A stretch of DNA of 64,000 nucleotides, from assembly GCA_964648865.1 (NCBI GenBank), contig CAZYLV010000002.1, positions 15,272 through 79,271 of the forward strand. Direction: 5' to 3'. The stretch's first letter is position 1; every line of letters starts with the position of its first letter. This stretch comes from an uncultured Gammaproteobacteria bacterium (GTDB taxonomy: Bacteria > Patescibacteriota > Patescibacteriia > 2-12-FULL-57-11). Under the pieces are notes generated by a model. That model had not been told where the DNA came from, did no database searches, and saw only the letters and a program-made list of their open reading frames with translations. Made by a program: the position numbers and the translations under genes. Of the stretch, positions 1 to 64,000 are shown in pieces.

Positions 1-1278
1 TTCACCCCGTCCACGGTGATCCGCATCACCGCCGGCGCGACCAAGGTCTTCAAGGTCACCGCGGACATCAAGTCCGGCGCGACCGCGACCGACGTCCAGG
101 GTGACGGCGTGGTCGACGTCGACAAGGTCTCCGCCACCGGCGTGACGACCGGCACCGACGTCTCGGACACGGACGGCAACGGCCCGACCGAGCTGCAGAA
201 CGCCTGGATCGCGACCAACGGCAACCTGTCGGTCTACCCCGACTCGGCCACGCCGGTCTCGACCACCCAGGTCCTCGGCTCGACGGCCAGCGAACTTGCC
301 CGCTTCAAGCTTGAAGCGACGGTCGAGGAGGACATCAACGTCACCAAGCTCGTCATCTCCGACGTGATGACGAACGGCGGTGCCACGGGCGCCACCGGTA
401 CGCTCAAGAACCTGAAGCTCATCGACGCCAGCACCGGTACCCAGTACGGTGGCGCGATCGCTTCGCTCGACAGCTCGAGCACGGGTTCGACGGTCACCCC
501 GGTCGCCATCTTCGACAACATCACGAACCTCCGGGTTCCGAAGAGCGGCTCCGTCACCATCAAGGTGGTGTCCGACCTCACGACCTACGTCGACGGCGGC
601 GTCTCCAGCTCGTCGCACAAGCTCGTCATCAAGCCTGACTTCGTCAACGCCGGCGGTGCGGAAGCGTCCAACCGCTCCATCGTCGCCACCGGCCAGGATT
701 CCGGCTTCTCGATCTCGAGCACGTCGCTGGACTACAACGCCAACTCGACGAACAGCAACACCGACGTCACGGTGAACACGAACGCGCACAACGCGTTCCG
801 CACCAAGATCACGATCGCCAAGCACTCGTCTGCCCCGTCCGGGACCACCACCGGTTCCGACGACCAGACGGTCGCCATCTTCGTGGTCTCGAACAGCGCG
901 AACGTCGGGAACTACTCGGCATCGCTCGAGCTCATGAACCTCGATATTGGTTCCACGATCTCCGCCACCACGGCGACCCGTGAGATCAAGATCTTCCATG
1001 ACTCGGTGCTGAGCGGTAACCAGCTGGCCTCGACCAACGCCCAGGTGAACGGCAACATCGCGAGCACCTCGTTCGCCGATGCGGACTTCACCAACAGCGA
1101 CATCTCGGCCGGCAGCTCGCGCAACTACTACGTGACGATCGACACCCAGGATGCCACGACGGACAAGCGCCTCACGGTGGGCCTTGCCACGGGTGACATC
1201 GAATGGGGCGACGGCGTGACGGCTTCCATCACGGTGGTCGACTCGCTGCCGGTCACGGGTAACACGCTGTCCTACTAA
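1..1278 (+). CDS. 5'-partial cell-surface protein, Thr/Ser/Asn/Asp/Gly-rich, low complexity (S-layer-like / glycoprotein substrate candidate)
   Basis: The ORF frame is open to base 1. Composition is dominated by T/S/G/N/D/V with several N-x-S/T sequons and no enzymatic motifs. A strong hairpin terminator follows immediately, implying a monocistronic, highly expressed gene. Confidence 0.5.
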   Translation, partial: FTPSTVIRITAGATKVFKVTADIKSGATATDVQGDGVVDVDKVSATGVTTGTDVSDTDGNGPTELQNAWIATNGNLSVYPDSATPVSTTQVLGSTASELARFKLEATVEEDINVTKLVISDVMTNGGATGATGTLKNLKLIDASTGTQYGGAIASLDSSSTGSTVTPVAIFDNITNLRVPKSGSVTIKVVSDLTTYVDGGVSSSSHKLVIKPDFVNAGGAEASNRSIVATGQDSGFSISSTSLDYNANSTNSNTDVTVNTNAHNAFRTKITIAKHSSAPSGTTTGSDDQTVAIFVVSNSANVGNYSASLELMNLDIGSTISATTATREIKIFHDSVLSGNQLASTNAQVNGNIASTSFADADFTNSDISAGSSRNYYVTIDTQDATTDKRLTVGLATGDIEWGDGVTASITVVDSLPVTGNTLSY

Positions 1279-1335
1279 TCCTAGGATCGCGTAAGGCCGG
1301 TCGTGTCGCCAAAGGGCGCGTCCCGCCGAACGACA

Positions 1336-1370
1336 AGACCCCCGGCCATGTGGCCGGGGGTCTTCGTATT
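1336..1370 (+). terminator. Rho-independent terminator after the surface-protein gene
   Basis: 13-bp perfect stem AAGACCCCCGGCC / GGCCGGGGGTCTT with a 4-nt loop, followed by a T-rich tail CGTATTT. Confidence 0.6.
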
Positions 1371-1407
1371 TACGGAGGGCCCTCGTTTTGGTACGGTGCG
1401 GCGGTCT

Positions 1408-3585
1408 ATGCGCGCCTCCGTCATCGCCCGTTGGCTCGGATACGTCTTGGCGACCGCTCCGGTCTGGTACGTCCCATGGACGTTGTTCCCCGCGGTCTTC
1501 GGCAAGATGCCGCTGGTGCTGCCGCTCATCGCGTTCTTCGGGATCCTCGCCTTGTCCGGACCGCGGCAGCCGCGGCAGCCGCGGCAGCCGCTCTCTTGGG
1601 CGATCCTGGCCTTCGGCGCCGCCGCGGCGCTCGCTGCCGCCCTCGGGGTCGACCCTGCGCAGAGCGCATGGGGGAGCGTCGCGCGCGGTACGGGACTCGT
1701 CGTGCTCGCGGCCTACGGCGTCTGGTATTGGGGTGCACGACGCGCGCTGGACGCGGAGGGTTGGCGCCGCTTCTTGGCCGTGGCCGTGGCTGCGGCCGTC
1801 GTGGAGGCGGCGATCGTGCTCGTCCAGGCCGCTACGGGCGCGGCGGCAGGGGAGGAGATCCGCGCCTCCGGACTTTTCGGCAATCCGACGTACGTCGCCG
1901 GGTACCTGGCGATCGCCGTCTTCCTGTGCGCGTCGGTCGCGACGGGAGGGAGCCGGATGCGCAAGACCATCGCTGCGCTGGCAGCCGCGACGATGGCCCT
2001 CGCGCTGGTGCTGACCGGCGCGCGCGGCGGCCTCGTGGCGTTGGTGGGCGGCGCGGCATGTGCCGTCGTGGCCTACGCCACGCTCGCCGGCGGCCGCACG
2101 CGGCGCTTCGCCCTCGGTGCATCGGGCGTCGGCCTGGCCGCGCTCGTGGCGCTTTCCCTCATCCCTCCGGATTCGTGGGCAGCGCTCGGCGCGCCCGCCG
2201 CCGTCGGCCGGACGCTCTATTGGCGCAACTACCTCGGGGACGTGCCCCGCCTCATCCAATGGGGAATCGCCTGGGAGGGGTTCCTGGAGCGCCCGTTCAC
2301 GGGTTGGGGACCGGAGACGTACCAGGCCGTGTTCGACGCCAAGTACAGCCCGGAGCTGCTGCGGTACTCCTTTTCCGAGACCGTCTCCGACAAGCCGCAC
2401 AACCTGCTCCTGGAGCTGCTCGTCGCCGGCGGTGCCGCGCTGGGCGCCGCCTTCGTCGCGGTGCTCGTCACGGCGCTGCTCGCGCTCCGCCGGGCGGCCC
2501 GCTCCGGAGCCGTGCGGCCGATGGAGGCCGCGGCGGCCGTCGGCGGGATGGCGGCCTTCGTCCTGCACGGCATGTTCCTCTTCGAGACCTTCCCCGCCGC
2601 GTTCCTCTTCGTCAGCATCCTGGCCTGGCTGGCGTCGCGGGCCTCGCAGGGGCTCACGGCCCCGGGACCTCGGCCGATCGCCGTCTGGGCGACGCGGATC
2701 GCACTCGCCGGATTCACCGTCCTCGCGTTCGTCGCGGGACCGCTCGCGGTGCGTGCCCAGTACGCCGCCCTGCTCACGCTCGAGGCCAAGACGACCCATG
2801 AATGGACCTCCCGTGCCCGGGCCGCGTTTTCCGCACCGACCGTCTATCATCGGGAGATCGTCAAACAGATCGCCCGCGACTTCCTCAACAAGAGCGCCGG
2901 GGCGCCGGAAGCGTTCGTGGTGGACACGCTGCCGCTGGTGCGCGATCAGGTGGTCGCCGCCGCCGCAGCCCATCCGCGCGATTTCACCTTGCGGTTCATG
3001 GAAGGGCAGCTCTGGGGGTTGAGCGGGAACCTCCAGCCGACGGCCGAAGAGATAGGGAAGGCCATGGACGCCCTTCGAAGCGCCGAAGCGCTCTCGCCAC
3101 GTCGGCAAGCGGTACGGTTCCAGATCGCCAAGACGCAGCTCCTGGCCGGGAACGCCGAGGAGGCCATCGCCACGCTGCGTGCCGTGGTGGCCGATGACGA
3201 CACGCTGCAGGAGCCGCACTGGTTCCTCGCGTTGGCGCTCGTCGCCGCCGGGCAGCGGGACGAGGGTGCGCAGGAGATCGCCCGCGCGCTCGAGCTCGGT
3301 CGGCTTGCGGCGATGGAATCCGTCCGTAACGTAAAGGAGATGCTCTACAGCATCGACGTCCTCGCGGCGGCCGGGCGGTTCGAGGCGATCGTGCCCGTCT
3401 ATCAGGCGCTCATCCGGATCGAACCCGACGACGCCGACTGGCATGCCCGACTCGCGGCGACCTACGAGCGGCTCGGCAGGCCCGAACTTGCGGCCATCGA
3501 GGCGCAGCGAGCCGCGGAGATCGAACCCTCCTTCCGCGATGCGGCCGACGCTTTCCTGCGTCGATTGGAGGACGCCGCCCCATGA
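1408..3585 (+). CDS. O-antigen ligase (Wzy_C)-domain polytopic membrane protein with C-terminal TPR repeats, paralog 1
   Basis: Multiple TM segments and a Wzy_C-like core (GLFGNPTYVAGYLA, WGPETYQAVFD, DKPHNLLLELL). The C-terminal ~250 aa are TPR-like repeats. The track ORF starts at 1303, but that lies inside the terminator, so the start was moved to the in-frame ATG at 1408. Confidence 0.7.
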   Translation: MRASVIARWLGYVLATAPVWYVPWTLFPAVFGKMPLVLPLIAFFGILALSGPRQPRQPRQPLSWAILAFGAAAALAAALGVDPAQSAWGSVARGTGLVVLAAYGVWYWGARRALDAEGWRRFLAVAVAAAVVEAAIVLVQAATGAAAGEEIRASGLFGNPTYVAGYLAIAVFLCASVATGGSRMRKTIAALAAATMALALVLTGARGGLVALVGGAACAVVAYATLAGGRTRRFALGASGVGLAALVALSLIPPDSWAALGAPAAVGRTLYWRNYLGDVPRLIQWGIAWEGFLERPFTGWGPETYQAVFDAKYSPELLRYSFSETVSDKPHNLLLELLVAGGAALGAAFVAVLVTALLALRRAARSGAVRPMEAAAAVGGMAAFVLHGMFLFETFPAAFLFVSILAWLASRASQGLTAPGPRPIAVWATRIALAGFTVLAFVAGPLAVRAQYAALLTLEAKTTHEWTSRARAAFSAPTVYHREIVKQIARDFLNKSAGAPEAFVVDTLPLVRDQVVAAAAAHPRDFTLRFMEGQLWGLSGNLQPTAEEIGKAMDALRSAEALSPRRQAVRFQIAKTQLLAGNAEEAIATLRAVVADDDTLQEPHWFLALALVAAGQRDEGAQEIARALELGRLAAMESVRNVKEMLYSIDVLAAAGRFEAIVPVYQALIRIEPDDADWHARLAATYERLGRPELAAIEAQRAAEIEPSFRDAADAFLRRLEDAAP

Positions 3586-5780
3586 TCCGTCGGTTCCGCG
3601 ACATCGCGCTTTTGGCGACGGCCTTCCTGCCGCTCGTCTTCGCCCGAGGGTTGGCGAACCCGTTCCTGACGCCACGTGAGATCGCCCTGCGTCTCATCCT
3701 GGCCGTCGCCTTGCCGCTCGCCGTAGCCGTCGCGCCGCAGCCGCGGCGGCCCGGGCCGCTCGGTGCCGCGGCGCTGGCGCTCCTTGCCGCGGCCGCAGCG
3801 GGGACCGTCTTTTCCGTCGACGTCGCCAACAGCACCTGGAGCAATCCTGAGCGGTTCACCGGTTTCCTTGATGTCGCGCTTGCCGTCGGGTATGGCGCCG
3901 CGCTCGCCCAGGCCTTCCGTGACACGCGGTTCCGGGCGCGCTTCCTGTGGCTGTGGATCGGCGTCTGGGCGGCGGTCTGCCTGTGGGCGCTCCTGGAGAA
4001 GGCCGTCCCCGGCTTCTGGGCGCAGTTCAACGGCGACGGTGCCCGCAGCGTGGCCACCATCGGCAACGCCATCTTCCTCGCCCACGGCATCATCCTCGCC
4101 ACGCCGCCCATCGTCGCGGCCCTCCGGATGCGTCCGGGCCGGGCGTGGCGCATCGCCTCCCGCGTGGCGTTGGGGCTGGCGGGAGCGGCTGTCCTCGCCA
4201 CCGGCACGCGCGGCGCGCTGCTCGGTGTCTTGGCTGGGGGCGCCGTCGCCGCGATGGCCTACGCCGCATGGTCCCGGCACCGTGCCGCCCGCGTCGCTGC
4301 CGTGGCCGTGCCGCTCGCCTGTCTGCTTGCCCTGGGCGGGATGTTCCTTGCGCGGGACGTGCCCGGTCTGCAGGAAGTGCCGGTCGTCGGCCGCGTGCTG
4401 GCCGTGTTCCAGCGCGACGCCAGCACCGTCCAACGCCTCCAGCTGTGGGGCGTGGCGCTCGAGGCGGTCCGCCAGAGGCCGCTTACGGGCTGGGGACCGG
4501 AGAACTTCGATACCGCCCTGGACCGCAACTACGACACGGCCCTCACGCGGTACGGGGTCAACCAATCGTTTTCGGACCGTGCCCACAACGGCCTGCTCGA
4601 CGTGGCCGCGGCGTACGGGCTCCTCGGCGTCGCCGCATACCTCGCGTTCCTCGGCGCGCTCGGTCGGACGGTGCTGCGTGCGCGTCAGTCCGGGGCCGCG
4701 CCGGCGCCTGTCGCGGCCGTGCTCCTCGGCGGGCTTGCGGCCTACCTTGTGACCTCGCTTACCGCCTTCGACTCCCAGATCACGCTTCTCGGCCTGGCGG
4801 TCTTCGCGGCCTTCGTCGCCGCACTCGGTCGGGAAACCCAGGCGGCGTCCCTCCCGTTCCAGGCGGGGGCGAAGCGGGCCATGCTCGCCGCGGCCGCGGC
4901 CGTCCCGATGGCCGTCGTCGCGTGGAGCGTGGTGCCGCTTGCGCGCGGCGCGCAGCTCGTCCATGTGGCCGTCGTCGCGCCGCAGGACGCCGCGCTGCAG
5001 GAGACCGCCGCGTCCCTCCTGACGTTCGCCAATCCATACCGAGCCATCCAGGGGCAGCGTATCGCCAACGAGATCTTCAAGCGCGTCGGCAACGCGCCGA
5101 CCTTCCTGCCGTCGCATGCGGACGGACTGCGCGCCGCTGAGGCGTTGCTGCGCGACGCCGTCGTCCGCCGCCCGGGGAACTTCAGCGCCCGATACACGCT
5201 CGCCAATGTCCTGCTGCTCCAGGCGGTCAACGGCATGCGTCCGCATGAGGATGCCCTGGCCGTCTTCGAGGAGGCGCGGGTCCTTGCGCCGCGACGCCAG
5301 ATGGTCGACCTCCAGATCGGCAACCTCCACCTCACCCGCGGCGACGGCGCGGCGGCGGAAGCGTCCTTCCGGGCGGCAGTGGCCCTGGACCCGACGGTTC
5401 CGGAGGTCCACTGGCATTGGGGGCGGGGGCTGGCGGTGATGGGCGATCTGGAGCGGGCTGCGCAGGAGTTCCGCGTCGCCTGGGAATCGGGTTTGCGGCA
5501 GGTGCGTCCCGAGCAGGAGTACGCCACGGCATATGCCGCGCTCCAGGCTGCCGGCGACCTGGCGACCATCCGCGACATCACGCGCTTCCGATCCGAGAAC
5601 GACACGCAGGACCCGGACCTTTTCGCGTCGCTCGCCGCGGTGCACGCGGCGCTCGGCGAGCGCGAGGAGGCCATCGCGGCGCTGCTGCGCGCCGTCGCCC
5701 TCGACCCTGCGCTGCGCGCGGAGGCGCTGCTGTTCCTGCGCCAGAACGGGTATCCTGAAGACGTCCTCCCACCCCTATGA
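3582..5780 (+). CDS. O-antigen ligase (Wzy_C)-domain membrane protein with C-terminal TPR repeats, paralog 2
   Basis: Same architecture as paralog 1 (WGPENFDTALDRNYD, DRAHNGLLDVAAAYG; TPR tail). ATGA overlap with the upstream gene. Confidence 0.7.
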   Translation: MIRRFRDIALLATAFLPLVFARGLANPFLTPREIALRLILAVALPLAVAVAPQPRRPGPLGAAALALLAAAAAGTVFSVDVANSTWSNPERFTGFLDVALAVGYGAALAQAFRDTRFRARFLWLWIGVWAAVCLWALLEKAVPGFWAQFNGDGARSVATIGNAIFLAHGIILATPPIVAALRMRPGRAWRIASRVALGLAGAAVLATGTRGALLGVLAGGAVAAMAYAAWSRHRAARVAAVAVPLACLLALGGMFLARDVPGLQEVPVVGRVLAVFQRDASTVQRLQLWGVALEAVRQRPLTGWGPENFDTALDRNYDTALTRYGVNQSFSDRAHNGLLDVAAAYGLLGVAAYLAFLGALGRTVLRARQSGAAPAPVAAVLLGGLAAYLVTSLTAFDSQITLLGLAVFAAFVAALGRETQAASLPFQAGAKRAMLAAAAAVPMAVVAWSVVPLARGAQLVHVAVVAPQDAALQETAASLLTFANPYRAIQGQRIANEIFKRVGNAPTFLPSHADGLRAAEALLRDAVVRRPGNFSARYTLANVLLLQAVNGMRPHEDALAVFEEARVLAPRRQMVDLQIGNLHLTRGDGAAAEASFRAAVALDPTVPEVHWHWGRGLAVMGDLERAAQEFRVAWESGLRQVRPEQEYATAYAALQAAGDLATIRDITRFRSENDTQDPDLFASLAAVHAALGEREEAIAALLRAVALDPALRAEALLFLRQNGYPEDVLPPL

Positions 5781-7981
5781 GCGAACGCCTGGAACGTCTC
5801 TGTCTCGTCGTCCTGCGCTACGGCTTGCCGTTGGCGTTCTTGACGCCCTTCCTCTACACCACCGACGTGACCTTCCCGTTCGTGGTCAGCAAGGTCTGGA
5901 GTTTCCGCGCGCTGGTCGAACTGCTCGTGCCCTTCTATGCGGTGCTGACGATCGTCTCGCCGCGCCACCGCCCGTGGCGCGAGCCGTTGCCGCTGGCCGT
6001 CGTGGCCTTCATGGCCGTCTTGCTGCTCTCCACGGCCTTCGGGGTCGATCCCGCGCGCAGCATCTGGTCCAACCACGAGCGCATGACCGGCGTCTACACG
6101 TTGCTGCACTACGCGGCGTTCTTCCTGATGGTGCGCGCCGCCTACACGACGGCGCGTCAGACAAAGGCCCTGCTTCTCTCGACGCTTGCCGCAAGCGTGG
6201 TCATGACGGGACTGGCGCTGTATGAGCGCAGCCATCCCGGCTTCCTGGCCAACACCGGGAACCGGCCGTGGGCCACGCTCGGCAACACCATCTACCTGGC
6301 CAACTACCTGCTGTTCCATCTCTTCTTCGCGGCGCTCGTGGCCTTCCGCCGCGACACGCGCCTGTGGTTGCGGGTCGCGCTCGGCGCCTTGGCGGCCGCG
6401 CAGACGCTCGTCATCCTCTACACGCAGACCCGCGGCACGCTCTTGGCCGTCCTCGTCACCGCGGCGGTCCTGGGGCTCTGGGCCGCGGCGCGCCAGAAGC
6501 GTCTGCGTCCGTGGGCGGCAGGCGCCTTCGTCGCCTTGGCGCTGGTCGGCGGCGTCCTCTACGTGAACCGCGGGCAGGACTGGGTCGGCGACATCCCCGG
6601 CGTCGGCAAGCTGGTGCGCACCACGCTCACCGAGGGTGGCGGCGTGCGCACGCGCATCATCGCCTGGGAAATCGCGCTCGAGGCGTTCGTCGAGCGGCCG
6701 TTGCTCGGGTGGGGGCCGGAGAACTTCTACTACGCCTTCAACCGTTTCTATAATCCGGAGTCGTATCGGTACGGCTCGTATGAGACGTGGTTCGACCGCT
6801 CGCACAACACGCTGCTCGACGTGCTTTCGATGACCGGGGCGCTGGGCATGTTGGCGTACCTGGCGGTGTTCGCCGTGGCCGTCTGGACGGTGGAGCGCCG
6901 CATCAAGGCCCGGGACATGCGCCGTTGGGAGGGGATGCTCTCGGTGGGCATGCTGCTCGCCTACGTCGTCCAGAACCTGACGGTCTTCGACGCGCACACG
7001 TCCTACCTCTACTTCTATCTGCTGCTCGCCCTCATCGCGGCCCGGCCGCTGCCCGAAGGCGGCGCGGCGACGGAGGGGCGCGTCCGGGCGGGGTTGGTGG
7101 CATTGCCGCTGCTGCTCGTCGGCGGGATCGTCCTGGCCATCGTCACCGACCTCCAGCCGTACGATGCCAACCGTCTGGCGTTGCGCGGCACGGCGGCGCT
7201 GCGCCTGCGCGGCGATGCGGCCGCCGCCATCGTACAGTACGACAAGGCCCTGGCGACGCCGACGCCGCACGACGTGGACCTGCGCGCCGACGGTGCGCGG
7301 GAGATCGCCGATGCCGTGGCCGGCGGGCGGCTGCCGCAGGCGCAGGTGCGGCCGTCCGTGGAGTGGGCCATCGCGCGCGTCGAGGAGAACCGCGCGGCGC
7401 GGTCGGACGTCTACGACGCCATCATCTACGCCGAACTGCTCCAGGACGCGGCGGCGTGGGATCCCACCGCCACGGCGCGCGCGCGGCAGGCGCTCGACGA
7501 GGCCTGGGCGCTCTCGCCGGACCGTCAACAGATCGTCTTCACCATGGCGCAGCTGGCCCTCTTCGACGGTCGGCCGCAGGACGCGTTGGACGTGCTTGAG
7601 GCGTCGTTGACCAAGGAAGAGCGCGTCCGCGACCTGCACTGGAACCTGGCGTTGGCCGCGCACGGCGTCGGCGATTACGGAAAGGCGGCCCGGGCCATCG
7701 CCCGGGCGCGCGAGCTGGGGTACGAATGGCGCAGCGCCTCGGACGTGACCTTCGCGGTCGACGTCTTCCGGAAGTCCGGACGCCTGGACGACGCGCTCGC
7801 CGGCGCGCAGCTGTTGGTGTCGGCGTTGCCCGACGAGCCGCGCGCCCATCTGCTGCTGGCGGAAGTCCACGTCGACAGGGGCGATGCCGACCAGGCCGAG
7901 GCGGCCATCGCACGCGCCGTGGCGCTCGATCCGAGCCTGGCGCCGCAAGCGGCGGTCCTGCGCGCCCGGCTCAGCCAGTGA
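5777..7981 (+). CDS. O-antigen ligase (Wzy_C)-domain membrane protein with C-terminal TPR repeats, paralog 3
   Basis: Same architecture (WGPENFYYAFNRFYNPESYRYGSYETWFDRSHNTLLDV; TPR tail). ATGA overlap with the upstream gene. Confidence 0.7.
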   Translation: MSERLERLCLVVLRYGLPLAFLTPFLYTTDVTFPFVVSKVWSFRALVELLVPFYAVLTIVSPRHRPWREPLPLAVVAFMAVLLLSTAFGVDPARSIWSNHERMTGVYTLLHYAAFFLMVRAAYTTARQTKALLLSTLAASVVMTGLALYERSHPGFLANTGNRPWATLGNTIYLANYLLFHLFFAALVAFRRDTRLWLRVALGALAAAQTLVILYTQTRGTLLAVLVTAAVLGLWAAARQKRLRPWAAGAFVALALVGGVLYVNRGQDWVGDIPGVGKLVRTTLTEGGGVRTRIIAWEIALEAFVERPLLGWGPENFYYAFNRFYNPESYRYGSYETWFDRSHNTLLDVLSMTGALGMLAYLAVFAVAVWTVERRIKARDMRRWEGMLSVGMLLAYVVQNLTVFDAHTSYLYFYLLLALIAARPLPEGGAATEGRVRAGLVALPLLLVGGIVLAIVTDLQPYDANRLALRGTAALRLRGDAAAAIVQYDKALATPTPHDVDLRADGAREIADAVAGGRLPQAQVRPSVEWAIARVEENRAARSDVYDAIIYAELLQDAAAWDPTATARARQALDEAWALSPDRQQIVFTMAQLALFDGRPQDALDVLEASLTKEERVRDLHWNLALAAHGVGDYGKAARAIARARELGYEWRSASDVTFAVDVFRKSGRLDDALAGAQLLVSALPDEPRAHLLLAEVHVDRGDADQAEAAIARAVALDPSLAPQAAVLRARLSQ

Positions 7982-9077
7982 GACGGCGGTAGAGGGCGAG
8001 GGTCTCGCGGAGCGCGCGCTGCTCGGTGAAGAGCGTGTGCACGGTCTCGGCGGCGGCCTTGCCGACGCGCGGCCAGGCGTCCCGCGCCGCGAAGGCGCGC
8101 CGCAGGCCGTCGTCGAGCGCGTCCGTCCGCGTCAGCCACCCGTTCATGCCGTCGGCGATGACGCTGGGGATGCCGCCGACCGACGTCGCCAGGCACGGCA
8201 GCCCGGCCTCCATGGCCTCCAGCAAAGCGAAGGGCAACCCTTCTTTCTTCGACGGCAGGACGAAGAGATCGAAGCCGTCCATGAGCCGGCGGGCATCGTC
8301 GCGCCCGCCGAGCAGGTGCACGCGGCTGCCCAGCGCCGCCGCGGCCTGCTCCACCGCGGGCCGCTGCTCGCCGTCACCGACGAGCACCAGATGCGCGTCC
8401 GCGGGAGCGGCTTCGGCGAAGGCCGCGACCAGCGCCGGGACGTTTTTCGTGGGGAAGAGATTGGCGACGCAGCCGATGCACGTCGCGTCCGTCGGGACGC
8501 CGGCCAGCGCCAGCGCCGCGCGGGCAGCGGCGCGATCGTGCGCGACGGGCGCCACGCCGTTGGGGATGACGTGCAGCCGGTCTGCGGGCGAGACCTTGGC
8601 CGCGAGTGCCGCGGCGCGCTCCTGCGGCGACAGGACGATCGTGGCGTCCCGCCCGAGCCCGGCGATCCGTTCCATCCAGCGGTACAACGGGCCTGGGCGA
8701 TCGGGCTCCAGGAAGACCCACCCATGGGCGGTGAAGACGTGCTTGGGAGCCAGGCCGACGAGCGCCAGCGTGGCCAACAGCCCCGCCTTGGAGGAATTGC
8801 CGTGGACCACGTCGGGACGCAGCTCGCGGACGAGGCGGCGCAGCTCCCGCGTGGCGTGCAGGTCGGCGAGCGGGCGCAGCGCGCGTACCAGCGAGGGCAA
8901 CGCGCGGTAGGAGATGCCGGCGGCGGCGCAGGAGGCCGCGAGCGGACCCGTGCCACCGGCGGCGACCGTCACCGTCCAGCCCTGCGCCGCCGCGGCGCGC
9001 GCCAGGGCGAGGACGTAGCGCTGCGCGCCCCCCAGGGAGGGGCTCGTCACGACCAGCAGCAGGGAGGGGGAGCGCAT
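7971..9077 (-). CDS. GT4-family glycosyltransferase
   Basis: GT-B / GT4 C-terminal motif FVLPSKKEGLPFALLEAMEAGLPCLATSVGGIPSVIADGMNGWL. Confidence 0.8.
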   Translation of the reverse strand: MRSPSLLLVVTSPSLGGAQRYVLALARAAAAQGWTVTVAAGGTGPLAASCAAAGISYRALPSLVRALRPLADLHATRELRRLVRELRPDVVHGNSSKAGLLATLALVGLAPKHVFTAHGWVFLEPDRPGPLYRWMERIAGLGRDATIVLSPQERAAALAAKVSPADRLHVIPNGVAPVAHDRAAARAALALAGVPTDATCIGCVANLFPTKNVPALVAAFAEAAPADAHLVLVGDGEQRPAVEQAAAALGSRVHLLGGRDDARRLMDGFDLFVLPSKKEGLPFALLEAMEAGLPCLATSVGGIPSVIADGMNGWLTRTDALDDGLRRAFAARDAWPRVGKAAAETVHTLFTEQRALRETLALYRRLTG

Positions 9078-9132
9078 TGACGGATGGCCAAGAATGCCCC
9101 ATCATACGCAGGAAATCGTCCTGCCGACAACG

Positions 9133-10119
9133 ATGCCTCATGTCCCGTACGGCAACCTCAAAGGGGCCACCGTCCTGGTGACCGGCGCCGCCGGTTTCAT
9201 CGGCTCCCATCTCGTCGATCGGCTCTTGGCCCTCGGCGCGTTCGTGGTGGGCGCGGACAACCTCTCGACCGGCCGCATGGAGAACCTGGCGGGCGCCCGC
9301 AAGGACGAGCGCTTCACCTTCGTCCGTGCCGACGTCAACCGCTTCGAGGAGGTCGCCCAGATCTTCTCCGCGCATCGCATCGACTACGTCTTCCACTACG
9401 CGGCGGTGGTCGGCGTGCAGAACGTCATCGAGCGGCCGCTCGAGGTGTTCAAGGACCTCGACGGCATCAAGTACCTGCTCGCCCTCTCGCACGCCCACCG
9501 CGTCAAGAAGTTCGTCTTCGCCTCGTCGTCGGAGGCCTACGGCGAGCCGGTGGAGCTGCCGGAACGCGAAGAGGGCATCCTCAACGTCAACGCCGACGAT
9601 CCCTACGGGCTGACCAAACTGGTGGGGGAGAACATGGTCCGCAACTACTGGCGCCGGTTCCGGCTGCCCGGCTGTTCGCTGCGGTTCTTCAACGTCTACG
9701 GCCCGCGGCAGAACGCCACGCCCTACGGTTTCGTCGTCGGCATCTTCATCACACGCGCCCTGGCGGGCGAGCCGCCGGTCATCTTCGGCGACGGCACGGC
9801 GACGCGTGACTTCGTCTACGTCGACGACAACGTCGAAGCGGCGATCCGCGCCCTGCTGCTCGAGACGACCAACGGACAGACGCTCAACGTCGGCAGCGGC
9901 AACCAGACCACCGTCGGCGAGCTCGCGGCGCAGGTGGTGACCTTGTCCGGCAAGGCGCTGCGCCCGATGCGCGAGCCGGAGCGCGCCATCGAGGTCAAGT
10001 ACCGCTGTCCGGACGTCACCAAGATGCGCGAGCTGCTCGATTTCGAGCCGCAGGTGCATCTCCAAGAGGGACTGCGGCGGACCTTCGACTGGTACCGGTC
10101 CGGTGCCCATGGCTCCTGA
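9133..10119 (+). CDS. NAD-dependent nucleotide-sugar epimerase/dehydratase (SDR family)
   Basis: VLVTGAAGFIGSHLVDRL Rossmann motif and a YxxxK catalytic region. An alternative start lies at 9094. Confidence 0.8.
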   Translation: MPHVPYGNLKGATVLVTGAAGFIGSHLVDRLLALGAFVVGADNLSTGRMENLAGARKDERFTFVRADVNRFEEVAQIFSAHRIDYVFHYAAVVGVQNVIERPLEVFKDLDGIKYLLALSHAHRVKKFVFASSSEAYGEPVELPEREEGILNVNADDPYGLTKLVGENMVRNYWRRFRLPGCSLRFFNVYGPRQNATPYGFVVGIFITRALAGEPPVIFGDGTATRDFVYVDDNVEAAIRALLLETTNGQTLNVGSGNQTTVGELAAQVVTLSGKALRPMREPERAIEVKYRCPDVTKMRELLDFEPQVHLQEGLRRTFDWYRSGAHGS

Positions 10120-12364
10120 ATCGACCATCATCCTTTTCTCCGCTTTCTACGACCCGTGGATGAGCGGCGCGGAACGGTGCGTGCAGGAAGTGGTAGGACG
10201 GCTCTCGGGCCGCTACCACTTCACGCTTTTTACGTGCCGTCTCTCCCGGACCGTCCCGGCGCGCGAGTCGCGGTCGGGGCATGAGATCGTCCGTCTCGGC
10301 GTCGGGCATCCGATCGACAAGTGGCTCTTCCCGCTCCTGGCGCCGCTGGCCGCCCTGCGCGTCCGCGCCGCGGTCGCCCACGCGGTCATGGAGTCCTACG
10401 CCGGCATCGCGCTGTGGGTCCTGTGCCTGCTGCGTCCGCGCATGCGCACCGTGCTCACCCTCCAGAGCGGCGACCTGGACAACGACGCCAAGCAGCGGCG
10501 CATCCCGGCCTGGCTGTGGCGGCGTATCCACCGCTCGCCCGACCGCGTGACGGCCATCAGCCGCTTCCTCGCCGACCGTGCGGTCCGTCTCGGCGCCGAT
10601 CCCGTGCGGGTCTCGGTCATCCCCAACGGCGTGGACCTTTCTCGCATCACCCCGCAGCGCCCTGCGGAGCGGGTGGCGCACCGCATCGTCTGCGTGGCGC
10701 GCCTCTCCTGGGAGAAGGGCCTGGGCGAGCTGCTCGAGGCCCTGGCGATCGTCCGTCGCGACGTGCCGGACGCGCACCTGGTGCTCGTCGGGGAGGGCAA
10801 GGAGCGCATCGCCCTCGAGGCCAAGGCGCGTGCGCTGGGCGTCGCGCCGGCGGTCGATTTCCGCGGCGCGTTGCCGAATGCCGAGGCGCTCGCCGTGCTG
10901 CGGACCGCGGACGTCTTCGCCTGCCCGTCGCGGGCCGAGGGGCTCGGCATCGTTTTCATCGAGGCGCAGGCCTGTGGCGTGCCGCCGGTCGGCACGCGCG
11001 TGGGCGGCATCCCCGACGTCATCCAAGACGGGAAGAACGGCCTGCTCGTGCCGCTCGAGGACGCCGAGGCGCTCGCCGCGGCATTGATGCGCGTCATGAA
11101 GGAATCCGGATTGCGGGAACGCCTGGTCGCCGGAGCACGGGAGACGCTGGCGCGTTTCGATTGGCAGGGGATCGTCGAGCACTACGCCGCGCTTTACGGC
11201 CGTCTCCTGCAGGGGCGTTCCGTGCTCATCGCCACCGGCATCTACCCGCCGGCGGTCGGCGGCCCGGCGACCTATACGTACACGCTCGCGCCGCGGCTCG
11301 TGGAGCGCGGCTGGCGCGTGCGCATCGTCACCTATGGCGACGCCGCGACGCGGAAGACCGGCCACGACGGCGCGGCGCTTCATGTGGTGTCGCGCGTCCT
11401 GCCGCCGGGCCTCCGGCATCTCGCCTATCTCCTTTCCGCGTTCCGCCGCGCGCGCGACGCCGATCTGGTATACGCCCAGGACCCCGTCTCCTCCGGCTTG
11501 CCTGCCTCCCTCGCGGCGTTCCTGCGGCGCCGACGGTTCGCCATCAAGGTCGTCGGCGATCATGCCTGGGAGCAGGGACAAGCGCGGTTCGGGGTGCGTG
11601 CGTTGCTCGATGATTTCCAGAAGCGGCGCTTCGGGTTCCGCGTCGAGCTGCTCCGCGCCGTCCAGCGCTTCGTCGTCCGCCGCGCGGCCCGCGTCATCAC
11701 GCCGAGCCGGTACCTTGCGGGCATCGTCGCGCAGTGGGGCGTTCCGGAAGCACGGGTGCGCGTGGTGGAGAACGCCGTGCATGCCATGGACGTCCCGACG
11801 CCGCCGGATGCCGAGGCGCTCGCGGCGCGCACGCCGGAGATCGTCAGCGCCGGACGCTTCCTGCCGTGGAAGGGGATGTGGGAACTCGTCGGCGCCCTGC
11901 CTGCCGTCCGTGCCCGGGTGCCCGGCGCGCGTTTGACCCTCATCGGCGACGGGCCCGAGCGCCCCCGCATCGAGGCCGAGGTCGCGCGGCTCGGACTCGG
12001 GGATGCGGTGACGTTCACCGGCCGCTTGCCGCAGCCGGAGGCGTTCGGCCGCGTCGCTGCCGGGCGCGTCTTCGTGCTCTACACGGGCTACGAAGGGTTC
12101 TCGCACCAGCTCGTCGAGGCCATGTCCAGCGGCGTGCCGGTCGTCGCCAGCGACGCCGGCGGGAACCCCGAGGTCGCGGCGCACGAGCGGAACGCGTTGG
12201 TCGTGCGCTGGGGCGATGCGGCCGCGCTCACCGCGGCCATCGTGCGGCTGCTTGAGGACGCGGCGCTCAGCGCGCGTCTCGCGGCCGAAGCGCGCAAGAC
12301 GGCGGCCCTGTATCCCGAAGAGCGCATGGTCTCCGGGACCGTGGATGCGCTGTCCGACTTTTGA
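10103..12364 (+). CDS. Tandem double GT4 glycosyltransferase (two complete GT4 domains in one 753-aa polypeptide)
   Basis: The first GT4 signature is CPSRAEGLGIVFIEAQACGVPPVGTRVGGIPDVIQDGKNGLLV. The second is YTGYEGFSHQLVEAMSSGVPVVASDAGGNPEV. The reading frame is continuous. Confidence 0.75.
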   Translation: MPMAPESTIILFSAFYDPWMSGAERCVQEVVGRLSGRYHFTLFTCRLSRTVPARESRSGHEIVRLGVGHPIDKWLFPLLAPLAALRVRAAVAHAVMESYAGIALWVLCLLRPRMRTVLTLQSGDLDNDAKQRRIPAWLWRRIHRSPDRVTAISRFLADRAVRLGADPVRVSVIPNGVDLSRITPQRPAERVAHRIVCVARLSWEKGLGELLEALAIVRRDVPDAHLVLVGEGKERIALEAKARALGVAPAVDFRGALPNAEALAVLRTADVFACPSRAEGLGIVFIEAQACGVPPVGTRVGGIPDVIQDGKNGLLVPLEDAEALAAALMRVMKESGLRERLVAGARETLARFDWQGIVEHYAALYGRLLQGRSVLIATGIYPPAVGGPATYTYTLAPRLVERGWRVRIVTYGDAATRKTGHDGAALHVVSRVLPPGLRHLAYLLSAFRRARDADLVYAQDPVSSGLPASLAAFLRRRRFAIKVVGDHAWEQGQARFGVRALLDDFQKRRFGFRVELLRAVQRFVVRRAARVITPSRYLAGIVAQWGVPEARVRVVENAVHAMDVPTPPDAEALAARTPEIVSAGRFLPWKGMWELVGALPAVRARVPGARLTLIGDGPERPRIEAEVARLGLGDAVTFTGRLPQPEAFGRVAAGRVFVLYTGYEGFSHQLVEAMSSGVPVVASDAGGNPEVAAHERNALVVRWGDAAALTAAIVRLLEDAALSARLAAEARKTAALYPEERMVSGTVDALSDF

Positions 12365-12365
12365 T

Positions 12366-13397
12366 ATGCCCGCGCGCGTCTTCATGATCAGCCGCGATCC
12401 GTCCGCCGAGCAGGCGAGCAGCGCCACGGCCGCCCGGCTCGATGCCTACCGTACCGCGGGCGCCGAGCTCGTGGTGCGCGCGCTGACTCCGCGAAGCCTG
12501 ATCCGCATCCTGCGCGACGGGCTGCGTACGGTCGGCCGCGGCTGGGTGGTCACGGCGCAGGACCCGTTCGAGGCCGGGCTCGTGGCGTGGTTCATCGCCT
12601 GGATGCGCGGCGCCAGGCTCGAGCTCCAGATGCATGGCGATTTCCTGAACCCGGCGTGGTGGCGCGAGGTCTGGCACCGGCCCATCCGTCTGGTCCTCGC
12701 GCGGGTGTTGCTGCGTCGCGCCGACGGCGTGCGTGTCCCCGGAGAGCGGGTGGCGCGGTCGCTCGCGGGGCTCGTCCCGGCGGAGCGCATCGTGAAGGTT
12801 CCGGTAGCGCCCACTCCTGGTGCCGTACGGGGCGAACCTGTCGAGTGGCAGCGTGTCCTCCTTGCCGCCCGTTTCAGTCCCGAGAAGGACATCCCGTTGC
12901 TGGTGCGCGCGTTCGCGTCCATCGCGTCGCGGTTCCCCCAAGCGGTCTTGGTGTTGCGCGGCGAGGGTCCGGAGATCGGCCGTATCCAAGCAGAGGTCCG
13001 CTCGGTGCGTGGCCTGTTGGTCCGGCAAGACCAGATCCAATTCCAGAGGCCCTTCACTCCAGATGACCCTTCCCCGGACACCGCCGGTGTCGTCGTCATC
13101 AGCTCGCGGCACGAATCCTGGAGCCGCATCGCTGTCGAGGCCGCGCTCGCCGGGCGCGCGGTCGTGATGACCGACGTCGGTTGTGCTGGTGAAGTCATCA
13201 TCGACGGCGAGAGCGGATGGGTCGTGCCGCCAGGAGACGAGGCCGCGTTCGCTGCAGCGCTTGCCGACGCGCTCGCGCGTCCGGATGAGGCACGTCGCCG
13301 CGGAGAGAACGCACGGAAGGCCGCGGAAGCGTTGCCGAGCGGCAGCGACGTCGCCCGCCGCATCGTCGCGGCGTGGTACAGGCTTGTAGGGGCGTAA
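12366..13397 (+). CDS. GT4-family glycosyltransferase
   Basis: VVISSRHESWSRIAVEAALAGRAVVMTDVGCAGEVIIDGESGWVV. Start placed at the ATG overlapping the upstream stop (TGATATG). Confidence 0.7.
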   Translation: MPARVFMISRDPSAEQASSATAARLDAYRTAGAELVVRALTPRSLIRILRDGLRTVGRGWVVTAQDPFEAGLVAWFIAWMRGARLELQMHGDFLNPAWWREVWHRPIRLVLARVLLRRADGVRVPGERVARSLAGLVPAERIVKVPVAPTPGAVRGEPVEWQRVLLAARFSPEKDIPLLVRAFASIASRFPQAVLVLRGEGPEIGRIQAEVRSVRGLLVRQDQIQFQRPFTPDDPSPDTAGVVVISSRHESWSRIAVEAALAGRAVVMTDVGCAGEVIIDGESGWVVPPGDEAAFAAALADALARPDEARRRGENARKAAEALPSGSDVARRIVAAWYRLVGA

Positions 13398-13419
13398 TGC
13401 ATTACGCCCCTACGCAGGT

Positions 13420-14139
13420 ATGACCTACTCCTTCATCATCCCCGCCTACAACGAGGAATCCGCCATCGCCGAAGCGATCGCGGCGGTCTTGGCGTACGCC
13501 GACCGGCTGGGCGACGCCGAGCTCGTCGTCGTCGACGACGGGTCGACGGACGCCACGGCGGCGCGCGTCGCGGCGGTCCGCGATCCGCGCCTGCGGCTCA
13601 TCCGCCTGCCGCAGAACCGCGGCAAGGGCGCGGCGGTGCGCGCCGGCATGCTCGCGGCCGCGGGGGAGTGGCGCATCTTCTTGGATGCCGACCTCTCGAC
13701 GCGCCCGGAGGAATTCGAGTCCTTCCGCCCGCATCTCGCTGCCGCCGACGTGCTGGTGGGGTCGCGCGCGGTGCCCGGTGCCCGCATCGCCGTGCGTCAG
13801 CCCTTTTGGCGCGAGCAGGGCGGCCGCGTCTTCAACCGCGCGGTCCAACTCCTGCTCGATCTCCCCATCCGCGATACCCAGTGCGGCTTCAAGTGCTTCT
13901 CGGCGCGCGCGGTGCCGGCCTTCGCCGAGACGCGCACCGACGGCTGGGCCTTCGACGCCGAGGTTCTGGTCCGCGCCCACCGCGGCGGTCTGCGCGTCCG
14001 GGAGCTGCCGGTGGCCTGGCGCCACGACCCGACGAGCCATGTGCGCCTCTCCGGCATCGCCCGGGCGGTCATCGACCTCCTGCGCATCCGCCGTTTGACC
14101 CGGGCCGCGAAACCGCCTATGGTGGAGGGTCCGCTATGA
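13420..14139 (+). CDS. GT2 glycosyltransferase, polyprenyl-phosphate sugar synthase-like (DPM1/Ppm1-like)
   Basis: IIPAYNEE...VVDDGSTDAT...NRGKGAAVRAG...LDADLS motifs. Confidence 0.8.
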   Translation: MTYSFIIPAYNEESAIAEAIAAVLAYADRLGDAELVVVDDGSTDATAARVAAVRDPRLRLIRLPQNRGKGAAVRAGMLAAAGEWRIFLDADLSTRPEEFESFRPHLAAADVLVGSRAVPGARIAVRQPFWREQGGRVFNRAVQLLLDLPIRDTQCGFKCFSARAVPAFAETRTDGWAFDAEVLVRAHRGGLRVRELPVAWRHDPTSHVRLSGIARAVIDLLRIRRLTRAAKPPMVEGPL

Positions 14140-15206
14140 AGCACATCGCCCTGGTGGCCGGCGCGCGGCCCAATTTCATGAAGGTGGCTCCGTTGCGCGA
14201 AGCCCTCGTGGCGCGCGGCGCCCGCGTGAGCCTCATCCATACCGGCCAGCATTACGATCCGCTGATGTCGGAGGTCTTTTTCCGCGACCTCGGCTTGCCC
14301 GCGCCGGACGTGCATCTCGGCGTCGGCCCCGGTGACCGTGTCACGCAGACCCGCGCCATCGTCGAGGCGCTCGTCCCGGCGCTGCGGGAACACGTGCCGG
14401 ACGTGCTGGTCGTGGTCGGCGACGTCACCTCGACGGCCGCCGCCGCCATCGCCGGCACGCTCGCCGGCATCCCGGTGGCGCACGTCGAAGCGGGCTTGCG
14501 CTCCTTCCACTGGCCGATGCCCGAGGAGCTCAACCGCATGATCGCCGACCACCATAGCCGATGGCTGTTCGTGACCGAGCCGTCCGGCGTCGCCAACCTG
14601 CGGGCCGAGCGCGCTCCGGCCGAGCGTATCCATCTCGTCGGCAACGTCATGATCGACACGCTGCGCCGCTTCGAGCCACGCGTCGCCGCAGCAGATGTCC
14701 GTGTCCGGCTGTCGCTCCCGGAGCGCTACGGCGTGCTCACCCTGCACCGTCCGGAGAACGTCGACGACCCGCAGGTGCTCTCGTCGCTGGCTGGCGCCAT
14801 CACCGAGGCGTCGACGCGGCTTCCTCTCATCTATCCGGTCCACCATCGCGTCCGCGACCGTCTCGTCGGTACGCCGCTCGCCGCCGCGCCGGGCGTCCGC
14901 ACCGTCGAACCGCTCGGCTACGTGGACATGCTCGCCCTGGTGCGCGGCGCCACCCTCGTGCTCACGGATTCCGGCGGCCTGCAGGAGGAGACCACGGCGC
15001 TCGGCATCCCGTGCATCACGGTGCGCGGCCAGACCGAGCGGCCGGTGACCGTCGAGGTCGGGACGAGCGAGATCGTCGGCCACGACCGCGACGCCATCCT
15101 TGACGCGGTCGACCGCGTCCTCGCCGGCGCATGGAAGAAGGGTCGCGTGCCCGACCTCTGGGACGGCCGTGCCGCCGAGCGCATCGCCGAGATCCTGCTT
15201 GCCTGA
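14136..15206 (+). CDS. UDP-N-acetylglucosamine 2-epimerase (non-hydrolysing, WecB-like), copy 1
   Basis: MKHIALVAGARPNFMKVAPL...HTGQHYD...VVVGDVTST...VAHVEAGLRS. Confidence 0.85.
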   Translation: MKHIALVAGARPNFMKVAPLREALVARGARVSLIHTGQHYDPLMSEVFFRDLGLPAPDVHLGVGPGDRVTQTRAIVEALVPALREHVPDVLVVVGDVTSTAAAAIAGTLAGIPVAHVEAGLRSFHWPMPEELNRMIADHHSRWLFVTEPSGVANLRAERAPAERIHLVGNVMIDTLRRFEPRVAAADVRVRLSLPERYGVLTLHRPENVDDPQVLSSLAGAITEASTRLPLIYPVHHRVRDRLVGTPLAAAPGVRTVEPLGYVDMLALVRGATLVLTDSGGLQEETTALGIPCITVRGQTERPVTVEVGTSEIVGHDRDAILDAVDRVLAGAWKKGRVPDLWDGRAAERIAEILLA

Positions 15207-16225
15207 TGCTTCGCCTCCTCTTTGTCACGCCCAAGATCCACGAACGCGACGATGATTTCGCGTTCACCTCGCTGTGGGCGCAGGCCTTTGCGCGCGCCGG
15301 CTTCGCCGTGACCGTGGTGGCGCTCGAAGTGCGCGAACATGCCCTGCCCTTCCCGGTGCGTTCGCTGGGGCGCGAACAGGGATGGCCGACGTGGCGTTCC
15401 TTCATGGAATTCCAGAAGGTCATCCTGACGACGCCGCATGACCGCGTCTTCGTGCACATGAATCCGCGGTGGCTCGCGGCCGGCGCCTGGTACTGGTGGC
15501 TGCGCCGCACGCCGACGTACCTATGGTACACGCACTACACGCGGCCGCTCTCGCTCAAGATCGGCGACAAGGTCGTGAAGCGCATGTTCGCGGCCACCAA
15601 GGACTGTCTCCCGCAGTACGAAGGGGACGCCCGCAAAGTCGTCACCGGGCACGGCATCGACACGGCCTTCTGGGACGTGCCTGAGGTGCCGGAGGCCGAG
15701 CGCGAACCGGCGACGCACCTGCTTGCCGTGCACCGCATCTCGCGCTCCAAGCGCATGGAGATCGCGCTCAAGGCGCTGGCGTTGCTGCCGCCGACGTACA
15801 CCTTGACCCACTACGGCCGGCCGCTCGACCCGCGCCAGGATCCGGAGTATGCCGAGGAGATCCGCGCGCTCGCCGAGAGCCCCGCGCTCAAGGGGCGCGT
15901 GCGCTTCATGGGCTCGCGGCCGATGCCCGAGCTCCGCGAGGTCTATCCGCGCTACCGCGTGGCCATCAACATGGTGCCGGACACCATCGACAAGACCGTG
16001 CTCGAGGCCATGCACTGCGGGCTGACGCCGGTCATCACGCGCGGGCACGCCGCGGCCATCGGGTGGCCGTCCGCGCCGGCCGACGATTCGCCCGAGGCGG
16101 TGGCCGCCTTCATCCGCGCGCTTGCCTCGGCGCCGCGCGAGGAGCTGCGCCGCGTCGTGCGCGAGGGGCATGGGCTGGATGCGCTGGTCGCGAAGCTCGC
16201 CGCCTACATCCGCCCCGGCACCTGA
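15206..16225 (+). CDS. Glycosyltransferase (GT-B fold, GT1/GT4-like)
   Basis: C-terminal LAVHRISRSKRMEIALKAL...VRFMGSRPMPELREVY...EAMHCGLTPVI resembles GT4 C-domains. TGATG overlap with the upstream gene. Confidence 0.55.
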   Translation: MLRLLFVTPKIHERDDDFAFTSLWAQAFARAGFAVTVVALEVREHALPFPVRSLGREQGWPTWRSFMEFQKVILTTPHDRVFVHMNPRWLAAGAWYWWLRRTPTYLWYTHYTRPLSLKIGDKVVKRMFAATKDCLPQYEGDARKVVTGHGIDTAFWDVPEVPEAEREPATHLLAVHRISRSKRMEIALKALALLPPTYTLTHYGRPLDPRQDPEYAEEIRALAESPALKGRVRFMGSRPMPELREVYPRYRVAINMVPDTIDKTVLEAMHCGLTPVITRGHAAAIGWPSAPADDSPEAVAAFIRALASAPREELRRVVREGHGLDALVAKLAAYIRPGT

Positions 16226-16226
16226 T

Positions 16227-18077
16227 ATGTGCGGCATCAACGGCTTCACGTTCTCCGATCCGGAGGCGTTGCGGCGGATGCATGCCGCCACCCGCCACCG
16301 TGGCCCGGACGACGAGGGCTTCCATGAACGGGACGGCGTCTCGTTGGGGCACAACCGGCTGTCCATCATCGACCTCTCGCCGCTCGGACGCCAACCGATG
16401 TCGACGCCCGACGGCCGCTTCACCGTCGTCTTCAACGGCGAGATCTACAATTACCGGGAGCTGCGCACGGAGCTCGAGGCCTCGGGTGTCCGCTTCCGCG
16501 GCGCGTCGGACACCGAGGTCCTGCTCGCGCTCTTCGCCCGCGACGGCGCGTCCTGCCTGGAACGCCTGAACGGCATCTTCGCGTTCGCCGTCTGGGAGCG
16601 CGACTCCCGGACGCTGACGCTCGCGCGCGACCACCTCGGCGTGAAACCGCTCTACTACCACTGGGACGGCGCTCGGCTGGCGTTCTCCTCGGAGATCAAG
16701 GCGCTGCTCACCTTGCCGCATGTCCGGCGCGAGGTCGATCCCGGGGCGCTCTCGCTGTACGTGCGGTTCCTGTACGTCCCCGGGCCGCGCACCATGCTCG
16801 CCGGCATCCGCAAGCTGCAGCCTGGCCACGTGCTCACCCTGCGTGACGCCGAGCTCGCGGTGCGTCCGTACTGGACGCTCGCGGAAGGGGAGCCGTTCGC
16901 GGACCGGGCCGCCGCACGCGCCGCGGTGCGCGAGGGCGTGCTGGCCGCGGTGCGCCGGCAGCTCGTCTCCGATCGACCGCTCGGCGTCTTCCTCTCCGGC
17001 GGGGTCGACTCCACGCTCGTCCTCGCCGCGATGCGCGCGGCGCACGCAGGCGCCATCAAGACCTTCTCCGTCGGCTACGAGGCCACGGACCAGGCCGACA
17101 AGTACAATGCCGACTTCGACGTGGCCGCGCGTACGGCCGCGCGCTTCGGCGCGGAGCATCATCCGATCCGCATCTCCGGCCGCGACGTCGCCGCCGTCTT
17201 CGAGGACGTCGTCCGGCACATGGACGAGCCGATCTCCAACCACGTCCAACCGTCGACCTACCTGCTCGCCAAGTTCGCCAAGCCGCAGATCACCGTGGCG
17301 CTCGGCGGCGACGGCGGCGACGAGCTTTTCGGCGGGTACGACCGCTACTGGTACCACCAGGCGCTCGGCAGGCTCGCGGCGCTGCCGGTGCCGCTGCGGC
17401 ATCCGCGCGTGCTCGCCGGAATCGGGCGGCTGGCGGGCGCACGGTCTCTCGCAGAGAAGGCCGCGACGGCGCCGGGCGTCGACCGCTTCCTGGCGTTCAT
17501 GGGCCAGAAGGACGGCCGCGCGGCGGGGCTGCTGCGCTCCGGCGTCGATCGGCCGGAGACCGTGCGCGCGACGTTCGCGCCGCATTTCGCCGTGCCTTGG
17601 CGCGACGCCGTGAACCAGGTCATGGCCGCGGACGCGCGCAGTTGGCTGCCGGACGAGTCGTTGATGCGCACGGACAAGATGACCATGGCGCACGCCCTCG
17701 AGCAGCGCGTGCCGCTCTTGGACCCGACGCTCGCGGCGCTCGCCTTCCGCATCCCATCGCGCTGGAAGCTCGGCGGCCGTACCTGGGGCAAGCGTATCCT
17801 GCGCGAGGCCTTCCGCGCCGAGCTGCCGGGGTTCGTCCTCGCGCAGAAGAAGCGCGGTTTCTTCTCTCCGGCATCGAAGTGGTTGCGCGGCGACCTGCTG
17901 CCGCTGGCGCGCGAGCTGCTCTCGGACGGCTACGCGGCCGGCAGCGGGGAGTGGCTGGACCTCGCCGCGGCGCGCCGCATCCTCGACGACCACGTGGAGA
18001 AGCGCGCCTACGGCCTCACCCAAGTCTGGGCCGCGATGACGTTCCAGGCGTGGTGGCGGTCGGCCATGGGCCGCTGA
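16227..18077 (+). CDS. Asparagine synthase (glutamine-hydrolysing) family amidotransferase (AsnB/WbpS-like)
   Basis: N-terminal MCGINGF Ntn-glutaminase start, HNRLSIIDLS, and an SGGVDST PP-loop. Confidence 0.85.
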   Translation: MCGINGFTFSDPEALRRMHAATRHRGPDDEGFHERDGVSLGHNRLSIIDLSPLGRQPMSTPDGRFTVVFNGEIYNYRELRTELEASGVRFRGASDTEVLLALFARDGASCLERLNGIFAFAVWERDSRTLTLARDHLGVKPLYYHWDGARLAFSSEIKALLTLPHVRREVDPGALSLYVRFLYVPGPRTMLAGIRKLQPGHVLTLRDAELAVRPYWTLAEGEPFADRAAARAAVREGVLAAVRRQLVSDRPLGVFLSGGVDSTLVLAAMRAAHAGAIKTFSVGYEATDQADKYNADFDVAARTAARFGAEHHPIRISGRDVAAVFEDVVRHMDEPISNHVQPSTYLLAKFAKPQITVALGGDGGDELFGGYDRYWYHQALGRLAALPVPLRHPRVLAGIGRLAGARSLAEKAATAPGVDRFLAFMGQKDGRAAGLLRSGVDRPETVRATFAPHFAVPWRDAVNQVMAADARSWLPDESLMRTDKMTMAHALEQRVPLLDPTLAALAFRIPSRWKLGGRTWGKRILREAFRAELPGFVLAQKKRGFFSPASKWLRGDLLPLARELLSDGYAAGSGEWLDLAAARRILDDHVEKRAYGLTQVWAAMTFQAWWRSAMGR

Positions 18078-18125
18078 GGTGACGCGTCCGCCCGTTTCCG
18101 ATACACTGCGACCCGACTCCAGGAT

Positions 18126-18857
18126 ATGCCCGCATCCGTCCCACCCGCCTTCTCCTATCTGCGCGGCAAAGCGCTGAGCAGCCGCGTCCTTCCGGAGTTC
18201 TTCTCCGTCGACGGGGCGCGCGTGCTCAATGCCGGGTTCGGTGACGGGCCGCAGGCGCTCGTCTATGCCGGCGCCTTCCGCTCGATGCTGGGCGTCGACG
18301 TCAATGCCGAGCGTCTGGAGCGCGCCCGACGCATGCTGGATGCGGCCGGCGTGACGGACGTCGAGCTCATCCAGGGCACGGTCGAGCGCATCCCGCGCCC
18401 GGACAGCAGCTTCGACGCCGTCTTGGCCATCGACATCATCGAGCACGTCGAACGCCCCGACGCCTTCCTGACGGAGATGCGGCGCCTCCTCGTGCCGGGC
18501 GGCCGCATGCTCGTCACCTTCCCCGCCATGCACGACCGCTTCGTGGACACGGTGTCGGCGGTCGGTCGGCTCTTGGGGCGCAAGGGGCACGCGCATCCCG
18601 AGGGGTGGCACCCCGACTACCACCAACGCGAGTTGCCCGTGCGCGTCTGGAGGAAGACGGTGGAGGACGCCGGGTTCCGCTGCACGCGCAGCGGCGCCAC
18701 GACGATGTTCCCGCCGCTCCACCTCTACGGAGTGCCTCGGTTCTGGTTCTCCAACACGATCATCCATGCCATCGACCGTCGGATCGCCGCGCTGCCCGGG
18801 ATCCGGCTGCTGGGACAGACGGTGATGGCGGAATGCGTCAACCAAAAACGGGCCTGA
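18126..18857 (+). CDS. Class I SAM-dependent methyltransferase
   Basis: VLNAGFGDGP motif I and DAVLAIDIIEHV. A decent AGGA upstream. Confidence 0.75.
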   Translation: MPASVPPAFSYLRGKALSSRVLPEFFSVDGARVLNAGFGDGPQALVYAGAFRSMLGVDVNAERLERARRMLDAAGVTDVELIQGTVERIPRPDSSFDAVLAIDIIEHVERPDAFLTEMRRLLVPGGRMLVTFPAMHDRFVDTVSAVGRLLGRKGHAHPEGWHPDYHQRELPVRVWRKTVEDAGFRCTRSGATTMFPPLHLYGVPRFWFSNTIIHAIDRRIAALPGIRLLGQTVMAECVNQKRA

Positions 18858-18877
18858 GCAGGCCCGTTCCCTTTTTG
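18843..18877. terminator. Bidirectional rho-independent terminator between convergent genes
   Basis: CAAAAACGGGCCTG-AG-CAGGCCCGTTCCCTTTTTG: a 9-10 bp stem with an A-run on one side and a T-run on the other. Confidence 0.6.
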
Positions 18878-18880
18878 CGT

Positions 18881-20245
18881 TCACTCGTAGTACTCGCGGC
18901 CGAGGTGCGTGATGAGCGTCTCCCCGCGCATCCAGCGCAGGGTATTCTTGAGTTTCATCGATTGGATGAAGAGGTCGTGCTCGGGATAGAGGTCTGGCGC
19001 GGTCATCGGGCTCTTGAAGAAGAGCGACAACCATTCCTGGATGCCGGACATGCCGGCACGCTTGCCCAGATCCAGGAAGCGGGCGATGTCGAGCAAGAGC
19101 GGCGCGGCGAGGATGGAGTCGCGGCACAGGAAGTTGACCTTGATCTGCATGGGGTACCCCATCCAGCCGACGATGTCGATGTTGTCCCAGCCTTCCTTCT
19201 CGTCGCCGCGCGGCGGGTAGTAGTTGATGCGGACGATGTGCGAGAGCTTGGCGTACAGCTCCGGGTAGAGGGTCGGTTGGAGGATGTAGTCGAGCACCGA
19301 GAGCTTGCTCTTCTCCTTGGTCTCGAAGGAGCCCGGATCGTCGAGCACCATGCCGTCGCGGTTGCCGAGGATGTTGGTGGAGAACCAGCCGCGGACGCCG
19401 AGCATGCGGGTCTTGAGCCCCGGGGCGATGACGGTCTTCATGAGCGTCTGGCCGGTCTTGAGGTCCTTGCCGGCGATCGGCGTGCCGGTCTTTCCGGCAA
19501 GCTCCTGGAGCGCCGGGATGTCGACCGTCAGGTTGGGCGCGCAGTTGGCGTAGGGGACGCCCATGGAGAGCGCGGCGTAGGCATAGACCATCGACGGCGC
19601 GATGTCCGGGTGGTTGTCGCGCAACCCCTGTTCGAAAGCGGCCAGCGTGGCATGCACGTCACCCGGAGCGATGTACGTCTCCGTCGAGCCGGTCCAGAGC
19701 ATCACGCTCCGCGTCGCGCCGGTCTCGGCCTGGACCTTGGCGATGTCGGCCTTGAGCGCCTCCGCGGCTTCCCAGTGCGTGGCGGCCTGTTTGACGTTGC
19801 TGCCGGAGATGTTCTTGACGAACCGCTGGGTGAAGACGGCGGGCATGGGCCGCAACGCGCGCAAGACGTCGGCGACGCCCTCGAGGTCCTGCTCCTTGAG
19901 CACGCCGGCCTTCTTGGCGGCGTCGTAGGCCGAGTCCGGGTAGATGTCCCAGGCGGCGAAGCGCAGGTCCTCGAGCCGCGCCAGCGGGACGAAGTCCTTG
20001 ATGCGCGGCGAACGGTTCTCCATGCGCTTCCCGAGACGCACCGTGCCCATCTCGGTCATCGAACCGATCGGCTGTGCTTGGCCCCGCTTGATCGCTTCGA
20101 CGCCGGCGACCAGCGTCGTGGCGATGGCGCCCAGCCCGACGAGGAAGACGGCGAGCGGACCCTCGGCCGGAGCGATGTTCACCGGCACCTGCGGCTGGGA
20201 CTCCTGGGTGGTCATAGGCTTGGCGATTCCCGCCAATACTCGCAC
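18881..20245 (-). CDS. ino1: myo-Inositol-1-phosphate synthase (MIPS)
   Basis: Conserved MIPS motifs are present: LWTGSTETY (LWTANTERY-like), NILGNRDG (SYNHLGNNDG-like), and a Rossmann GLGAIATT N-terminus. An alternative start lies at 20215. Confidence 0.8.
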   Translation of the reverse strand: MRVLAGIAKPMTTQESQPQVPVNIAPAEGPLAVFLVGLGAIATTLVAGVEAIKRGQAQPIGSMTEMGTVRLGKRMENRSPRIKDFVPLARLEDLRFAAWDIYPDSAYDAAKKAGVLKEQDLEGVADVLRALRPMPAVFTQRFVKNISGSNVKQAATHWEAAEALKADIAKVQAETGATRSVMLWTGSTETYIAPGDVHATLAAFEQGLRDNHPDIAPSMVYAYAALSMGVPYANCAPNLTVDIPALQELAGKTGTPIAGKDLKTGQTLMKTVIAPGLKTRMLGVRGWFSTNILGNRDGMVLDDPGSFETKEKSKLSVLDYILQPTLYPELYAKLSHIVRINYYPPRGDEKEGWDNIDIVGWMGYPMQIKVNFLCRDSILAAPLLLDIARFLDLGKRAGMSGIQEWLSLFFKSPMTAPDLYPEHDLFIQSMKLKNTLRWMRGETLITHLGREYYE

Positions 20246-20307
20246 ACCGCATGGCCGCCGTCAACGCTTGACAGCGGCCTTCCGCCGCGGGAAACTGCCT
20301 GCGTTTT

Positions 20308-21390
20308 ATGGCCACGAAGCGCATCCTGGTACCGGCGTGCGGCGGCAGTCCGGCGCTCAACTACATCCGTTCGCTCCAGGCCGCTCCGGAAGCCATCGAG
20401 ATCGTCGGTGTCGATTGCGACAAGTACGCGTTGGCGAGGTCCCCGCTGGGGGAGAAGCATCTGGTGCCGCCTGCGAAGGACCCCGCCTATCTCCCGGTGC
20501 TCCAGGACGTGATCCGCCAGACGGGCGCGCAGTTCATCCACCTGCAGAACGACACCGAGCTGGCATTCGTCTCGGAGCGGCGTGAGGAGCTGCCGGTCCG
20601 CCACTTCTTCCCGCCCAAGGAGACGGTCCGCGCGTGCATCGACAAGTTCGAGAGCTATCGCCGTTGGACGGCGGTCGGCATCCCCCAGCCGCGCACGCGT
20701 TTCCTCGAGACGCCGGAAGACCTCGATGCCGCGTTCGCGGAGTTCGGCGCGCCGCTGTGGGTCCGCGCGACGGTCGGGGCGGCGGGCAAGGGTTCGCTCA
20801 TGGTCCACGACGTGTCCACCGCGCGGTCGTGGATCGATTTCAACAAAGGCTGGGGGAGCTTCACCGCCGCGGAGTACCTCTCGCCGCAATCCGTCACCTG
20901 GCAGTCGATCTGGAAGGACGGTGCCCTCGTCGTCGCCCAAGGCCGCAAGCGGCTGTACTGGGAATTCGCCAACCGCGCGCCGTCGGGCATCACCGGGCTC
21001 ACCGGCACGGGCGTGACCATGAGCGATCCCACCATCGACGCCATCGCGCAGCGCGCCATCATGGCCATCGACCCCAAGCCGCACGGCATCTTCTCCGTCG
21101 ACCTGACGTACGACCGCGCGGGGGTCCCGAACCCGACCGAGATCAATATCGGCCGCTTCTTCACTACGCACGAGTTCTTCACCCGTGCAGGGCTCAACAT
21201 GCCGTACATCGCCCTGCGGATCGCCTTCGGCGAGGAGCCGACGCTGCCCGCCCAGCGCCTCAACCCGCTGCCGCCGGGCCTGGCCTGGGTGCGCGGTCTC
21301 GACTTCCTGCCGACGCTGACCGATGAGCGGCGCATCGACGCGGCAGAAGGGGAGCTCGCCGCGCGCGTCAAGAATCTCGGTCTCGCATGA
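20308..21390 (+). CDS. ATP-grasp family ligase
   Basis: Size and pattern (PLWVRATVGAAGKGSLMV, FSVDLTYD...NPTEINIGRF) are typical of ATP-grasp enzymes. The substrate is unknown. Confidence 0.45.
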   Translation: MATKRILVPACGGSPALNYIRSLQAAPEAIEIVGVDCDKYALARSPLGEKHLVPPAKDPAYLPVLQDVIRQTGAQFIHLQNDTELAFVSERREELPVRHFFPPKETVRACIDKFESYRRWTAVGIPQPRTRFLETPEDLDAAFAEFGAPLWVRATVGAAGKGSLMVHDVSTARSWIDFNKGWGSFTAAEYLSPQSVTWQSIWKDGALVVAQGRKRLYWEFANRAPSGITGLTGTGVTMSDPTIDAIAQRAIMAIDPKPHGIFSVDLTYDRAGVPNPTEINIGRFFTTHEFFTRAGLNMPYIALRIAFGEEPTLPAQRLNPLPPGLAWVRGLDFLPTLTDERRIDAAEGELAARVKNLGLA

Positions 21391-22940
21391 GTCGGCTTCC
21401 ACGCGACGGCACCGTCTTCCTGACGGGTGCCACGGGGCATCTCGGCCGGGCCGTGTTGCGTCGTTTGGCGCTGGCCGGGACGCCGGTCTGCGCGGTCGGG
21501 AGGCACCGGCCGCCGGCGCTGCCGGGCGTGCGCTTCCTCCAGGCCGACCTCTCTCGGCCGGCGGCGCATCGGCTGTCCGCCGCGTTGCGCGGCGCTTCCG
21601 TGGTCATCCATCTGGCGGCAGCCGTCCCGCAGGGTACGGATGCCGATCCGGATGCGCAGGCGCTTTTCACGACCAACGTCGGCGGTTCCGCGGCGTTGGC
21701 GTCCTCCGTGCCGCGCGGGGCGCACCTCGTCTTCGCCAGCACCATCGAGGTGTACGGCAGGCCGTCGGCGCGGGGGCCGTTGACGGCGACCTCTCCCGTG
21801 GCGCCGACCACGCCGTACGGGTCGTCGAAGCTGCTCGCGGAAGGGACGTTGGCCGCGGCGGCCCGCGCGCGCGGTTTCGGGCTGACCGTCCTGCGGTTGG
21901 CGAGCGTCTACGGACCGGGCGAGACCATCGATCGTGCCACGACGCGATTCCTCCGCGCGGCGGCGACCGGCGGACCGGTGGCGCTGCGCGGGTCGGGACG
22001 GGAGCGGCGCAATCCGCTGTACGTGGAGGACGCGGCACGGGCCGTCCTCGCCGCCGCCGAGCGTCGTCCCGGCGGCGTCGTCCCGGTGGCGGGTGCCGAG
22101 ACGGTGAGCGTGCGGGGACTGGCCGAGGCCGCCGCGCGCGCCGCGGGCCGCGACGCACGTGTCGTCCCCGGCTCCGCGGCCGCCGGCCACGATCTGGTGC
22201 TCGACACGTCCCGGGCCGAACGGCTGCTCGGTTTCCGTCCCGAGGTCGGGCTGGATGCCGGACTCTGGATGTCCGCGGTCGGCATGCGCCGCGCGCCCGT
22301 GGCCGTCTTGGACGTCGATGGCACGCTGTTCGACGTCTCGCCGCGCTACGTGGCGCTGCATCGCGACCTGGCGCGACGGCACGGCTTCCTCCCGCTCGGT
22401 GCGGCGGCCTACTGGAGATTGAAGCGGGCCCGCGTCCCGGAGGAGGCCATCCTGCGCCGGCTGACGCGCGATGCCGCGGCGCGCAAGCGGTACCTGCGTG
22501 ACCGTCAGGCGCATATCGAGGACCGCGCGTACCTCGCGCACGACCGGCCGCTCCCGGGAGCCGTCGCGGCGTTGCGACGGCTCTCCCGCGTCGCTCCGGT
22601 GGTCCTGCTCTCGCTGCGCAACGACGCGCGGGCCCTGCGCTGGCAGCTGCGCCGCAGCGGCATGTCGCCGTCCGTCGCCCGTACGCTCACCGCGCCCGCC
22701 GGCGCCGATCCCGTCTCCGCGAAGATCGCGCTGCTCCGCTCGTCGCCGGGTCCTGCCGCGCTCGTGGCAGGGGACACCGAGGTCGACGGCGGGCTCGCCG
22801 CGGCCTACGGCGTGCCGTTCTTCGCCGTCACCTCCGGCATCCGGGAGCGCGCCGCGCTGCTCGCGGCCCGGCCCGTCGCCGTCTCCCGGACCATCGACGC
22901 ATTGCCGCGCGGGATGCGGCTGCTCCGGCTCGCCCTATGA
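21387..22940 (+). CDS. Fusion protein: NAD-dependent epimerase/dehydratase (SDR) N-domain + HAD-family hydrolase C-domain
   Basis: N-terminal FLTGATGHLGRAVLRRL...YGSSKLLAE. C-terminal VAVLDVDGTLFD HAD motif I. Confidence 0.65.
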   Translation: MSRLPRDGTVFLTGATGHLGRAVLRRLALAGTPVCAVGRHRPPALPGVRFLQADLSRPAAHRLSAALRGASVVIHLAAAVPQGTDADPDAQALFTTNVGGSAALASSVPRGAHLVFASTIEVYGRPSARGPLTATSPVAPTTPYGSSKLLAEGTLAAAARARGFGLTVLRLASVYGPGETIDRATTRFLRAAATGGPVALRGSGRERRNPLYVEDAARAVLAAAERRPGGVVPVAGAETVSVRGLAEAAARAAGRDARVVPGSAAAGHDLVLDTSRAERLLGFRPEVGLDAGLWMSAVGMRRAPVAVLDVDGTLFDVSPRYVALHRDLARRHGFLPLGAAAYWRLKRARVPEEAILRRLTRDAAARKRYLRDRQAHIEDRAYLAHDRPLPGAVAALRRLSRVAPVVLLSLRNDARALRWQLRRSGMSPSVARTLTAPAGADPVSAKIALLRSSPGPAALVAGDTEVDGGLAAAYGVPFFAVTSGIRERAALLAARPVAVSRTIDALPRGMRLLRLAL

Positions 22941-23674
22941 GCGACGACCGCGCACAGGAGCGCCAGCGCCTGGAGGCCATCGCCGCGCACTTCCGCACCG
23001 GCCAGGGCTTCAACGGCCGGCTGGAGCCGTATCGTATCCGCGCTGTGGCCGAGCTGGCGCGCGGCACGCGCGTGCTCGACGTGGGCTGCGCCGAGGGGAT
23101 GCTGGCGGCCGGGCTTGCCGACCGCGGCTTCGCGGTCACGGCCGTGGACGGCTCGGCCGAGCTCATCGCCTACGCCCGTGCGCATCACGCCCGTCCCACG
23201 GTGACCTACCATCGATCCCTCTACGAGGATTTCCGTCCCGATGCGCCGTTCGATACGGTGGTGCTCGTCAACATCCTCGAGCACGTCGCCGACCCGGTGG
23301 ACCTGCTGCGCAAGGCGCGCGCCTGGACGGCGCCCGACGGCTGCGTCATCGTCCTCGTCCCCAACGCCTTTTCCCTGCACCGGCGCGTCGGCGTGGCCAT
23401 GGGTCTCATCGGCGACGTCCACGACCTCAACGACACCGATCGTCGCGTCGGACACAGGCGGGTCTATGACAAGGCCCTGCTCGAGACCGACATCCGCGCC
23501 GCCGGTCTCGCACCGACGCGGCACGTCGGGCTGTTCCTCAAGCCGTTGTCCGAGAGCCAGATGGAGGCCTGGGACGACGCGCTCGTCGACGCCTACCATG
23601 AGGTCGGCAAGCAGCTGCCCGAATGGTGCGCCGAACTGATCACCGTGGCCGAACCGTATGGTGCCCTTCCTTGA
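22937..23674 (+). CDS. Class I SAM-dependent methyltransferase
   Basis: VLDVGCAEGMLAAGLA motif I, FDTVVLVNILEHV. Confidence 0.8.
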   Translation: MSDDRAQERQRLEAIAAHFRTGQGFNGRLEPYRIRAVAELARGTRVLDVGCAEGMLAAGLADRGFAVTAVDGSAELIAYARAHHARPTVTYHRSLYEDFRPDAPFDTVVLVNILEHVADPVDLLRKARAWTAPDGCVIVLVPNAFSLHRRVGVAMGLIGDVHDLNDTDRRVGHRRVYDKALLETDIRAAGLAPTRHVGLFLKPLSESQMEAWDDALVDAYHEVGKQLPEWCAELITVAEPYGALP

Positions 23675-24767
23675 CCTCACGTCCCAGATCGCGACCATCC
23701 GCGCGGAGATCGACGCGGCCATCGACCGGGTCATCGACAGCGGCGCCTTCATCCAAGGGCCGGAGCTCTCGGCGTTCGAGGAACGCTTCGCCGCGTGGGT
23801 CGGCACCAAAGAGGCCGTCGGCGTCCAATCCGGGACCAGCGCGCTGTTCCTGGCGCTCACGGCGGCGGGCATCGGCCCGGGCGATGAGGTCATCACCGTG
23901 CCCAACTCCTTCATCGCCACGGCCGAGGCCATCTCGCACGTCGGCGCCACGCCGGTGTTCGTCGACGTCGACCCCCAGACGCTGCTCATGGATCCGAGGG
24001 GCCTCGACGCCGCGCGCACCGCGCGCACCAAAGCGGTCATCCCCGTGCATCTGTTCGGCACGCCGGTGCCCATGGAGCCGGTGCTCGACGTCGCCCGGCG
24101 CCACGGGCTGCTGGTGATCGAGGACGCCGCCCAGGCGCACGGGGCGCGGTGGCAGGGCAGGCGCGTCGGCATGTTCGGTCGGATGGCCTGCTACAGCTTC
24201 TACCCCGGCAAGAACCTCGGGGCCTTCGGCGAAGGCGGCGCCATCGTCACCGACGACGAGGCGCTCGCGACGCGCCTGCGGATGCTGCGTAACCACGGCT
24301 CGTCGGCCAAGTACCGCCACGAGACGATCGGCTGGAACATGCGCATGGAGGGGATGCAGGCCGCGGTGCTCGCCGTGAAGCTGGCGCACATCGACGGCTG
24401 GAACGAGCGGCGACGGACGCATGCGGCCGCCTACCGCACCGCGCTGCAGGACCTGCCGCTGACGTCCGTCGACGTCCCCGTCGGCGCGGAGCCGGTCTTC
24501 CACATCTTCGCCGTCCGCACGCCGCGGCGCGACGCCCTCCAGCGCTTCCTGGAGGAGCGCGGCATCGGGACCGGCGTGCATTACCCGACGCCCATCCATC
24601 TGCAGCCGGCGTATGCGCATCTCGGGCTTCCGCGTGGCGCGTTTCCGGTGGCCGAGCGCGCGGCGCAGGAGCTGCTCTCGCTGCCGATGTATCCGGAGCT
24701 GACCGATGCCCTCCGGAACGAAGTGGTGGCCGCGGTCCGCGCGTTTTTCGCCACGGAACAGGGTTGA
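23658..24767 (+). CDS. DegT/DnrJ/EryC1/StrS-family PLP-dependent sugar aminotransferase
   Basis: EVITVPNSFIATAEA, VIPVHLFG, IEDAAQAHGA, CYSFYPGKNLGAFGEGG. Confidence 0.85.
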   Translation: MVPFLDLTSQIATIRAEIDAAIDRVIDSGAFIQGPELSAFEERFAAWVGTKEAVGVQSGTSALFLALTAAGIGPGDEVITVPNSFIATAEAISHVGATPVFVDVDPQTLLMDPRGLDAARTARTKAVIPVHLFGTPVPMEPVLDVARRHGLLVIEDAAQAHGARWQGRRVGMFGRMACYSFYPGKNLGAFGEGGAIVTDDEALATRLRMLRNHGSSAKYRHETIGWNMRMEGMQAAVLAVKLAHIDGWNERRRTHAAAYRTALQDLPLTSVDVPVGAEPVFHIFAVRTPRRDALQRFLEERGIGTGVHYPTPIHLQPAYAHLGLPRGAFPVAERAAQELLSLPMYPELTDALRNEVVAAVRAFFATEQG

Positions 24768-24802
24768 CGGACCGCCTCTCCGGCCGTATCCTTCTTCGGA
24801 CT

Positions 24803-25822
24803 ATGGATACGGTCCCCGTCGCCCTCATCGGGTACGGCTACTGGGGGAAAGTCCTCGCGCGCGTCATCCGGTCCTCACCGGACGCGCGTCTCCTCGTCGT
24901 CGCCGAGACCGACCCGGAGCGGCGCGCGGCGGCGGCGCGCTTGCCCGGCGTCGAGACCGCGACCGACGCCGAGACCGCGATCCGCGATCCGCGCGTCGCC
25001 GCGGTCTTCGTCGCCACGCCCGTCTCCACCCACGCCGCGCTGGTGCGCGCGGCGCTCGGCGCGGGTAAGGACGTCTTCGTGGAGAAGCCCATGGCCGCGA
25101 CGCTCGCCGAAGCGGAGGAGCTTGCCCGCCTCGCGACGTCCGGCGGCCAGGTGCTGATGGTCGATCACCCCTTCCTGTTCACCGGCGCCGTCCGCAAGAT
25201 CCGGCAGCTCGTCGAGAAGGGCGAGCTCGGGCGTCTGCAGTACTTCGATTCCGAGCGCATCAACCTGGGTCTGCTGCGCTCGGACGTGAACGTGCTGTGG
25301 GATCTGGCGCCGCACGACCTCTCCATCCTGCAGTACCTGCTCGAGGAATCCCCGCGCGGAGTGCGCGCCGTGGCCTCCACGCACACCCCGCATCCGCGTC
25401 CGGAACCCGGCGGCGAGATCGCGCACCTCTTCCTCGACTACGCCAGCGGCGTGGCCGCACACGTCGCCGTGAGCTGGCTCTCGCCGGTCAAGATCCGCAA
25501 GCTCATCCTCGGCGGCGACCGCAAGATGGTGCTGTTCGACGACATCTCGCCCTCCGAGAAGGTCAAGGTCTATGACCACGGCGTGGACACCGATCCGGCG
25601 GCGGCCACGCCGTTCCGGCCGCTCTACCGCAGCGGCGACGTCCTCGTCCCCAAGGTCGATGACCGCGAGGCCATGCAGCTGGCCGTCGACCACTTCGTCT
25701 CCTGCGTGCGCACCCGCGCCACGCCGCTCACCGACGGCCGCTTCGGCGCCGCGGTCGTGCGCGTGCTCGAGGCCAGCGACCGCTCGCTGCGCGAGGGCGG
25801 CGCACGCATCGCCCTGCCATGA
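24803..25822 (+). CDS. Gfo/Idh/MocA-family NAD(P)-dependent oxidoreductase (WbpB-like sugar 3-dehydrogenase candidate)
   Basis: VALIGYGYWGK...VFVEKPMA. An alternative start lies at 24764. Confidence 0.75.
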   Translation: MDTVPVALIGYGYWGKVLARVIRSSPDARLLVVAETDPERRAAAARLPGVETATDAETAIRDPRVAAVFVATPVSTHAALVRAALGAGKDVFVEKPMAATLAEAEELARLATSGGQVLMVDHPFLFTGAVRKIRQLVEKGELGRLQYFDSERINLGLLRSDVNVLWDLAPHDLSILQYLLEESPRGVRAVASTHTPHPRPEPGGEIAHLFLDYASGVAAHVAVSWLSPVKIRKLILGGDRKMVLFDDISPSEKVKVYDHGVDTDPAAATPFRPLYRSGDVLVPKVDDREAMQLAVDHFVSCVRTRATPLTDGRFGAAVVRVLEASDRSLREGGARIALP

Positions 25823-26634
25823 AGATCCCGGCATCCGTCACCATCCTGACACGCAACTCGGCGGCCACGCTGGAGCGGTGCCTGGCGTCCGTCCAGGCCT
25901 TCGACGATATCGTCGTGCTCGACGGCAACAGCACGGACGGGACGCGTGCCATCGCCGAGCGGTATGGCGCACGCGTCCTGCCGCAGACGGACAGCGCGGA
26001 ACCGGCCGTGCGCATCACCGACTTCACCGAGGTCCGGCAGAAGTCCTTCGACGCCGCCAAGCACGACTGGGTGTACATGATCGATTCCGACGAGTGGGCC
26101 TCGCCGGAACAGGTCGAGGCGGTGCGGGGGCTCGTCGCGGCGGACCGCACGGACGAGGTCTACCTCTTCCGCAAGCTGGCCGTGCTGGGAGAGCGGGTCG
26201 TCCGGCACGCGTACTACTACCCGGACTACTCCCTGCGCATGCTCGCCAAGAGCGGCGGTGCCCACTGGGTCGCCGGCCGACGGGTCCACGAGCGGATCGT
26301 CTTCCCGGAGCGCGTCCGCCAGGTGCGCCGGGACGAGCCGGTCTACTCGCTGCAGCCGCCGTATCGGGACGCGCTGCGCAAGGACGAGTATTACCTGCGG
26401 CTCGCGCTCGACCGCTACCGAGGCGTGCCGCGACGGCGCATGGTGCGCAACGCGGCAATCAACGTCGCCAAGGGCTGCCTCATCCTCGGTCGCGTCGCCG
26501 CCGTGCATCTCCGGCACGGGTTCCGTGATACCATGCCCCCCATGCAGCACCTGCGCTATCCGCGTTACCATTGGCGTCTGGCCTGGCTGCTGGCGCGCCG
26601 CGCCCTTTCCATGCGACCGTATGCACACGCATGA
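25819..26634 (+). CDS. GT2-family glycosyltransferase
   Basis: VTILTRNSAATLERCL...VVLDGNSTDGT...DSDE. Confidence 0.7.
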   Translation: MKIPASVTILTRNSAATLERCLASVQAFDDIVVLDGNSTDGTRAIAERYGARVLPQTDSAEPAVRITDFTEVRQKSFDAAKHDWVYMIDSDEWASPEQVEAVRGLVAADRTDEVYLFRKLAVLGERVVRHAYYYPDYSLRMLAKSGGAHWVAGRRVHERIVFPERVRQVRRDEPVYSLQPPYRDALRKDEYYLRLALDRYRGVPRRRMVRNAAINVAKGCLILGRVAAVHLRHGFRDTMPPMQHLRYPRYHWRLAWLLARRALSMRPYAHA

Positions 26635-27280
26635 CCACGCCCATCCGGACATGGCTACCGTCTACGAGCAGGTGCCGCCGGATTACTGGGATACGTCCTA
26701 TCGGAACAACCTGATCCAGCGCGTCTACCACGACTGGCGTTTTTTCGTGTTGCGGCGCATGGTCCGGCGGTTGCCGCAGCGCGGTACGGTCCTCGACGTC
26801 GGCTGCGGCGGCGGGTTCTCGGTCGAGATGGCGGTGAAGGGTCGGCCGGACCTGGAGGTCCACGGCATCGACGTCACGGACGAGCTCGTGGCCTACGCCC
26901 GGAAGATGCGGCCGCGGTTCCACTTCCGCAAATCGCCCGGCGAGACCCTGCCGTACCCGGACGCGATGTTCGACGGCGTGCTCTACCTCGACGTCATCGA
27001 ACATCTCGTGGACCCGGCCGCCTCGCTCAAGGAAGCGCTGCGCGTCCTCAAGCCCGGCGGCTCGCTGGTCGTGCTCGTGGTGCAGGAGCATCATCCTGCC
27101 TTCCGCGGCATCTGGTGGCTGTGGCTGCGGCTCAAGGGGAAGGTCTGGCACGAGGCGCATCTCCACGTCTTCGACAGGAAATCCGTGGAGGCAACCATCC
27201 GCGATGCCGGATTCCGCATCGCCGAGACGAAGCCGGTGCACCTCGGTCTCTCGGTGGCGGTCCGTGCCGTGAAGCCATAA
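26621..27280 (+). CDS. Class I SAM-dependent methyltransferase
   Basis: VLDVGCGGGFS motif I, LYLDVIEHLVDP, LKPGGSLVV. An alternative start lies at 26651. Confidence 0.75.
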   Translation: MHTHDHAHPDMATVYEQVPPDYWDTSYRNNLIQRVYHDWRFFVLRRMVRRLPQRGTVLDVGCGGGFSVEMAVKGRPDLEVHGIDVTDELVAYARKMRPRFHFRKSPGETLPYPDAMFDGVLYLDVIEHLVDPAASLKEALRVLKPGGSLVVLVVQEHHPAFRGIWWLWLRLKGKVWHEAHLHVFDRKSVEATIRDAGFRIAETKPVHLGLSVAVRAVKP

Positions 27281-27290
27281 ACCGACAGAT

Positions 27291-27995
27291 ATGGAGCTGA
27301 CCGTCGCCGTCCCGTGCTACAACGAGGCCGAGAACGTCCCCCGCCTGGGCACGGAACTCCTGCCGGCGTTGCGCGCGCTGTCGCGTGACTTCGAGCTGCT
27401 CATCGTCGACGACGGCAGCGCGGACGGCACCGCCGAGGCATGCGAGCGGCTCGGCGCCCCGGAGGTCCGGGTCGTTCGGCACCCCAAGAACCAGGGGTTG
27501 GGCGCGGCCATCCGCACGGCCTTCGCCGAGGCGCGTGGCGACCTGCTCGTGACCCTCGACGCCGACCTGACTTTCGCGCCGGCGGACATCGGCAAGTTGC
27601 TCGCGCGCCACAAGGAGGGAGGCGTGGACTTCGTCATCGGTTCGCACGGCCTCGCCGGGTACGCCAGGGACATCCCGCGCTGGCGCGTGGCCATCAGCAA
27701 GGCGGCGAACCTCTTCTATTCGCTCCTGGCGGGGCGCCGCGTCCGGGGCGTGAGCTCGCTGTTCCGCCTGTACCGTACGGAGATCGTCCGCGGACTCCCG
27801 GTCCGGACCAGCGGTTTCGAGACGCCGGTGGAGATCTTCTTCCTTCTCGTGCACCGCGGACACCGCTTCGCCGAAGTGCCGACCCCGCTCGGGCAGCGCC
27901 GCTTCGGCGTCTCCAAGCTCAACTACTCCCGGGAGATCCGTCGGCATCTCCGTCTGGTCGGCGCCATCCTGCGGGGGAGGCTCCGTCCGGTATGA
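27291..27995 (+). CDS. GT2 glycosyltransferase, polyprenyl-phosphate sugar synthase-like (DPM1-like), copy 2
   Basis: VAVPCYNEAENV...LLIVDDGSADGT...NQGLGAAIRTA...LDADLT. Confidence 0.8.
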   Translation: MELTVAVPCYNEAENVPRLGTELLPALRALSRDFELLIVDDGSADGTAEACERLGAPEVRVVRHPKNQGLGAAIRTAFAEARGDLLVTLDADLTFAPADIGKLLARHKEGGVDFVIGSHGLAGYARDIPRWRVAISKAANLFYSLLAGRRVRGVSSLFRLYRTEIVRGLPVRTSGFETPVEIFFLLVHRGHRFAEVPTPLGQRRFGVSKLNYSREIRRHLRLVGAILRGRLRPV

Positions 27996-28957
27996 GCGTC
28001 TCGGGACGGCCCAAGGCCTGCATCAACATCAATTTCGATTCGCTGTTCTTCCCGCTGCCGGACGCCGCCCGGCGGACGCGCGACCCCTCCTACTTCTCGG
28101 TGGCGGACAGGTTCTTCGAGGCATCCGAGCGGCACGGCTTCCGCTACACGATGTTCGTCATCGGCCGCGACCTCGAGGATCCCGAGGTGGCTGCGCGCGT
28201 GCGCGAGTGGGCGGCAGCGGGGCATGAGATCGGCAACCACACCTGGAGCCACCATCCCAACTTCGGCGCCCTGCCGTCGGCGCGCGTCCAAGACGAGGTC
28301 CTGCGGTCGCATGAGATCATCGCCCGGGTGACGGGCAAGGAACCGCGCGGCTTCATCAGTCCGTCATGGAGCACCAGTCCGGAGGTCGCGTCGCTGCTTT
28401 CCCGCCAAGGGTACCTGTACGACACGTCGGTCTTCCCGTCGCCGCTGATCATCCCGGCCCTGCTCAAGCTGCAGCTCAATGCCCGCGATCATGGGTCCTT
28501 CGAGGCTGCGTGGATGCGTCGCCGCGACAAGAGCGTGCCATTCCGTGCGCCACGGACCCCCTACCGCATGGCCGAGGGTTCGCTGACGCGCGCGGCGCCC
28601 GAAGGCCTGTTGCAGTTGCCGCTCCCGACGGCGCCATTGCGCATCCCGTGTTGGCATACGATGGCCTTCTTCCTCGGCCCGCGCCTGCTGCGTCGCCTGA
28701 TCCGCTCTGCCGCACGCGGCACCGGGGCTTTCTACTATCTGGTGCACCCGGCCGACCTGGCGGATTGGGAGGGCGACCTTGCCCCGGACTTCCGGTCCGC
28801 CTACGGCAAGGAGTTGGCCGTCTTCGAGCGTCTGCGCGTGCCGCTGGCCCGTAAGCGCCTGCTTTTCGATGCCGCGCTCGCCGAGATCCGCTCCTTCGCC
28901 GACATCGTCACGCTCGAGGAGTTGGCCCGCGGCGTCCCGACCCTTCCTGCTCCATGA
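27992..28957 (+). CDS. Polysaccharide deacetylase (CE4 family)
   Basis: NINFDSL...RYTMFVIGRDLE...GHEIGNHTWSH, a CE4-like metal/catalytic motif arrangement. Confidence 0.7.
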   Translation: MSVSGRPKACININFDSLFFPLPDAARRTRDPSYFSVADRFFEASERHGFRYTMFVIGRDLEDPEVAARVREWAAAGHEIGNHTWSHHPNFGALPSARVQDEVLRSHEIIARVTGKEPRGFISPSWSTSPEVASLLSRQGYLYDTSVFPSPLIIPALLKLQLNARDHGSFEAAWMRRRDKSVPFRAPRTPYRMAEGSLTRAAPEGLLQLPLPTAPLRIPCWHTMAFFLGPRLLRRLIRSAARGTGAFYYLVHPADLADWEGDLAPDFRSAYGKELAVFERLRVPLARKRLLFDAALAEIRSFADIVTLEELARGVPTLPAP

Positions 28958-29703
28958 GGATCGCCGTCTTCACCACCGAGGACCACGTCTTCCTGCTCGA
29001 CGCCTGGCGGCGTCTGTTGCCGGATCTGGCGAGGGAACACGAAATCGTCGGCATCCGGACCTTCCCGGACGTGCTCAAGAACCTGCGGGGCGCGGCAATC
29101 CCGCTCTGGTACCTGCGGACCTTCGGTCCCATGACCGTGGCGCGCCTCGCCTGGCGTTCGGTGCGGGCGGGGCTTGCCGCGCGTGGCGGATACGGCGCGT
29201 TGGCCCGCACGCTCGGCGTCCCGCTTCTTCACGGCAAGGATCCGAACGACCCTGACGTCGTCTCTTGGGTCGAACGCGAGCGCGTCGACGTCGTGCTCAT
29301 CACCTTGGGGTACGTGCTCAAGGCGCCGCTGCTCAAAGCGGTCCGCGTCGCCGTGCTCAACAAGCACAGCGCGCTCCTGCCGGCGTACCGCGGCCTGCTG
29401 CCGGTGTTCTGGACGCTGTTGGACGGCACGGTGCCCGTCGGGGTGACCGTCCACCGCGTCGACGAGAAGATCGATCACGGCGAGCACCTCGTGCAGCGCG
29501 CCTATCCGGGGTTCCGCGGCAGCGTCTTCGACGCGTACGTCGCCATCTACCGCGACATGCCCGAACTCTTTGCCGAGGCCATAGCCGCGCTCGTGAGCGG
29601 CCGAAGGACCCTCGTTCCGCCGTCCGGCGTCTCGTGCTATAAGAGCCTTCCGACCCGGCCCGACGTACGCGCCTTCCGCGCCAAAGGACTCCGGTTCGTC
29701 TGA
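28954..29703 (+). CDS. Formyltransferase (Fmt/ArnA-N-like) family protein
   Basis: LNKHSALLPAYRGLLPVFWTLLDG...GVTVHRVDEKIDHGEHL is typical of the formyl_trans_N fold. Confidence 0.7.
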   Translation: MRIAVFTTEDHVFLLDAWRRLLPDLAREHEIVGIRTFPDVLKNLRGAAIPLWYLRTFGPMTVARLAWRSVRAGLAARGGYGALARTLGVPLLHGKDPNDPDVVSWVERERVDVVLITLGYVLKAPLLKAVRVAVLNKHSALLPAYRGLLPVFWTLLDGTVPVGVTVHRVDEKIDHGEHLVQRAYPGFRGSVFDAYVAIYRDMPELFAEAIAALVSGRRTLVPPSGVSCYKSLPTRPDVRAFRAKGLRFV

Positions 29704-29706
29704 GCC

Positions 29707-30348
29707 ATGTTCACGCCCACCGTCCAAGTGCAGAACGCCCATTACGGCGGCGCCTACGACCATAAGGCGCGGTGGTTGAATTACTGGTACCAGATCCGTG
29801 AGGTGCTGGCGGCCAAGCCGGCCACGGTGTTGGAGATCGGTCTCGGCGGCGGGCTGGTGGCGGCGTATCTGCGCGCACAGGGCATCACCGTGACGACGAT
29901 GGACATCGACCCGTCGCTCACGCCGGACGTCGTCGGCTCCATCACGGCCATCCCGCTGCCGGACGCCTCCTTCGACGTCGTCCTCGCCGCCGAGGTCATC
30001 GAGCACATCCCGTTCGAGGAGGTGACGACGGCGCTCACGGAGATGGCGCGCGTCTCCAAAAAGACGGTCGTCGTCTCGACGCCGGACAGCCGCAGGACGT
30101 TGCTGTCGTTCGATGCCAAGCTGCCGTTCCTGCCGGCGGTGCGGCTGTTCCTCAAGGTCCCGTCGCTGCGCCGCCACGCCTTCGACGGCCAGCACTATTG
30201 GGAGATGGGCAAGCGCGGCTATCCGTACCGCCGCTTGGCCGCGGCTGCGGCCGTCGCCGGGCTCGTGGTGGAACGCCATTTCGTCCCCCAGGATTGCCCC
30301 ACCAAACACGTCCTCCGTTTCCGCAAGACGGCCGCCGCCCATGCCTGA
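29707..30348 (+). CDS. Class I SAM-dependent methyltransferase
   Basis: VLEIGLGGGLVAAYL motif I, FDVVLAAEVIEHIP. Confidence 0.7.
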   Translation: MFTPTVQVQNAHYGGAYDHKARWLNYWYQIREVLAAKPATVLEIGLGGGLVAAYLRAQGITVTTMDIDPSLTPDVVGSITAIPLPDASFDVVLAAEVIEHIPFEEVTTALTEMARVSKKTVVVSTPDSRRTLLSFDAKLPFLPAVRLFLKVPSLRRHAFDGQHYWEMGKRGYPYRRLAAAAAVAGLVVERHFVPQDCPTKHVLRFRKTAAAHA

Positions 30349-31483
30349 GCTGCTCTACGTCGCCAACATGCGCCTGCCGTCCGAGAAGGCGCACAGCGTC
30401 CACGTCATGGAGATGTGCGCGGCTCTCGCCGACGAGGGGCTGACGGTGTCGCTGCTCGTGCCGACCCGCAGGACCGCCGTCATCGCCGAGGACGTCCACG
30501 GGCATTACGGCGTCCCCAAGAGTTTCGGCATCGTGCGGTGCCCGAGCCTCGATGCCTTCCGCGTGGCCTGGCTGCCGCGCCGCATCGCATTCGCGATCCA
30601 TGCCTGGACCTTCGCCCGCGCCGTGGCCGCGGAAGCCGCACGACATCCGAAGGACGCGCTCATCCTCTCGCGCGACGCCTACGTCGCCGCGCGGCTGGCG
30701 CGGCAGGGGAGGCGGGTGGCCTTCGAGGTGCACGACCTGCCCGGTCCGCGCGCCGCGCGTCTCCTGCGCACGATCCCGAAGATCGTGGTCACGAACGACC
30801 TCAAGCGGCAGCGGCTCGTCGCCGACGTCGGCATCCCCGCGGAGCGCATCCTCGTGGCGCCCAACGCCGTGGATGCCGCACGCTTCCGCGCGGATCCCGC
30901 GGCCGGTGCACGCTTCCGCGAGGAGCTCGGGATCGCCGTCGGGCGTCCGCTCGTGCTCTATACCGGACATCTCTACGCCTGGAAGGGCGTGGAGACCCTC
31001 GCTCGCGCCGCGGCCATGGTGCGCGCCGGACATCCGGACGCGAAGGTCGTCTTCGTCGGCGGAAGCCCGGGGGAGCAGGCGGCCTTCCGTGGCTTCCTGG
31101 AGCGCGAGGGCCTCGTGCCGCATGTGCGTCTCGTTCCGCACCGGCCGCACGCCGACATTCCGGGCATCCTGGCCGCTGCTGACGTCCTGGTGCTGCCGAC
31201 ATCCGGCCGGGAGCGCATGGGCGCCATCGAGACGTCGCCTCTCAAGGCCTTCGAGTACCTTGCCTCCGGCAAACCGATCGTCGCCTCTGATCTGCCCTCC
31301 TCGCACGAGGCGTTCGGGGAGGCCGGCCAGGTCGCGTATTTCGCATCTGACGATCCGCGGGACTGCGCCCGCGCCATCGGTGCGGCGATCGCGGCGTCTC
31401 CGTCGACAGCCGCACCTGAACCTGCTCCCCAGTGGACATGGCGGCGCCGTGCGCATACAATCGTCGCGTTCCTCCGGCTATGA
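30341..31483 (+). CDS. GT4-family glycosyltransferase
   Basis: VLVLPTSGRERMGAIETSPLKAFEYLASGKPIVASDLP C-terminal GT4 motif. Confidence 0.8.
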   Translation: MPELLYVANMRLPSEKAHSVHVMEMCAALADEGLTVSLLVPTRRTAVIAEDVHGHYGVPKSFGIVRCPSLDAFRVAWLPRRIAFAIHAWTFARAVAAEAARHPKDALILSRDAYVAARLARQGRRVAFEVHDLPGPRAARLLRTIPKIVVTNDLKRQRLVADVGIPAERILVAPNAVDAARFRADPAAGARFREELGIAVGRPLVLYTGHLYAWKGVETLARAAAMVRAGHPDAKVVFVGGSPGEQAAFRGFLEREGLVPHVRLVPHRPHADIPGILAAADVLVLPTSGRERMGAIETSPLKAFEYLASGKPIVASDLPSSHEAFGEAGQVAYFASDDPRDCARAIGAAIAASPSTAAPEPAPQWTWRRRAHTIVAFLRL

Positions 31484-32451
31484 ACGCATCCATGGAGCGC
31501 GTCCGGTGCGCCGTCTGCGACGTCGACGATACCGCCGTCGTCGCCACCAAAGGCGACCTCACCGCCGACATGACCAACGTCGTCTGCCGCCGATGCGGTT
31601 TGGTGTACCTCAATCCGCGTCCGACCGAGGCCGCGTACGACGCCTTCCACGTCGAGGACTTCCTGGTGCAGCGCCACGGCATCAGTTCCACGGCGGACGT
31701 CGCCTACAAGGTGAAGGGGAGCGAGTTGACGATGAAGTCCGCGGTCCGCGATTTCCTGCGGCCGTCGTTCCGGCCGGGCATGCGCGTGCTCGACGTGGGA
31801 TGCGGCATCGGCACGCTGCTGCACCTCATCCGGCAGGAGGTGCCGGATGCCACGGTCCAAGGCATCGAGCTTGCGACGGTCGATGTCGAAGCCGCCAAGT
31901 CCTTCTACGGCCTGGATCTCTTCACCGGGAGCCTGGAGCAGTATGCCGCCGCGCATCCCGAGGACCGGTTCGATCTCATCATCCTCCACCACACCTTCGA
32001 GCATCTCCCGGCGCCGCGCGCCGCGCTGCGCACCATGGAGCGGCTGCTGGCGCCGCGCGGGGAGCTGTTCATCGCCGTGCCGAACGTCATGAACATCCGC
32101 AAACGACCGGAGATCTTCTTCCAGATCGCGCATCCCTACAGCTACTCCCCGGCCACGTTGCGGAAACTCCTGGCGCTCGAAGGGTTCGCTCCGGTGCGCT
32201 ACAACCGGCGCGGTGCCTACCCCGGCGGCATGGAAGTGCTTTCCCGCCGCACCGCCGAGGCCGAGCGGCCGTTGCCGCCCGAGGCCATGCGTGAGGGCGA
32301 CACCGCGGCCGCGGTGCTGCGCCACGTGCGCCTGTCGCGCGTCCGCTTCGCGGCGCTCCGCACCTTGCGCGACGTCTCGCTGTTCCTGTTGCCCAAGCGG
32401 CTGCGCTACAAGGTCGGCACGGCCGTGAGCACGAAGCTCAAGCGCCTATGA
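31480..32451 (+). CDS. Zn-ribbon + class I SAM-dependent methyltransferase (paralog family A, member 1)
   Basis: N-terminal C-x2-C...C-x2-C (RCAVCD...CRRCGL) then VLDVGCGIGTL...LILHHTFEHLP. Paralogous to 43765-44691. Confidence 0.75.
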   Translation: MNASMERVRCAVCDVDDTAVVATKGDLTADMTNVVCRRCGLVYLNPRPTEAAYDAFHVEDFLVQRHGISSTADVAYKVKGSELTMKSAVRDFLRPSFRPGMRVLDVGCGIGTLLHLIRQEVPDATVQGIELATVDVEAAKSFYGLDLFTGSLEQYAAAHPEDRFDLIILHHTFEHLPAPRAALRTMERLLAPRGELFIAVPNVMNIRKRPEIFFQIAHPYSYSPATLRKLLALEGFAPVRYNRRGAYPGGMEVLSRRTAEAERPLPPEAMREGDTAAAVLRHVRLSRVRFAALRTLRDVSLFLLPKRLRYKVGTAVSTKLKRL

Positions 32452-34271
32452 AGATGCCGTGGTGGGTCGTCGCGCTCGGCGCCGTCGCCGCGACCATGCT
32501 CTTCAACCTCACCCAGATCCTGGTGCTCATCGAGGTGCTGCGGCAGGGCGGGGCCTACAACTACTTCACGTTCCTGGGGCCGGACGCGATGGTCAACCTC
32601 GCGCCGATGCTGCGCGACGTGCTTGATGGCCATCTGCGCATCGCCGACGGCCGCGTCCTCGAGCATGTGCACCTGCCGAGCCTGTGGTCGAACGTGACCC
32701 CGTACCTCGTGGCCCCGTTCATCCTCGCCGCGCGCTCGGTGCCCTACGGATTGTTCGTCGGCCGCATCGTGGTGGTCCTGGTCTCCTTCCCGCTGGCGTA
32801 CCTCATCGCCCGGCGGCTGGTCGGCGACGCACGTTGGGCGATGGCGTACGCGTTGCTCTTCTTCGGGCCGACCTTCCTGGGGCTCTACGCGTTCCCTGTC
32901 TCGCGCGAGGGGATCGGGATCCTCTTCCATGCGATCGTGCCGTTCGTCGAGCCGGCGCATGGGGTGCTGCTGAGCAAGTACAACAGCTTCTCCGTCCTGC
33001 CGACGCTCCCGATCTTCCTCGCCGTGACGCTCTTCCTGCTCGTCTGGCTCCAGGAGAAGAAGCGTTGGGCCGCGGCCGCCGCCGGACTCTCCCTCGGGCT
33101 CCTGCTTTCGACCTACGCCACGAGCGCCATCTATCTCGGTGCGGCGATCGGCATGCTCTTCGTCGGCGCGCTCGTCCGGCGTGCCTGGCGGGACGTACGG
33201 CACCTGCTGCTCCTCGGTCTGGCCGCGTTGCCGACCGGCGCCTACTTCATCGTCAACTACTTCACCATCCGCGCGCTGCCGCACGCCGCGGAGTTCTACG
33301 ATCGGCTGAGCGGCGACATCACGCATGCCTTCCGCTGGAGCGCCTGGCCGGAATACGCGGTGTACGCCGCGCTGGCCGCGGCGGTCGTCTGGGCCGCGCG
33401 GCGCGCGAAGGCGGTCGAGGCAGGGCGGCTCGTCGCGGCGCTGCTCCTCTCCGGCATCGTGGTCTGGAACATCCAGGTCCTGACCGGCTACAACCCGGCG
33501 CCGCCGGTCTGGCGCATCCACCAGATCTTCTTCGGGATGGGCCTGGCGGCGTTCTTCCTCGCGCATCGCCTGGTGGCGGAACTGCGGCAGCGGCGGGCGG
33601 CATGGGGGAAGGCCGCTGTCGCGGTCCTGCTGCTCATCGCCACGAGCGCCACCGTCCAGGTGGTCCGCGCGGAGGTCTCGCTGGCGCGCGACCAGGCGCC
33701 GCGTGCGGCCGTCCCGTCGGCGCTCGAGGCCTCGTTCGTCTGGATCGACGGGCACGCGCCGCGCGACGCCGTCTTCGCCAGCCCCTCGCTCGTCTCCGAC
33801 GCCCTCCTGCCGATGCGCACCCACGCCCGCGTGGTCATGCCGCGGGCCATCACCTCGCCCGCCCCGCAGGAGGAGATCCTGGACCGCTGGCTCGCCACGT
33901 ACGCGCTGTTCGACGCGCCCGTGGAGCGGTTCGAGGCGGCCCTGCGCGGCGATGTCGAGGCGGACGACCCGTACGCCTTCAACGCGGAGAACGGGTTGCC
34001 GATCCAGCTCTACGAGTACGCCTTTTTCCCGCACGACCTGGATTACTTCCGCACGCCGCGCAAGAAGGCCATCCCCGAGGACGTCATCCGGACGTTGCTC
34101 GAACGGTATCGGGCGTATCCCCGCGACCTTTCCGCCATCGCCGGGAAGTACCGGCTCGACTACCTCTACGTCGGTCCGTACGAGGAGCGTTTCGCCGGAC
34201 GCGACTTCGACGCCGAGCCGGGCCTGACCAAGGTCTATGATGCGGACGGCGTGCGCATCTACGGCCTATGA
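32448..34271 (+). CDS. Large polytopic membrane protein, putative GT-C-type glycosyltransferase / polymerase
   Basis: About 10 predicted TM helices in the first ~380 aa, then a ~200-aa soluble C-domain. No named motif recognised. Context: two DPM1-like lipid-sugar synthases in the locus. Confidence 0.4.
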   Translation: MKMPWWVVALGAVAATMLFNLTQILVLIEVLRQGGAYNYFTFLGPDAMVNLAPMLRDVLDGHLRIADGRVLEHVHLPSLWSNVTPYLVAPFILAARSVPYGLFVGRIVVVLVSFPLAYLIARRLVGDARWAMAYALLFFGPTFLGLYAFPVSREGIGILFHAIVPFVEPAHGVLLSKYNSFSVLPTLPIFLAVTLFLLVWLQEKKRWAAAAAGLSLGLLLSTYATSAIYLGAAIGMLFVGALVRRAWRDVRHLLLLGLAALPTGAYFIVNYFTIRALPHAAEFYDRLSGDITHAFRWSAWPEYAVYAALAAAVVWAARRAKAVEAGRLVAALLLSGIVVWNIQVLTGYNPAPPVWRIHQIFFGMGLAAFFLAHRLVAELRQRRAAWGKAAVAVLLLIATSATVQVVRAEVSLARDQAPRAAVPSALEASFVWIDGHAPRDAVFASPSLVSDALLPMRTHARVVMPRAITSPAPQEEILDRWLATYALFDAPVERFEAALRGDVEADDPYAFNAENGLPIQLYEYAFFPHDLDYFRTPRKKAIPEDVIRTLLERYRAYPRDLSAIAGKYRLDYLYVGPYEERFAGRDFDAEPGLTKVYDADGVRIYGL

Positions 34272-35788
34272 CGCCCCGCCTGCTGGTCTTCTTCGTGGAT
34301 GGCGGGACATGGACGCTGCTCAAGCCCTGGATGGAGCAGGGGAAGCTTCCGGCGTTCGCGCGTCTCGCGCGGGACGGGGCGACGGCGACGCTCGAGAGCG
34401 TCATCCCCACCGAGACGAGCTATGCGACGGCGGCCTTCGCGCTCGGCAAGCATCCGGCGGCGCTCGGCGCCTTCGCCCCGGGGTCGCGCGGCTTGATCCC
34501 GGCGACCTCCGAGGGTTTCTCGGGCACACGTCTCTGGGAGGCGCTCGGCGAGGCCGGTCACCGCACGCTCGTCATGGACTTCCCGGGCACCTGGCCGCCG
34601 CGAACGGTGAACGGCGTCTTGTTCACCGGCTTCTTCACTCCCGAGGACGCCGAGGACCACATCGTCCCGCCGGAGATCCGTGCGCGGTATCCCGACTATC
34701 CGCGCGGGGGGAGCGAACTCGTCCGCATGCTCGACCAAGGGAAGGATGCGTTGCGTGACAAGGTCTTCGAGGTCACGCGTCGGCGCTTCGCCGCGTTCCG
34801 GGATGCCTGCCGGCGGGAGCCGTACGCCTTCGCCTGCTTCTACGTGAAGGGGACGGACCTGCTCCAGCACTATTTCTGGGACGATCCGGCGACGCTGCTG
34901 GATTACTGGACGGCCGTCGACGGCATGCTGGCTGAGGCGCTAGCGGACGGCTGGACGCACGTCCTGGTGGCCTCGGACCACGGCTTCGACGCGGCCCCCC
35001 GCACGACGTTCTCCACCAACCGCTGGTTGGCCGACGAGGGCTTCCTGCGCCTCACGGCGCGCTCCGGCGCGGGCGGCGCGGTCCGGCGGTTCCTTGCCGC
35101 GCATCCCGGTCTGGCGCGTGCCTACTACCAAGCCCGGCATCGCCTGGTCGGGTCGCGTCCGGCCGCGCGGACCGCCGTGGCCGCCGACCATCTGGTGGAG
35201 AAGGCCGAAGGCAGCGGCACGGTCAGCAAGGACGTCGACGTCGCCAAGAGCGCGGCCTACGCGCCCGGCGGCGCCCTCAACGGCAAGGGCATCTATCTCA
35301 ACCGCACGGCCACGCCACCCGGGTCGTCGGCGTACGACGAGCTGCGGGAGCGCATCATGGCACGCCTGGCCGCGGTGCGTCTCGGCGATGCTCCGGCGTT
35401 CCGCGCCGTGCTGCGCGGCGAAGATGCCTATCCGGGCACCGAGCCGGCCGCCATCCCGGATATCGTGCTGCAGCCGGTACCCGGACTGTTCGTCGAGGCG
35501 CGGGTCGGTCGGGCGGCCATCGGTCCGCGGGAGACCCGCAGTCGGGCGCTCGGTCATCACCTCGCGTCGCCGGACGGGATCCTCATCTGCCGCGGGCCCG
35601 ACATCGCTCCGGGGGAGCGGGGGACCGTCTCCATCCTCGATATGTACCCGACCGTCCTGGCCTGGTACGGTGTCGGCGGACCTGCCGATCTCTCCGGCGC
35701 GGCCGTGCCCTCGCTGCTCGGGCGTGCTCACGTGTCCGCGGCCGATGACGCCGCCGCGCGTCGGGCGATCGGCGAACTGGACCTCTGA
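34268..35788 (+). CDS. Alkaline-phosphatase superfamily protein (type I phosphodiesterase/nucleotide pyrophosphatase / sulfatase-like), paralog 1
   Basis: LLVFFVDGGTW N-terminal metal-site motif and VLVASDHGFD (SDHG). Confidence 0.65.
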   Translation: MTPRLLVFFVDGGTWTLLKPWMEQGKLPAFARLARDGATATLESVIPTETSYATAAFALGKHPAALGAFAPGSRGLIPATSEGFSGTRLWEALGEAGHRTLVMDFPGTWPPRTVNGVLFTGFFTPEDAEDHIVPPEIRARYPDYPRGGSELVRMLDQGKDALRDKVFEVTRRRFAAFRDACRREPYAFACFYVKGTDLLQHYFWDDPATLLDYWTAVDGMLAEALADGWTHVLVASDHGFDAAPRTTFSTNRWLADEGFLRLTARSGAGGAVRRFLAAHPGLARAYYQARHRLVGSRPAARTAVAADHLVEKAEGSGTVSKDVDVAKSAAYAPGGALNGKGIYLNRTATPPGSSAYDELRERIMARLAAVRLGDAPAFRAVLRGEDAYPGTEPAAIPDIVLQPVPGLFVEARVGRAAIGPRETRSRALGHHLASPDGILICRGPDIAPGERGTVSILDMYPTVLAWYGVGGPADLSGAAVPSLLGRAHVSAADDAAARRAIGELDL

Positions 35789-35789
35789 T

Positions 35790-37181
35790 ATGCCCCGTGT
35801 CTTTTTCTTCGGCGTCGACGGCATGCCTCCGCAATGGGTGCTCGACCGCTGGCTGCCGGAGCTCCCGACCTTCAAGCGCCTGGCCGACGCCGGATGCAGC
35901 GGCCGCATCATGAGCACCGTGCCGCCGACGTCCATCGCCGCCTGGACGTCGATCTTCTCCGGCTGCGACCCGGGGCGCCACGGCATCACCGGCTACGTGC
36001 GGCGTCCGCATCCGCCGTCGGTCGAGATGGGGCTCGTCGACGCCACCGACGTGCGCGTGCCGCGGCTCTGGGACGTGCTCACCGCCCAGGGCAAGCGGTC
36101 CATCGTGCTCAACGTGCCGATGACCTATCCCGTGAGGCCGTTCGAAGGCGTGATGGTCAGCGACTTCCTGACACCCGGCTTCGACGGCCCGAGCGTGCAT
36201 CCCGAGTCCTTCAAGAAGGACATCGTGGACCTGCTGGGACACCCGTACAGCTTCGACGTCTCGGAGTTCGGCGGCTACCGGCGCCTGACCAGCGAGGAGC
36301 TCGTGGAGCGCGTCTTCGCCATGACCGATGAGCATGTGCGTCTGGCAGAGCGGCTGCTCGACGGGCCATGGGACCTTTTCGTCTGGGCGACGCTCGGCAG
36401 CGATCGCCTGCACCACACGCTCTGGCGCTACCTGGATCCGAGCCATCCCCAGCACGAGCGGCACCCGGTCTTCTCCTCGGCCATCCTCGACTACTACAAG
36501 AAGCTCGATGGCGTGCTTGCGCGGATGCTCGAACGCCTGACGCCGGAGACCACGGTCATCATCTCTTCCGACCACGGCATGGCCACGATGCACGGCCGCG
36601 TCAACCTCAACGACTGGCTGTTGCGCGAGGGGTACCTCGTGCTCAAGGACGACTTCGCCGCCGAGGTGCGCGAGGGGCCGAAGAAGCTCGCCCTCTCCCG
36701 GGTCGATTGGGACCGCACCCGGGCCTTCGGGTTGGGCGCGTATGAGGCGCTCCTCTATCTGCATCCGGAGAAGAAGGACCAGGACCCCGCGGCCTACGAC
36801 GCGCTGTTCGCCGAGATCGCCGAGGGGATCGCCGCCATCCCCGGTCCGGACGGGCGCAGGTTGGAGACGGTGGTGCATCGGCTCGACCGCCTCTACGGCG
36901 ACGCCGCGCTTGCCGAGGCGCCGGACGGCGTGGTCTACTTCGATGGGCTGGCCATGGGAGCCAATTGCGACGTCGGCAACAACGGGCTCCACTCCTGGGC
37001 CAATACGGTCGGGCCGGACGACGGCCTGCATGCGCCGGAGGGGACCCTCATCATGAGCGGTCGCGGCGTGCCGCAGCGCGACGGCGTGCGTTGCTCCGTG
37101 ACCGACCTGGCACCGACCATCCTCCGGCTGCTCGATTGTCCCGTGCCAGAGCATATGACCGGCAAGGACATCCTGGTATGA
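35790..37181 (+). CDS. Alkaline-phosphatase superfamily protein (type I phosphodiesterase-like), paralog 2
   Basis: VFFFGVDGMPPQW, TVIISSDHGMA. Paralogous to 34268-35788. Confidence 0.65.
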   Translation: MPRVFFFGVDGMPPQWVLDRWLPELPTFKRLADAGCSGRIMSTVPPTSIAAWTSIFSGCDPGRHGITGYVRRPHPPSVEMGLVDATDVRVPRLWDVLTAQGKRSIVLNVPMTYPVRPFEGVMVSDFLTPGFDGPSVHPESFKKDIVDLLGHPYSFDVSEFGGYRRLTSEELVERVFAMTDEHVRLAERLLDGPWDLFVWATLGSDRLHHTLWRYLDPSHPQHERHPVFSSAILDYYKKLDGVLARMLERLTPETTVIISSDHGMATMHGRVNLNDWLLREGYLVLKDDFAAEVREGPKKLALSRVDWDRTRAFGLGAYEALLYLHPEKKDQDPAAYDALFAEIAEGIAAIPGPDGRRLETVVHRLDRLYGDAALAEAPDGVVYFDGLAMGANCDVGNNGLHSWANTVGPDDGLHAPEGTLIMSGRGVPQRDGVRCSVTDLAPTILRLLDCPVPEHMTGKDILV

Positions 37182-37402
37182 CCGACAAAGCCAAACGCAA
37201 GTTCACCTCGGTCTCCATCCCGACGTTCCTCTTCGAGAAGATCAAGGAGCGGATGGGGAGGAGCGGCTTCCCGTCGGTCTCGAGCTACGTGGCCTACGTG
37301 TTGCGGGAAGTGCTCACCGACTCCCAGCCGGACGCCGCTTTGACTCGGGACAATGCAGAAAAAGTCAAGGAGCGGCTACGCTCCTTGGGCTATATCGACT
37401 AG
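37178..37402 (+). CDS. Small ribbon-helix-helix (CopG/Arc-like) DNA-binding protein, paralog 1
   Basis: 74 aa. KFTSVSIPTFLFEKIKERMGRSGFPSVSSYVAYVLREVL fits a beta-strand + two helices RHH pattern. The C-terminal tail ...KERLRSLGYID is shared with 43493-43708. Confidence 0.55.
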   Translation: MTDKAKRKFTSVSIPTFLFEKIKERMGRSGFPSVSSYVAYVLREVLTDSQPDAALTRDNAEKVKERLRSLGYID

Positions 37403-37417
37403 TTTTCCACAGAGAGG

Positions 37418-37446
37418 AGACCCTGCCGCTTGGCAGGGTCTTTTGG
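37418..37446 (+). terminator. Rho-independent terminator
   Basis: AGACCCTGCC-GCTT-GGCAGGGTCT stem-loop followed by TTTTGG. Confidence 0.6.
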
Positions 37447-37450
37447 CTAT

Positions 37451-37488
37451 GTCATCATATGTAATGATTAGTAATTACGGGTAATGAG
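37451..37488 (+). promoter_or_regulatory. AT-rich island with three GTAAT repeats at 10-bp phasing (candidate operator/promoter of the phosphonate module)
   Basis: GTCATCATAT GTAATGATTA GTAATTACGG GTAATGAG directly abuts the start codon at 37489. The local AT content is far above the ~70% GC background. Confidence 0.35.
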
Positions 37489-38256
37489 ATGACTCCTCGG
37501 ACTGCCATTATCGTCGCTGCGGGCATGGGGAACCGCCTGCGGCCGCTGACGGAGGATCGTCCCAAGTGCCTGATTGAAGTCGGCGGTCAGACCATGCTGG
37601 AGCGCGCCGTCCGCATCCTGCGTGGCGTCGGCGTTCCAGAATTGGCCATCATCCGCGGCTATCGCGGCGGGCAGATCGCGGTCGACGGCGCGCGGTACTT
37701 CGAGAACCCTGAGTACGCGCACAACAACATCCTCCATTCTGCCTTCTGCGCCGAAGAGGCCATGGCCGGAGGCTTCCTGCTGTCCTACAGCGACATCGTC
37801 TACCGGCCCTCTGTGGCAGAAGCGGCGTGCGCGACGGACGAAGACATCGCCGTGGTCGTCGATCGCGATTGGAAGCGCGCCTACGAGGGGCGTGACCTGC
37901 GCATGGAGGATGAAGCCGAGGTGGTCCTCGACGCCGATGGGGCGATCAGGAAGATCGGCAAGGGGGCGGTCTCGCCGGAGGAGGCGACCGGCGAGTTCAT
38001 CGGCATGGCGACGTTCTCCGGGCGCGGCGCGGACGTCCTGCGCGCGGAGTTCCATCGCCTGCTCGAGGCCTACCGCGGCCGCTTCGATGAGCCGTTCCAG
38101 CGGGCCGCGTCCTTCCGTAAGGCATACCTGACGGACATGCTCCAGGAACTCGTCGACCGCGGGGTGCGCGTCGGCGTGGTCCCTATCCACGGCGGTTGGC
38201 GGGAAATCGACACGCCGCAGGACCTGGAGCGCGCCAGCCGATTGTTCGCTTCATGA
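37489..38256 (+). CDS. MobA-like/LicC-like nucleotidyltransferase (sugar-/alcohol-phosphate cytidylyltransferase candidate)
   Basis: AIIVAAGMGNRLRPLTEDRPKCLIEVGG N-terminal NTP-transferase signature. About 255 aa. Confidence 0.7.
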   Translation: MTPRTAIIVAAGMGNRLRPLTEDRPKCLIEVGGQTMLERAVRILRGVGVPELAIIRGYRGGQIAVDGARYFENPEYAHNNILHSAFCAEEAMAGGFLLSYSDIVYRPSVAEAACATDEDIAVVVDRDWKRAYEGRDLRMEDEAEVVLDADGAIRKIGKGAVSPEEATGEFIGMATFSGRGADVLRAEFHRLLEAYRGRFDEPFQRAASFRKAYLTDMLQELVDRGVRVGVVPIHGGWREIDTPQDLERASRLFAS

Positions 38257-38260
38257 CCGT

Positions 38261-39610
38261 ATGACGGACCTCCGCAGGAAACGGGAAGGTGCGCTGCTGC
38301 TCGCCGTCCTCAACGACCTCAAGCGCAACGACGAGGTCGCGGCGCAGGAGCTCGGCGTCCCGCTCGAGGAGCTGCGTTCGTGGCTGCGCGGCGATGCCGA
38401 GATGCCCCGCGCGGCGAAGGAACGCGCCGCCGCCATCTGGCCGGTCAACATCCGGGACCTCGAGGTGGTCGAGGATGACGCGCCCGACGGGGTCCGCATC
38501 ATGCGCGCCGCGGAGTCGGAGGCGAGCGAGCGCATCCTCTCGCGCGCCGGCACGCCCTACTACGCCTATCGCGACACGGCCATGTCACGTACCGCGGCGT
38601 TCCGTCCCGAGTGGATCGCGGAGCTGGTCTCCGTCGACGGCGCCGACGCGGACGACCCGGCCGTCCAGTGGAACAACGGCCATCTCCTGCACCAGTTCAC
38701 CTACTTCATCGGTCCCGTCAATTTCTATTATGTCGAGGACGGGCAACGACGCGTCGCCGCCATGGAGACCGGCGATACCATGTACATCACGCCGTTCGTG
38801 CCGCATTCCTTCACGACGCGTAGGACCCCCGAAGGGACACGCGGGCTGATCCTGGCGCTGACCTTCGGCGGGCGGCTCATCGGCGACGCCCATCAGGAGC
38901 TCTCCGTGCTCGGCGAGCGACGCGCCCGGGCGTTGCGCCTGGGGGATGCCGTGGGCGACCAAGGGACGGCCGAGCTGCTGCGGCGCCGCATGCGCGACGC
39001 GCTCCACGCGCAGGATTCCTTGGCGGCCGCGAGCGGCGTGCCGCAGGACCGCCTCGCCGCTCTCCTCTCCGGGGCGCGCGCCTCGCCGGACGAGTTGCGG
39101 TCGCTGGCGGCGGCGCTGGGCGTCAATGTCCGCGACCTCCTGGGGCACGATGCCTCGGAGCCTGCCGTCATCATCGAGAGGCGCGACGCCGGGGAGGAGC
39201 GGGGATCCTCCACGGCCACGGTCCGCCCCCTGGCCGGTACCAGTCGGATGCCGGACATGCGGGCCTTCGAGCTGACGCTCCCGCCCGGCGATGGGACGCA
39301 CGGCCTCGAGACGGACCTGCACCAGTACGGCTACGTGCTCGCCGGGAAGGTCGCCCTGACCTGGGACGCCGACGGCACGGAGCGGCGCGAGGTGTTGGCG
39401 CAGGATGACTCCTTCACCATGAAGCCCGGTACGCCGCATCGCCTCATGGCCACGGACGGGCCGGCGCGGCTCCTGCTCCTGCGCATCGGCGGGGCGCTCT
39501 CCGGTGATGCGCGGCTCGAACTCTCGGCCATCGACGCCGGCGGCATCGGTCGGGCCGTCTCGGAATCGACGCAGTGGTACACGCCGTCCGGTTCGCGCGG
39601 CGTCTCATGA
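38261..39610 (+). CDS. Bicupin non-heme-iron oxygenase of the HEPD/MPnS/HppE family (tandem HTH-like + cupin repeats); MPnS-like candidate
   Basis: 449 aa with two repeats of a helix-turn-helix-like segment plus a cupin barrel. The first cupin has a putative metal site H141-x3-Q145...H182. It sits inside the Ppm-Ppd-ADH phosphonate module. Confidence 0.55.
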   Translation: MTDLRRKREGALLLAVLNDLKRNDEVAAQELGVPLEELRSWLRGDAEMPRAAKERAAAIWPVNIRDLEVVEDDAPDGVRIMRAAESEASERILSRAGTPYYAYRDTAMSRTAAFRPEWIAELVSVDGADADDPAVQWNNGHLLHQFTYFIGPVNFYYVEDGQRRVAAMETGDTMYITPFVPHSFTTRRTPEGTRGLILALTFGGRLIGDAHQELSVLGERRARALRLGDAVGDQGTAELLRRRMRDALHAQDSLAAASGVPQDRLAALLSGARASPDELRSLAAALGVNVRDLLGHDASEPAVIIERRDAGEERGSSTATVRPLAGTSRMPDMRAFELTLPPGDGTHGLETDLHQYGYVLAGKVALTWDADGTERREVLAQDDSFTMKPGTPHRLMATDGPARLLLLRIGGALSGDARLELSAIDAGGIGRAVSESTQWYTPSGSRGVS

Positions 39611-39629
39611 ACCGACCTGATCCAACCAT

Positions 39630-41273
39630 ATGACCAAAGCCAAGAAGCTCCGTGCGCTCCTCGCCGATCCCGCAAAGACCATCGTCATCGCCGGCGCCCA
39701 TAACGGCCTGTCCGCCAAGCTGGTGGAGGAGGCCGGCTTCGAGGGCGTCTGGGCGAGCGGCTTCGAGATCGCCACCTCCCACGCCGTGCCCGACGCCAAC
39801 ATCCTGACGATGGACGACACGCTGCGCGCCGCCAAGGACATGAACGACGCCGTCGGCATCCCGGTCATCGCCGACTGCGACAACGGTTTCGGCAACGCCA
39901 TCAACGTCATCCGCACCGTGCAGGAGTTCGAGCGTGCCGGCATCGCCGCGATCTGCATCGAAGATAACCAGTTCCCCAAACGCTGCAGCTTCTATTCCGG
40001 CGTGAAGCGCGAGCTGGAATCCGTGGAGGAGTTCGCCGGCAAGATCCGCGCCGCCACGCAGGCCCGCAAGGACCCGGACTTCGTGGTCATCGCCCGCACC
40101 GAGGCCATCATCGCCGGCTGGGGCGTGGAGGAGGCGCTGACCCGCGCCAACGCCTACGCCGACGCCGGCGCGGACATGGTGGTCATCCACTCCAAGTCGC
40201 CGGATCCGGGCGAGATCGCCGAGTTCGCGCGCCGCTGGCAGCGCCCGGTGCCGCTCATCGCCATCCCGACCATCTACAAGGACACCTCGGTCGACGATCT
40301 GGCCAAGATGGGCTTCAAGCTCGTCATCTTCGCCAACCACGCCATGCGCTCGTCGATCAAGGCCATGCGCGAGACGCTGCAGACGCTCCGCACGAGCAAC
40401 GTCGCCGCCTCGGTCGAGGACCGCGTGGTGCCGCTCACCGACGTCTACCAGATCGTCAGCCTGTCCACGATGAAGGAACAGGAAGCGGCGTTCCTGCCCA
40501 AGTCGCCGCCGCCCACCAAGGCGCTCATCCTCGCGGCGGGCGCGCCGCACAACGGACTCGAGGCCGAGGGCAAGCCTGTCTGCCTGCTGGAGGTGAAAGG
40601 CAAGACCATCCTGGACCGTCAGCGCGAGCTCTTCGAGTCCATGGGCATCGGCTCCGTGGCATTGGTGCGCGGCTTCGGTGCCGACCGCATCAGCGCGTCC
40701 GGGATCCGCACCTACGACAATGCCGCGTTCGACAGCACGCTGAACGCGGCCTCGCTGCTCGCGGCCGCCGACGAGCTCGACGGTCCGATCGTCATCTCCT
40801 ACGGCGACGTCATCTTCAACCGCGAACTCCTGCAGCAGCTGCTCGAACGTCGTGCCGACGTGACCGTGGCCGTCGATCACTCCTGGCGCGAGCGCTATGC
40901 CGCCAACAAGCAGGTCCGCCCCGGCACCGAGCTCGTGGTCACGGAACGCACGCCGGCCGTGACCAACGGGTATCTGGTGGACGTCGGTCCGAACCACGTG
41001 AAGGCGGTCGGTGCGGCCGTCGACCCGGCTGCCGCCAATGCCGAGTTCATCGGCCTGGCACGGTGCACGGAACGCGGTGCGACGCTGCTCGCCGAGACGC
41101 TCAAGGAGCTCAAGGCGCGCGACGCCGCGCGCTTCGCCAAACTGCGCCTGGCCGACGTCCTGGCCGAACTCGTCGCGCGCGGCGTCGCCGTGGAGACGCT
41201 CGACGTCTACAAGGGCTGGATCGACGTCGACACGCTGCTCGACTACCGCGCGGCGCTCGCCGAGGTCGCCTGA
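39630..41273 (+). CDS. Fusion: PEP mutase-like (ICL/PEPM superfamily) N-domain + LicC/PntC-like cytidylyltransferase C-domain
   Basis: N-terminal PEP-mutase fold (AGAHNGLSAKLVEEAGF, IADCDNGFGN, ICIEDNQFPKRCSF). C-terminal NTP transferase (LILAAGAPHNGLEAEGKPVCLLEVKGKTIL). The EDKx5NS motif is altered to EDNx5CS. Confidence 0.7.
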   Translation: MTKAKKLRALLADPAKTIVIAGAHNGLSAKLVEEAGFEGVWASGFEIATSHAVPDANILTMDDTLRAAKDMNDAVGIPVIADCDNGFGNAINVIRTVQEFERAGIAAICIEDNQFPKRCSFYSGVKRELESVEEFAGKIRAATQARKDPDFVVIARTEAIIAGWGVEEALTRANAYADAGADMVVIHSKSPDPGEIAEFARRWQRPVPLIAIPTIYKDTSVDDLAKMGFKLVIFANHAMRSSIKAMRETLQTLRTSNVAASVEDRVVPLTDVYQIVSLSTMKEQEAAFLPKSPPPTKALILAAGAPHNGLEAEGKPVCLLEVKGKTILDRQRELFESMGIGSVALVRGFGADRISASGIRTYDNAAFDSTLNAASLLAAADELDGPIVISYGDVIFNRELLQQLLERRADVTVAVDHSWRERYAANKQVRPGTELVVTERTPAVTNGYLVDVGPNHVKAVGAAVDPAAANAEFIGLARCTERGATLLAETLKELKARDAARFAKLRLADVLAELVARGVAVETLDVYKGWIDVDTLLDYRAALAEVA

Positions 41274-41274
41274 T

Positions 41275-42384
41275 ATGGTGGACGCACGCGCATTCGTCTC
41301 GGCGCTCGGCGCGGAAGGGTACCGGCTCGCCAGCGGCGTCCCATGTTCGCTGCTGGACACCTTCCTCGAGGCGCTCGATGGCCAGCAGGAGATCGCCCAC
41401 GTCCGGGCGGCCAACGAGGGAGACGCCCTGGCGATCGCCGGCGGCGCCGTCATGGGCGGGACGCCGGCGGTCGTCTATCTGCAGAATTCGGGACTCGGCA
41501 ACCTCATGAATCCGCTGACATCGATGACCGAGATGTACCGGTTGCCGACGCTCATGATCGTCACCTGGCGCGGCAACCCCGCGCGCAGCAAACCGGACGC
41601 ACCCGAGCACGCGTTGATGGGGGAGAAGACCCCGGCCTTCCTGGAGCTGTTCGGCATCCCGCACCGCATCATGCCGGACGACGACGCCGGCGCGCGCCAG
41701 GCGCTTGCCGAGATGTCCGCCGCCGCCCGTGCGCGTCGCGGCACCGCGGCGCTCATCGTCCCGGAAGGGCTGTTCGCCGCGGCGCATGCGCATGAGGCGC
41801 ATCCCGGCTTCACCCGGCAGGACGCCATCCGTGCCCTCCTCGGCCGCGCCCGTCCGGACGATCTCTTCGTGGCGACGACCGGCTTCACGGCGCGCGACCT
41901 CCAGGCCGTCCGCAAGGAGCGCGGCGAGACGAGCGACCGTGATTTCTCGATGATCGGCTCGATGGGGTGCGCCGCACCGATCGGCCTCGGCTTGGCCCAA
42001 GCCTCGGGCAAGCGCGTGGTGGTGCTCGACGGCGACGGCGCGCTCCTGATGCGCATGGGTGTCCTCTCGACGATCGGCTCCCTCCGCCCGCGGAACCTCG
42101 TGCACGTCGTCTTCGACAACGCCGCATACGAGAGCACCGGCGGCCAGGCCACGACCAGCCCGACCACGGACTTCGCCGCCGCCGCGCGCGCCTGCGGCTA
42201 CCCCGAGGCCGTCGTCGCGACGGATGCCGTGGCTGCGGCGCAGGCCTTCTCCGATGCGCCTGGCCTGCGCATGATCGTCTGCAGGGTCCCCGGCAGCACC
42301 GGCGCACCGGCCCCGCGCATCGCCGCCGAACCGGCGGACATCGCCCAAGACATCCGGCGCAGCGTGGGCGCTCCCCCCTTGTGA
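41275..42384 (+). CDS. ppd: Phosphonopyruvate decarboxylase (ThDP-dependent; sulfopyruvate decarboxylase-like family)
   Basis: Single-chain alpha+beta ThDP enzyme, 369 aa. GDGALLMRMG ThDP-binding motif. Adjacent to the PEP mutase-like gene. Confidence 0.7.
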   Translation: MVDARAFVSALGAEGYRLASGVPCSLLDTFLEALDGQQEIAHVRAANEGDALAIAGGAVMGGTPAVVYLQNSGLGNLMNPLTSMTEMYRLPTLMIVTWRGNPARSKPDAPEHALMGEKTPAFLELFGIPHRIMPDDDAGARQALAEMSAAARARRGTAALIVPEGLFAAAHAHEAHPGFTRQDAIRALLGRARPDDLFVATTGFTARDLQAVRKERGETSDRDFSMIGSMGCAAPIGLGLAQASGKRVVVLDGDGALLMRMGVLSTIGSLRPRNLVHVVFDNAAYESTGGQATTSPTTDFAAAARACGYPEAVVATDAVAAAQAFSDAPGLRMIVCRVPGSTGAPAPRIAAEPADIAQDIRRSVGAPPL

Positions 42385-43496
42385 CCTCCTTCCGCTTCCG
42401 CAACGCGTCGGTGACGAGCGGCGCAGGCGCGCTCGAGGTCCTGCGCACGTCGGCGCTGGACACGCGCGTCTTCGTCGTCTCCGGCCGGCATGTCGTCTCC
42501 GATCAGGTCCTGCATCGGCGCGTCACGTCGGCGCTCGGCGAGCGCCTCGTCGGTTGGGAAGCCGTCACGCCGCTTCCGTCCGAGGAGGGGGTCGGCCGCG
42601 TCGCGGCGCGGGCACGCGCGTCGGCCGCCGACACCGTCGTGGCCATCGGCGGCGGCTCGGTCATCGACACCGCCAAGACGGTCTCCGTGTTGGCCGCCAA
42701 CGCGATGGACGTGCGCGACGCGCTCGCCGGCGCCCTGGCCGACGCCACCGTGAAGCTGCGGACCGTCGCCGTGCCGACGCTGTGCGGCAGCGGGAGCGAA
42801 GTGACCCCGTTTTCCGTCCTGTACGCCGACGCGAGGAAGCACTCGCTCGAGTCGCCCCTGCTCCAGCCGGATATCGTGCTGGCGGATCCCGACGTGGTGC
42901 TCGCGCCGCCGGCGCCGCCCGCCAGCGCCGCCTTCCTGGATGCCGTCGCTCAAGCCGCGGAATCCTTGTGGGCCGTGCGTGCGGATGCCGAAAGCGAGGG
43001 GCACGCCGGGCGCTGCCTCGCGGCGGCCGCGGCGTTCCTCCAGCAGGACGATCCCGCGCTGCGCCGGGCCTCGCTCGGCGCGCTGTCGCTTGCCGGCGGC
43101 ATGGCCATCGCCATCTCCCGCACCACTGCGGCGCACGCCTTGTCCTACCCGTTGACCATCCTCCACGGCGTCCCGCACGGCGTCGCCTGTGTCGCGACGC
43201 TCCCGGCGGTGCTCGCCTGGAACGCCGACGTGCAGGAGGAGGACTGTCTCCATCCCCGCGGATCGGCCTTCGTGCGGGAGCGGGTGGCCGAGATCGCGGC
43301 ACTGCTGGACACGCTGGGCGGCGTGACGGGCGTCGCGGAGCGGTTGCGGGTGCCGGTGCGGTTGGGGGAGTGGGGCATCGGCGAGCGCGACCTGGATGCC
43401 TTGGTGGCGGCTTGCGCCAACCCGGAGCGCATGAACAACAACCCCCGCAGGATCACCGCGGAGGCCGTCCGTGCGCTGTACGCGCAGGCGCTCTAA
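42381..43496 (+). CDS. Iron-containing (group III) alcohol dehydrogenase, phosphonoacetaldehyde reductase candidate (PhpC/FomC/Pdh-like)
   Basis: VAIGGGSVIDTAK, GSGSEVT motifs. GTG start overlapping the upstream stop (GTGA). Confidence 0.7.
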   Translation: MTSFRFRNASVTSGAGALEVLRTSALDTRVFVVSGRHVVSDQVLHRRVTSALGERLVGWEAVTPLPSEEGVGRVAARARASAADTVVAIGGGSVIDTAKTVSVLAANAMDVRDALAGALADATVKLRTVAVPTLCGSGSEVTPFSVLYADARKHSLESPLLQPDIVLADPDVVLAPPAPPASAAFLDAVAQAAESLWAVRADAESEGHAGRCLAAAAAFLQQDDPALRRASLGALSLAGGMAIAISRTTAAHALSYPLTILHGVPHGVACVATLPAVLAWNADVQEEDCLHPRGSAFVRERVAEIAALLDTLGGVTGVAERLRVPVRLGEWGIGERDLDALVAACANPERMNNNPRRITAEAVRALYAQAL

Positions 43497-43708
43497 TCGA
43501 TGTATCCGAGGCTGCGGAGCCGATCGCGGACCGTGGCCTCCTGCTCGGCCGTATAGCGCTGCGTCGGCGTCTCCAGCCGGTCGCCGATCTTGTCCGCCAT
43601 CTGCCGCAACGCCCAGGCGAGATAGGCCTCGACCGAGGCGTATCCCTTCTCTGCGGCGCGTTTGGCGAAGCGGTCGTAGAGGTCTTGAGGGATTTCGATA
43701 TTCGGCAT
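43493..43708 (-). CDS. Small ribbon-helix-helix DNA-binding protein, paralog 2
   Basis: 71 aa. NIEIPQDLYDRFAKRAAEKGYASVEAYLAWALRQM plus the C-terminal ...RDRLRSLGYID. Convergent with the phosphonate module. Confidence 0.55.
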   Translation of the reverse strand: MPNIEIPQDLYDRFAKRAAEKGYASVEAYLAWALRQMADKIGDRLETPTQRYTAEQEATVRDRLRSLGYID

Positions 43709-43764
43709 AGACTGGGGGCAACTCACGGGCGATGATAGCACCGTCCCAGGACGGTGTCGATGGT

Positions 43765-44691
43765 ATGGAACACGTGCGATGCGCAATCTGCGGGACCGCC
43801 GACGCGGCGGTCGTGGCCACGCGCGGCTCGCTCGAAAAGGGCGGACCGACGCTCGCGATGCGCAACGTGATGTGCCGCCGGTGCGGCCTCGTGTACATGG
43901 ATCCACGGCCGACCGCCGAGGAATACGCCGAGCAGTATCGGCGGTTCGAGAAGCACCGCTACGGCATCGACAGCCAGGAGGGGGCCGACGCCTTCGTCGC
44001 CGAGCGCGGCGCGCGCTTCGATAAGGCGGACCTGATCCGTTTCGTCGCCTCGCATGTCGCGGTGCCTCCGGGGTCGATCCGTGCGCTCGACGTGGGCTGC
44101 GCCCATGGCCTCTTCTCGGAGCAGCTCAAGCGCACGCTCGGCTGCGCGGTGCAGGGCGTCGAACCCTCGGAGCGCCTGGCTGCCGCGGCCCGCAAGCGGG
44201 CGGAGATGGACGTCTTCGTCGGCACTCTCGATGCGTTCCTGAAGGCGCACCCGGATGCGGGCGGCTTCCACCTCATCGTGCTGAGCCATGTCTTCGAGCA
44301 CTTCCCGGATCCGCACGCCGCGCTCGAGGGCCTGCGTCGGCTGCTCGCGCCCGAGGGCGTGGTCTACGTCGAGGTCCCGGATGTCTCCCATTTCAAGAAG
44401 ACCATGGACCGGTTCTTCGACCTCTTCCACCCCTACTCCTACAGTCCGGCGACGCTCTCGCGGCTGTTGGAGCGCAACGGATGGAAGGCCATCGGCCGCG
44501 CCGACACCAAGAAGTACCGCCTCCAGGCCATCATCGCTCCGGAACGCCATCCGATGCCCGCGACCCGTTGGACCGAGGGAGGCGACCCGCGCGCGCTGAT
44601 GGCCGCGCTGCGCGCCAAGCGGCGTTGGGACGCCCTGCGGCGCGTGGCTGCGCCGATCGCGCGTCTGGTCCCGCGCCGACCCGTCGCATGA
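43765..44691 (+). CDS. Zn-ribbon + class I SAM-dependent methyltransferase (paralog family A, member 2)
   Basis: MEHVRCAICG...CRRCGLVYMDPRPT, then LDVGCAHG motif I. Clear paralog of 31480-32451. An alternative start lies at 43732. Confidence 0.75.
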   Translation: MEHVRCAICGTADAAVVATRGSLEKGGPTLAMRNVMCRRCGLVYMDPRPTAEEYAEQYRRFEKHRYGIDSQEGADAFVAERGARFDKADLIRFVASHVAVPPGSIRALDVGCAHGLFSEQLKRTLGCAVQGVEPSERLAAAARKRAEMDVFVGTLDAFLKAHPDAGGFHLIVLSHVFEHFPDPHAALEGLRRLLAPEGVVYVEVPDVSHFKKTMDRFFDLFHPYSYSPATLSRLLERNGWKAIGRADTKKYRLQAIIAPERHPMPATRWTEGGDPRALMAALRAKRRWDALRRVAAPIARLVPRRPVA

Positions 44692-46052
44692 CCCTCTCAC
44701 GCACCGTCCTCTCCGGCGTCTCGACGCTCGGCGGAGCCAACGTGGCCACGCGGCTGCTGTCCTTCGTCTCCGTCCTGCTCATCACCCGCGGCCTCTCGCT
44801 CGAGGGCTACGGCATGTTCCAGCTCGCGTTGGCCACCGTCGCCCCCGCGGCCACCTTGACCGCATGGGGGCTCGAGGCCGTGGTGCTCTCCGAAATCAGC
44901 CGCGCCGTCGGCACGCAAGCGTTCGGCCGCGCCAAGCGGCTCATGCTGAGCTTCGCGCGCAACAAGATCCTGCTCTCGGTGGCGCTCGTCGCCCTCGCCT
45001 GGCTCTTCCGGCCGCTGGTCGTCGCCCGCTTCGGCGGGTTCCTCAACGAGTACTTCGTCATCCTCAGCGTCTGGGTCGTCGCCAACGAGGCGTTGGCTGC
45101 CGTCGCGCTCCTGCTCCATGCGCACACGCGGTTCAAGGCCATGGCGGCCATGACCGTGGCCGAGCCGATCTTCCGTTTCGCGGCGGTCCTGGTGCTCTGG
45201 CAGCTCAAGGGCTTCACGCCGGTCACCGTCATCGGCGCGTACCTCGTGGGCAAGGCCGGCAGCGCGCTGATCGGCCTGCCGGCCATGGCGCGCGTGCTCG
45301 CGGGCTACCGAGGCGTCGCCGCCGACCCCGAGCGGACGTTCTGGCAGATGGTCCGCGGCCACGGCAAGTGGGGGGCCGTCTCCCAGGCCATCATCCCGCA
45401 GATCGACAGCACGCTGCGTCCGTGGATCACCAATCTCATGCTCGGCACCCAGGCCGTGGCCTTGGTCTCCGTCTCGACGACGGTCTTCTCGGCGCTGACC
45501 AGCCTCCTGCCGGTGCAGAAGGTGCTCATGCCCATCGTGGCGCGTGAGAGCGCTGACCGCCGCAAGGCCGCGCTCATCGCCCAGAAGGCGTCCAAGTACA
45601 GCCTCCTTGCGTACCTGGCGTTCGGCGCCGTGGCGGCGCTCGCGGTCGGGCCGTTCGTGCGGTTCTTCTTCCCCTACTACGGGGATTCGATCCTGCTCAT
45701 CCTCATCACGCTCCTGCGTTTGCCGTTCACCGCCGTCACGCCCGCCCATGACGCGCTCTTCAACGCCTATCGTCTGCAGAAGGGCTTGGCGGGCCACACT
45801 TTCCTCAAGCTGGTGTCGGACGTCACGCTGCTGCCGCTATCCATCCTGGCGTTCGGCATCGCCGGCATGTATTGGGAGCGCCTGCTCAACGTCGCGCTGA
45901 CGACGGTCCTGCGCGAGCGCTACCTGCGGTCACGGGCCCATCTCGCGGCCATCTCGTTGCGGAACCTCGTCGTTTTTGATAATACCGACGTCATGCTGCT
46001 GAAGATGGTGACCTCGCGGTTGCCCTTCTTCCGGCCACGTCCTTCCTCGTGA
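44688..46052 (+). CDS. Wzx-like polysaccharide/oligosaccharide flippase (MOP superfamily)
   Basis: About 12 predicted TM helices, the 'polysaccharide biosynthesis protein' family pattern. ATGA overlap. Confidence 0.65.
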   Translation: MTLSRTVLSGVSTLGGANVATRLLSFVSVLLITRGLSLEGYGMFQLALATVAPAATLTAWGLEAVVLSEISRAVGTQAFGRAKRLMLSFARNKILLSVALVALAWLFRPLVVARFGGFLNEYFVILSVWVVANEALAAVALLLHAHTRFKAMAAMTVAEPIFRFAAVLVLWQLKGFTPVTVIGAYLVGKAGSALIGLPAMARVLAGYRGVAADPERTFWQMVRGHGKWGAVSQAIIPQIDSTLRPWITNLMLGTQAVALVSVSTTVFSALTSLLPVQKVLMPIVARESADRRKAALIAQKASKYSLLAYLAFGAVAALAVGPFVRFFFPYYGDSILLILITLLRLPFTAVTPAHDALFNAYRLQKGLAGHTFLKLVSDVTLLPLSILAFGIAGMYWERLLNVALTTVLRERYLRSRAHLAAISLRNLVVFDNTDVMLLKMVTSRLPFFRPRPSS

Positions 46053-46056
46053 TCCC

Positions 46057-47463
46057 ATGCGCACCATCCTGATCATGCTCTCCCGCGGGATCGTCGCCCG
46101 GAACATCCTCCGGACGGGCGTCTTGGACATCCTGCTCTCCGATCCGGACGTCCGCCTCGTCGTGCTCGTACCGCCGAACATCCCGGACTATTTCCGGAAG
46201 GACTTCGACCATCCACGCGTCATCCTCGAGGAATCCGAGGAGGTCCGCTACGGGCTGTTCCATCGGAAGGTCTTCGCGCCGGTCTACCAGAAGCTGGTCT
46301 ACACCGAGACGGCCAAGTTCTTCATGCGCTACGGCGGCCGCATCCCCAAGGGCAACAAGAGCCCCGTCGCGGCGTTCTTCGGCCACATCGGCGCCAGCAT
46401 CATCTCGCGGATGCCCTTCCTCAAGCCGATCTTCCGGGAGCTCGAGTTCCACCTCTTCCCGTACCACGGCTTCGACCGCTTCTTCGAGAAGTACAAGCCG
46501 GACCTGGTCGTCTCGACCATCGTCAAATCAAAACGGGACATCGCCATCCTCAAGGCGGCCAAGCGCTTCGGCGTGCCGCACATCAGCATGGCCCGGAGCT
46601 GGGACAACCTCGACCGTATCCTCATCGCCGTGCGGCCGCAGAAGATCATCGTCCAGAACGAGGTCATGCGCGAGCTGGCCGAGACGCTCCACGGTATCCC
46701 AAAGGAAGACGCCTTCGTCTCCGGTTTCCCGCAGTTCGACCTCTATAACGACCGTTCGCTGCTCATGTCGCGCGCCGACTTCCTCGCGTCGCTCGGGCTG
46801 GACCCCGCGCGCAAGGTCATCTTCTTCGCCTCCGAGGGCGTGTGGGCGCCGCACGGGGACCATGTGGTCGCGGCCCTCATCGCGCGCATGCGCGGCGGCG
46901 GGTTCGCCGAGCCGGTCTCGCTCATCGTCCGTCCGCACTATTCCGACCGCGCCGACGACGGTTCGAGCCGCTACGACCGCTTCGTGGGCGAGCCCGACGT
47001 CTTCGTGGACCGCAACCAGCGCATGCTCCGGTTCTTCGTCGACAAGTGGGACGCCTCACGCACGGAGATGGTGCACCTCATGAACGAGCTTGCGCATGCC
47101 TCCGTGCTCGTGACATACGCCACGACGATGGCCATCGAGGCGGCCATCTTCGACACGCCCGTCGTCAACGTCGCCTTCCGTTTGCCTGGGGAACCCAAGG
47201 ACGGGCCGTTCTTCGGCATGTTCTACGGCTCGTCGCACTACTCGAACGTCGTGAGGACCGGCGGCGTCCGCCTGGCAACGTCCGAGGAAGAGCTGGTGCG
47301 GTACGTGGATGAGGCGCTGCTGCACCCGGAGACGTTGCGCGCCGAGCGCCGCGTCATCGTGGAGCGCTTGGCGTACGGCAACGACGGGAAGTCCGGTGAG
47401 CGCGTCGGCCGTTTCATCCTCACATGCCTGCGGGAGCTGCCCTTCCGCCGCGTCATCGCCTGA
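46057..47463 (+). CDS. Putative GT-B-fold transferase, TagF/CDP-alcohol glycerophosphotransferase-like (uncertain), paralog 1
   Basis: 468 aa soluble protein with two Rossmann-like halves. Paralogous to 51006-52391 (shared MxxxxxxSRGxxARNxLxT N-terminus and PVVNVAF). Family assignment by weak resemblance only. Confidence 0.35.
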   Translation: MRTILIMLSRGIVARNILRTGVLDILLSDPDVRLVVLVPPNIPDYFRKDFDHPRVILEESEEVRYGLFHRKVFAPVYQKLVYTETAKFFMRYGGRIPKGNKSPVAAFFGHIGASIISRMPFLKPIFRELEFHLFPYHGFDRFFEKYKPDLVVSTIVKSKRDIAILKAAKRFGVPHISMARSWDNLDRILIAVRPQKIIVQNEVMRELAETLHGIPKEDAFVSGFPQFDLYNDRSLLMSRADFLASLGLDPARKVIFFASEGVWAPHGDHVVAALIARMRGGGFAEPVSLIVRPHYSDRADDGSSRYDRFVGEPDVFVDRNQRMLRFFVDKWDASRTEMVHLMNELAHASVLVTYATTMAIEAAIFDTPVVNVAFRLPGEPKDGPFFGMFYGSSHYSNVVRTGGVRLATSEEELVRYVDEALLHPETLRAERRVIVERLAYGNDGKSGERVGRFILTCLRELPFRRVIA

Positions 47464-47466
47464 CCT

Positions 47467-48936
47467 ATGCCGACCATCAAGGAATTGCGGGAGGTCTGCC
47501 AGAACTCCACGCAGGCGCCCTCTTGGGCCAGCCAGACCGTCTTCGGCAAGCTCAACCGTCGTTGGGCGATCTACCTGACATGGATCTTCGTGCACCTGCC
47601 GTTCACGCCCAACCAGGTGACCGCGGCGGGTACTGTCGTGTACCTGCTGGGCGCGGCCTGCTTCCTCGGCGGGACGCGCGGGTGGAATTTGGCGGGCGTC
47701 GGTCTGATCATCTTCTCCTTCATGCTGGACGCCGTGGACGGCGAGCTGGCGCGCTGGCGGGCGCATGTCAGCGGGCAGAAGGGCAAGCGCTTCGACATGG
47801 GCGGCGTCTTCGTGGAGCCTGTCTCGCACGATGTCCAGTACGGCTGGTTCTTCCTGCCGATCACGCTCGGGGTGTTCTGGCGGACGGGTTCCGATTGGGC
47901 CATCGTCGCAGGCATGGCCGCCACGGCCGGCAAGCTGCTCTTCCGGTTGCTCGAGTTCCGCACCGACGCTTTCCGCCGCTACGCCGACGAGACCCGCGGG
48001 ACCGTCTACGGCTGGGCCACCAAAAAGAGCACGCCCAAGACCGCGGCCTACGGCATCTACCGCAACCTGTTCGTGGGCACGGGCATGATCCCGCCGTTGC
48101 TCGTGGCGAGCGTCGTCGACCGCGTGGACGTCTTCCTGTACGCCTACGGCGTCCTGTTCTTCGCGGCCTGGGCGGCGCTGATGGTCCGCAACAGCCGCCG
48201 GGTGCTGGACGCCAGCAAGCGGCACGGCGCCGGACGCGTCCGCGCGCTGTTCCGTCCCAAGACCATCGTCTTCGACTTCGATGGGACGCTGGTCGACACG
48301 ATGGGGGAATACGCCGACATCGCCGCGGCGGTGATGGTCGAGTACTACGGCGCCGACCGCTCCTGGGCGCGGGAGAAGTACATGGAGACATCCGGCGTCC
48401 CGTTCCTGCAGCAGCTGGGCGTCATCTATCCGGGCGATGACCGCAACCCGCAGGCCTCGGAGGCCTTCGAGCACCGCAAGAACGTCTTCTTCGAGACGTT
48501 CCACGTGCCGGACGGGACGCGGCGGCTTGTCGCCGACCTCCGGGCGCGCGGCTACGCCGTCGGGGTGTCTTCCAACAACTTCCAGGCCAGCCTGGACCGC
48601 TTCGTGGAGCGGGAGCGGCTCTCCTTCAGCCTGGTGATGGGCTTCCGCGAGGGCTTCCGCAAGGGCGAGCAGCACCTGCGCCACGCCATGGAGAAGACCG
48701 GCTGCGCCATGGAGGAGATCCTCCTGGTGGGCGATTCCTTCCATGACGCCGCCGTGGCCGCGGGCAACGGCATCGGCTTCGTGGCCCGTGTCGGGACCTT
48801 CAGCGTCGAGGCATGGAAGGACAAGTACCCGCACGTCGTGGCCATCGGCGACCTCCAGGAACTGCCGCCGCTGCTCGAAGCGGCGGGTACGGAGGATGCG
48901 CCGTCTGCCCCGCCTGCACCGGAGACCTACGCCTGA
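47467..48936 (+). CDS. Fusion: CDP-alcohol phosphotransferase N-domain (membrane) + HAD-like phosphatase C-domain
   Basis: DAVDGELARW...G...D matches the CDP-OH_P_transf motif, within about 6 TM helices. The C-terminal IVFDFDGTLVDT and LLVGDSFHD are HAD motifs I and IV. Confidence 0.65.
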   Translation: MPTIKELREVCQNSTQAPSWASQTVFGKLNRRWAIYLTWIFVHLPFTPNQVTAAGTVVYLLGAACFLGGTRGWNLAGVGLIIFSFMLDAVDGELARWRAHVSGQKGKRFDMGGVFVEPVSHDVQYGWFFLPITLGVFWRTGSDWAIVAGMAATAGKLLFRLLEFRTDAFRRYADETRGTVYGWATKKSTPKTAAYGIYRNLFVGTGMIPPLLVASVVDRVDVFLYAYGVLFFAAWAALMVRNSRRVLDASKRHGAGRVRALFRPKTIVFDFDGTLVDTMGEYADIAAAVMVEYYGADRSWAREKYMETSGVPFLQQLGVIYPGDDRNPQASEAFEHRKNVFFETFHVPDGTRRLVADLRARGYAVGVSSNNFQASLDRFVERERLSFSLVMGFREGFRKGEQHLRHAMEKTGCAMEEILLVGDSFHDAAVAAGNGIGFVARVGTFSVEAWKDKYPHVVAIGDLQELPPLLEAAGTEDAPSAPPAPETYA

Positions 48937-48939
48937 AGC

Positions 48940-48968
48940 TTGACAGGACCCCGCGGACCCGCGAGAAT
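48940..48968 (+). promoter_or_regulatory. Sigma70-like promoter candidate (TTGACA-N17-GAGAAT)
   Basis: Perfect -35 hexamer and a 4/6 -10 hexamer at 17-bp spacing, about 27 nt upstream of the ATG at 48996, in a 58-bp intergenic gap. Confidence 0.35.
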
Positions 48969-48995
48969 ACCGCACGATTTCCGTAACGCCTTCCT

Positions 48996-49919
48996 ATGAA
49001 CATCCTGGTCACCGGCGGGACCGGCTTCCAAGGCAGCCACCTGGTGGAGGCGCTCGCCGCGCGCGGCCATGCCGTCACCGTGCTCAACACGCTGACGCCG
49101 CATTCCGAGGAGAACAAGAAGCATCTCGCCGGCAAAGCCGAGATCATCTGGGGGTCGATCACCGACGCCGAGGTCACCGAGAAGGCCATGCGCGGCAAGG
49201 AACTGGTCTTCCATCTCGGCGCGCGCATCAACGTCGACGAATCCATCGACGACCCATGGGGGACGATCGACGTCAACGTCCGCGGGACCTTCAACGTGCT
49301 CGAGGCCGCCCGCAAGGCCGGCTGCCGGATGATCCACACCTCGACGTGCGAGGTCTACGGCAAACCGGAGTCCGTGCCGATCAAGGAGAACGCCGACCTC
49401 CGGCCGCACAGCCCGTATGCCGCCTCCAAGGCGGCCGCCGACCGGTTGTGCTACGCGTACGTGCAGACCTTCAAGACGCCCATCATCATCCCGCGTTTCT
49501 TCAACATCTTCGGCGAGCGTCAGAAGGAAGGGAAGTACGGCGCGGTCATCCCGATCTTCGTCGGGCAGGCCATGCGCGGCGAGCCGTTGCGCGTCTTCGG
49601 CACCGGCGAGCAGACGCGGGACTACGTCTACATCTCGGACGTCATCGACGGGTACCTTAAGCTGCTTGACCATCCGGAACTGGTCGGCGAGACCATCAAC
49701 TTCGGCACCGGGGTAGGCACCAGCATCCGCGACATCGCCGAGCACGTCGCCAAGCGTCTCGACGCCCGCGTGGAGTACGTGCAGGCGCGGCCGGGGGAGG
49801 CCACGCACATGATCGCCGACGCCAGCAAAGCCAAGACGCTCCTCGGCTGGGAGCCCAAGGTGGGGGTCTTCGAGGGCATCGACCGCTACATCGCCTGGCG
49901 CACCGGCTCCGCATCCTGA
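48996..49919 (+). CDS. NAD-dependent nucleotide-sugar epimerase/dehydratase (UDP-glucose 4-epimerase / 4,6-dehydratase-like SDR)
   Basis: ILVTGGTGFQGSHLVEAL, YAASKAAAD (YxxxK). Confidence 0.85.
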   Translation: MNILVTGGTGFQGSHLVEALAARGHAVTVLNTLTPHSEENKKHLAGKAEIIWGSITDAEVTEKAMRGKELVFHLGARINVDESIDDPWGTIDVNVRGTFNVLEAARKAGCRMIHTSTCEVYGKPESVPIKENADLRPHSPYAASKAAADRLCYAYVQTFKTPIIIPRFFNIFGERQKEGKYGAVIPIFVGQAMRGEPLRVFGTGEQTRDYVYISDVIDGYLKLLDHPELVGETINFGTGVGTSIRDIAEHVAKRLDARVEYVQARPGEATHMIADASKAKTLLGWEPKVGVFEGIDRYIAWRTGSAS

Positions 49920-49923
49920 CGGT

Positions 49924-51009
49924 ATGGCGAAACGCCTGGCCATCCTCTTCGGCACGCGCCCCGAGATCATCAAGATGGCGCCGTTCATCAAGGCCGCGCT
50001 CGCCAGGCGCGCGGACTTCTTCGTCATCCACACCGGGCAGCACTACTCGGAGATCATGGACAAGGTCTTCTGGAGGAACCTCGAGCTGCCGGACCCGAAA
50101 TACAACCTGGGCGTCGGCTCCGGCTCGCACGCCGAGCAGGTCGGGAAGATGATGATGGGCATCGAGAAGGTCCTCGTCGAGGAGCGTCCGGACCTGGTGT
50201 GCGTCTACGCCGACCTCAACACGTCCATCGCCGGCGCGCTCGCGGCGGCCAAGCTCGGCATCCCCATCCTCCAGCTGGAGGCGGGACTGCGCTCCTTCGA
50301 CCGGGCGATGCCGGAGGAGATCAACCGTCTGGTCGTCGACCGGCTGGCCACGCATTACTTCGCACCCACCGAGCTGCAGCGCGAGCACCTGCGCCGCGAG
50401 GGCATCGTCGAACGGGTCCACGTGACCGGCAACCTCATCGCCGACGCCGTAGCCGGCGCGCTGCCGACGGCGCTCGCCACGAGCGACGTGCTTGCGCGCC
50501 TCGGACTCCGCCCCAAGGGCTACGCGCTCGCCACCGTCCACCGCGCCGGCGCGGTGGACAGCAAGGGGACCTTCGGACGCCTGCTCGAGGGCCTCGGGCG
50601 CGTCGCGGCCGAGAACGGCCTGCCGGTGCTCTATCCCGTCCACCCGCGCTCGCGCAAGAACCTCGAGGCCTTCGCCTTGCCCGTGCCTGACGGCGTCCGG
50701 CTGACCGAACCGGTGGACTACTTCGACTTCCTGACGCTCGAGGCCAACGCCCGACTCATCCTTTCCGACTCCGGCGGCATCCAGGAGGAGGCGGCCATCC
50801 TGGGCGTCCCGCTCGTTACCTTGCGCGAGAACACCGAACGCCAGGAGACCGTGACGCTCGGCTCCAACGTCATCGCCGGCTACGATCCGGCGCGCATCGC
50901 CGCCGCGGCCAAGGACATGCTGGCGCGGCCCGCCGCTTGGCGGCATCCCTACGGCGAACGGGTGGCCGAGCGGATGTGGGACATCATGGAACGCGACATC
51001 GTGCGATGA
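49924..51009 (+). CDS. UDP-N-acetylglucosamine 2-epimerase (non-hydrolysing, WecB-like), copy 2
   Basis: LAILFGTRPEIIKMAPF...HTGQHYS...ILQLEAGLRS. Confidence 0.85.
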   Translation: MAKRLAILFGTRPEIIKMAPFIKAALARRADFFVIHTGQHYSEIMDKVFWRNLELPDPKYNLGVGSGSHAEQVGKMMMGIEKVLVEERPDLVCVYADLNTSIAGALAAAKLGIPILQLEAGLRSFDRAMPEEINRLVVDRLATHYFAPTELQREHLRREGIVERVHVTGNLIADAVAGALPTALATSDVLARLGLRPKGYALATVHRAGAVDSKGTFGRLLEGLGRVAAENGLPVLYPVHPRSRKNLEAFALPVPDGVRLTEPVDYFDFLTLEANARLILSDSGGIQEEAAILGVPLVTLRENTERQETVTLGSNVIAGYDPARIAAAAKDMLARPAAWRHPYGERVAERMWDIMERDIVR

Positions 51010-52391
51010 CCGTCTTCGTCACCGTCTCGCGCGGGGCCATCGCCCGCAACCTGCTGCACACGGCCTTCCTCGGCCGGCTGGCCGCCGCAGGCGTCGAGGT
51101 GGTGCTGCTGACCTCGGCCGCCGCGGACCAAGAGTTCCAGGCGGCCTTCTGCCGCCCGGGCGTCGCCTGTGCACCGCTCCTGCCGCATCGCTGGAGCCGG
51201 CTGGACTATGCCCTCGCCGGCCTGCACAAGGGGCTGGTCTATAACGAGACGCGCGAGCTCGTCGACCGCTACGGGATTTACGGCATCGAGATGCACGAGC
51301 GCGGCGGCGCGCCGCGGTTCCGGCATCTCCTCAAGAAGGCGGTCTTCAAGCCGTTGTCGCGCTCGCGGTCCCTCAAGCGCGCCGCGCGGCGTCTGGACGC
51401 GCTCTTGGTGCGTCCGCACGCCTACGATGCGCTGTTCGACCGGCACCGGCCCGCGGCGGTCTTCGCCACCAACCCTTTCGAGGATGCCGACACCGACGTG
51501 CTCAAGACCGCCCACGCCCGGGGGATCCCGACGGTCATCTTCCCCAAGAGCTGGGATAACCTCTCCAAGATGAACCTGCGCGTCGCGCCGGACCTGCTGC
51601 TCCTGTGGGGGCCGACGCTCGTCCGGGATGCCCGACGGTTCCACCTTCTCGACGGGGAGAGGATCCGCGTCGTCGGCGTGCCCCAGTACGACATCTATGA
51701 GGAGCAGGGCACGATCCAGCCGCGGGAGGCGTTCTTCCGGAGCATCGGTGCCGATCCGGCACGCCCGCTCGTGGTCTTCGGCTCCGAGGGCAAGATCAGC
51801 CCCGACGACGGCGACGTGGCGGCGATGCTGCACGCGCTCTTCCAGGCCCAGCCGACGGGACGCCGCCCGCAGCTCTTCGTCCGGCCGTACTACGCCCTGC
51901 CGGGCGAGGAGGAGAAGTTCGCCGCGCTCGTCGGCGCGCCGGACGTCATCATCGACCGGGCCTTCCGTCCCCGGCCGCAGTTCCGCGACCGTTGGGACTG
52001 GTCGCGCGAGCATGCCGTGCACTTCGCGAACCTCATGACGCACATGGATGCCATGGTCTGCGGCGCCTCGACGCTCACGCTGGACGCCGCGTATCGCGAC
52101 AAACCTGTCGTCAACGTGGCCTTCGACGGCAAGCGCGAGCTCCCGTACGGCCAGTCGGTGCGCCGTTGGTACGATTCCACGCATTTCAAGGCCATCCTCT
52201 CGCACGGCGGCACCGATGTCGTGCGCAGCGAGCAGGAGTTGGCGGAAGCGACGCTGACGGCGCTCCGCGAGCCGGGCCGCCGCGCGGCTGGACGCGCCGC
52301 ATTGCGGGCGGCATACTGCCCGCACATCCCGGGCGGGAGCGGGGCGGCCATCGCCCAGGCCGTGCTCGACGTGGCTGCCCGGAAGGGATAA
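51006..52391 (+). CDS. Putative GT-B-fold transferase, TagF-like (uncertain), paralog 2
   Basis: Paralog of 46057-47463. ATGA overlap with the upstream gene. Confidence 0.35.
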   Translation: MTVFVTVSRGAIARNLLHTAFLGRLAAAGVEVVLLTSAAADQEFQAAFCRPGVACAPLLPHRWSRLDYALAGLHKGLVYNETRELVDRYGIYGIEMHERGGAPRFRHLLKKAVFKPLSRSRSLKRAARRLDALLVRPHAYDALFDRHRPAAVFATNPFEDADTDVLKTAHARGIPTVIFPKSWDNLSKMNLRVAPDLLLLWGPTLVRDARRFHLLDGERIRVVGVPQYDIYEEQGTIQPREAFFRSIGADPARPLVVFGSEGKISPDDGDVAAMLHALFQAQPTGRRPQLFVRPYYALPGEEEKFAALVGAPDVIIDRAFRPRPQFRDRWDWSREHAVHFANLMTHMDAMVCGASTLTLDAAYRDKPVVNVAFDGKRELPYGQSVRRWYDSTHFKAILSHGGTDVVRSEQELAEATLTALREPGRRAAGRAALRAAYCPHIPGGSGAAIAQAVLDVAARKG

Positions 52392-52408
52392 GGTCTTCAC
52401 GCGCTTCC

Positions 52409-53107
52409 ATGGGCACGCCGTATTACCCGTCCGCGCACATCCCGAGCCGACGTGAGGAATTGCGTCGGCATTTGGGGAAGGCGAGCTGGATCGTCCAGAG
52501 GGAGCGTGCCGAGGGCGTGCTCTCCCGGCATATCCTGGAGCGCCACGGCACCGGCGCGCGCATCTGCGAGCTGGGGACCGCGCACGGCGCCGTGCTGCAG
52601 TCCCTCCTGGAGCGGGGCTTCCGCGACGTGATCGGCGTGGACGTCGACGATTACCTGACGTCCGACGCCTTGCGCCCGCATCTGCGGATCGCCGACCTCA
52701 ACACGCAACCCATCCCTGCGGCGGATGGATCGCTCGATTGCGTGTTGGCCCTGGAGACGTTCGAGCATCTCGAGAACCCGTGGCACTTCGCCCGCGAGTG
52801 CGTGCGCATGCTGCGGCCAGGCGGCACGCTCATCCTGTCCACGCCCTGGGGACACACCGTCTGGGACAAGCTCCGCTTCGCGCTGCGCGGCAACCTCGTC
52901 AATTTCCATCTCAAGAACAACCACATCACCTTCCTGACGCGCGACAACTTCCGGCGCGCCTTCGGCAAGGATTTCACCCTCGACCGCCGGATCTTCCAGC
53001 ACGGGTTCGCGCCGTTCGTCCCGCGACGGCTGCGTCGGTTCCTTCCGCCGCATCCGCTCTGGAGCCTCAAGGCCTGTTTCTTCTTCACCCGCGTCGGCAC
53101 CTCGTGA
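52409..53107 (+). CDS. Class I SAM-dependent methyltransferase
   Basis: ICELGTAHGAVLQSL motif I region, LDCVLALETFEHLENP, LRPGGTLIL. Confidence 0.7.
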   Translation: MGTPYYPSAHIPSRREELRRHLGKASWIVQRERAEGVLSRHILERHGTGARICELGTAHGAVLQSLLERGFRDVIGVDVDDYLTSDALRPHLRIADLNTQPIPAADGSLDCVLALETFEHLENPWHFARECVRMLRPGGTLILSTPWGHTVWDKLRFALRGNLVNFHLKNNHITFLTRDNFRRAFGKDFTLDRRIFQHGFAPFVPRRLRRFLPPHPLWSLKACFFFTRVGTS

Positions 53108-53111
53108 GCAT

Positions 53112-54110
53112 ATGGCCAACGGAACGACCTTCGAACAGCGTACCCTCCGGGACGAGTACGACGCCGCGCGGCGCGAGGAGATCGCCCGGCTCATGGATCC
53201 GGCCACCGGGACGCTCGACCGCCGCTTCGCCAAGGACGTCGCCTGCCTGGTGTGCGGCTCCCGTGACGCCCGCCCCCTCTTCACCAAGCAGGGGATGGGC
53301 TTCGTGCGCTGCGCGTCCTGCTCCTTCATGTACGTCAACCCGCAGGTCGACGAAGCCGTGCTCGAGGAGGCCTACAAGCAGAGCCGCTCCAACGACATCT
53401 GGTTCGAGATCCTCAAGACGCCGGATCAGCAGAAGTACAACGTGGAGAAGTACGGCTGGTTCCTGGACCGGATCGGGGAGATCGCGCCGCCGCCGGCGCG
53501 GCTGCTCGACGTCGGCTGCTCGCTCGGGCATTTCCTGGCCATGGCGCGTGACCGTGGGCACGAGACCCTCGGGCTTGAGCTCGGGGAGAAGGCCGCTGCC
53601 TACGCGCGCGAGACCTACGGCCTGGACGTCCGCGAGACGCGCGTCGAGCGTCTCGAGGAGCCGGACGGCTCCTTCGGCGCCGTGACGCTCTTCGGCGTGC
53701 TCGAGCACCTCTCCGATCCTGTCGGCATCCTCAAGGTCCTGCGCCGGCTGGTGAAGCCGGACGGGGTGCTGGCCATGCTCGTGCCCAACAACCACAGCCT
53801 GGTGGCGCGCATGCTGCATGGCGAGGCCTTCGGTTTCGATGGCCGCAACCACCTCGGCTACTACACCAAGGAGACGCTGGCGCTGGCGCTCGATACGGCA
53901 GGCTTCGTCCCCGTGTCCATGACCACGCACGTCAGCTGCATCAACCCCATCCTCAACTGGCTGCACTACGACGATCCGTACTTCCCCAAGGAGGCGGGCA
54001 ACCTCGAGACCGAGTTCTCCCGCGTCGCCAAGCCGGCGCTGCTGAAGCTCATCGAGGAGCACGACCTCGGTCACCATCTCTACTGCATCGCCCGACCCAA
54101 GACCGCATGA
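53112..54110 (+). CDS. Zn-ribbon + class I SAM-dependent methyltransferase (paralog family A, member 3)
   Basis: CLVCGS...CASCSF Zn-ribbon, then LLDVGCSLGHFL motif I, LFGVLEHLSDP, LVKPDGVLAM. Confidence 0.75.
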   Translation: MANGTTFEQRTLRDEYDAARREEIARLMDPATGTLDRRFAKDVACLVCGSRDARPLFTKQGMGFVRCASCSFMYVNPQVDEAVLEEAYKQSRSNDIWFEILKTPDQQKYNVEKYGWFLDRIGEIAPPPARLLDVGCSLGHFLAMARDRGHETLGLELGEKAAAYARETYGLDVRETRVERLEEPDGSFGAVTLFGVLEHLSDPVGILKVLRRLVKPDGVLAMLVPNNHSLVARMLHGEAFGFDGRNHLGYYTKETLALALDTAGFVPVSMTTHVSCINPILNWLHYDDPYFPKEAGNLETEFSRVAKPALLKLIEEHDLGHHLYCIARPKTA

Positions 54111-55174
54111 GCGCCCCCGCATACATCCTGACGTCCGCGCCGCAGGGCATGCCCGACGCCCGTACGTTCCTGTTGGCCGGCACCTCCTTGCGCGAACGCG
54201 CCGAACGGCTCGCCACCGATGCGGGGCTCACCGTCGCGGGTGAGGCCGCGCGTCCGGGGGAGAAAGGCGAGGGTATCTACCTCGACCCGTTCCGGCCGCT
54301 CGTGACGCCCGCGACGCTCCGCGCGCAGGCGGCCGGCCGCCCGGCGGGGGAGGCCGCGCTCGCGGGCGACGCGTGCGCCGGCGTCGAGGGCCTGCGGCTC
54401 GTCGACACGGAGTCCGTGCGCGCGGCCGAGGCCGTGCTCGCGGAACGCATGCCGCCTGCGGAACGCGGCTACTACCGCGCCCTGCCCGTGACCGTGGAGG
54501 AGAAGGACGACTGGGCCGTGCCCAAGACCGACCCGGACGGCGTGCTGCGCGACCCGCTGCAGGAGCGCGAGCGCTACATCGAGGACGCCAAGCCGCAGCT
54601 GGCCTTCATCAACGGCCTGCCGCCGGGGCGCATCCTGGACGTCGGCTGTGGGCCGGGCCACATCCTTTCGGCCGTGGCCGCGGGCTGGGACAAGCACGGC
54701 GTGGAGATCTCGCCGACCGCCGCGGCCGCCGCCCGGGCGCACGCGACGGTCTTCCAAGGTCCGCTCGAGGAGTCGCCGTACGCCGACGGCAGCTTCGACG
54801 TGGTGCTGATGCGCAGCGTCATCGAGCATCTGACCGACCCGGTGGGCGTGGTGCGCCGCATCCACCGCATCCTCAAGCCGCTCGGACACTTCATCGTCAG
54901 CACGCCGAACTTCGACAGCGCCGCGGCGCGGCGCTTCGGCAAGAACTACCGACTGCTCCATCCGTTGCACATCGCCATGTTCAGCGACCGCTCGCTCATC
55001 CGCATGCTCGAGGATCTGGGCTTCACGGTCGACCGCGTCGAGTACCCGTATTTCGAGACGCGCTACTTCACCAAGGAGAACCTGGAGCGGCTCTTCGACG
55101 CGTCCAAGACCTCCCCGCCGTTCTACGGCAACCACGTCATCCTCTTCGCCCGCAAGACCGGATCCCGCCCATAA
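54107..55174 (+). CDS. SAM-dependent methyltransferase with an N-terminal ~130-aa domain of unknown function
   Basis: C-terminal ILDVGCGPGHIL, VLMRSVIEHLTDP, LKPLGHFIV. Confidence 0.7.
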   Translation: MSAPAYILTSAPQGMPDARTFLLAGTSLRERAERLATDAGLTVAGEAARPGEKGEGIYLDPFRPLVTPATLRAQAAGRPAGEAALAGDACAGVEGLRLVDTESVRAAEAVLAERMPPAERGYYRALPVTVEEKDDWAVPKTDPDGVLRDPLQERERYIEDAKPQLAFINGLPPGRILDVGCGPGHILSAVAAGWDKHGVEISPTAAAAARAHATVFQGPLEESPYADGSFDVVLMRSVIEHLTDPVGVVRRIHRILKPLGHFIVSTPNFDSAAARRFGKNYRLLHPLHIAMFSDRSLIRMLEDLGFTVDRVEYPYFETRYFTKENLERLFDASKTSPPFYGNHVILFARKTGSRP

Positions 55175-55203
55175 GCAAAGCCCCGCCATCGGCGGGGCTT
55201 TGC
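55175..55203. terminator. Bidirectional rho-independent terminator between convergent operons
   Basis: Perfect 13-bp stem GCAAAGCCCCGCC-ATC-GGCGGGGCTTTGC immediately after the TAA stop and before the minus-strand neuB stop. Confidence 0.7.
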
Positions 55204-55212
55204 TTGGCGCGT

Positions 55213-56271
55213 TCATGCCAGGTGCTCCGGAAGGATGTGCTCGTCCATGGGTACGGCGGCGATCAGGCGCTTGCCGATGACCTCGGCCGAGCGGTTCGGG
55301 GGCAGGCCGCCCTTGCCCGGGCGCTTGAAGGCGATGTCCGTCTTGGCGACCACCTCGCCGGGGACGAGATCCCGCAGCGCGACGATGGCCGAGCCGGCCC
55401 AGGCGCGGCCTGCCGCGACGCTCTCGAGACGCTCGGTCTCGCTCTTGCCGCGCAACGCCGCCTCGAGCTCGCGGACCTGCGCGACCATGGCGGTGAGCTC
55501 CTCCGGCAGGAGCGCTCCCGGATTGTCCACGGAGCGCGGGTCCGCCTTGTCGAAGGTCAGGTGCTTCTCGACCATGCACGCGCCGAGGGCCACGGCCGCG
55601 AGCGGCAGGTGGAAGCCGCGCGAGTGGTCCGAGATGCCTACCGGCAGGCCGGTCAGCTCGCGCAGCTGCCCGATGCGCGGCAGGTTGACGTTCTCCGGTT
55701 CCGTCGGGTACTGGCTCACGCAATGGAAGATCCCGATGTCGCGCGCGCCGGCGTCGCGCAGCGTGGCGATGGCGTCGAGCACCTCCTGGTCGCTCTGCAG
55801 GCCGAAGGAGATGAGCACCGGTTTGCCGCGGCTGCCCACGTCGCGCAGGAAATCGGGATTGTTGGATTCGCCCGAGCCGACCTTGAAGTAGGGGACGTCC
55901 AGCGTCTTATCGAGGAACTCGATGGCCCAGTGGTCGTGCGGCGTGGCGAACCAGGCGATCCCTTTTGCGTCGGCCTCGTCGCGCAGCGCGCGCAGCTCGT
56001 CGTCGGTGAACTCCTTGTACTTGAGGCGCTCGAACCAATCGTAGCCGAGCTCGTCCTTGAGTCGGGCGCTGACGCGCTTGCTCACCAGGTTCTCCGTCTT
56101 CCAAGCCTGGTACTTCACCGCGTCGACCTTGGCCGTGACGGCCGCCTCGAGCTGGCCGCGCGCCAGGGCCATCTCACCGTAGTTGGTGACGCCGGCCTCG
56201 CAGATGATGAAGACGGGGTGCCCGTCGCCGACGGGCCGTCCGCCGAGGCTGATGGGTGAGACGGGCCTCAT
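55213..56271 (-). CDS. neuB: N-acetylneuraminate (nonulosonic acid) synthase, NeuB/LegI/PseI family with C-terminal SAF domain
   Basis: HPVFIICEAGVTNYGE...VDAVKYQ...KVGSGE...ISDHS, then an antifreeze-like SAF C-domain. Confidence 0.85.
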   Translation of the reverse strand: MRPVSPISLGGRPVGDGHPVFIICEAGVTNYGEMALARGQLEAAVTAKVDAVKYQAWKTENLVSKRVSARLKDELGYDWFERLKYKEFTDDELRALRDEADAKGIAWFATPHDHWAIEFLDKTLDVPYFKVGSGESNNPDFLRDVGSRGKPVLISFGLQSDQEVLDAIATLRDAGARDIGIFHCVSQYPTEPENVNLPRIGQLRELTGLPVGISDHSRGFHLPLAAVALGACMVEKHLTFDKADPRSVDNPGALLPEELTAMVAQVRELEAALRGKSETERLESVAAGRAWAGSAIVALRDLVPGEVVAKTDIAFKRPGKGGLPPNRSAEVIGKRLIAAVPMDEHILPEHLA

Positions 56272-56978
56272 GCGTTGGGGAACAGCACGGGGACGAGCGC
56301 CTGCGCGGTGCGCAGGTCCTCGGGGCCGTCGACGTCGAAGGTCGAAAGGCCGCTGATGACGAGCGGCAGGCAGCGGTCGCCGATGGGGATCTGCTTCTCA
56401 CGGATGACCTCAGGGCGGAACAGCCAGAGGTTGCCCATGGCGTAGAAGACCGGCTTGGACTGCCGCGTGTTGTATTTGGCGCGTTCCTCCGGGTTCGCGA
56501 AGCGCAGGCAGCCGTCCTCCTCGATGCGCCTGAGGTTCACGGGATGGAAATGGTTGGGGACCTCCTGCACGGACGTCACCGAGTCGGCCTCGGGGTGCGC
56601 GGCGAGCAGGGCGATGGCATCGGCGATCTCCTGGGTGCGGACGAAGGGCGAAGTCGGCTGCAGGAGCAGCACGGCGTCCGGCCCGTAGCCCTCGTTGGCC
56701 TTGAGCCACTCGAGCGCATGGCGCAGCACCGGCATCGTCGGCGACGTGTCCGTCGCGAGTTCCGCCGGCCGCACGTACGGGGTCTCGGCGCCGTGGGCTC
56801 GGGCCACGGCGGCGATCTCGGCGTCGTCCGTGTCGACGACGATGCGGGAGACGGCCGGGCAGGCGCGGGCGGCGGCGATGCCATAGGCAAGCATCGGCTT
56901 GCCGCCGAGGTCCGCGATGTTCTTCTTGGGGATGGACTTGGACCCGCCGCGCGCGGGAAGGATCGCCAGGACCTTCAT
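56268..56978 (-). CDS. neuA: Acylneuraminate cytidylyltransferase (CMP-nonulosonic acid synthetase)
   Basis: ILPARGGSKSIPKKNI...GKPML (CTP_transf_3 signature). Confidence 0.85.
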   Translation of the reverse strand: MKVLAILPARGGSKSIPKKNIADLGGKPMLAYGIAAARACPAVSRIVVDTDDAEIAAVARAHGAETPYVRPAELATDTSPTMPVLRHALEWLKANEGYGPDAVLLLQPTSPFVRTQEIADAIALLAAHPEADSVTSVQEVPNHFHPVNLRRIEEDGCLRFANPEERAKYNTRQSKPVFYAMGNLWLFRPEVIREKQIPIGDRCLPLVISGLSTFDVDGPEDLRTAQALVPVLFPNA

Positions 56979-57011
56979 ATCTGGGCTCCATCCTGGCCCA
57001 TCCGGGCAGCC

Positions 57012-57040
57012 TTGTCAAAGCCCCGGCGGGTCGGTACGAT
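57012..57040 (+). promoter_or_regulatory. Sigma70-like promoter candidate in the neuA/neuC divergent region (TTGTCA-N17-TACGAT)
   Basis: 5/6 -35 and 4/6 -10 at 17-bp spacing, about 20 nt upstream of the neuC start. Confidence 0.3.
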
Positions 57041-57060
57041 CGCGCGGAACCCCTGTGGAC

Positions 57061-58272
57061 ATGCCCCTCACGCGCATCGCCATCTTTTCCGGGAAGCGCG
57101 GCGGGCTCGGTGCCTATCTGCCGCTCGTCCGGCTCATCGAGGCCGACCCGTCCCTCTCCGCGCATCTGGTGCTCGGGGACATGCACGCCTCTCCTTTTTT
57201 CGGGATGACCGAAGGCGAGGCGCGCGCGCTCTTTCCGGGCACCGACATCCGGGTCGTCGACATGGCCACCGGCGGCGACGATTCCGTCGCGGCGCGCCTG
57301 CGTGGCCTGGGGACGCTGCTCAGGGAGTCGGTGGCCGCGCTCGCCGATGTCCGGCCGGACGTGCTGTTCGTGCACGGCGACCGCGCCGAGCATCTGCTCA
57401 TGGCGCTGGCCGCCTCGACCAGCGGCATCCTCGTGGCGCACACTCAGGGCGGCGACGTCTCAGGCAACATCGACGAGCACCAGCGGCACGCCATCACCAA
57501 GCTGGCGCACCTCCACTTCCCGGAGACGGCCGAGGCCGCGGCGCGTCTCGCCTTGCTCGGCGAGGAAACATGGCGCATCCATCCGGTGGGATCCCTGTAC
57601 GTGGACCGCATCGTGGCGCGGATGTTCCCGCCGGCCGCCGACGTCCGCCAGCGCTACGGTCTGGGCCCGGCGGGCGACTATGCCGTGGTGCTGCTCCATC
57701 CGGAGACCTGGAAGTCGCGTGCCGAGAACCAGGCCATGGCCGAGAGCGTCCTCACGGCGGTGGCGGCCTCCGGCATGCGCGCGTTGCTGGTCTACCCGTG
57801 CTCCGATCCCGGCTTCGGCGGCATCGTCGATGCCATCGAAGCGCGGCGCGGAGCACCCGGCGTGGCCATCGAGAAGAACGTGCCCAACATGGATTTCCTG
57901 AGCCTCCTCTCCGGCGCGGCCGTGCTGGTGGGGAATTCCAGCGCCGCATTGGTCGAGGCGCCGTATCTGGGCGTGCCGGCCGTCAATGTCGGCGAGCGCC
58001 AGCGCGGCCGACGGCGCGACGCCAACGTCATCGACGTCCCGGAACCGAGCGTCGCGGGGGTCGCTGCGGCCCTCACGCGCGCCCGCGAGGACGTCGCCTT
58101 CCGCGCCGGTCTGGCCGCCGCGGGCGGCAGGCTCGGCGACGGCACCGCCTCGCGCCGCATCCTCGAGGTGCTGCGCGGGCTCGACCCTGCGGCGACCGGC
58201 GCGCTCCAGAAGCGCCTGACGTACGCCGCCGCGGACATCGACGCCGCGGGATTGCTAAGGAAAAAGGGGTGA
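57061..58272 (+). CDS. neuC: UDP-N-acetylglucosamine 2-epimerase (hydrolysing, NeuC/LegG-like)
   Basis: IAIFSGKRGGLG N-terminus, HGDRAEHL and HTQGGDVSG motifs. A third, distinct 2-epimerase type in the window. Confidence 0.75.
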   Translation: MPLTRIAIFSGKRGGLGAYLPLVRLIEADPSLSAHLVLGDMHASPFFGMTEGEARALFPGTDIRVVDMATGGDDSVAARLRGLGTLLRESVAALADVRPDVLFVHGDRAEHLLMALAASTSGILVAHTQGGDVSGNIDEHQRHAITKLAHLHFPETAEAAARLALLGEETWRIHPVGSLYVDRIVARMFPPAADVRQRYGLGPAGDYAVVLLHPETWKSRAENQAMAESVLTAVAASGMRALLVYPCSDPGFGGIVDAIEARRGAPGVAIEKNVPNMDFLSLLSGAAVLVGNSSAALVEAPYLGVPAVNVGERQRGRRRDANVIDVPEPSVAGVAAALTRAREDVAFRAGLAAAGGRLGDGTASRRILEVLRGLDPAATGALQKRLTYAAADIDAAGLLRKKG

Positions 58273-58273
58273 T

Positions 58274-58282
58274 GGTATAGTC
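58274..58282 (+). promoter_or_regulatory. Extended -10 promoter candidate (TGgTATAGT) upstream of sqdB
   Basis: TG-n-TATAGT in a locally AT-richer 40-bp gap, about 30 nt upstream of the ATG at 58313. Confidence 0.3.
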
Positions 58283-58312
58283 CTGCCGCTAGTTTTCCTG
58301 TCGCCACGACCT

Positions 58313-59473
58313 ATGCGTGTCCTGATCCTCGGAGCTGACGGTTACCTCGGTTGGCCCACCGCGATGCACTTCGCCGCGCGTGGCGACGAGGTGGCGGTCC
58401 TCGATAACATGGCCAAACGCGTCTGGGAGGCCGAGGTCGGCGCGCAGCCCCTCTGGGCCATCCCGACCCTGCAACGCCGTCTCCAGCTCTGGAAGGAGAA
58501 GACCGGCAAGCCGATGAAGCTGTACGTCGGCGACATCGCCGAGAACCACCGCTTCGTCTACCACGTCTTCGAGCAGTTCCGGCCCGAGGCCATCATCCAT
58601 TACGCGGAGCAGCCCTCGGCGCCCTATTCGATGATTTCGCGGGAGAGCGCCGTCTCCACCCAGCGCAACAACGTGCTCGGGACGCTCAACGTGCTCTTCG
58701 CCATGAAGAAGTACGTGCCGGACGCGCATCTCATCAAGCTCGGCACGATGGGCGAGTACGGCACGCCGAACATCGACATCGAGGAGGGCTACATCACCAT
58801 CGAGCACAACGGACGCTCGGACCGTCTGCCCTTCCCCAAGATGGCCGGCTCCTTCTATCACTGGAGCAAGGTCCACGACAGCGGCAACATCATGTTCGCC
58901 GCCAAGATCTGGGACCTGCGCGCCACGGACCTCAACCAGGGCGTGGTCTACGGGATCGACACGCCGGAGACGCTCTTGCACCCCGACCTGCGCACCAGCT
59001 TCCACTACGACGGCGTCTTCGGCACGGCGCTCAACCGCTTCTGCGTGCAGGCCGTGGCCGGGATCCCGCTCACGCTCTACGGCACTGGCGGCCAGAAGCG
59101 CGGCTTCCTCAACATCAACGATACGCTGCAGTGCGTGGCGATCGCCGCGGACAACCCCGCCGAACGCGGGGAGTTCCGCGTCTTCAACCAATTCACGGAG
59201 GTCTTCACCGTGGCCGAGCTGGCCGAACGCGTCGTCTCGGCGGCGGGCGCCGTGGGGATCCAGGCCACGACGCGGCGCCTGGAGAACCCGCGCATCGAGA
59301 AGGAAGACCATTACTACAACCCCAAGAACGACGCGCTCCTCAAGCTCGGGCTCAAGCCCCGGCTGCTTTCCCAGGAGCTCGTCGACAGCATGCTCAAGAG
59401 GATCAGGGAGGCGCAGGCCCAGGTCGACCTGGACACCATCTTGCCTGCGGTGCAATGGAAGCAGCGCACATGA
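58313..59473 (+). CDS. sqdB: UDP-sulfoquinovose synthase (SQD1/SqdB/Agl3 family)
   Basis: Near-collinear identity with plant SQD1 signature blocks: LGTMGEYGTPNIDIEEGYITI, RATDLNQGVVYG, GTALNRFCVQA, GEFRVFNQFTE, HYYN.K. Confidence 0.9.
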   Translation: MRVLILGADGYLGWPTAMHFAARGDEVAVLDNMAKRVWEAEVGAQPLWAIPTLQRRLQLWKEKTGKPMKLYVGDIAENHRFVYHVFEQFRPEAIIHYAEQPSAPYSMISRESAVSTQRNNVLGTLNVLFAMKKYVPDAHLIKLGTMGEYGTPNIDIEEGYITIEHNGRSDRLPFPKMAGSFYHWSKVHDSGNIMFAAKIWDLRATDLNQGVVYGIDTPETLLHPDLRTSFHYDGVFGTALNRFCVQAVAGIPLTLYGTGGQKRGFLNINDTLQCVAIAADNPAERGEFRVFNQFTEVFTVAELAERVVSAAGAVGIQATTRRLENPRIEKEDHYYNPKNDALLKLGLKPRLLSQELVDSMLKRIREAQAQVDLDTILPAVQWKQRT

Positions 59474-60216
59474 TGCCGCCTATGGACGCGACAGGCATCA
59501 TCCTGTCCGCGGGCATCGGCCAGCGGATGGGCGAGCCAACCAAGGACCGGCCGAAAGGCATGCTCGACCTCGGCGGCCGGCCGCTCTTGGCGTACGGCAT
59601 CCGCTTCCTGCGGTCCGTGGGCGTGTCCCGTGTCGTCGTCGTCGCCGGGCACCATGCCGCCACCGTCCATGACTTCGTCCGGGGTTTCGATCCGGCGGTC
59701 GAGGTCGTCGACAACCCCGACTACCTCAAGGGCAACCTCTACTCGGTGTTGACGGCGTTGCGCGTCGTGCCCGGCGCCTTCCTGTTGGCCAATGCCGACC
59801 ACATCTACTCGCGGCAGATCGCCGCGACGGTGGCCGCCGCCGCGCGCGGCATCACCGCCTACTGCGACACCGACCGCGCCTTGGGCGACGACGACATGAA
59901 GGTCAAGCTGGACGCCGCGGGCATGCTCGCAGGCATCTCCAAGCGGCTCGTCGACTTCGACCGCGGCTACGTGGGCCTGACGTACTGCGACGCGGCCTCG
60001 CGTCCGCTCTACGACGCCGCCTGCGCGCGCGTCGTGGCACGCCTGGGCGACAAGGCCGTGGCCGAACAGGTGCTCCAGGAACTGGCCGACGGCGGCGCCG
60101 CGGTCGGCATCGGCGACATCTCCGGCCATGGCTGGCTGGAGGTCGATTTTCCGGAGGAATTCGTCCGCGCGAAGGCCGCGGTAGCCAAGGACGTGGCGCG
60201 GTACTGGACCGCCTGA
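59470..60216 (+). CDS. MobA-like nucleotidyltransferase (NTP_transf_3), second stand-alone copy
   Basis: GIILSAGIGQRMGEPTKDRPKGMLDLGG. ATGATG overlap with sqdB. Confidence 0.65.
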   Translation: MMPPMDATGIILSAGIGQRMGEPTKDRPKGMLDLGGRPLLAYGIRFLRSVGVSRVVVVAGHHAATVHDFVRGFDPAVEVVDNPDYLKGNLYSVLTALRVVPGAFLLANADHIYSRQIAATVAAAARGITAYCDTDRALGDDDMKVKLDAAGMLAGISKRLVDFDRGYVGLTYCDAASRPLYDAACARVVARLGDKAVAEQVLQELADGGAAVGIGDISGHGWLEVDFPEEFVRAKAAVAKDVARYWTA

Positions 60217-60228
60217 GCGCGGTCGCGT

Positions 60229-61134
60229 ATGCGGCAGGGCGCCTGCGGCCATCTCGACCGGCTCGAAGCCGAGAGCATCCACGTCTTCCGCGAGGCCGTG
60301 GCCGAGTTCCGGAATCCGGTCATGCTCTACTCCATCGGCAAGGATTCCAGCGTCCTGCTGCGGTTGGCGCAGAAGGCCTTCGCGCCCGGGCCGATGCCCT
60401 TCCCGCTGCTGCATGTCGACACCAAGTACAAGTTCCGGGAGATGATCGAGTTCCGCGACGCCGTCGCCCGGGACAACGGGCTGCGGCTGATCGTCCACAG
60501 CAACGAGGAACCGGCCGCCCAGCAGATGAAGCCCGAGGAGGCGCACACCGAGACCTACATCTACTACAAGAAGACCAAGCCGCTGCTCGAGGCCATGCGC
60601 ATCCACGGCTTCGATGCGGCCTTCGGCGGGGCACGTCGTGAGGAGGAGAAGTCCCGCGCCAAGGAGCGCATCTTTTCCGTGCGCAACGAACATGGGGTCT
60701 GGGACCCCAAGCGCCAACGGCCCGAGGTCTGGGACCTCTACAACTGCAAGCTCAACGCCGGGGAGACGATGCGCGTCTTCCCGCTGTCCGACTGGACGGA
60801 AGCCGACGTCTGGGCGTACATCGCGCGCGAACGCATCCCGGTGGTGCCGCTCTACTTCGCCGCGACGCGTCGCGTGGTCCGGCGCAACGGCGTCCTGCTG
60901 CGGCTCGACGAGCACGTGCGGGCCCGGCCCGACGAGGAGGTCATGGAGCTTTCCTGCCGCTACCGGACGCTGGGCTGTTCGCCGTCCACCGGCGCGGTGC
61001 CGTCGACCGCCGCGACCGTAGAGGAGATCCTGGCCGAGGTGGTCTCCGCGCGCAATTCGGAACGCGAGACGCGGGCCATCGACCACGCCGGCGAGAACGC
61101 CATGGAGGAGAAGAAACGGGAAGGGTATTTCTGA
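60229..61134 (+). CDS. cysD: Sulfate adenylyltransferase subunit 2
   Basis: PAPS-reductase-fold ATP sulfurylase small subunit: [27 protein letters not shown]. Confidence 0.9.
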
Positions 61135-61135
61135 T

Positions 61136-62398
61136 ATGGACGCATCCGCCTACGCCTTCGGGCTGCGCCGCGTCGCCGCCATCGGCAGCGTCGACGACGG
61201 CAAGTCCACGCTCATCGGACGCCTGCTCTACGACACCGGCAACGTCTACGACGACCAGCTCGCCGCCGTCGAGAAGAGCAGCCGCCGCAAGGGCAAGGAG
61301 GGCATCGACCTCTCCTTCATCACCGACGGCCTGGCCGCCGAGCGCGAGCAAGGCATCACCATCGACGTGGCCTACCGCTACGTCACGACGCCGACCCATC
61401 GGTTCATCCTCGCGGACGCGCCGGGCCATGAGGAGTACACGCGCAACATGGTGACCGCCGCCGCCGGCGCCGACACCGCGGTGGTGCTGACGGACGTCGC
61501 CGCGGGCCCGACGCTGCAGACCGTCCGCCACCTGTACCTGGCGCATCTCTTCGGCGTCCGGCAGCTCATCGTGGCGGTCAACAAGATGGACCAGGTAGGC
61601 TACGCGCAGGACGGCTTCGGGCGCATCCGCGATGCGGTGGCCGCCTCGCTGGAGCGGATGGGCGTCCAGGGTGTGGCCTTCATCCCGGTCTCCGCGCTCG
61701 CGGGCGACATGGTGGCGCACCGCGGTGAGCGCCTGCCCTGGTACGGCGGACCGACCCTGCTCGAGGCCATCTCGCGCGACCCGGCCACGGCCGCGCAGCT
61801 CGACGCGCCGTTCCGGATGTGCGTGCAGACGGCGGTGCGCGCCGGCACGGACTTCCGTGGGTACGCCGGAACGGTCGCCGCGGGGCGCCTGCGCGTCGGC
61901 GACGCGGTCGTCGTCTTGCCGAGCGGCCGCACCTCCGCCGTGACGCGCATCCTGCTCGACCCGCACGGACTCCCGGAGGCGCGCTGGCCGCAGGCCGTGG
62001 TCGTGACGCTTGCCGACGACGTCGGGGTGAGCCGCGGCGACGTGTTGGTGCGCGGCGACGAATCCGCCCGTCCCCGGATCGGGGATGCGCTGGCGGCGGA
62101 CGTCTGCTGGATGTCCGAGCATCCGCTCGCGCCCGGCGCCACGTACCTCATCAAGCACGGCACCCGCACCACCAAAGCGACGGTCACGGCCATCGACCAC
62201 CGCATCGACATGCGGACCGTCTCGCCCGTGCCGGCGGAGTCCCTGACGCTCAACGACGTCGGCGCACTGCGCATGGCCGCGCACGAGCCGCTCGTGTACG
62301 ATGCTTATCGCGACAACAGGACCACCGGCGCCATCCTCATGATCGACCCCCTCTCCAAGGCGACGGTCGGCGTCGGCCTCATCAGGCACGCCCCATGA
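61136..62398 (+). CDS. cysN: Sulfate adenylyltransferase subunit 1 (GTPase), without an APS-kinase domain
   Basis: GSVDDGKSTLIGRLL (G1), DAPGHEEY (G3), NKMD (G4). 420 aa, so no fused CysC. Confidence 0.9.
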   Translation: MDASAYAFGLRRVAAIGSVDDGKSTLIGRLLYDTGNVYDDQLAAVEKSSRRKGKEGIDLSFITDGLAAEREQGITIDVAYRYVTTPTHRFILADAPGHEEYTRNMVTAAAGADTAVVLTDVAAGPTLQTVRHLYLAHLFGVRQLIVAVNKMDQVGYAQDGFGRIRDAVAASLERMGVQGVAFIPVSALAGDMVAHRGERLPWYGGPTLLEAISRDPATAAQLDAPFRMCVQTAVRAGTDFRGYAGTVAAGRLRVGDAVVVLPSGRTSAVTRILLDPHGLPEARWPQAVVVTLADDVGVSRGDVLVRGDESARPRIGDALAADVCWMSEHPLAPGATYLIKHGTRTTKATVTAIDHRIDMRTVSPVPAESLTLNDVGALRMAAHEPLVYDAYRDNRTTGAILMIDPLSKATVGVGLIRHAP

Positions 62399-63114
62399 GC
62401 CCTCGACCCGTCGACGCGTCCGCCGTGCCCGCGCTCGCTGCGCGCTTCCGCGAGGCCTCCGCCGAAGACCTCATCCGCTGGGCGGGCGAGACGTTCGGTG
62501 ACGGCTTGGCGATCGCCTCGAGCTTCAGCGCCGAGGACGTCGTCCTCATCGACCTGGCCGTGCGCCTGGCACCGCGCACGACGGTCTTCACGTTGGATAC
62601 CGGCCGGCTGCCGGAGGAGACGCACGCCGTCATCGACGCCGTCCGCCGCAGGTACGGGCTGGCGGTGGAGGTCCATATGCCTGATGCGGGGAAGGCGGAA
62701 GCGTTGGTGCGCGAGAAGGGGATGTACTCCTTCCGGCAGGGCCTTGAGGAACGGCGTTCTTGCTGCTTCGTGCGCAAGGTGGAGCCGCTGCGCCGCGCGC
62801 TCCAGGGCAAGGGAGCCTGGATGACCGGGCTGCGCAACGGCCAGGCGGCCACGCGCCATGAGGTGGATCGGATCGCGTGGGACGGGCTCAACGGCGGGCT
62901 CGTGAAGATCAACCCGCTGGCGTCATGGACGTCCGAGCGCATCTGGGAGCATGTCCGCGCCAACGGCCTGCCGTACAACGCGCTCTACGACAAGGGCTAC
63001 ACCTCGATCGGCTGCGCGCCATGCACCCGTCCGGTGCAGCCGGGCGAGGACGAACGCGCCGGTCGCTGGTGGTGGGAGGATCCCGACAAGAAGGAATGCG
63101 GCCTGCACCGCTGA
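62395..63114 (+). CDS. cysH: Adenylyl-sulfate (APS) reductase, 4Fe-4S type
   Basis: PAPS/APS-reductase fold with the cluster cysteines CC (RRSCCF) and CxxC (SIGCAPCT) characteristic of APS-specific enzymes, plus catalytic KECGLH. Confidence 0.8.
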   Translation: MSPRPVDASAVPALAARFREASAEDLIRWAGETFGDGLAIASSFSAEDVVLIDLAVRLAPRTTVFTLDTGRLPEETHAVIDAVRRRYGLAVEVHMPDAGKAEALVREKGMYSFRQGLEERRSCCFVRKVEPLRRALQGKGAWMTGLRNGQAATRHEVDRIAWDGLNGGLVKINPLASWTSERIWEHVRANGLPYNALYDKGYTSIGCAPCTRPVQPGEDERAGRWWWEDPDKKECGLHR

Positions 63115-63117
63115 GCG

Positions 63118-63960
63118 CTAGAGCGCAAGCAACGCGGCGCCGAGCACCATGAGCGCTCCCGCGGCCACCCTCTCCGGGTGGCCGCGTTCCTTGAGCATCG
63201 GTCCGGACAGCAGGATGACGAAGAGGATCGACGTCCGGCGCAGGGCGGAGGAGTAGCTGGCCGGACCGAGGGTCAGCGCCATGTTGAAGAGGACGATGAC
63301 GCCCGTGTAGATGACGGGCGAGAGCAGCAGCATACCGAGCTGGCGGGGGGTGAGCCGTCGGGGCAGATGCTCGCGACGCAGCGTCGTCGCGACGATGAGT
63401 CCGACGAAGCCGAGCACGGCCATCGGCGCGAAGGTGGCCGAAGTCCGGGCCACGGCGAGCTTGTCGAAATTGATGGAGATGCTGGCCGCGAGCGCGCCGA
63501 GGAAGGCGATGCGCACGCCTGCGTCGGAGCGCAACAGCCGCCACGGGAGCAGGAAGTCGCGTGCCGTGTGGAGATGCCGCCGCCAGCCGGGCGGGCCGCC
63601 GTCCGCGGCGCCGGGATTGCCGCGCGAGAGCACGTAGAGACCGAGCGAGAGCAGCGGGACGCCGGCCCAGCCCGCCGGTCCGGGGATCTCTCCGAGGATG
63701 AGGATGCCGGTGAACAGGGCGAAGAGCGGCGCCGTGGCGGAGATGGGCGCGACGAGCGAGGCGTCGGTGCGCGCCAGCGCGAAGAGCTCCCCGCCGATGA
63801 TGGCGATGTTGAGCACGGCGGTCGCGGCCAGCGGCCAGAAGGCGCCTGTGGGGGAGTACCAGTCGATGTCCGGCGGCGGGCGCGACCAGACGGCGGTGAG
63901 GACGGCGAGCAGCACGCTGCCCATGAGCATGTTCACCGTCGTCACGAAGCGCGCGGGCAA
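63118..63960 (-). CDS. EamA/DMT-family transporter
   Basis: 10 predicted TM helices in two 5-TM repeats. The upstream end lies close to the window edge, so the start is uncertain. Confidence 0.6.
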   Translation of the reverse strand: MPARFVTTVNMLMGSVLLAVLTAVWSRPPPDIDWYSPTGAFWPLAATAVLNIAIIGGELFALARTDASLVAPISATAPLFALFTGILILGEIPGPAGWAGVPLLSLGLYVLSRGNPGAADGGPPGWRRHLHTARDFLLPWRLLRSDAGVRIAFLGALAASISINFDKLAVARTSATFAPMAVLGFVGLIVATTLRREHLPRRLTPRQLGMLLLSPVIYTGVIVLFNMALTLGPASYSSALRRTSILFVILLSGPMLKERGHPERVAAGALMVLGAALLAL

Positions 63961-64000
63961 CTCGCGCAGGACCCGCTTGCTGTTGACGACGTAGAAGGCG

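Follow-up and report, generated by a model that had tools for sequence, protein, structure and literature searches.

A predicted operon for methylphosphonate synthesis and nucleotide activation, with a variant mutase-like protein, in a nonulosonic-acid surface-glycan locus

Five genes on the forward strand lie at 37489-43496 of the window, the 64-kb stretch of DNA that was analysed. They encode an NTP_transf_3 nucleotidyltransferase (NT; 37489-38256; PF12804, 50 bits), a bicupin with HTH_3 and Cupin_2 domains (38261-39610; family match and methylphosphonate synthase (MPnS) signature), a PEP_mutase and NTP_transf_3 fusion (39630-41273; PF13714, 204 bits), a ThDP-dependent phosphonopyruvate decarboxylase (Ppd; 41275-42384; TIGR03297), and a group III Fe-alcohol dehydrogenase (Fe-ADH; 42381-43496; PF00465 and PF25137). 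Their packing is operon-like, with three intergenic gaps of 4, 19, and 1 nt and then an overlap of 4 nt, and gene prediction carried out independently on public contigs with identical proteins gave the same gene set. A sigma-70-like promoter match (37430-37458, forward strand; TTGGCA-17-CATCAT with an upstream TG), which is a consensus match only, sits within the AT-rich gap preceding the cassette. A preliminary description had reported five co-directional genes at these coordinates, two nucleotidyltransferase domains, one of them fused to the mutase, and a cassette without an aminotransferase for 2-AEP. All three points were confirmed: the five genes have strong family matches, both domains are present (PF12804 in the first gene, NTP_transf_3 on 39630-41273), and no aminotransferase was found within the cassette, the nearest being a DegT sugar aminotransferase at 23640-24767. 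Across the whole window there are glycosyltransferases, Wzy_C proteins, Wzx, NeuB, a CMP-nonulosonate synthetase, and epimerases.

The best solved relative of the bicupin is the MPnS of N. maritimus (6b9s), with an end-to-end alignment (E=6e-101, 342 bits); HEPD of S. albus (6b9r) scores lower, at 298 bits. Residue criteria that separate MPnS from HEPD at five positions have been published (PMC9381506 Table S2), and discriminating residues are also given in PMC11978286. The bicupin carries the full H-Q-F-I-H signature, with H141, Q145, F155, I176, and H182 corresponding to H148, Q152, F162, I184, and H190 of NmMPnS. This signature is common to its five nearest database relatives (47-60% identity) and was found in 115 of 124 scored database matches. 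Thus, the earlier designation as a bicupin oxygenase holds in that an oxygenase-type bicupin is present, and is refined by the 6b9s match and the signature: judged by its sequence, the bicupin is of the MPnS type and not a generic oxygenase. The predicted product is therefore methylphosphonate (MPn), possibly together with 2-hydroxyethylphosphonate (2-HEP), and not hydroxymethylphosphonate. Methylphosphonate is a C-P compound known chiefly from marine microbes.

The fusion protein consists of a PEP-mutase-like domain (aa 1-~290) and a divergent NTP_transf_3 domain (aa ~297-547). The best PDB match of the mutase-like domain is PEP mutase 5unc (302 bits), and its score of 296 bits against TIGR02320 does not reach the cutoff of 319.55. 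Its loop, EDNQFPKRCS, fails the EDKX5NS test at two of five positions: relative to the Mytilus enzyme, N takes the place of K116 and C that of N122, whereas D58, D85, D87, E114, D115, K120, S123, R159, and H190 are kept, and all metal- and substrate-binding residues are retained. The EDN..CS loop is a motif of an entire clade, large and conserved, which is nested and intermixed among canonical mutases at 50-55% identity. Members of this clade are encoded directly upstream of Ppd in Sorangium, in an ENA metagenome contig (L093/L094), and in a Woesearchaeota MAG (L056), as is the related EDN..NS mutase of the syntenic locus L096. Because the clade adjoins Ppd-type decarboxylases in every context examined, the mutase-like domain is probably still a PEP mutase despite its variant loop. 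The position of Asn122, Cys in this protein, is Thr in phosphonopyruvate hydrolase (PMC9381506 Table S2), and its activity may be altered given this Cys. Of the "canonical early phosphonate steps" described previously, the pathway logic stands, but the mutase, with its loop and its score below the family cutoff, cannot be called canonical.

Ppd scores 347 bits against the NCBIfam equivalog TIGR03297, above the cutoff of 312.5, and a GDG...NN ThDP motif is visible in its translation. Among NCBIfam models, the Fe-ADH matches TIGR03405 (Phn_Fe-ADH) best, with 178 bits, a score that falls far short of the equivalog cutoff (423.7). Its gene directly follows Ppd, a position conserved in most MPnS loci, and the enzyme is predicted to be a phosphonoacetaldehyde reductase producing 2-HEP. 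The stand-alone nucleotidyltransferase has the canonical AAGxGxRLxPLT..PK motif; among solved structures it is closest to LicC (1jyk, 52 bits), and PntC (6pd1) is another of its best relatives. Homologs were present in 33 of 43 MPnS-type loci compared with 1 of 33 HEPD-II-type loci (nominal Fisher p=2e-11), and NT::MPnS fusions are numerous among metagenomic MPnS proteins. By analogy, it is predicted to be a CTP:methylphosphonate (and/or 2-HEP) cytidylyltransferase. The mutase-fused NTP_transf_3 domain lacks the GxGxR arginine, an absence common among mutase-fused domains.

Upstream of the cassette, on the forward strand, are genes for a 607-aa multi-pass membrane protein with at least seven hydrophobic segments (32448-34271), for which no Pfam or NCBIfam match was found, and for two alkaline-phosphatase (AP)-superfamily paralogs that are 28% identical (a, 34268-35788, PF01663, 88.5 bits; b, 35790-37181, PF01663, 119 bits). 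Of the cassette's neighbours, the AP pair is the best conserved: orthologs in L095 and L096 show 52% and 39% identity to paralog a and 62% and 42% to paralog b, and the membrane protein is the conserved upstream partner of the pair, with homologs of 34-37% identity at the same position in both loci. In addition, paralog b has a 37% homolog beside the L009 MPnS cluster and weak homologs in the Nitrosopumilaceae locus L015. Paralog a has VDG, PTET, and SDHG motifs and no TM segment or signal peptide; its predicted location is the cytoplasm, and it could act as a phosphonyl transferase or esterase. Downstream, also on the forward strand, are a SAM-dependent methyltransferase (43732-44691; PF13489, 80 bits), which is 38% identical to the one at 31432-32451 and has several paralogs in the locus, a Wzx-type flippase (Polysacc_synt; 44688-46052; PF01943, 43 bits) with a 39% ortholog in L095, a TagF-like/BFO_1060-like transferase (46057-47463; PF04464, 26 bits, and NF046086, 49 bits, both weak), and an N-terminal, membrane CDP-alcohol (CDP-OH) phosphotransferase fused to a HAD phosphatase (47467-48936; PF01066, 28 bits; PF13419/PF00702). 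The TagF-like protein has orthologs in L095 and L096 and is 31% identical to its paralog at 50937-52391; from the weak NF046086 match, a role as nonulosonic-acid or other glycosyltransferases seems a better fit for the two. The CDP-OH::HAD protein, in which DxxDGxxAR, the opening of the family motif, is visible, represents a rare fusion with nine database relatives and could be the transferase for a head group activated with CMP or CDP. The closest relatives of its CDP-OH domain also occur, as in L097, with a HAD and an IPCT-like transferase and with no phosphonate genes in view, so the domain may serve a different head group. The protein may instead form, with a third nucleotidyltransferase, a CDP-alcohol module of its own. 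Thus, the genes previously listed as transfer candidates are all present, but the TagF-like proteins fit that role less well than a glycosyltransferase role, and CDP-OH::HAD is perhaps part of another module.

In the pathway that we propose, the mutase-like domain (39630-40514), with its variant active-site loop, would convert PEP to phosphonopyruvate, which Ppd, assigned at the family level above a curated cutoff, would decarboxylate to phosphonoacetaldehyde. The Fe-ADH, judged by family and position, would reduce this to 2-HEP, and the bicupin, in which all published specificity residues are present, would cleave 2-HEP oxidatively with O2 to MPn and CO2/bicarbonate. The stand-alone nucleotidyltransferase would then form CMP-MPn from MPn and CTP, as its co-occurrence with MPnS and the analogy with LicC/PntC suggest, and the divergent mutase-fused domain may share this activity or act on 2-HEP instead. 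A neighbouring enzyme, either the AP pair (34268-37181) with the membrane protein or CDP-OH::HAD, would place the methylphosphonyl group on a hydroxyl of a glycan intermediate, and Wzx would export the modified intermediate. The preliminary description had already proposed a route from mutase through Ppd and Fe-ADH to 2-HEP without an AEP branch, in agreement with published MPnS neighbourhoods (PMC9381506), and the same pathway logic has been described in N. maritimus and in marine bacteria (PMC9381506; PMC6697681). A system of this kind is already known; the one described here differs by its mutase variant and its high-GC host. Among other loci, L099 has the gene order of the window, NT-MPnS-(NT)Ppm-Ppd-ADH, followed by two LicD phosphotransferase genes, L088 has the order Ppm-Ppd-NT-MPnS-LicD, and in L008 the ADH is followed by genes for a cytidylate kinase and a CDP-OH transferase. 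In syntenic loci elsewhere, the AP pair, the membrane protein, and CDP-OH::HAD are kept while the cassette content varies. Taken together, we consider it likely that 37489-43496 is an operon that makes methylphosphonate and tags it with a nucleotide, inside a nonulosonic-acid surface-glycan locus.

Other chemistries were weighed against this reading. Were the bicupin a class-II HEPD, the cassette would yield hydroxymethylphosphonate and formate, as in actinomycete natural-product clusters; 6b9r is indeed close, the His-Gln-His metal ligands are common to both, and cultured high-GC actinomycetes are among the 33 HQYGH loci recovered. We find this very unlikely, since at two Gln-flanking positions the bicupin has Phe and Ile where HEPD has Tyr and Gly, which is the published discriminator, MPnS outscores HEPD, the nearest relatives are of the HQFIH type throughout, and coupling to a nucleotidyltransferase is a trait of MPnS-type and not of HEPD-type loci. 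A sulfonate pathway, in which a sulfopyruvate decarboxylase and a sulfoacetaldehyde reductase lead to isethionate and no phosphonate is made, is suggested by secondary matches of the decarboxylase to sulfopyruvate decarboxylase and of the ADH to the sulfoacetaldehyde reductase SarD. These scores are far below the cutoffs (126 against 221.5 and 96 against 148 for sulfopyruvate decarboxylase, 83 against 700 for SarD), whereas the Ppd model is above its own; action on sulfopyruvate, named previously as an outcome that would overturn the phosphonate reading, is therefore disfavoured. Two further products of the operon, the MPnS-type enzyme and the mutase-family protein, have no role in sulfonate metabolism that we know of, and the probability of a sulfonate pathway appears negligible. 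It is less far-fetched, but still unlikely, that the EDN..CS clade has another activity, of a hydrolase or lyase type via the Cys, with a canonical mutase encoded elsewhere or the phosphonate imported. The loop and the low TIGR02320 score fit this idea, the KRC of the loop is similar to the catalytic-Cys loop, K[KR]CGH, of isocitrate and methylisocitrate lyases, and EDQVxPKRCG paralogs display a loop of that type. Furthermore, neither a mutase nor a decarboxylase is in view with the NT(-MPnS)-ADH cassettes of L095 and L098, so the early steps can be encoded elsewhere. On the other hand, all remaining catalytic residues are kept, the clade is intermixed with canonical mutases, and L096 provides the EDN..NS intermediate. 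A Ppd-type decarboxylase, which needs phosphonopyruvate, is the next gene in four of four EDN..CS contexts examined as well as in L096, and in the window and L056 the variant protein is the only mutase candidate within an otherwise complete MPn operon, which argues for a mutase.

As for the acceptor, the surrounding genes suggest that methylphosphonate is probably attached to a sugar polymer of the cell surface. The classical substrates of CDP-OH phosphotransferases are lipids or polyol phosphates, and MPn could instead be passed by such an enzyme to a membrane lipid or small polyol, giving a methylphosphono-lipid or solute and no phosphonoglycan. In nine MPnS-type loci, the ADH gene is directly followed by one for a protein of the CDP-OH::HAD family, a CDP-OH gene likewise comes after the ADH in the Sorangium cassette, and the window contains a myo-inositol-phosphate synthase (18881-20260) and an IPCT-like transferase (59491-60216). 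Phosphonate clusters with CDP-OH enzymes have been read as phosphonolipid clusters (PMC8942020). However, the cassette of the window is set among glycosyltransferase, Wzx, Wzy-like, and nonulosonate genes over 64 kb, close relatives of the cassette have LicD-type glycan phosphotransferases instead of the CDP-OH enzyme, and the AP-superfamily proteins, its best-conserved neighbours, are soluble and are not lipid enzymes. A lipid or polyol acceptor is thus rather unlikely, and a surface glycan is the preferred one.

The ends of the cassette had been placed at 37178 and 43708, which are the bounds of two small ORFs that bracket the five genes. The left one (37178-37402, forward strand) encodes a 74-aa protein with the C-terminus RLRSLGYID, whose ribbon-helix-helix (RHH) resemblance was judged by eye only and for which no Pfam/NCBIfam match was found; the right one (43493-43708, reverse strand) encodes a 71-aa paralog (33% identity, E=6e-14) and is convergent with the ADH gene, with a 4-nt overlap. 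Copies of the left ORF occupy the same position in L095 (78% identity) and L096 (66%), a partial copy is present in L098, and a 36% copy adjoins NT-MPnS in L032. Our guess is that these RHH-like proteins are regulators of the cassette. The right ORF has a 63% identical copy in L095 in the same position and orientation, and a promoter-like site was found at 43760-43732 on the reverse strand.

The cassette comprises five co-directional genes on the + strand (37489-43496), all of which were present with family matches where the preliminary description had placed them. Pfam matches identified a nucleotidyltransferase (NT) of the NTP_transf_3 family (37489-38256), a bicupin with HTH_3 and Cupin_2 domains (38261-39610), and a fusion of PEP_mutase (204 bits) and NTP_transf_3 domains (39630-41273). 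They are followed by a ThDP-dependent phosphonopyruvate decarboxylase (Ppd; 41275-42384) and an Fe-alcohol dehydrogenase (Fe-ADH; 42381-43496). The genes are separated by 4, 19 and 1 nt, the last pair overlapping by 4 nt, and the same five genes were found in gene calls on public contigs with identical proteins. Such identical proteins turned up only in Logan SRA assemblies and one 150-kb NCBI contig; among GTDB genomes, a single-protein scan gave no match, and a profile scan gave only relatives at or below 48% identity. The GC content is about 70% across the whole window, in which neither Rfam nor a tRNA search detected RNA genes. Judged by sequence, the operon is predicted to be, in function, a methylphosphonate (MPn) pathway of the N. 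maritimus / SAR11 type, in which nucleotidyl activation follows the Pnt style. The pathway first proposed for it was upheld, with refinements, among them that the bicupin is of the methylphosphonate synthase (MPnS) type and that the PEP mutase (Ppm) is non-canonical.

The bicupin had been described simply as an oxygenase; the family assignment stood, and its closest structure and signature residues narrowed it to the MPnS type. Among all PDB sequences it matched N. maritimus MPnS (6b9s) best (E=6e-101, 342 bits), end to end, residues 8-446 aligning with residues 15-456. The class-II HEPD of S. albus (6b9r) scored lower (298 bits), and the match to HppE was far poorer. The HTH_3 and Cupin_2 domains found by Pfam correspond to the MPnS architecture, a full-length bicupin with an N-terminal HTH-like domain. 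A published rule distinguishes MPnS (H148, Q152, F162, I/V184, H190; N. maritimus numbering) from HEPD (H148, A/Q152, I/Y162, E/G184, H190) (PMC9381506 Table S2) and has also been applied elsewhere (PMC11978286). In the window protein, H141, Q145 and H182 form the 2-His-1-Gln iron triad, aligned to H148, Q152 and H190, and F155 and I176 occupy the Phe162 and Ile/Val184 positions that pack against Gln. The same MPnS signature was found in all five nearest database relatives (47-60% identity) and in 115 of 124 scorable database matches. Across 80 bicupin loci of GTDB, taken from one genome per species, 43 were of this HQFIH type, from Nitrosopumilaceae, DPANN-type archaeal MAGs, Chloroflexia, Acidobacteriota, Myxococcota, Agarilytica and others, and 33 were of the HQYGH type, which takes in every cultured actinomycete of the set. 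A hybrid H-Q-Y-I-H signature, with the HEPD-II Tyr and the MPnS Ile, was observed in three Chloroflexota / SAR202 MAGs (L038, L047, L053); the published rule allows no prediction of their product.

Class-II HEPD (S. albus 6b9r) and actinomycete PhpD-type HEPD share with the window bicupin the fold, the His-Gln-His ligands and the substrate 2-HEP, which Ppm, Ppd and Fe-ADH of the same operon supply. However, HEPD has Tyr and Gly beside the Gln where the window protein has Phe and Ile, so that the HEPD reading is disfavoured by the signature residues. Phe and Ile are reportedly causal for MPn formation, in work said to be that of Born et al. in 2017. Since H141, Q145, F155, I176 and H182 agree with the signature, and the nearest relatives carry the same one, the predicted product is methylphosphonate, not hydroxymethylphosphonate. 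The bicupin is accordingly best described as a putative MPnS (EC 1.13.11.73) that would make MPn and CO2 from 2-HEP and O2.

The operon had been said to encode the canonical early phosphonate steps; the set of steps is present, but the mutase is non-canonical. Its loop reads EDNQFPKRCS and does not match the EDKX5NS motif (E114, D115, K116, N122, S123): E, D and S are kept, whereas N113 and C119 stand in place of K116 and N122. In addition, the protein scored below the TIGR02320 equivalog cutoff (296 against 319.55 bits). TIGR02320 was still its best model, ahead of the PnPy hydrolase model (266 bits), and matches to PF13714 (204 bits) and to the PEP mutases 5unc (302 bits) and 1m1b (242 bits) place it in the ICL/PEPM-superfamily fold. 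Aligned without gaps to the Mytilus enzyme (1m1b), the protein keeps D58, D85, D87, E114, D115, K120, S123, R159 and H190, and only K116 and N122 are replaced. Window residues D55, D82, D84, E111, K117, R156 and H187 thus correspond to Mytilus D58, D85, D87, E114, K120, R159 and H190, which we take to be the Mg2+ and substrate ligands. Phosphonopyruvate hydrolase has Thr at the Asn122 position (PMC9381506 Table S2).

The variant loop is conserved. EDN[VIQ]FPKRCS was present in all of the best 120 database matches (51-88% full-length identity), with many from Sorangium, Minicystis and Polyangiaceae. The 150 nearest representatives of 50%-identity clusters included 96 with EDK..NS, 21 with EDN..CS, 2 with EDS..CS and 14 with EDN..NS; the Cys-variant motifs (23 of 150) were interspersed among canonical mutases at about 50-55% identity. 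The EDN-x5-CS clade takes in Sorangium and other Polyangia, DPANN archaeal MAGs and the window organism. In all four EDN..CS contexts examined, the next gene encodes a Ppd-type decarboxylase: in the window, where Ppd starts 1 nt past the mutase stop codon; in a Woesearchaeota MAG (L056); in Sorangium (L091), where Ppd is split and its halves scored 144 and 174 bits with TIGR03297; and in an ENA metagenome contig (L093/L094). The Woesearchaeota protein (1174-3618) is an 814-aa NT::mutase(EDNSDEKKCS)::NT triple fusion within an operon of MPnS, Ppd, ADH and a CDP-OH transferase. A stand-alone mutase of the EDN..NS type (EDNIFPKRNS) in the related locus L096 is likewise followed by Ppd (373 bits). 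Since a phosphonopyruvate-specific decarboxylase requires a source of phosphonopyruvate, mutase activity is the economical reading. The window mutase is probably functional as a PEP mutase (EC 5.4.2.9), as far as conserved residues and gene context can tell, and we lean towards regarding the EDN-x5-CS proteins as genuine PEP mutases, a conserved clade dropped by censuses filtered on EDKX5NS. Such censuses of phosphonate producers demand a perfect match to the motif (PMC6697681, PMC8931226, PMC12723261), a requirement that would systematically remove the whole clade. The Sorangium (L091/L092 10001-14457) and L093/L094 loci are compact cassettes in which an EDN..CS mutase-like::NT fusion is accompanied by a split Ppd (alpha, beta) and a second NT, with a CDP-alcohol phosphotransferase also present in Sorangium; no transaminase, ADH or oxygenase was in view in either.

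The window Ppd passed the TIGR03297 equivalog cutoff (347 against 312.5 bits) and has the ThDP GDG motif (LDGDGALLM...FDNAAY), G259-D260-G261 being the published criterion for Ppd (PMC9381506 Table S2). Action of the decarboxylase on sulfopyruvate, which the preliminary description had named, together with a lack of mutase activity, as grounds for abandoning the phosphonate reading, is disfavoured by this score, and a sulfopyruvate/sulfonate reading of the cassette was rejected on curated-model scores. The Fe-ADH fell short of the phosphonate equivalog TIGR03405 (178 against 423.7 bits), yet this was its top-scoring model, and its operon position suggests that it is the phosphonoacetaldehyde reductase.

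The two NT domains differ. The stand-alone NT has the canonical GxGxRLxPLT..PK nucleotide-binding motif, reading AAGMGNRLRPLTEDRPK, and a PF12804/LicC-like fold, its best solved relatives being LicC (1jyk, 52 bits) and PntC (6pd1, 29 bits). In the mutase-fused domain the Arg of GxGxR is absent, the motif reading AAGAPHNGLEAEGKP. We rejected as unproven the idea that this domain is dead: canonical EDK..NS fusions have equally divergent AAG motifs. A PF12804 domain is fused to about one third of known mutases, for example in the CyTase::Ppm fusion Fom1 (PMC6697681). Homologs of the stand-alone NT were found in 33 of 43 MPnS-type loci and in 1 of 33 HEPD-II-type loci (nominal Fisher p 2e-11, the loci being phylogenetically non-independent); unlike the window, the HEPD-type loci recovered had no coupled NT. 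Many metagenomic MPnS proteins are NT::MPnS fusions of about 700 aa. One related locus (L099) has the same five-gene order, NT-MPnS-Ppm-Ppd-ADH, followed by two LicD genes, and another (L088) has the order Ppm-Ppd-NT-MPnS-LicD. Small ORFs beside the L099 cassette were considered as homologs of the ORFs that bracket the window cassette and rejected on alignment.

Because the window cassette has no AEP transaminase, AEP is not the predicted NT substrate, in line with the earlier proposal that activation is not of the usual CMP-2-AEP kind. By analogy with LicC/PntC (PMC6697681), and from the co-occurrence patterns of the loci, we infer that the activated form would be CMP-MPn. In L008, a cytidylate kinase (14696-15430) and a CDP-OH phosphotransferase follow the ADH; the kinase lies between ADH and transferase in the DPANN-type MPnS clusters L008, L009, L010, L012 and L023. 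This arrangement fits a pathway in which CMP is released when a CMP-activated phosphonate is transferred, and is then recycled.

The outer limits first assigned to the cassette, 37178 and 43708, are ends of two small ORFs (37178-37402, +, 74 aa; 43493-43708, -, 71 aa) that are paralogs of one another and both point into the cassette. They share 33% identity (E=6e-14), both end in RLRSLGYID, and neither matched a Pfam or NCBIfam model; by eye they look like ribbon-helix-helix (RHH) regulators. Directly upstream of the cassette are a 7-TM membrane protein without a family match (32448-34271) and two PF01663 paralogs of the alkaline-phosphatase (AP) superfamily (34268-35788, 35790-37181), which have no signal peptide and keep the metal and nucleophile motifs. 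Syntenic loci were reached through a rare fusion of a CDP-alcohol phosphotransferase with a HAD phosphatase (CDP-OH::HAD; 47467-48936). In L095, the order is methyltransferase, membrane protein, PF01663 pair, RHH, an NT-ADH cassette, RHH, Wzx and CDP-OH::HAD. L096 has the membrane protein, PF01663 pair and RHH before a cassette that begins with Ppm-Ppd-ADH, with a divergent arm of methyltransferase, TagF and CDP-OH::HAD, and the cassette of L098 is NT-MPnS-ADH. From these gene orders, the block of membrane protein, PF01663 pair and RHH always abuts a phosphonate cassette, which itself varies between the 2-HEP and MPn types. Both small ORFs are kept in L095, and single copies occur in L096, L098 and a Nanoarchaeota MAG (L032), where the copy adjoins NT-MPnS. 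Window 32448-48936 and these three syntenic loci share 40-78% protein identity at DNA GC contents of 46%, 52%, 59% and 70%, and therefore the locus family either spans very different genomes or moved horizontally. The idea of a mobile element was rejected: although the paralogous ORFs are inverted, no long DNA inverted repeat flanks the cassette, and no MPnS homologs were found among PLSDB plasmids.

The whole 64-kb window is a glycan locus, and each flanking gene listed in the preliminary description was recovered. It contains three tandem Wzy_C + TPR paralogs resembling O-antigen ligases/polymerases (1285-7981), the flippase gene wzx (44688-46052), GT4 and GT2 glycosyltransferases, an asparagine synthase-like gene, many methyltransferases, a DegT aminotransferase, a formyltransferase and NeuC/WecB-type epimerases. 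A nonulosonic-acid module (55213-58272) consists of a NeuB-like synthase (-), a CTP_transf_3 CMP-sugar synthetase-like gene (-) and a UDP-GlcNAc 2-epimerase. At the end of the locus, the presence of CysD, CysN and another gene with a PAPS_reduct domain, the second in the window (60229-63114), suggests either that sulfate is activated to modify a glycan or that it is assimilated in the ordinary way. In Sorangium, a gene similar to the Wzy_C + TPR paralogs is found 9 kb away from the mutase cassette (L091, from 20879). The glycosyltransferase, Wzx, Wzy_C and nonulosonate genes around the cassette suggest that its product may be carried on a surface polysaccharide, as a putative phosphonoglycan.

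For the transfer step, the AP-superfamily pair and CDP-OH::HAD are candidates of roughly equal rank. CDP-OH phosphotransferases, at the family level, follow ADH in nine MPnS-type loci. On the other hand, the closest CDP-OH-only relative (L097) has a HAD gene and the gene of an IPCT-like transferase beside it, and no phosphonate genes were visible there. The window itself has a third NTP_transf_3 gene that is IPCT-like (59491-60216, +), its best match being the inositol-1-phosphate cytidylyltransferase domain at 86 bits, together with a non-mycothiol-type myo-inositol-phosphate synthase (18881-20260, -; TIGR03450 only 29 bits). These observations count against CDP-OH::HAD as the MPn transferase, and the three window genes could instead form a CDP-inositol head-group module. 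The two TagF-like paralogs (46057-47463, 50937-52391) matched weakly a model of the BFO_1060-family glycosyltransferases, and they may be transferases for the nonulosonate sugar instead.

Clusters of the same kind are known from N. maritimus SCM1 and marine bacteria, reportedly through Metcalf et al. in 2012 and Born et al. in 2017. They share with the window the enzymes Ppm, Ppd, Fe-ADH, MPnS and NT, the MPnS specificity residues, nearby AP-superfamily ('sulfatase') and glycan genes, and an inferred product that is likewise an MPn ester on a surface polymer. A survey of MPnS clusters has already linked glycan genes, NTs, LicD and sulfatase-like genes to the pathway (PMC9381506). Unlike these clusters, the window has 70% GC, an EDN..CS mutase fused to PF12804, RHH brackets, a nonulosonate-type glycan setting and the conserved block made up of the membrane protein and the AP-superfamily pair; its MPnS is only 40-48% identical to any genome representative and at most 60% identical to any database protein. 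With the Pnt logic (PntC/LicC plus LicD) it shares a LicC/PntC-like PF12804 enzyme and a mutase-fused PF12804 domain, but it has no AEP transaminase, its fused domain lacks the GxGxR motif, and LicD, present in L088 and L099, is absent from the window. The 'Burkholderiales_CDP-OH' phosphonolipid clusters also combine a PntC-fused mutase, a second PntC and a CDP-alcohol phosphotransferase; they make AEP or hydroxy-AEP through a transaminase in a phospholipid context (PMC8942020), whereas the window has predicted MPn, a HAD-fused transferase and a glycan locus. Phosphonoglycans with 2-HEP are reported for Glycomyces sp. and Stackebrandtia nassauensis (Yu et al. 2014, as cited in PMC8942020 and PMC12723261): in these high-GC Gram-positives, Ppm-Ppd-ADH make the 2-HEP that is found on an exopolysaccharide. 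Compared with that description, the window adds an MPnS gene, so that its predicted end product is MPn.

The window offers an MPn pathway that is complete at the sequence level, in an organism of 70% GC and within a rich, well-delimited glycan locus that holds candidate transfer enzymes. Methylphosphonate, which marine Thaumarchaeota and SAR11-type bacteria are known to produce, has been proposed as the precursor of the aerobic methane of oxygenated waters; to our knowledge, its acceptor and the attaching enzyme have been an open question since 2012. The variant mutase gives concrete ground to doubt the strict EDKX5NS filter of phosphonate surveys. If our reading of it is true, the window would be a natural proof case, a complete MPn operon with the variant as its only mutase candidate; phosphonate and MPn production outside the ocean would be under-counted, and producers such as soil myxobacteria overlooked. 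Should none of this hold, the window would still add a clean example to the clusters already known for decorating cell surfaces with phosphonates. Finally, a recognisable Shine-Dalgarno sequence was absent at all start codons inspected (25 nt upstream of 13 genes, 32448-47467), which is unusual for high-GC Actinomycetota.

Follow-up and report, generated by a model that had tools for sequence, protein, structure and literature searches.

Transcription of a predicted methylphosphonate module is very probably repressed by RHH-1, a small protein of ribbon-helix-helix (RHH) type encoded upstream of it, because the only array of the family's operator boxes in the window (the whole stretch of 64 kb of DNA that was analysed) sits on the module promoter. 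The complete explanation, in which RHH-1 would act on these boxes, its diverged paralog RHH-2 on another site, and the C-terminal tails of both would make contacts, is given a probability of about 0.6. It rests on observed homology, gene context, the boxes, their position and the covariation between boxes and the β-strand; repression rather than activation, the target of RHH-2, the role of the tail and the effector are what we infer. The genes concerned are the following:

34268–35788, + strand: PF01663 gene 1 (alkaline-phosphatase superfamily; Pfam), part of a conserved block upstream of RHH-1.
35790–37181, + strand: PF01663 gene 2 (Pfam), its stop codon overlapping the ATG of RHH-1 (gtATGAcc).
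37178–37402, + strand: RHH-1, predicted repressor of 74 aa, with strand TSVSIP, two helices, an acidic linker and a C-terminal helix ending in RLRSLGYID.
37489–38256, + strand: nucleotidyltransferase (NTP_transf_3), first gene of the module thought to be controlled.
38261–39610, + strand: predicted methylphosphonate synthase (HTH and bicupin).
39630–41273, + strand: PEP mutase-nucleotidyltransferase fusion (Pfam).
41275–42384, + strand: phosphonopyruvate decarboxylase, a TPP enzyme (Pfam).
42381–43496, + strand: Fe-dependent alcohol dehydrogenase (Fe-ADH), by context a phosphonoacetaldehyde reductase.
43493–43708, − strand: RHH-2, diverged paralog of 71 aa, with strand PNIEIP and the same tail as RHH-1; its stop overlaps that of the convergent Fe-ADH gene (43493–43496).

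Both RHH open reading frames, as well as their translations, were confirmed at the coordinates proposed in the initial annotation, and the pair does bracket the phosphonate block, 37489–43496. RHH-1 and RHH-2 are true paralogs (BLASTP E 6e-14, 23 identities in 69 positions). Their tails, described earlier as near-identical, agree in all of the last nine residues, RLRSLGYID, and the remainder of the two proteins is about 23% identical. They are real genes, since a word-indexed search gave homologs of RHH-1 (n = 141) and orthologs of RHH-2 were found in six further loci (27–73% identity). Both genes are intact, with identities across loci of 27–84%.

The block between them is predicted to encode a methylphosphonate synthase pathway. 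The start at 37489 retains the AAGxGxR motif of the nucleotidyltransferase, and its orthologs begin directly 3′ of the boxes. The product of 38261–39610 matches methylphosphonate synthase (MPnS, 6b9s) with E 6e-101 vs 9.4e-88 for HEPD (6b9r). When it was aligned to 6b9s, the segments GHLLHQ, VNFYY and MYITPFVPH supplied His, Gln, Phe, Ile and His, as the residue rule for MPnS demands, with Gln, Phe and Ile in the columns of Gln152, Phe162 and Ile184, where HEPD 6b9r has VNYYF and VWGLPF. In 2017, Born et al. reportedly described a 2-His-1-Gln iron site of MPnS together with Phe162 and Ile184 (N. maritimus numbering), and HEPD is said to have Tyr and Gly in place of these last two residues. PEP mutase 5unc is the best solved match of the fusion protein (E 2.5e-89), which is of a type already described (PMC6697681). 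This protein reads EDNQFPKRCS vs EDKRFPKVNS in 5unc and so departs from the PEP mutase motif EDKxxxxxNS (PMC6697681); for this reason its function is assigned from context and with a caveat.

RHH-1 and RHH-2 are predicted to belong to an undescribed RHH family of the Arc/MetJ/CopG type with a conserved C-terminal helix, and the earlier assignment of both proteins to the RHH type is supported. In the AlphaFold monomer model (pLDDT 77), the N-terminus is extended up to residue 15 and helices lie at 16–27, 34–47 and, at the C-terminus, 57–69, so that the N-terminal strand and two helices of the superfamily are present; pairing of the strand takes place only in the dimer. A turn with Ser/Thr/Asn capping helix 2 (phosphate contact) was also found, and the invariant or near-invariant residues G30, F31, S33 and S35 fall opposite the NikR segment G-Y-x-x-R-S. 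NikR RHH domains match the family profile in register, weakly (E 0.085–0.15), and hhalign with E. coli NikR gave E 0.0048, also in register. The top Foldseek matches of the monomer were RHH proteins, without significance. PF01402 did not match RHH-1 or RHH-2 and was matched below threshold by 10 of 85 family members (best E 0.002); every sequence match to known RHH models was below the curated threshold, and neither Pfam nor NCBIfam has a model for this family. No fewer than 724 clusters from archaea and bacteria, formed at 50% identity, match it (E up to 1e-10), and it was found in 384 species-level genomes.

Of 117 related loci, about 95 have a gene of this family at the head of a sulfate-activation (PAPS) operon, and PEP mutase is absent from every one of these. 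The next gene in 76 genome loci was ATP sulfurylase (42) or PF01663 (21), APS kinase was present in 60 of 80 genome loci, and sulfate-activation genes were found in 30 of 37 independent metagenome loci. The family appears to supply the standard leader gene of PAPS/glycan-sulfation operons in a number of phyla, Thermoplasmatota among them. PF01663 gene 2 of the window shows 31% identity, across 96% of its length, with PF01663 proteins encoded downstream of the RHH homologs of archaeal sulfate operons, and the conserved link of such enzymes to PAPS or nucleotide-activated phosphonate supply suggests that they transfer anionic groups to glycans. A supply module is flanked by both paralogs in the window and in loci L010, L098 and L096, and the PF01663 gene pair also lies upstream of RHH-1 in L010 and L097. 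In L010 and L098, the closest relatives, both paralogs and the boxes enclose only a nucleotidyltransferase and an Fe-ADH. The proposal that the pair provides dedicated control of the phosphonate module, therefore, very probably holds as to transcriptional control by RHH-1 and fails as to dedication to phosphonate, because the family mostly leads sulfate-activation operons and L010 and L098 keep the pair and boxes around different cargo. As a whole, that earlier interpretation is partly supported.

Upstream of the RHH gene in sulfate-activation loci, a tandem 10-bp box, TATATAATTA, was found, the arrays comprising 2–5 boxes over promoters. The density of the half-site TAAT[TG]A is 4.7 per 120 bp of upstream DNA vs 0.19 in the background, with a unit-to-unit spacing of 10 bp in 51 cases and 20 bp in 26. 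Adjacent boxes were present in 43 of 59 loci of an independent set vs a background rate of 0.27%; clear boxes were missing from 16 of 59 loci and, in another count, from 15 of 74. They are found only with members having Ser at one β-strand position, namely, with 75% of 106 such members vs none of 13 with Gln, Glu, Lys or Arg, these counts ignoring kinship. A predicted protein–operator pair kept across the divide between archaea and bacteria is a useful starting point when sulfation and phosphonylation regulons are to be predicted from sequence. The corresponding sites in the window are as follows:

37418–37446, + strand: hairpin, terminator-like end of the upstream operon, with a perfect 10-bp stem and a 4-nt loop, then TTTTG.
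37430–37458, + strand: sigma-70-like promoter of the module, TTGGCA, 17-nt spacer, (TG)CATCAT.
37448–37487, + strand: predicted operator array of four 10-bp boxes, TATGTCATCA TATGTAATGA TTAGTAATTA CGGGTAATGA, starting at the −10 element and reaching the start codon, 37489.

This array, which covers the promoter and the 5′ end of the module, is the sole one in the 64-kb window (70% G+C), with six pattern matches vs 0.08 expected; a three-box PWM scored +27.9 and +23.3 bits there, and its best score elsewhere in the window was −34.5. The promoter is one of two promoter-like sites within 37000–44000. L010 and L098 keep its TTGGCA, the hairpin (which was not accepted by the terminator rule applied) and the hairpin-boxes-ATG layout. 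No boxes lie upstream of the RHH-1 gene in the window, and so it is not expected to be autoregulated as in canonical loci. Dimers bound side by side on the four boxes would occupy the DNA between the −10 element and the start codon and should thereby stop transcription. Activation of the module by RHH-1 would match supply to demand, RHH-1 being co-expressed with the PF01663 enzymes that would consume the module product, and some RHH proteins do activate transcription. We, nevertheless, regard it as unlikely, because the position of the window boxes is typical of occlusion, as are those of the boxes within the PEP mutase promoter of L096 and L097, between the −35 and −10 elements, and of the archaeal boxes downstream of TATA-like elements.

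RHH-2 has the strand NIEIP, with Asn and Glu where the family has Ser and Ser, and is not accompanied by boxes. Its DNA-reading residues are changed, and it should therefore recognise another site, which probably lies in the RHH-2 promoter, common to the divergent methyltransferase-flippase genes:

43732–43760, − strand: sigma-70-like promoter of RHH-2, TCGACA, 17-nt spacer, (TG)TATCAT.
43739–43756, no strand assigned: perfect palindrome CACCGTCC-ca-GGACGGTG inside the spacer of this promoter, candidate RHH-2 operator.
43765–46052, + strand: methyltransferase and Wzx-type flippase (44688–46052), divergent from RHH-2; the methyltransferase probably starts at 43765 (called start 43732).

The palindrome can be put forward only as a candidate that we infer from its place; it is not conserved in L010, and TATCATCG is also found upstream of RHH-2 in that locus. 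RHH-2 orthologs always adjoin flippase or methyltransferase genes, which, together with the different strand and the lack of boxes, speaks against the earlier inclusion of RHH-2 in phosphonate control.

An acidic linker precedes the tail, which is about 15–20 residues long (...EEKVKERLRxLGY[IL]D). No other part of the family is as conserved, and four of the five invariant columns lie in it. A six-frame scan of the window with [LIVM][RKQE]x[LIVM]GY[LIVM] found only the two RHH C-termini and one unrelated internal match. The tail is not special to the RHH pair, since 98 sulfatase-family homologs out of 120 examined end in the same motif; APS kinase and CysD have C-termini that resemble it in weaker form. 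The tail helix is duplicated in one protein (P0138), and a heptad-like V-L-L-L stripe can be read from its sequence. It may be regarded as a protein–protein contact element, most economically between neighbouring dimers, giving cooperativity, and possibly also docking other tail-bearing proteins; its presence on enzymes fits docking at least as well as cooperativity. It is conceivable, although rather improbable, that the tail is a pathway docking helix of repressors and sulfation enzymes (its bearers would be repressors, sulfatase-family transferases and, with a less pronounced tail, APS kinase and CysD) that couples oligomerisation on the boxes to enzyme occupancy. If so, tail–tail or tail–hub contacts would represent regulation by sequestration, kept in archaea as well as in bacteria, and tails could join RHH-1 and RHH-2, the sole tail bearers of the window, linking control of the methylphosphonate and flippase/methyltransferase promoters 6 kb apart. 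The motif that the tail has in common with sulfatase-family enzymes is undescribed, and a search for its partner would be worthwhile.

The conservation and distribution of the tail, as well as the translational coupling of RHH-1 to a PF01663 gene, would also suit a pair of non-regulatory adaptor subunits, in which the RHH fold serves only to dimerise, the tail docks enzymes and the AT-rich boxes are bound by another factor. The probability of this is low, because box presence follows one residue of the RHH β-strand, the RHH gene is the only one of DNA-binding type consistently beside the boxes in archaea and bacteria, and the PF01663 proteins of the window lack the tail. Still less probable is that the two genes merely delimit a mobile or exchangeable cassette, an acquisition remnant devoid of a present regulatory role. 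The cargo between the paralogs does differ among the window, L010/L098 and L096/L097, and a region of about 230 bp upstream is duplicated at both paralogs in L096; yet both genes are intact and conserved, as are the boxes and promoter, neither a recombinase nor terminal repeats were seen, and the base composition of the module shows no anomaly or sign of recent acquisition. Finally, type II antitoxins with missing or distant toxins, for which the N-terminal RHH and C-terminal partner-binding architecture and a weak RelB-like match in one of 85 members might speak, were rejected as extremely improbable: none of about 150 loci has a toxin-like neighbour, including those of RHH-1 and RHH-2, as noted earlier, conserved neighbours are metabolic enzymes, and PADLOC gave no matches.

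Returning to repression by RHH-1, this protein would be a product of the distal end of the upstream glycan operon, its translation coupled to that of the PF01663 enzyme, and its dimers would use the β-strand to read the tandem 10-bp boxes, with their core TAAT[TG]A, so that an array on four boxes would block transcription of 37489–43496. The usual task of the family is probably autoregulation of PAPS operons feeding glycan sulfation, and in this lineage regulator and boxes may have been rewired onto phosphonate supply serving the same kind of PF01663 enzymes. It speaks against this reading that a repressor from the glycan operon that shuts off precursor supply would be physiologically meaningful only with an effector. 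Methylphosphonate has been put forward as a source of aerobic marine methane. No regulator of its biosynthesis was found in the literature searched (one indexed library), and the locus offers a concrete predicted regulator-operator pair open to testing.

Among known systems, the family resembles MetJ in its predicted small RHH dimer, short head-to-tail boxes over a biosynthetic promoter and an expected contact of neighbouring dimers. In the E. coli methionine repressor system, metboxes are repeated head-to-tail 2–5 times. There is, however, no detectable sequence relation, the box is 8 bp for MetJ and 10 bp here, and MetJ lacks a C-terminal helix tethered behind an acidic linker. The best sequence match among solved proteins is the N-terminal RHH domain of NikR (strand, helix, G-x-x-x-S turn, helix), all matches being weak (E 0.005–0.15). 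NikR continues into a 90-residue metal-binding C-terminal domain, whereas the family ends after a helix of about 13 residues; the ACT-like metal-binding tetramerisation domain was not found in these proteins of 71–74 aa, the alignment ending at residue 50. Mnt, Arc and AmrZ likewise have a C-terminal helix behind the RHH core, by which dimers could be assembled into tetramers at neighbouring sites, but the helix of the family is also carried by unrelated enzymes and can be duplicated, which is not known for Mnt-type tails. The antitoxins CcdA, ParD, RelB and VapB have the same size and layout and differ in their conserved neighbours, which in the family are sulfate-activation, PF01663 or phosphonate genes and no toxin gene. 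As to the neighbouring enzymes, Agl30 and Agl31 of Halobacterium salinarum, described with no associated RHH protein or C-terminal motif, are glycan sulfotransferases of the alkaline-phosphatase superfamily that add sulfate rather than remove it (PMC11980604); they fit the PF01663/sulfatase-like genes linked to the RHH family and provide a precedent for sulfate addition.

The two ribbon-helix-helix (RHH) paralogs of the window, RHH-1 and RHH-2, bracket the module at 37489-43496, and both open reading frames were recovered as the initial annotation had described them. The gene order, which is based on gene calls and Pfam matches of the identical public contig, is listed here together with the control elements near RHH-1.

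34268-37181: two PF01663 (alkaline-phosphatase-superfamily) genes, first in order
37178-37402, + strand: RHH-1, 74 aa
37418-37441: hairpin with a perfect 10-bp stem, then TTTTG, after the RHH-1 stop codon
37430-37458: sigma-70-like promoter, TTGGCA-17-CATCAT
then, up to ATG 37489: four boxes (tandem 10-bp repeats), TATGTCATCA TATGTAATGA TTAGTAATTA CGGGTAATGA
from ATG 37489: NTP_transf_3 nucleotidyltransferase, directly after RHH-1 in gene order
38261-39610, + strand: HTH/bicupin protein
39630-41273, + strand: PEP mutase-nucleotidyltransferase fusion
after the fusion: TPP decarboxylase (Pfam)
after the decarboxylase: Fe-ADH, convergent with RHH-2
43493-43708, - strand: RHH-2, 71 aa, on the opposite strand
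then: methyltransferase, Wzx-type flippase and Glyphos_transf-like gene

The start codon of RHH-1 shares bases with the upstream gene's stop (gtATGAcc), and the stop of the convergent Fe-ADH gene overlaps that of RHH-2. In a full-length alignment, 23 of 69 residues of the two proteins are identical (E 6e-14). The near identity claimed for their tails is exact in the final nine residues, RLRSLGYID, the rest being about 23% identical. A six-frame reading of the window gave the tail motif at these two C-termini only, plus one unrelated internal match.

The bicupin protein was matched to the methylphosphonate synthase (MPnS) of N. maritimus (6b9s) with E 6e-101 versus 9.4e-88 for HEPD (6b9r), and it carries Gln, Phe and Ile in the columns of MPnS Gln152, Phe162 and Ile184. 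These three residues reportedly form the rule put forward by Born et al. in 2017 for MPnS, the HEPD residues being Tyr and Gly. Taken together, the match and the residue signature make a methylphosphonate supply pathway with nucleotidyl activation the most likely function of the module 37489-43496. Phosphonate tailoring with nucleotidyl activation has been described (PMC6697681). A reservation about this function comes from the PEP mutase domain, which matches the solved PEP mutase 5unc with E 2.5e-89; near residue 110 it reads EDNQFPKRCS versus EDKRFPKVNS in 5unc, both the Lys and the Asn of the diagnostic motif EDKxxxxxNS (PMC6697681) being replaced. The predicted MPnS gene (38261-39610, + strand) belongs to a bacterium of 70% G+C and is situated within a cell-surface glycan cluster. 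The methyltransferase next to RHH-2 was called from ATG 43732, and its ortholog in the related locus L010 starts at residues matching 43765 (MEHVRCAICG vs MEQTHCPIC), so the true start is probably 43765 and the divergent intergenic region would be 56 bp long. No meaningful known RNA element was found with Rfam in 37000-44200.

The boxes stand out from the rest of the window, the G+C content of which is 69.6%. With up to 3 mismatches, the pattern TAATTANNTNTAATTA matches only at 37452-37487 (6 matches vs 0.08 expected), and a three-box matrix applied to both strands gave +27.9 bits at 37458-37487 and +23.3 bits at 37448-37477 versus a best score of -34.5 bits elsewhere (mean -99.9, sd 15). The succession of hairpin, boxes and ATG is kept in the related loci L010 (RHH-1 84% identical) and L098, the flanks of which differ. 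In two further loci of the clade, L096 and L097 (RHH-1 67-75% identical), the array TTGACTAATTACATATAATTACATATAATTAG is the promoter of a PEP mutase-decarboxylase-ADH-nucleotidyltransferase operon. Thus, the boxes lie on the promoter of the supply module in five loci of the clade, and their position argues for action by occlusion, i.e. for predicted repression.

RHH-1 and RHH-2 fall below every Pfam and NCBIfam threshold. Nevertheless, a word-indexed search yielded 141 homologs of RHH-1 in Actinomycetota, Patescibacteria, Thermoplasmatota, Altiarchaeales, MSBL1 and others, and the annotated ones carry the name 'CopG family'. When 1.84 billion cluster representatives were searched with a profile, 2038 members were found at E <= 0.001, including 724 at E <= 1e-10, and 384 species-level genomes encode a relative of RHH-1. 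The family consensus is KFTTVSIPxxLFxKIKERIxGTGFTSVSSYVTYVLREVL, followed by an acidic linker and EDEEKVKERLRxLGYLD; four of the five invariant columns are in the tail. The RHH pattern noticed in the initial annotation is supported by several lines of evidence: NikR RHH domains match the family in register, PF01402 gives weak matches in 10 of 85 members, an AlphaFold model (pLDDT 77) predicts helices at 16-27, 34-47 and 57-69 after an extended N-terminus, and the box DNA is consistent with the assignment. A fold search with the RHH-1 monomer gave no significant match, as expected, since the fold exists only as a dimer. The three-RHH fusion protein P0125 was tried as a stand-in for the dimer and rejected, its single-sequence model being too poor (pLDDT 42).

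Box arrays are not limited to the clade of the window. They occur upstream of homologs (for example, TAATTAAATATAATTA and ATATAATTACATATAATGAAATATAGTTAAATATAATTA) in archaea, where they are downstream of TATA-like elements, in Actinomycetota and in Chloroflexota. The half-site TAAT[TG]A was counted 4.7 times per 120 bp upstream vs 0.19 elsewhere in the same loci, at least 3 half-sites being present in 59 of 74 loci, and the units are spaced by 10 bp (51 cases) or 20 bp (26 cases). A box matrix with the consensus TATATAATTA was built from the genome set and tested on an independent metagenome set; at least 2 adjacent boxes within 130 bp upstream were found for 43 of 59 genes of the latter vs 0.27% of background 120-bp windows. 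Members with Ser before [IL]P in the strand (xSIP) have boxes in 75% of 106 non-redundant cases (median +18.7 bits), and those with Gln, Glu, Lys or Arg at this position in 0 of 13 (medians from -22 to -31), both figures being uncorrected for phylogeny. Such covariation is the pattern to be expected if the RHH strand reads the boxes. A common upstream element, CCGAAGGGAATATCTATCG or GAATATC, was noted for members with a Gln/Glu strand, which lack TAATTA boxes, and the related TATCATCG stands upstream of RHH-2 in the window and L010 (regions concerned: upstream DNA in the loci L136, L150, L154, L164 and L172; L099 900-960; L010 10620-10650). This element could serve as another operator or simply be a -10 box.

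The genes accompanying the homologs of the family elsewhere are mostly those of sulfate activation. The first four contigs examined besides the window each had the homolog at the head of a sulfate-activation operon, within a glycan cluster. The genome set comprised 80 loci, 76 with a recognizable RHH ORF. The next gene downstream on the same strand was that of ATP sulfurylase 42 times and that of a PF01663 protein 21 times; among the followers, a DHH phosphoesterase was counted in 40 loci, a small sulfotransferase-like protein in 32 and a sulfate symporter in 21. A tblastn search of the 80 loci detected APS kinase in 60, at least one of ATP sulfurylase and APS kinase in 65, PF01663 in 33 and PEP mutase in none. 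The metagenome loci were retrieved through the tail pattern and their context was judged at a length of at least 6 kb; ATP sulfurylase, APS kinase or CysD/CysN was found in 30 of 37 such loci, PEP mutase in none of the 37. The window itself contains no sulfate-activation genes. Its second PF01663 protein shares 31% identity, over 96% of the protein length, with archaeal operon-linked PF01663 proteins. The initial annotation had suggested dedicated control of the phosphonate module by the pair. Control of the module by RHH-1 is strengthened by the comparative DNA evidence, and RHH-1 as its predicted transcriptional controller is well supported; the specificity for phosphonate does not hold.

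A PF01663 subfamily that lacks a signal peptide and membrane segments accompanies RHH in 33 of the 80 genome loci (examples: window 34268-37181; L041 5174-6562; L004, L009, L016, L070, L077). Its position is between ATP sulfurylase and APS kinase and, in the clade of the window, upstream of phosphonate/nucleotidyltransferase modules. The nearest solved match to this subfamily is insignificant. Its members may transfer sulfate or phosphonate to glycans, a precedent being Agl30/Agl31 of Halobacterium, alkaline-phosphatase-superfamily glycan sulfotransferases (PMC11980604).

Close relatives of RHH-2 are few, with orthologs in L010, L098, L096, L090 and L091. In the loci long enough to judge (the window, L010, L098 and L096), both paralogs are present and flank a supply module. 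The cargo of this module is the methylphosphonate set in the window, a nucleotidyltransferase and Fe-ADH only in L010 and L098, and a B12-radical SAM protein with PEP mutase, decarboxylase, ADH and nucleotidyltransferase in L096 and L097. The radical SAM gene of the latter two (L096 517-2127, - strand; L097 5873-7483, - strand) is situated between RHH-1 and the boxed PEP mutase operon and suggests a methylated phosphonate variant replacing the MPnS route. RHH-2 always adjoins a flippase or methyltransferase gene and belongs to the flippase side. Its strand, PNIEIP, has Asn/Glu at the Ser/Ser positions of the family (NikR register), and boxes are absent; from the covariation, recognition of another site would be expected. 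The promoter-like site of RHH-2 itself, TCGACA-17-TATCAT (43760-43732), contains the perfect palindrome CACCGTCC-ca-GGACGGTG at 43739-43756. As a family-wide operator this palindrome was rejected, being conserved neither in L010 nor in L090 or L091, and it is therefore no more than a candidate target of RHH-2. In L096, the upstream regions of RHH-1 and RHH-2 (1-225 and 6325-6546) are paralogous over about 230 bp, with the blocks GTATAACAACCT, ACGGCGGCA and AGCGTTTrGCAyCArAGGTTAATAT, so the duplication included the 5' region. Another lineage with paired paralogs is represented by L121, where tandem family members (9964-10204 and 10526-10753) carry complete tails and the strand VTLK[IV]P; within 10 kb of them there were neither sulfate genes nor PF01663 or phosphonate genes.

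A search for the tail and its gene neighborhoods in other genomes revealed that it is a module extending beyond the pair and beyond the RHH family. In the locus L102, a 458-aa sulfatase-family protein (838-2214) encoded directly upstream of an RHH homolog ends in YSKKDEKKVKERLRALGYID, and the RHH protein in FTKEDEKNVKERLRALGYID. Among the 120 best homologs of this enzyme (P0274-P0393, several archaeal and bacterial phyla), 98 end in L-[RK]-x-L-G-Y-hydrophobic after a variable, often acidic linker. The sulfatase-family (PF00884/PF01663) form, ...(K)ERLRxLGY[ILVM], is that of the RHH tail; the alignment with solved sulfatases stops just before it, and one tail-bearing enzyme belongs to a glycan cluster without any RHH. 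CysD adjoining RHH homologs ends in MMQKLRSLGYM (L007 3438-4220; L103, L111, L119, L134 and others), and APS kinases (L009, L011, L077) in KLxxLGY[IL]. Thus, four unrelated families of sulfate activation and transfer share a similar C-terminus. Solved APS kinases generally end in LGYL and CysD of P. syringae in KKRQGYF; in view of these weaker forms, the resemblance of the kinase and CysD termini may be a generic helix cap, and on this ground the idea that the tail imitates the end of APS kinase was rejected. More weight falls on the sulfatase-family proteins, the 20-residue tail of which is nearly identical.

The linker of RHH family members can be as short as about 5 or as long as 40 residues. 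P0138 has one RHH and a duplicated tail, P0125 joins generic, RHH-1-like and RHH-2-like units in a single chain, and in P0136 a tailless RHH-2-like unit is fused to an RHH-1-like one. Such linker variation, tail duplication and fusions would fit a tethered helix for protein-protein contact. Members occur in archaea as well as bacteria and in several kinds of operon, so the partner of this helix must be universal. The simplest candidate would be self-association of tails, giving cooperativity on adjacent boxes, and docking among tail-bearing proteins is a more novel one. A proteasome HbYX-type motif was rejected by inspection, Tyr not being penultimate in most members. Other natural fusions of about 207 aa carry a further RHH at the N-terminus together with an unknown domain of 90 residues; the fusion proteins noted are P0125, P0136, P0138, P0130, P0140, P0165 and P0230. 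No report of the tail or LGY motif, and no relevant link of RHH/CopG proteins to ATP sulfurylase, PAPS (the sulfate-activation product) or phosphonate, was found in the literature searched.

The pair had also been regarded as a possible remnant of cassette acquisition. Recent horizontal acquisition was rejected, as G+C is 0.63-0.74 across the region, the same as in the flanks. Standard antitoxins had been named as another identity, and this reading was rejected: neither RHH-1 nor RHH-2 adjoins a toxin-like gene, as was noted initially, a toxin gene is adjacent in no locus, and the defence models (PADLOC) gave no matches. A phage origin was dismissed, PHROGs matches being insignificant.

Summarizing these data, it may be concluded that RHH-1 and its relatives form a new RHH family for which no model exists; an unusual tail is common to its members, and its predicted operator is conserved between archaea and bacteria. 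The window presents an RHH of this family applied to a predicted methylphosphonate module. Lacking a metal-binding domain, the family differs from NikR, and in mechanism it most resembles MetJ, Arc or Mnt, in that a small predicted RHH dimer would occupy tandem boxes over a biosynthetic promoter.

Follow-up and report, generated by a model that had tools for sequence, protein, structure and literature searches.

Closest described enzymes

Where waters are starved of phosphorus, methylphosphonate is the precursor of aerobic methane; most of the producers known so far are marine archaea and SAR11. The methylphosphonate synthase (MPnS) of Nitrosopumilus maritimus (6B9S/6B9T) is a bicupin with a His/Gln/His triad, a Phe, and an Ile, and its gene lies near genes for phosphonopyruvate decarboxylase (Ppd), an alcohol dehydrogenase (ADH), a nucleotidyltransferase, and alkaline-phosphatase-superfamily proteins in a glycan context (PMC9381506). 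A 2025 study (PMC11978286), in the passage where it cites Born et al. 2017, gives the 2-His-1-Gln triad, the Phe, and the Ile as required for methylphosphonate synthesis. The class II hydroxyethylphosphonate dioxygenase (HEPD) of S. albus (6B9R; SaHEPD) has the same fold, His/Gln/His triad, and substrate residues, with Tyr163/Gly184 for the Phe and Ile. Further members of the cupin-based fold family, with related phosphonate substrates, are PhpD, the class I HEPD of S. viridochromogenes (3G7D, 3GBF), and HppE (1ZZ6), which has a single cupin. Rice et al. 2019 (PMC6697681) set out a "nucleotidyl activation" logic for cell-surface phosphonates that involves PntC/LicC cytidylyltransferases and fusions of nucleotidyltransferases to the PEP mutase Ppm (Fom1 is another such fusion); the described Ppm fusions carry the motif EDKx5NS.

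Here we analyse a 64,000-nucleotide stretch of 70% GC DNA (the window) that holds a compact operon of five genes:

37403-37488, plus strand: AT-rich intergenic region, 44% GC against 70% in the window
about 37417-37445, plus strand: G+C hairpin followed by TTTT, inside the AT-rich region
37430-37458, plus strand: sigma-70-like site TTGGCA-17-CATCAT, inside the AT-rich region
37489-38256, plus strand: LicC/PntC-like nucleotidyltransferase, 255 aa from the ATG at 37489; N-terminal AAGMGNRL; Pfam NTP_transf_3, 4e-13
38261-39610, plus strand: MPnS-type bicupin Fe(II) oxygenase, 449 aa; predicted ligands H141/Q145/H182, second shell F155/I176, further MPnS-state columns E121 and M174
39630-41273, plus strand: PEP-mutase-like domain (residues 1-290) with a C-terminal NTP_transf_3 fusion; loop EDNQFPKRCS
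41275-42384, plus strand: Ppd, 369 aa; TIGR03297, 346 bits (cutoff 312.5)
42381-43496, plus strand: Fe-dependent alcohol dehydrogenase (Fe-ADH), PhpC-like; Pfam Fe-ADH, 9e-35; its start overlaps the Ppd stop

Fold and marker residues of the oxygenase

The reading frame at 38261-39610 opens with ATG, encodes 449 amino acids, and has a GC3 of 0.90 in frame; the minus-strand ORFs that overlap it are the usual high-GC artefacts. It had been predicted to encode two helix-turn-helix (HTH)-like plus cupin repeats. Pfam (HTH_3 at residues 251-293, Cupin_2 at 338-406, nothing else), an AlphaFold2 model with pLDDT 85.9 and pTM 0.79 (helices 2-67, strands 78-202, helices 206-293, strands 303-409), and a Foldseek ranking of that model, in which MPnS 6b9t/6b9s came first at TM 0.81-0.84, followed by SaHEPD 6b9r and then PhpD at ~0.7, bear this out and confirm the protein as an HEPD/MPnS-family bicupin with repeated HTH-like and cupin units. 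The best solved relative by phmmer against the PDB is Nitrosopumilus MPnS 6b9s (E 6e-101, 342 bits, residues 8-446), a sequence similarity far beyond chance, and the second best is S. albus HEPD (E 9e-88, 298 bits); the window protein is ~42% identical to each of these crystallised enzymes. HppE is reached at ~4e-6, whereas the sequence search misses PhpD at E <= 1; in a structural alignment PhpD is 23% identical.

H141, Q145, F155, I176, and H182 all stand in the translation where the original prediction placed them, and the numbering that it gave for MPnS and for HEPD Tyr163/Gly184 matches the PDB sequences, which read H148/Q152/F162/I184/H190 in MPnS and H149/Q153/Y163/G184/H190 in SaHEPD. 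The alignment that it called for puts H141/Q145/H182 on MPnS H148/Q152/H190, columns invariant in 84 family members, with the Gln on the MPnS ligand column, and puts F155/I176 at the Gln-adjacent columns of MPnS F162/I184. The resulting marker string, HQFIH, is that of MPnS and not the HQYGH of SaHEPD; the class II Tyr/Gly state is absent. Predicted substrate contacts agree as well, as K21, R95, Y103, N138, and W439 align with the family-invariant MPnS residues K28, R102, Y110, N145, and W449. HppE has Glu where the window has Q145 (phmmer alignment), and its 2-His-1-Glu triad is not matched.

One element of the prediction has to be given up. It took the Gln as a mark of MPnS and had HEPD bind iron through E176 instead; the E176 statement stands for PhpD-type class I enzymes only, and the Gln triad cannot serve as a discriminator, since the class II HEPD of S. 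albus has the same His/Gln/His positions. Among the aligned sequences it is the Phe/Ile pair, and not the Gln, that tells MPnS from class II HEPD. Exactly four columns split the Phe/Ile-type from the Tyr/Gly-type enzymes, and the window has the Phe/Ile state in all four (E121, F155, M174, I176), unlike every one of the 34 sequences on the Tyr/Gly side; SaHEPD, for instance, has Met/Val for E121/M174. At the level of sequence, the window gene carries every published marker of MPnS.

A third deep lineage in the family

In a tree without an outgroup, in which the order of the three clades is therefore not fixed, the window clade (bootstrap 100) stands apart from the main Phe/Ile clade (88) and the Tyr/Gly clade (100), at mean distances of 1.02 and 1.00, respectively. 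The window protein is, in this tree, a member of a small third deep lineage that lies as far from the characterised MPnS clade as from that of HEPD. Its separate clade and ~42% identity, together with the 70% GC of its source, set it off from N. maritimus MPnS. The case for MPnS is therefore made by marker residues and context and not by nesting in the tree.

The same geometry would suit a dioxygenase that is class II HEPD-like in practice, one that despite its Phe/Ile pair releases hydroxymethylphosphonate plus formate, or a mixture, from 2-hydroxyethylphosphonate (2-HEP): the window clade is no closer to the main MPnS clade than to the Tyr/Gly (SaHEPD) clade, and identity to the two crystallised enzymes is equal. 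We consider this unlikely. At each of the four discriminating columns the residue is the MPnS one, and the adjacent nucleotidyltransferase and the glycan locus fit Phe/Ile loci, not the Tyr/Gly loci, which are mostly actinomycete clusters without an adjacent nucleotidyltransferase; homologues of the 37489-38256 enzyme adjoin 31 of 43 Phe/Ile loci against 1 of 33 Tyr/Gly loci. The Phe/Ile pair beside the Gln is also said to have a mechanistic role, and putting Phe and Ile into SaHEPD was reportedly enough to turn it into an MPnS.

As a probable MPnS, the window gene has company. The Phe/Ile signature occurs in 102 of the best 150 family clusters, and homologues that carry it are found in Chloroflexia, Acidobacteriota, Myxococcota, Planctomycetota, Balneolaceae, Elusimicrobia, Omnitrophota, and others. 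In Lockwood et al. 2022 (PMC9381506), MPnS is recorded for several bacterial orders, and the 2025 study (PMC11978286) places MPnS in groundwater. Together these records make outdated the earlier linking of MPnS to marine Thaumarchaeota and SAR11-type organisms, and with the signature already in many bacterial phyla, the claim of a new lineage and context for methylphosphonate was overstated: the window gene is a divergent addition to a known enzyme family, and no new kind of enzyme. JGI annotation already names some such homologues "methylphosphonate synthase."

The operon and its nucleotidyltransferase

The five genes run in the order LicC-like nucleotidyltransferase, MPnS-type oxygenase, Ppm-like::nucleotidyltransferase, Ppd, Fe-ADH, with gaps of 4 to 19 bp or overlaps. 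The AT-rich region at 37403-37488, with its promoter-like site ahead of the genes, is the likely start of this phosphonate operon, and the nucleotidyltransferase most likely begins at 37489 and not at 37525. There is no compositional sign of recent horizontal transfer of the operon (70.2% versus 69.6% GC). One relative keeps the same operon at 74%, 88%, and 71% protein identity, and in it the Phe/Ile signature and the variant Ppm loop both recur; relatives at 48 to 56% identity have cassettes of NTP-transferase, MPnS, Ppm, Ppd, ADH, and LicD genes.

LicC 1jyk is the closest PDB entry to the 37489-38256 nucleotidyltransferase (6.5e-9), which also aligns over its whole length, at 45% identity, with the N-terminal domain of a 702-aa NTP-transferase::MPnS fusion (P0040). 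In Chloroflexia, homologues of it are fused to the oxygenase. We predict that it activates a phosphonate as the CMP conjugate. The pairing of PF12804 nucleotidyltransferases, one fused to and one beside the Ppm-family gene, recalls the arrangements described for PntC/LicC enzymes and Ppm fusions (PMC6697681). For the Fe-ADH, the best NCBIfam model is TIGR03405 (Phn_Fe-ADH) at 177 bits, well below the cutoff of 423.7; the predicted reaction is reduction of phosphonoacetaldehyde to 2-HEP.

A non-canonical Ppm-like partner

The original prediction had the Ppm-like/Ppd/ADH module at 39630-43496 make 2-HEP. Its genes are all present, and Ppd exceeds its equivalog cutoff; the Ppm-like protein, however, reads EDNQFPKRCS where described Ppm enzymes and fusions read EDKx5NS, so that Mytilus K116 becomes N and N122 becomes C. 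Unlike the N. maritimus system, the window pairs its MPnS-type oxygenase with a Ppm-like protein whose loop is non-canonical and whose C terminus carries an NTP_transf_3 fusion. Its TIGR02320 score of 296 lies below the PEP-mutase cutoff of 319.55, and the canonical motif is found in 68 of the 72 Ppm homologues beside MPnS/HEPD genes. Since the partner departs from that motif, synthesis of 2-HEP is inferred, not assured.

These features would fit an oxygenase that acts on some other compound, whether a different phosphonate from 2-HEP or an analogue that is no phosphonate, on the view that the EDN...KRCS enzyme does not make phosphonopyruvate in the usual way: its loop has a lyase-like K-R-C for K-x-N, the EDK lysine is lost, the protein falls under the equivalog cutoff, and Rice et al. 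2019 (PMC6697681) treated proteins without the Ppm motif as presumed non-Ppm and filtered them out. We regard such a substrate as quite improbable. The oxygenase conserves all of the 2-HEP-binding residues of MPnS, and the decarboxylase is above cutoff. The variant-loop proteins form one clade within the Ppm radiation, with Ppm 5unc as the closest structure to the window's Ppm-like protein (1e-88), and the residues aligned with the Asp/Glu/Arg/His of Mytilus Ppm, which we take to be its Mg-binding and catalytic residues, are kept. Three MPnS operons, those of the window, L096, and L053, moreover have no Ppm candidate other than this variant.

The EDNxFPKRCS clade takes in 119 of the top 120 homologues of the Ppm-like protein, from Sorangium, Minicystis, Polyangiaceae, and many metagenomes, with Myxococcota homologues at 53 to 55%. 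We tentatively propose, at somewhat less than an even chance, that the product of the operon is a methylphosphonate decoration on a glycan and that its C-P bond comes from this monophyletic, non-canonical class of PEP mutase, with a lyase-like Cys for Asn122.

That the oxygenase is instead a small-molecule-sensing XRE-family HTH-cupin transcription factor, or a catalytically dead relic, is highly improbable: although Pfam reports HTH_3 and Cupin_2 only and some JGI pipelines label homologues "transcriptional regulator with XRE-family HTH domain," the same HTH-like helices belong to the MPnS/HEPD fold, the alignment to MPnS runs end to end with all metal and substrate ligands conserved, and the gene sits mid-operon among biosynthetic enzymes in an arrangement kept in relatives.

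Proposed pathway and the surrounding glycan locus

On the evidence of its residues and neighbours, the gene at 38261-39610 probably encodes an MPnS-type non-haem Fe(II) oxygenase within a pathway that leads from 2-HEP through methylphosphonate to a surface glycan. In this pathway, the operon at 37489-43496 would convert PEP to 2-HEP through the Ppm-like enzyme, Ppd, and the Fe-ADH. The oxygenase would bind 2-HEP at an iron coordinated by H141, Q145, and H182 and cut the C1-C2 bond with O2; F155 and I176 would hold the Gln, so that hydrogen-atom transfer from bound formate quenches the methylphosphonate radical. The expected products are methylphosphonate and CO2, not hydroxymethylphosphonate and formate. 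The LicC-like nucleotidyltransferase, the Ppm-fused one, or both would then turn the phosphonate into a CMP conjugate, which some transferase in the locus would esterify onto the surface glycan. The fold, the ligand and second-shell positions, the operon layout, and the link to the nucleotidyltransferase are observed; the substrate, the outcome of catalysis, CMP activation, and attachment to the glycan are inferred from them.

The operon sits inside a surface-glycan cluster of ~60 kb, with these genes on either side:

34268-35788, plus strand: first alkaline-phosphatase-superfamily gene (Phosphodiest, PF01663) of a tandem pair
35790-37181, plus strand: second alkaline-phosphatase-superfamily gene (Phosphodiest, PF01663) of the tandem pair
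44688-46052, plus strand: Polysacc_synt flippase, downstream of the operon
46057-47463, plus strand: weak TagF-like Glyphos_transf match, downstream of the operon
47467-48936, plus strand: CDP-alcohol phosphotransferase and HAD fusion, downstream of the operon

As predicted, the glycan locus contains genes for nucleotidyltransferases and for proteins of the alkaline-phosphatase family. The tandem PF01663 genes (34268-37181) are candidate phosphonyl transferases or esterases; in another locus (L007), a homologue of the second, at 37% identity, lies 2 kb from the MPnS gene. The downstream genes at 44688-48936 could use the CMP-phosphonate. No LicD-type transferase is found within the window, and the attachment step is therefore without a clear enzyme; PDB sequence searches with the PF01663 protein at 35790-37181, the TagF-like protein, and a 607-aa protein returned no informative match. 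High GC and weak AglF/Arch_glmU matches in the window raised the idea of a haloarchaeal source, which we rejected because its proteins have a median pI of 8.1. The best named matches of its CysD are in Patescibacteria, at 65-70%, which disagrees with the Myxococcota affinity of the Ppm-like protein. A scan of genome contigs gave no copy of the window, with best matches at 46-48% identity, and exact copies of its proteins came only from Logan SRA contigs and one 150-kb NCBI contig. No tRNA genes were found in the window.

Implications for methylphosphonate production

A marker-positive gene in a glycan locus of a bacterium-like, 70% GC genome adds one more likely producer of methylphosphonate, and its divergent clade is useful for testing the reach of the Phe/Ile rule. 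The overall picture is unchanged by it, as such genes are already present in many bacterial phyla in public data. The partner Ppm-like clade, large, unstudied, and altered in its active-site loop, is a more useful lead than the oxygenase. A filter on EDKx5NS would throw out this whole large clade as non-Ppm. Because the variant is the only candidate for forming the C-P bond in three MPnS operons, its function is directly testable. Should the EDNxFPKRCS proteins prove to be active mutases, current counts of organisms that make phosphonate and methylphosphonate would be too low, especially outside the ocean, and the accepted catalytic role of Asn122 would need another look.

Identity of the oxygenase

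The ORF at 38261-39610 (+ strand, ATG start, 449 aa) has a GC3 of 0.90 in a window of 69.6% GC; it is therefore the coding frame, and the ORFs overlapping it on other frames are high-GC artefacts. A Pfam scan of its product returned only HTH_3 (251-293) and Cupin_2 (338-406). In a PDB sequence search, residues 8-446 matched Nitrosopumilus maritimus methylphosphonate synthase (MPnS; 6b9s) best (E = 6e-101, 342 bits), followed by the class II hydroxyethylphosphonate dioxygenase (HEPD) of S. albus (SaHEPD, 6b9r; 9e-88, 298 bits), with HppE at ~4e-6. A confident AlphaFold2 model, for which 18 homologs were the input (pLDDT 85.9, pTM 0.79), has the domain order helix, cupin, helix, cupin, and Foldseek ranked MPnS chains first against it (TM 0.81-0.84), then SaHEPD (0.82), then the class I HEPD PhpD (~0.7, 23% identity). 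Together these results uphold the original prediction of a HEPD/MPnS-family bicupin.

Marker residues

H141, Q145, F155, I176 and H182 all lie in the translated ORF where they had been predicted, and the residue positions given for MPnS and class II HEPD agree with the numbered PDB sequences (H148/Q152/F162/I184/H190 in MPnS; H149/Q153/Y163/G184/H190 in SaHEPD). Alignment puts Q145 at the position of the MPnS ligand Gln, Q152. The oxygenase thus carries the same H-Q-F-I-H signature as MPnS, matching it in both the ligand triad and the Phe/Ile pair, whereas SaHEPD shares the triad and has Tyr/Gly in place of Phe/Ile. Because the Gln is common to MPnS and SaHEPD, the Phe/Ile pair alone discriminates. 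The accompanying statement that HEPD binds iron through E176 instead holds solely for the more distant PhpD type, SaHEPD having a Gln (Q153).

We aligned 88 family members, 80 of them loci of species-representative genomes and the rest the window's oxygenase, its 5 closest relatives and the 2 PDB enzymes. K21, R95, Y103, N138 and W439 of the oxygenase fall in invariant columns and correspond to MPnS K28, R102, Y110, N145 and W449, which we take to be substrate contacts. Exactly four columns set the Phe/Ile and Tyr/Gly groups apart (121 E/M, 155 F/Y, 174 M/V and 176 I/G), and the oxygenase is in the Phe/Ile state at all four. A 2025 groundwater study (PMC11978286, citing Born et al. 2017) uses this criterion too, and gives the 2-His-1-Gln triad, the Phe and the Ile as required for methylphosphonate synthesis.

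A few loci depart from these signatures. L043, from a Marine Group I thaumarchaeote, is Tyr/Gly (HEPD-type) though it lies inside the MPnS clade, and L036, L044 and L050 (SAR202/Chloroflexota) have a hybrid Tyr/Ile signature; these exceptions may mark natural changes from one product outcome to the other.

Phylogeny and distribution

A neighbor-joining tree of the family contained three groups: a Tyr/Gly clade (bootstrap 100) with all Actinomycetes and some Acidobacteriota; a main Phe/Ile clade (bootstrap 88) of archaea, Chloroflexia, Myxococcota, Planctomycetota and others; and a small clade (bootstrap 100) of the window's oxygenase, homologs P0002-P0006 and one Balneolaceae MAG. The tree has no outgroup, so the branching order of the three is not resolvable. 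From the small clade the mean corrected distance is 1.02 to the main Phe/Ile clade and 1.00 to the Tyr/Gly clade, so that it lies equally far from both; the oxygenase is 42% identical to each crystallized enzyme. The functional call therefore draws on marker residues and context rather than on nesting among characterized enzymes. On this footing, the prediction of an MPnS-type rather than a HEPD-type enzyme is well supported.

Among full-length relatives the closest has 60% identity; a partial gene on a contig of 67.8% GC (L096) reaches 74% and retains Phe/Ile. We searched 1.84 billion cluster representatives exhaustively and found a small family, with 170 clusters at E <= 1e-30. Among the best 150 of these, HQFIH occurs in 102 and HQYGH in 26. 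To call this a new lineage and context for methylphosphonate or hydroxymethylphosphonate glycan decoration was an overstatement. The view that MPnS is tied to marine Thaumarchaeota and SAR11 is likewise outdated: MPnS has been reported from groundwater (PMC11978286) and wetland sediments, and JGI annotation already names homologs "methylphosphonate synthase." All high-GC Actinomycetes in our sample have the HEPD-type signature, which makes a 70% GC Phe/Ile carrier unusual, yet precedented in kind. The novelty is a divergent, GC-rich member added to a thinly populated clade of a known family.

Operon and proposed pathway

The neighborhood map combines family scans of the window with genes called on Logan contigs of identical sequence.

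Genes around the oxygenase, in order
32448-34271: 607-aa protein, first in the mapped neighborhood
34268-37181: two alkaline-phosphatase-superfamily genes, next after the 607-aa protein gene
Between these genes and the AT-richer intergenic region: 74-aa ORF
37403-37488: intergenic island preceding the phosphonate operon, 86 bp, 44% GC, with a hairpin and promoter-like site
37489-38256, +: LicC-like nucleotidyltransferase (closest PDB entry LicC)
38261-39610, +: oxygenase
39630-41273: Ppm-like::NTP_transf_3 fusion
After the fusion: Ppd (TIGR03297, above cutoff)
After Ppd: Fe-ADH (top match a PhpC-type model, below cutoff)
3' of Fe-ADH: methyltransferase, flippase, weak TagF-like protein, then CDP-alcohol phosphotransferase-HAD fusion (47467-48936, +)

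Neighboring genes of the five-gene operon overlap or lie 4-19 bp apart, and the operon's GC matches the surrounding window, in which the 44% GC island is the single one noted. The five proteins are acidic (pI 5.2-5.8) against a window median predicted pI of 8.1, a median that does not fit a halophile-like proteome. A Shine-Dalgarno-like sequence is almost absent 5' of 44 genes across the window.

Across the 80 representative loci, 31 of 43 Phe/Ile genes have a homolog of the standalone nucleotidyltransferase nearby, versus 1 of 33 Tyr/Gly genes, the sole exception sitting inside the archaeal clade. In Chloroflexia the nucleotidyltransferase and oxygenase are fused into polypeptides of ~700 aa, and the window's LicC-like enzyme aligns along its full length with the N-terminal domain of one fusion at 45% identity. 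Such fusions, with the LicC-like domain N-terminal to a Phe/Ile-type MPnS homolog, were seen in Chloroflexia and Limnocylindria (proteins P0014, P0020, P0026, P0040 and P0069; loci L016-L019, L024 and L028). Relatives at 48-56% identity occur in cassettes of NTP-transferase, MPnS, CTP_transf::Ppm, Ppd, ADH and LicD; family scans found no LicD in the 64-kb window. This linkage fits the "nucleotidyl activation" logic published for cell-surface phosphonates (PMC6697681) and the MpnS gene neighborhoods described by Lockwood et al. (PMC9381506). Linkage and published logic support a pathway in which the operon enzymes would convert PEP to 2-HEP and the oxygenase 2-HEP to methylphosphonate, from which we infer activation to CMP-methylphosphonate and then formation of a glycan ester.

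The surrounding glycan locus

Family scans bore out the embedding of the oxygenase gene in a surface-glycan locus, and by gene content the entire 64-kb window is one. Beyond the genes listed here, it encodes many GT1/GT2/GT4 enzymes, AsnB and DegT.

Glycan genes in the window
1303-7981: three tandem Wzy_C-TPR paralogs of ~730-760 aa, in each of which TPR repeats follow a Wzy_C (O-antigen ligase/polymerase) domain
18881-20245, -: myo-inositol-1-phosphate synthase, in the same locus as the CDP-alcohol phosphotransferase-HAD fusion
55213-58272 and 60229-62398: NeuB, CMP-sugar synthetase and 2-epimerase (nonulosonic-acid module) with CysD/CysN, at the end of the locus
18126-18857, 22937-23674, 26258-27280, 29707-30348, 31480-32451, 43732-44691 and 53112-55174: ~10 SAM-dependent methyltransferases, unusually many for one glycan locus

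The NeuB module and CysD/CysN hint at a glycan with sialic-acid-like and sulfated residues; the best named relatives of CysD are Patescibacteria (65-70% identity). The window's nucleotidyltransferases, including that at 37489-38256, have weak NCBIfam matches to inositol-1-phosphate cytidylyltransferase/DIPP synthase, and an inositol-phosphate decoration may be made beside the phosphonate.

A variant Ppm-like clade

The Ppm-like fusion lacks the Ppm-specific EDKx5NS motif. Its loop (residues 111-120) reads EDNQFPKRCS, replacing Mytilus Ppm K116 with N and N122 with C to give a lyase-like K-R-C, and its NCBIfam PEP-mutase score (296) is below the cutoff of 319.55. Its closest PDB match is PEP mutase 5unc (1e-88), ahead of phosphonopyruvate hydrolase (7e-73) and methylisocitrate lyases (~1e-36), and the 5unc alignment shows that it keeps the residues aligned with the active-site Asp/Glu/Arg/His of Mytilus Ppm, which are presumably catalytic.

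Beside MPnS/HEPD genes, 68 of 72 Ppm homologs have the canonical motif, and the Asn/Cys variant occurs there only in the window and the Woesearchaeota locus L053. Among the fusion's 120 best homologs, 119 (P0122-P0240; 51-55% identity) have the variant loop; their sources are Sorangium, Minicystis, Polyangiaceae and many metagenomes, and in a tree they group as a single clade within the Ppm radiation. A conserved cassette at L092/L093 (Sorangium CP150351 and CP012672, 8001-12460) and at L094/L095 holds the fusion, then a split TPP decarboxylase (170 + 187 aa) and an IspD-like nucleotidyltransferase, joined in Sorangium by a CDP-alcohol phosphotransferase; this suggests a CMP-activated phosphonate whose acceptor is an alcohol, possibly a lipid.

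Where surveys use EDKx5NS as a filter, motif-less proteins are dropped as presumed non-Ppm (PMC6697681). In three MPnS operons (those of the window, L096 and L053) no protein other than this variant is a candidate for forming the C-P bond, and we take that as modest evidence that it may be a working mutase. Of what our analysis of the oxygenase turned up on the side, this variant Ppm-like clade is the most interesting.
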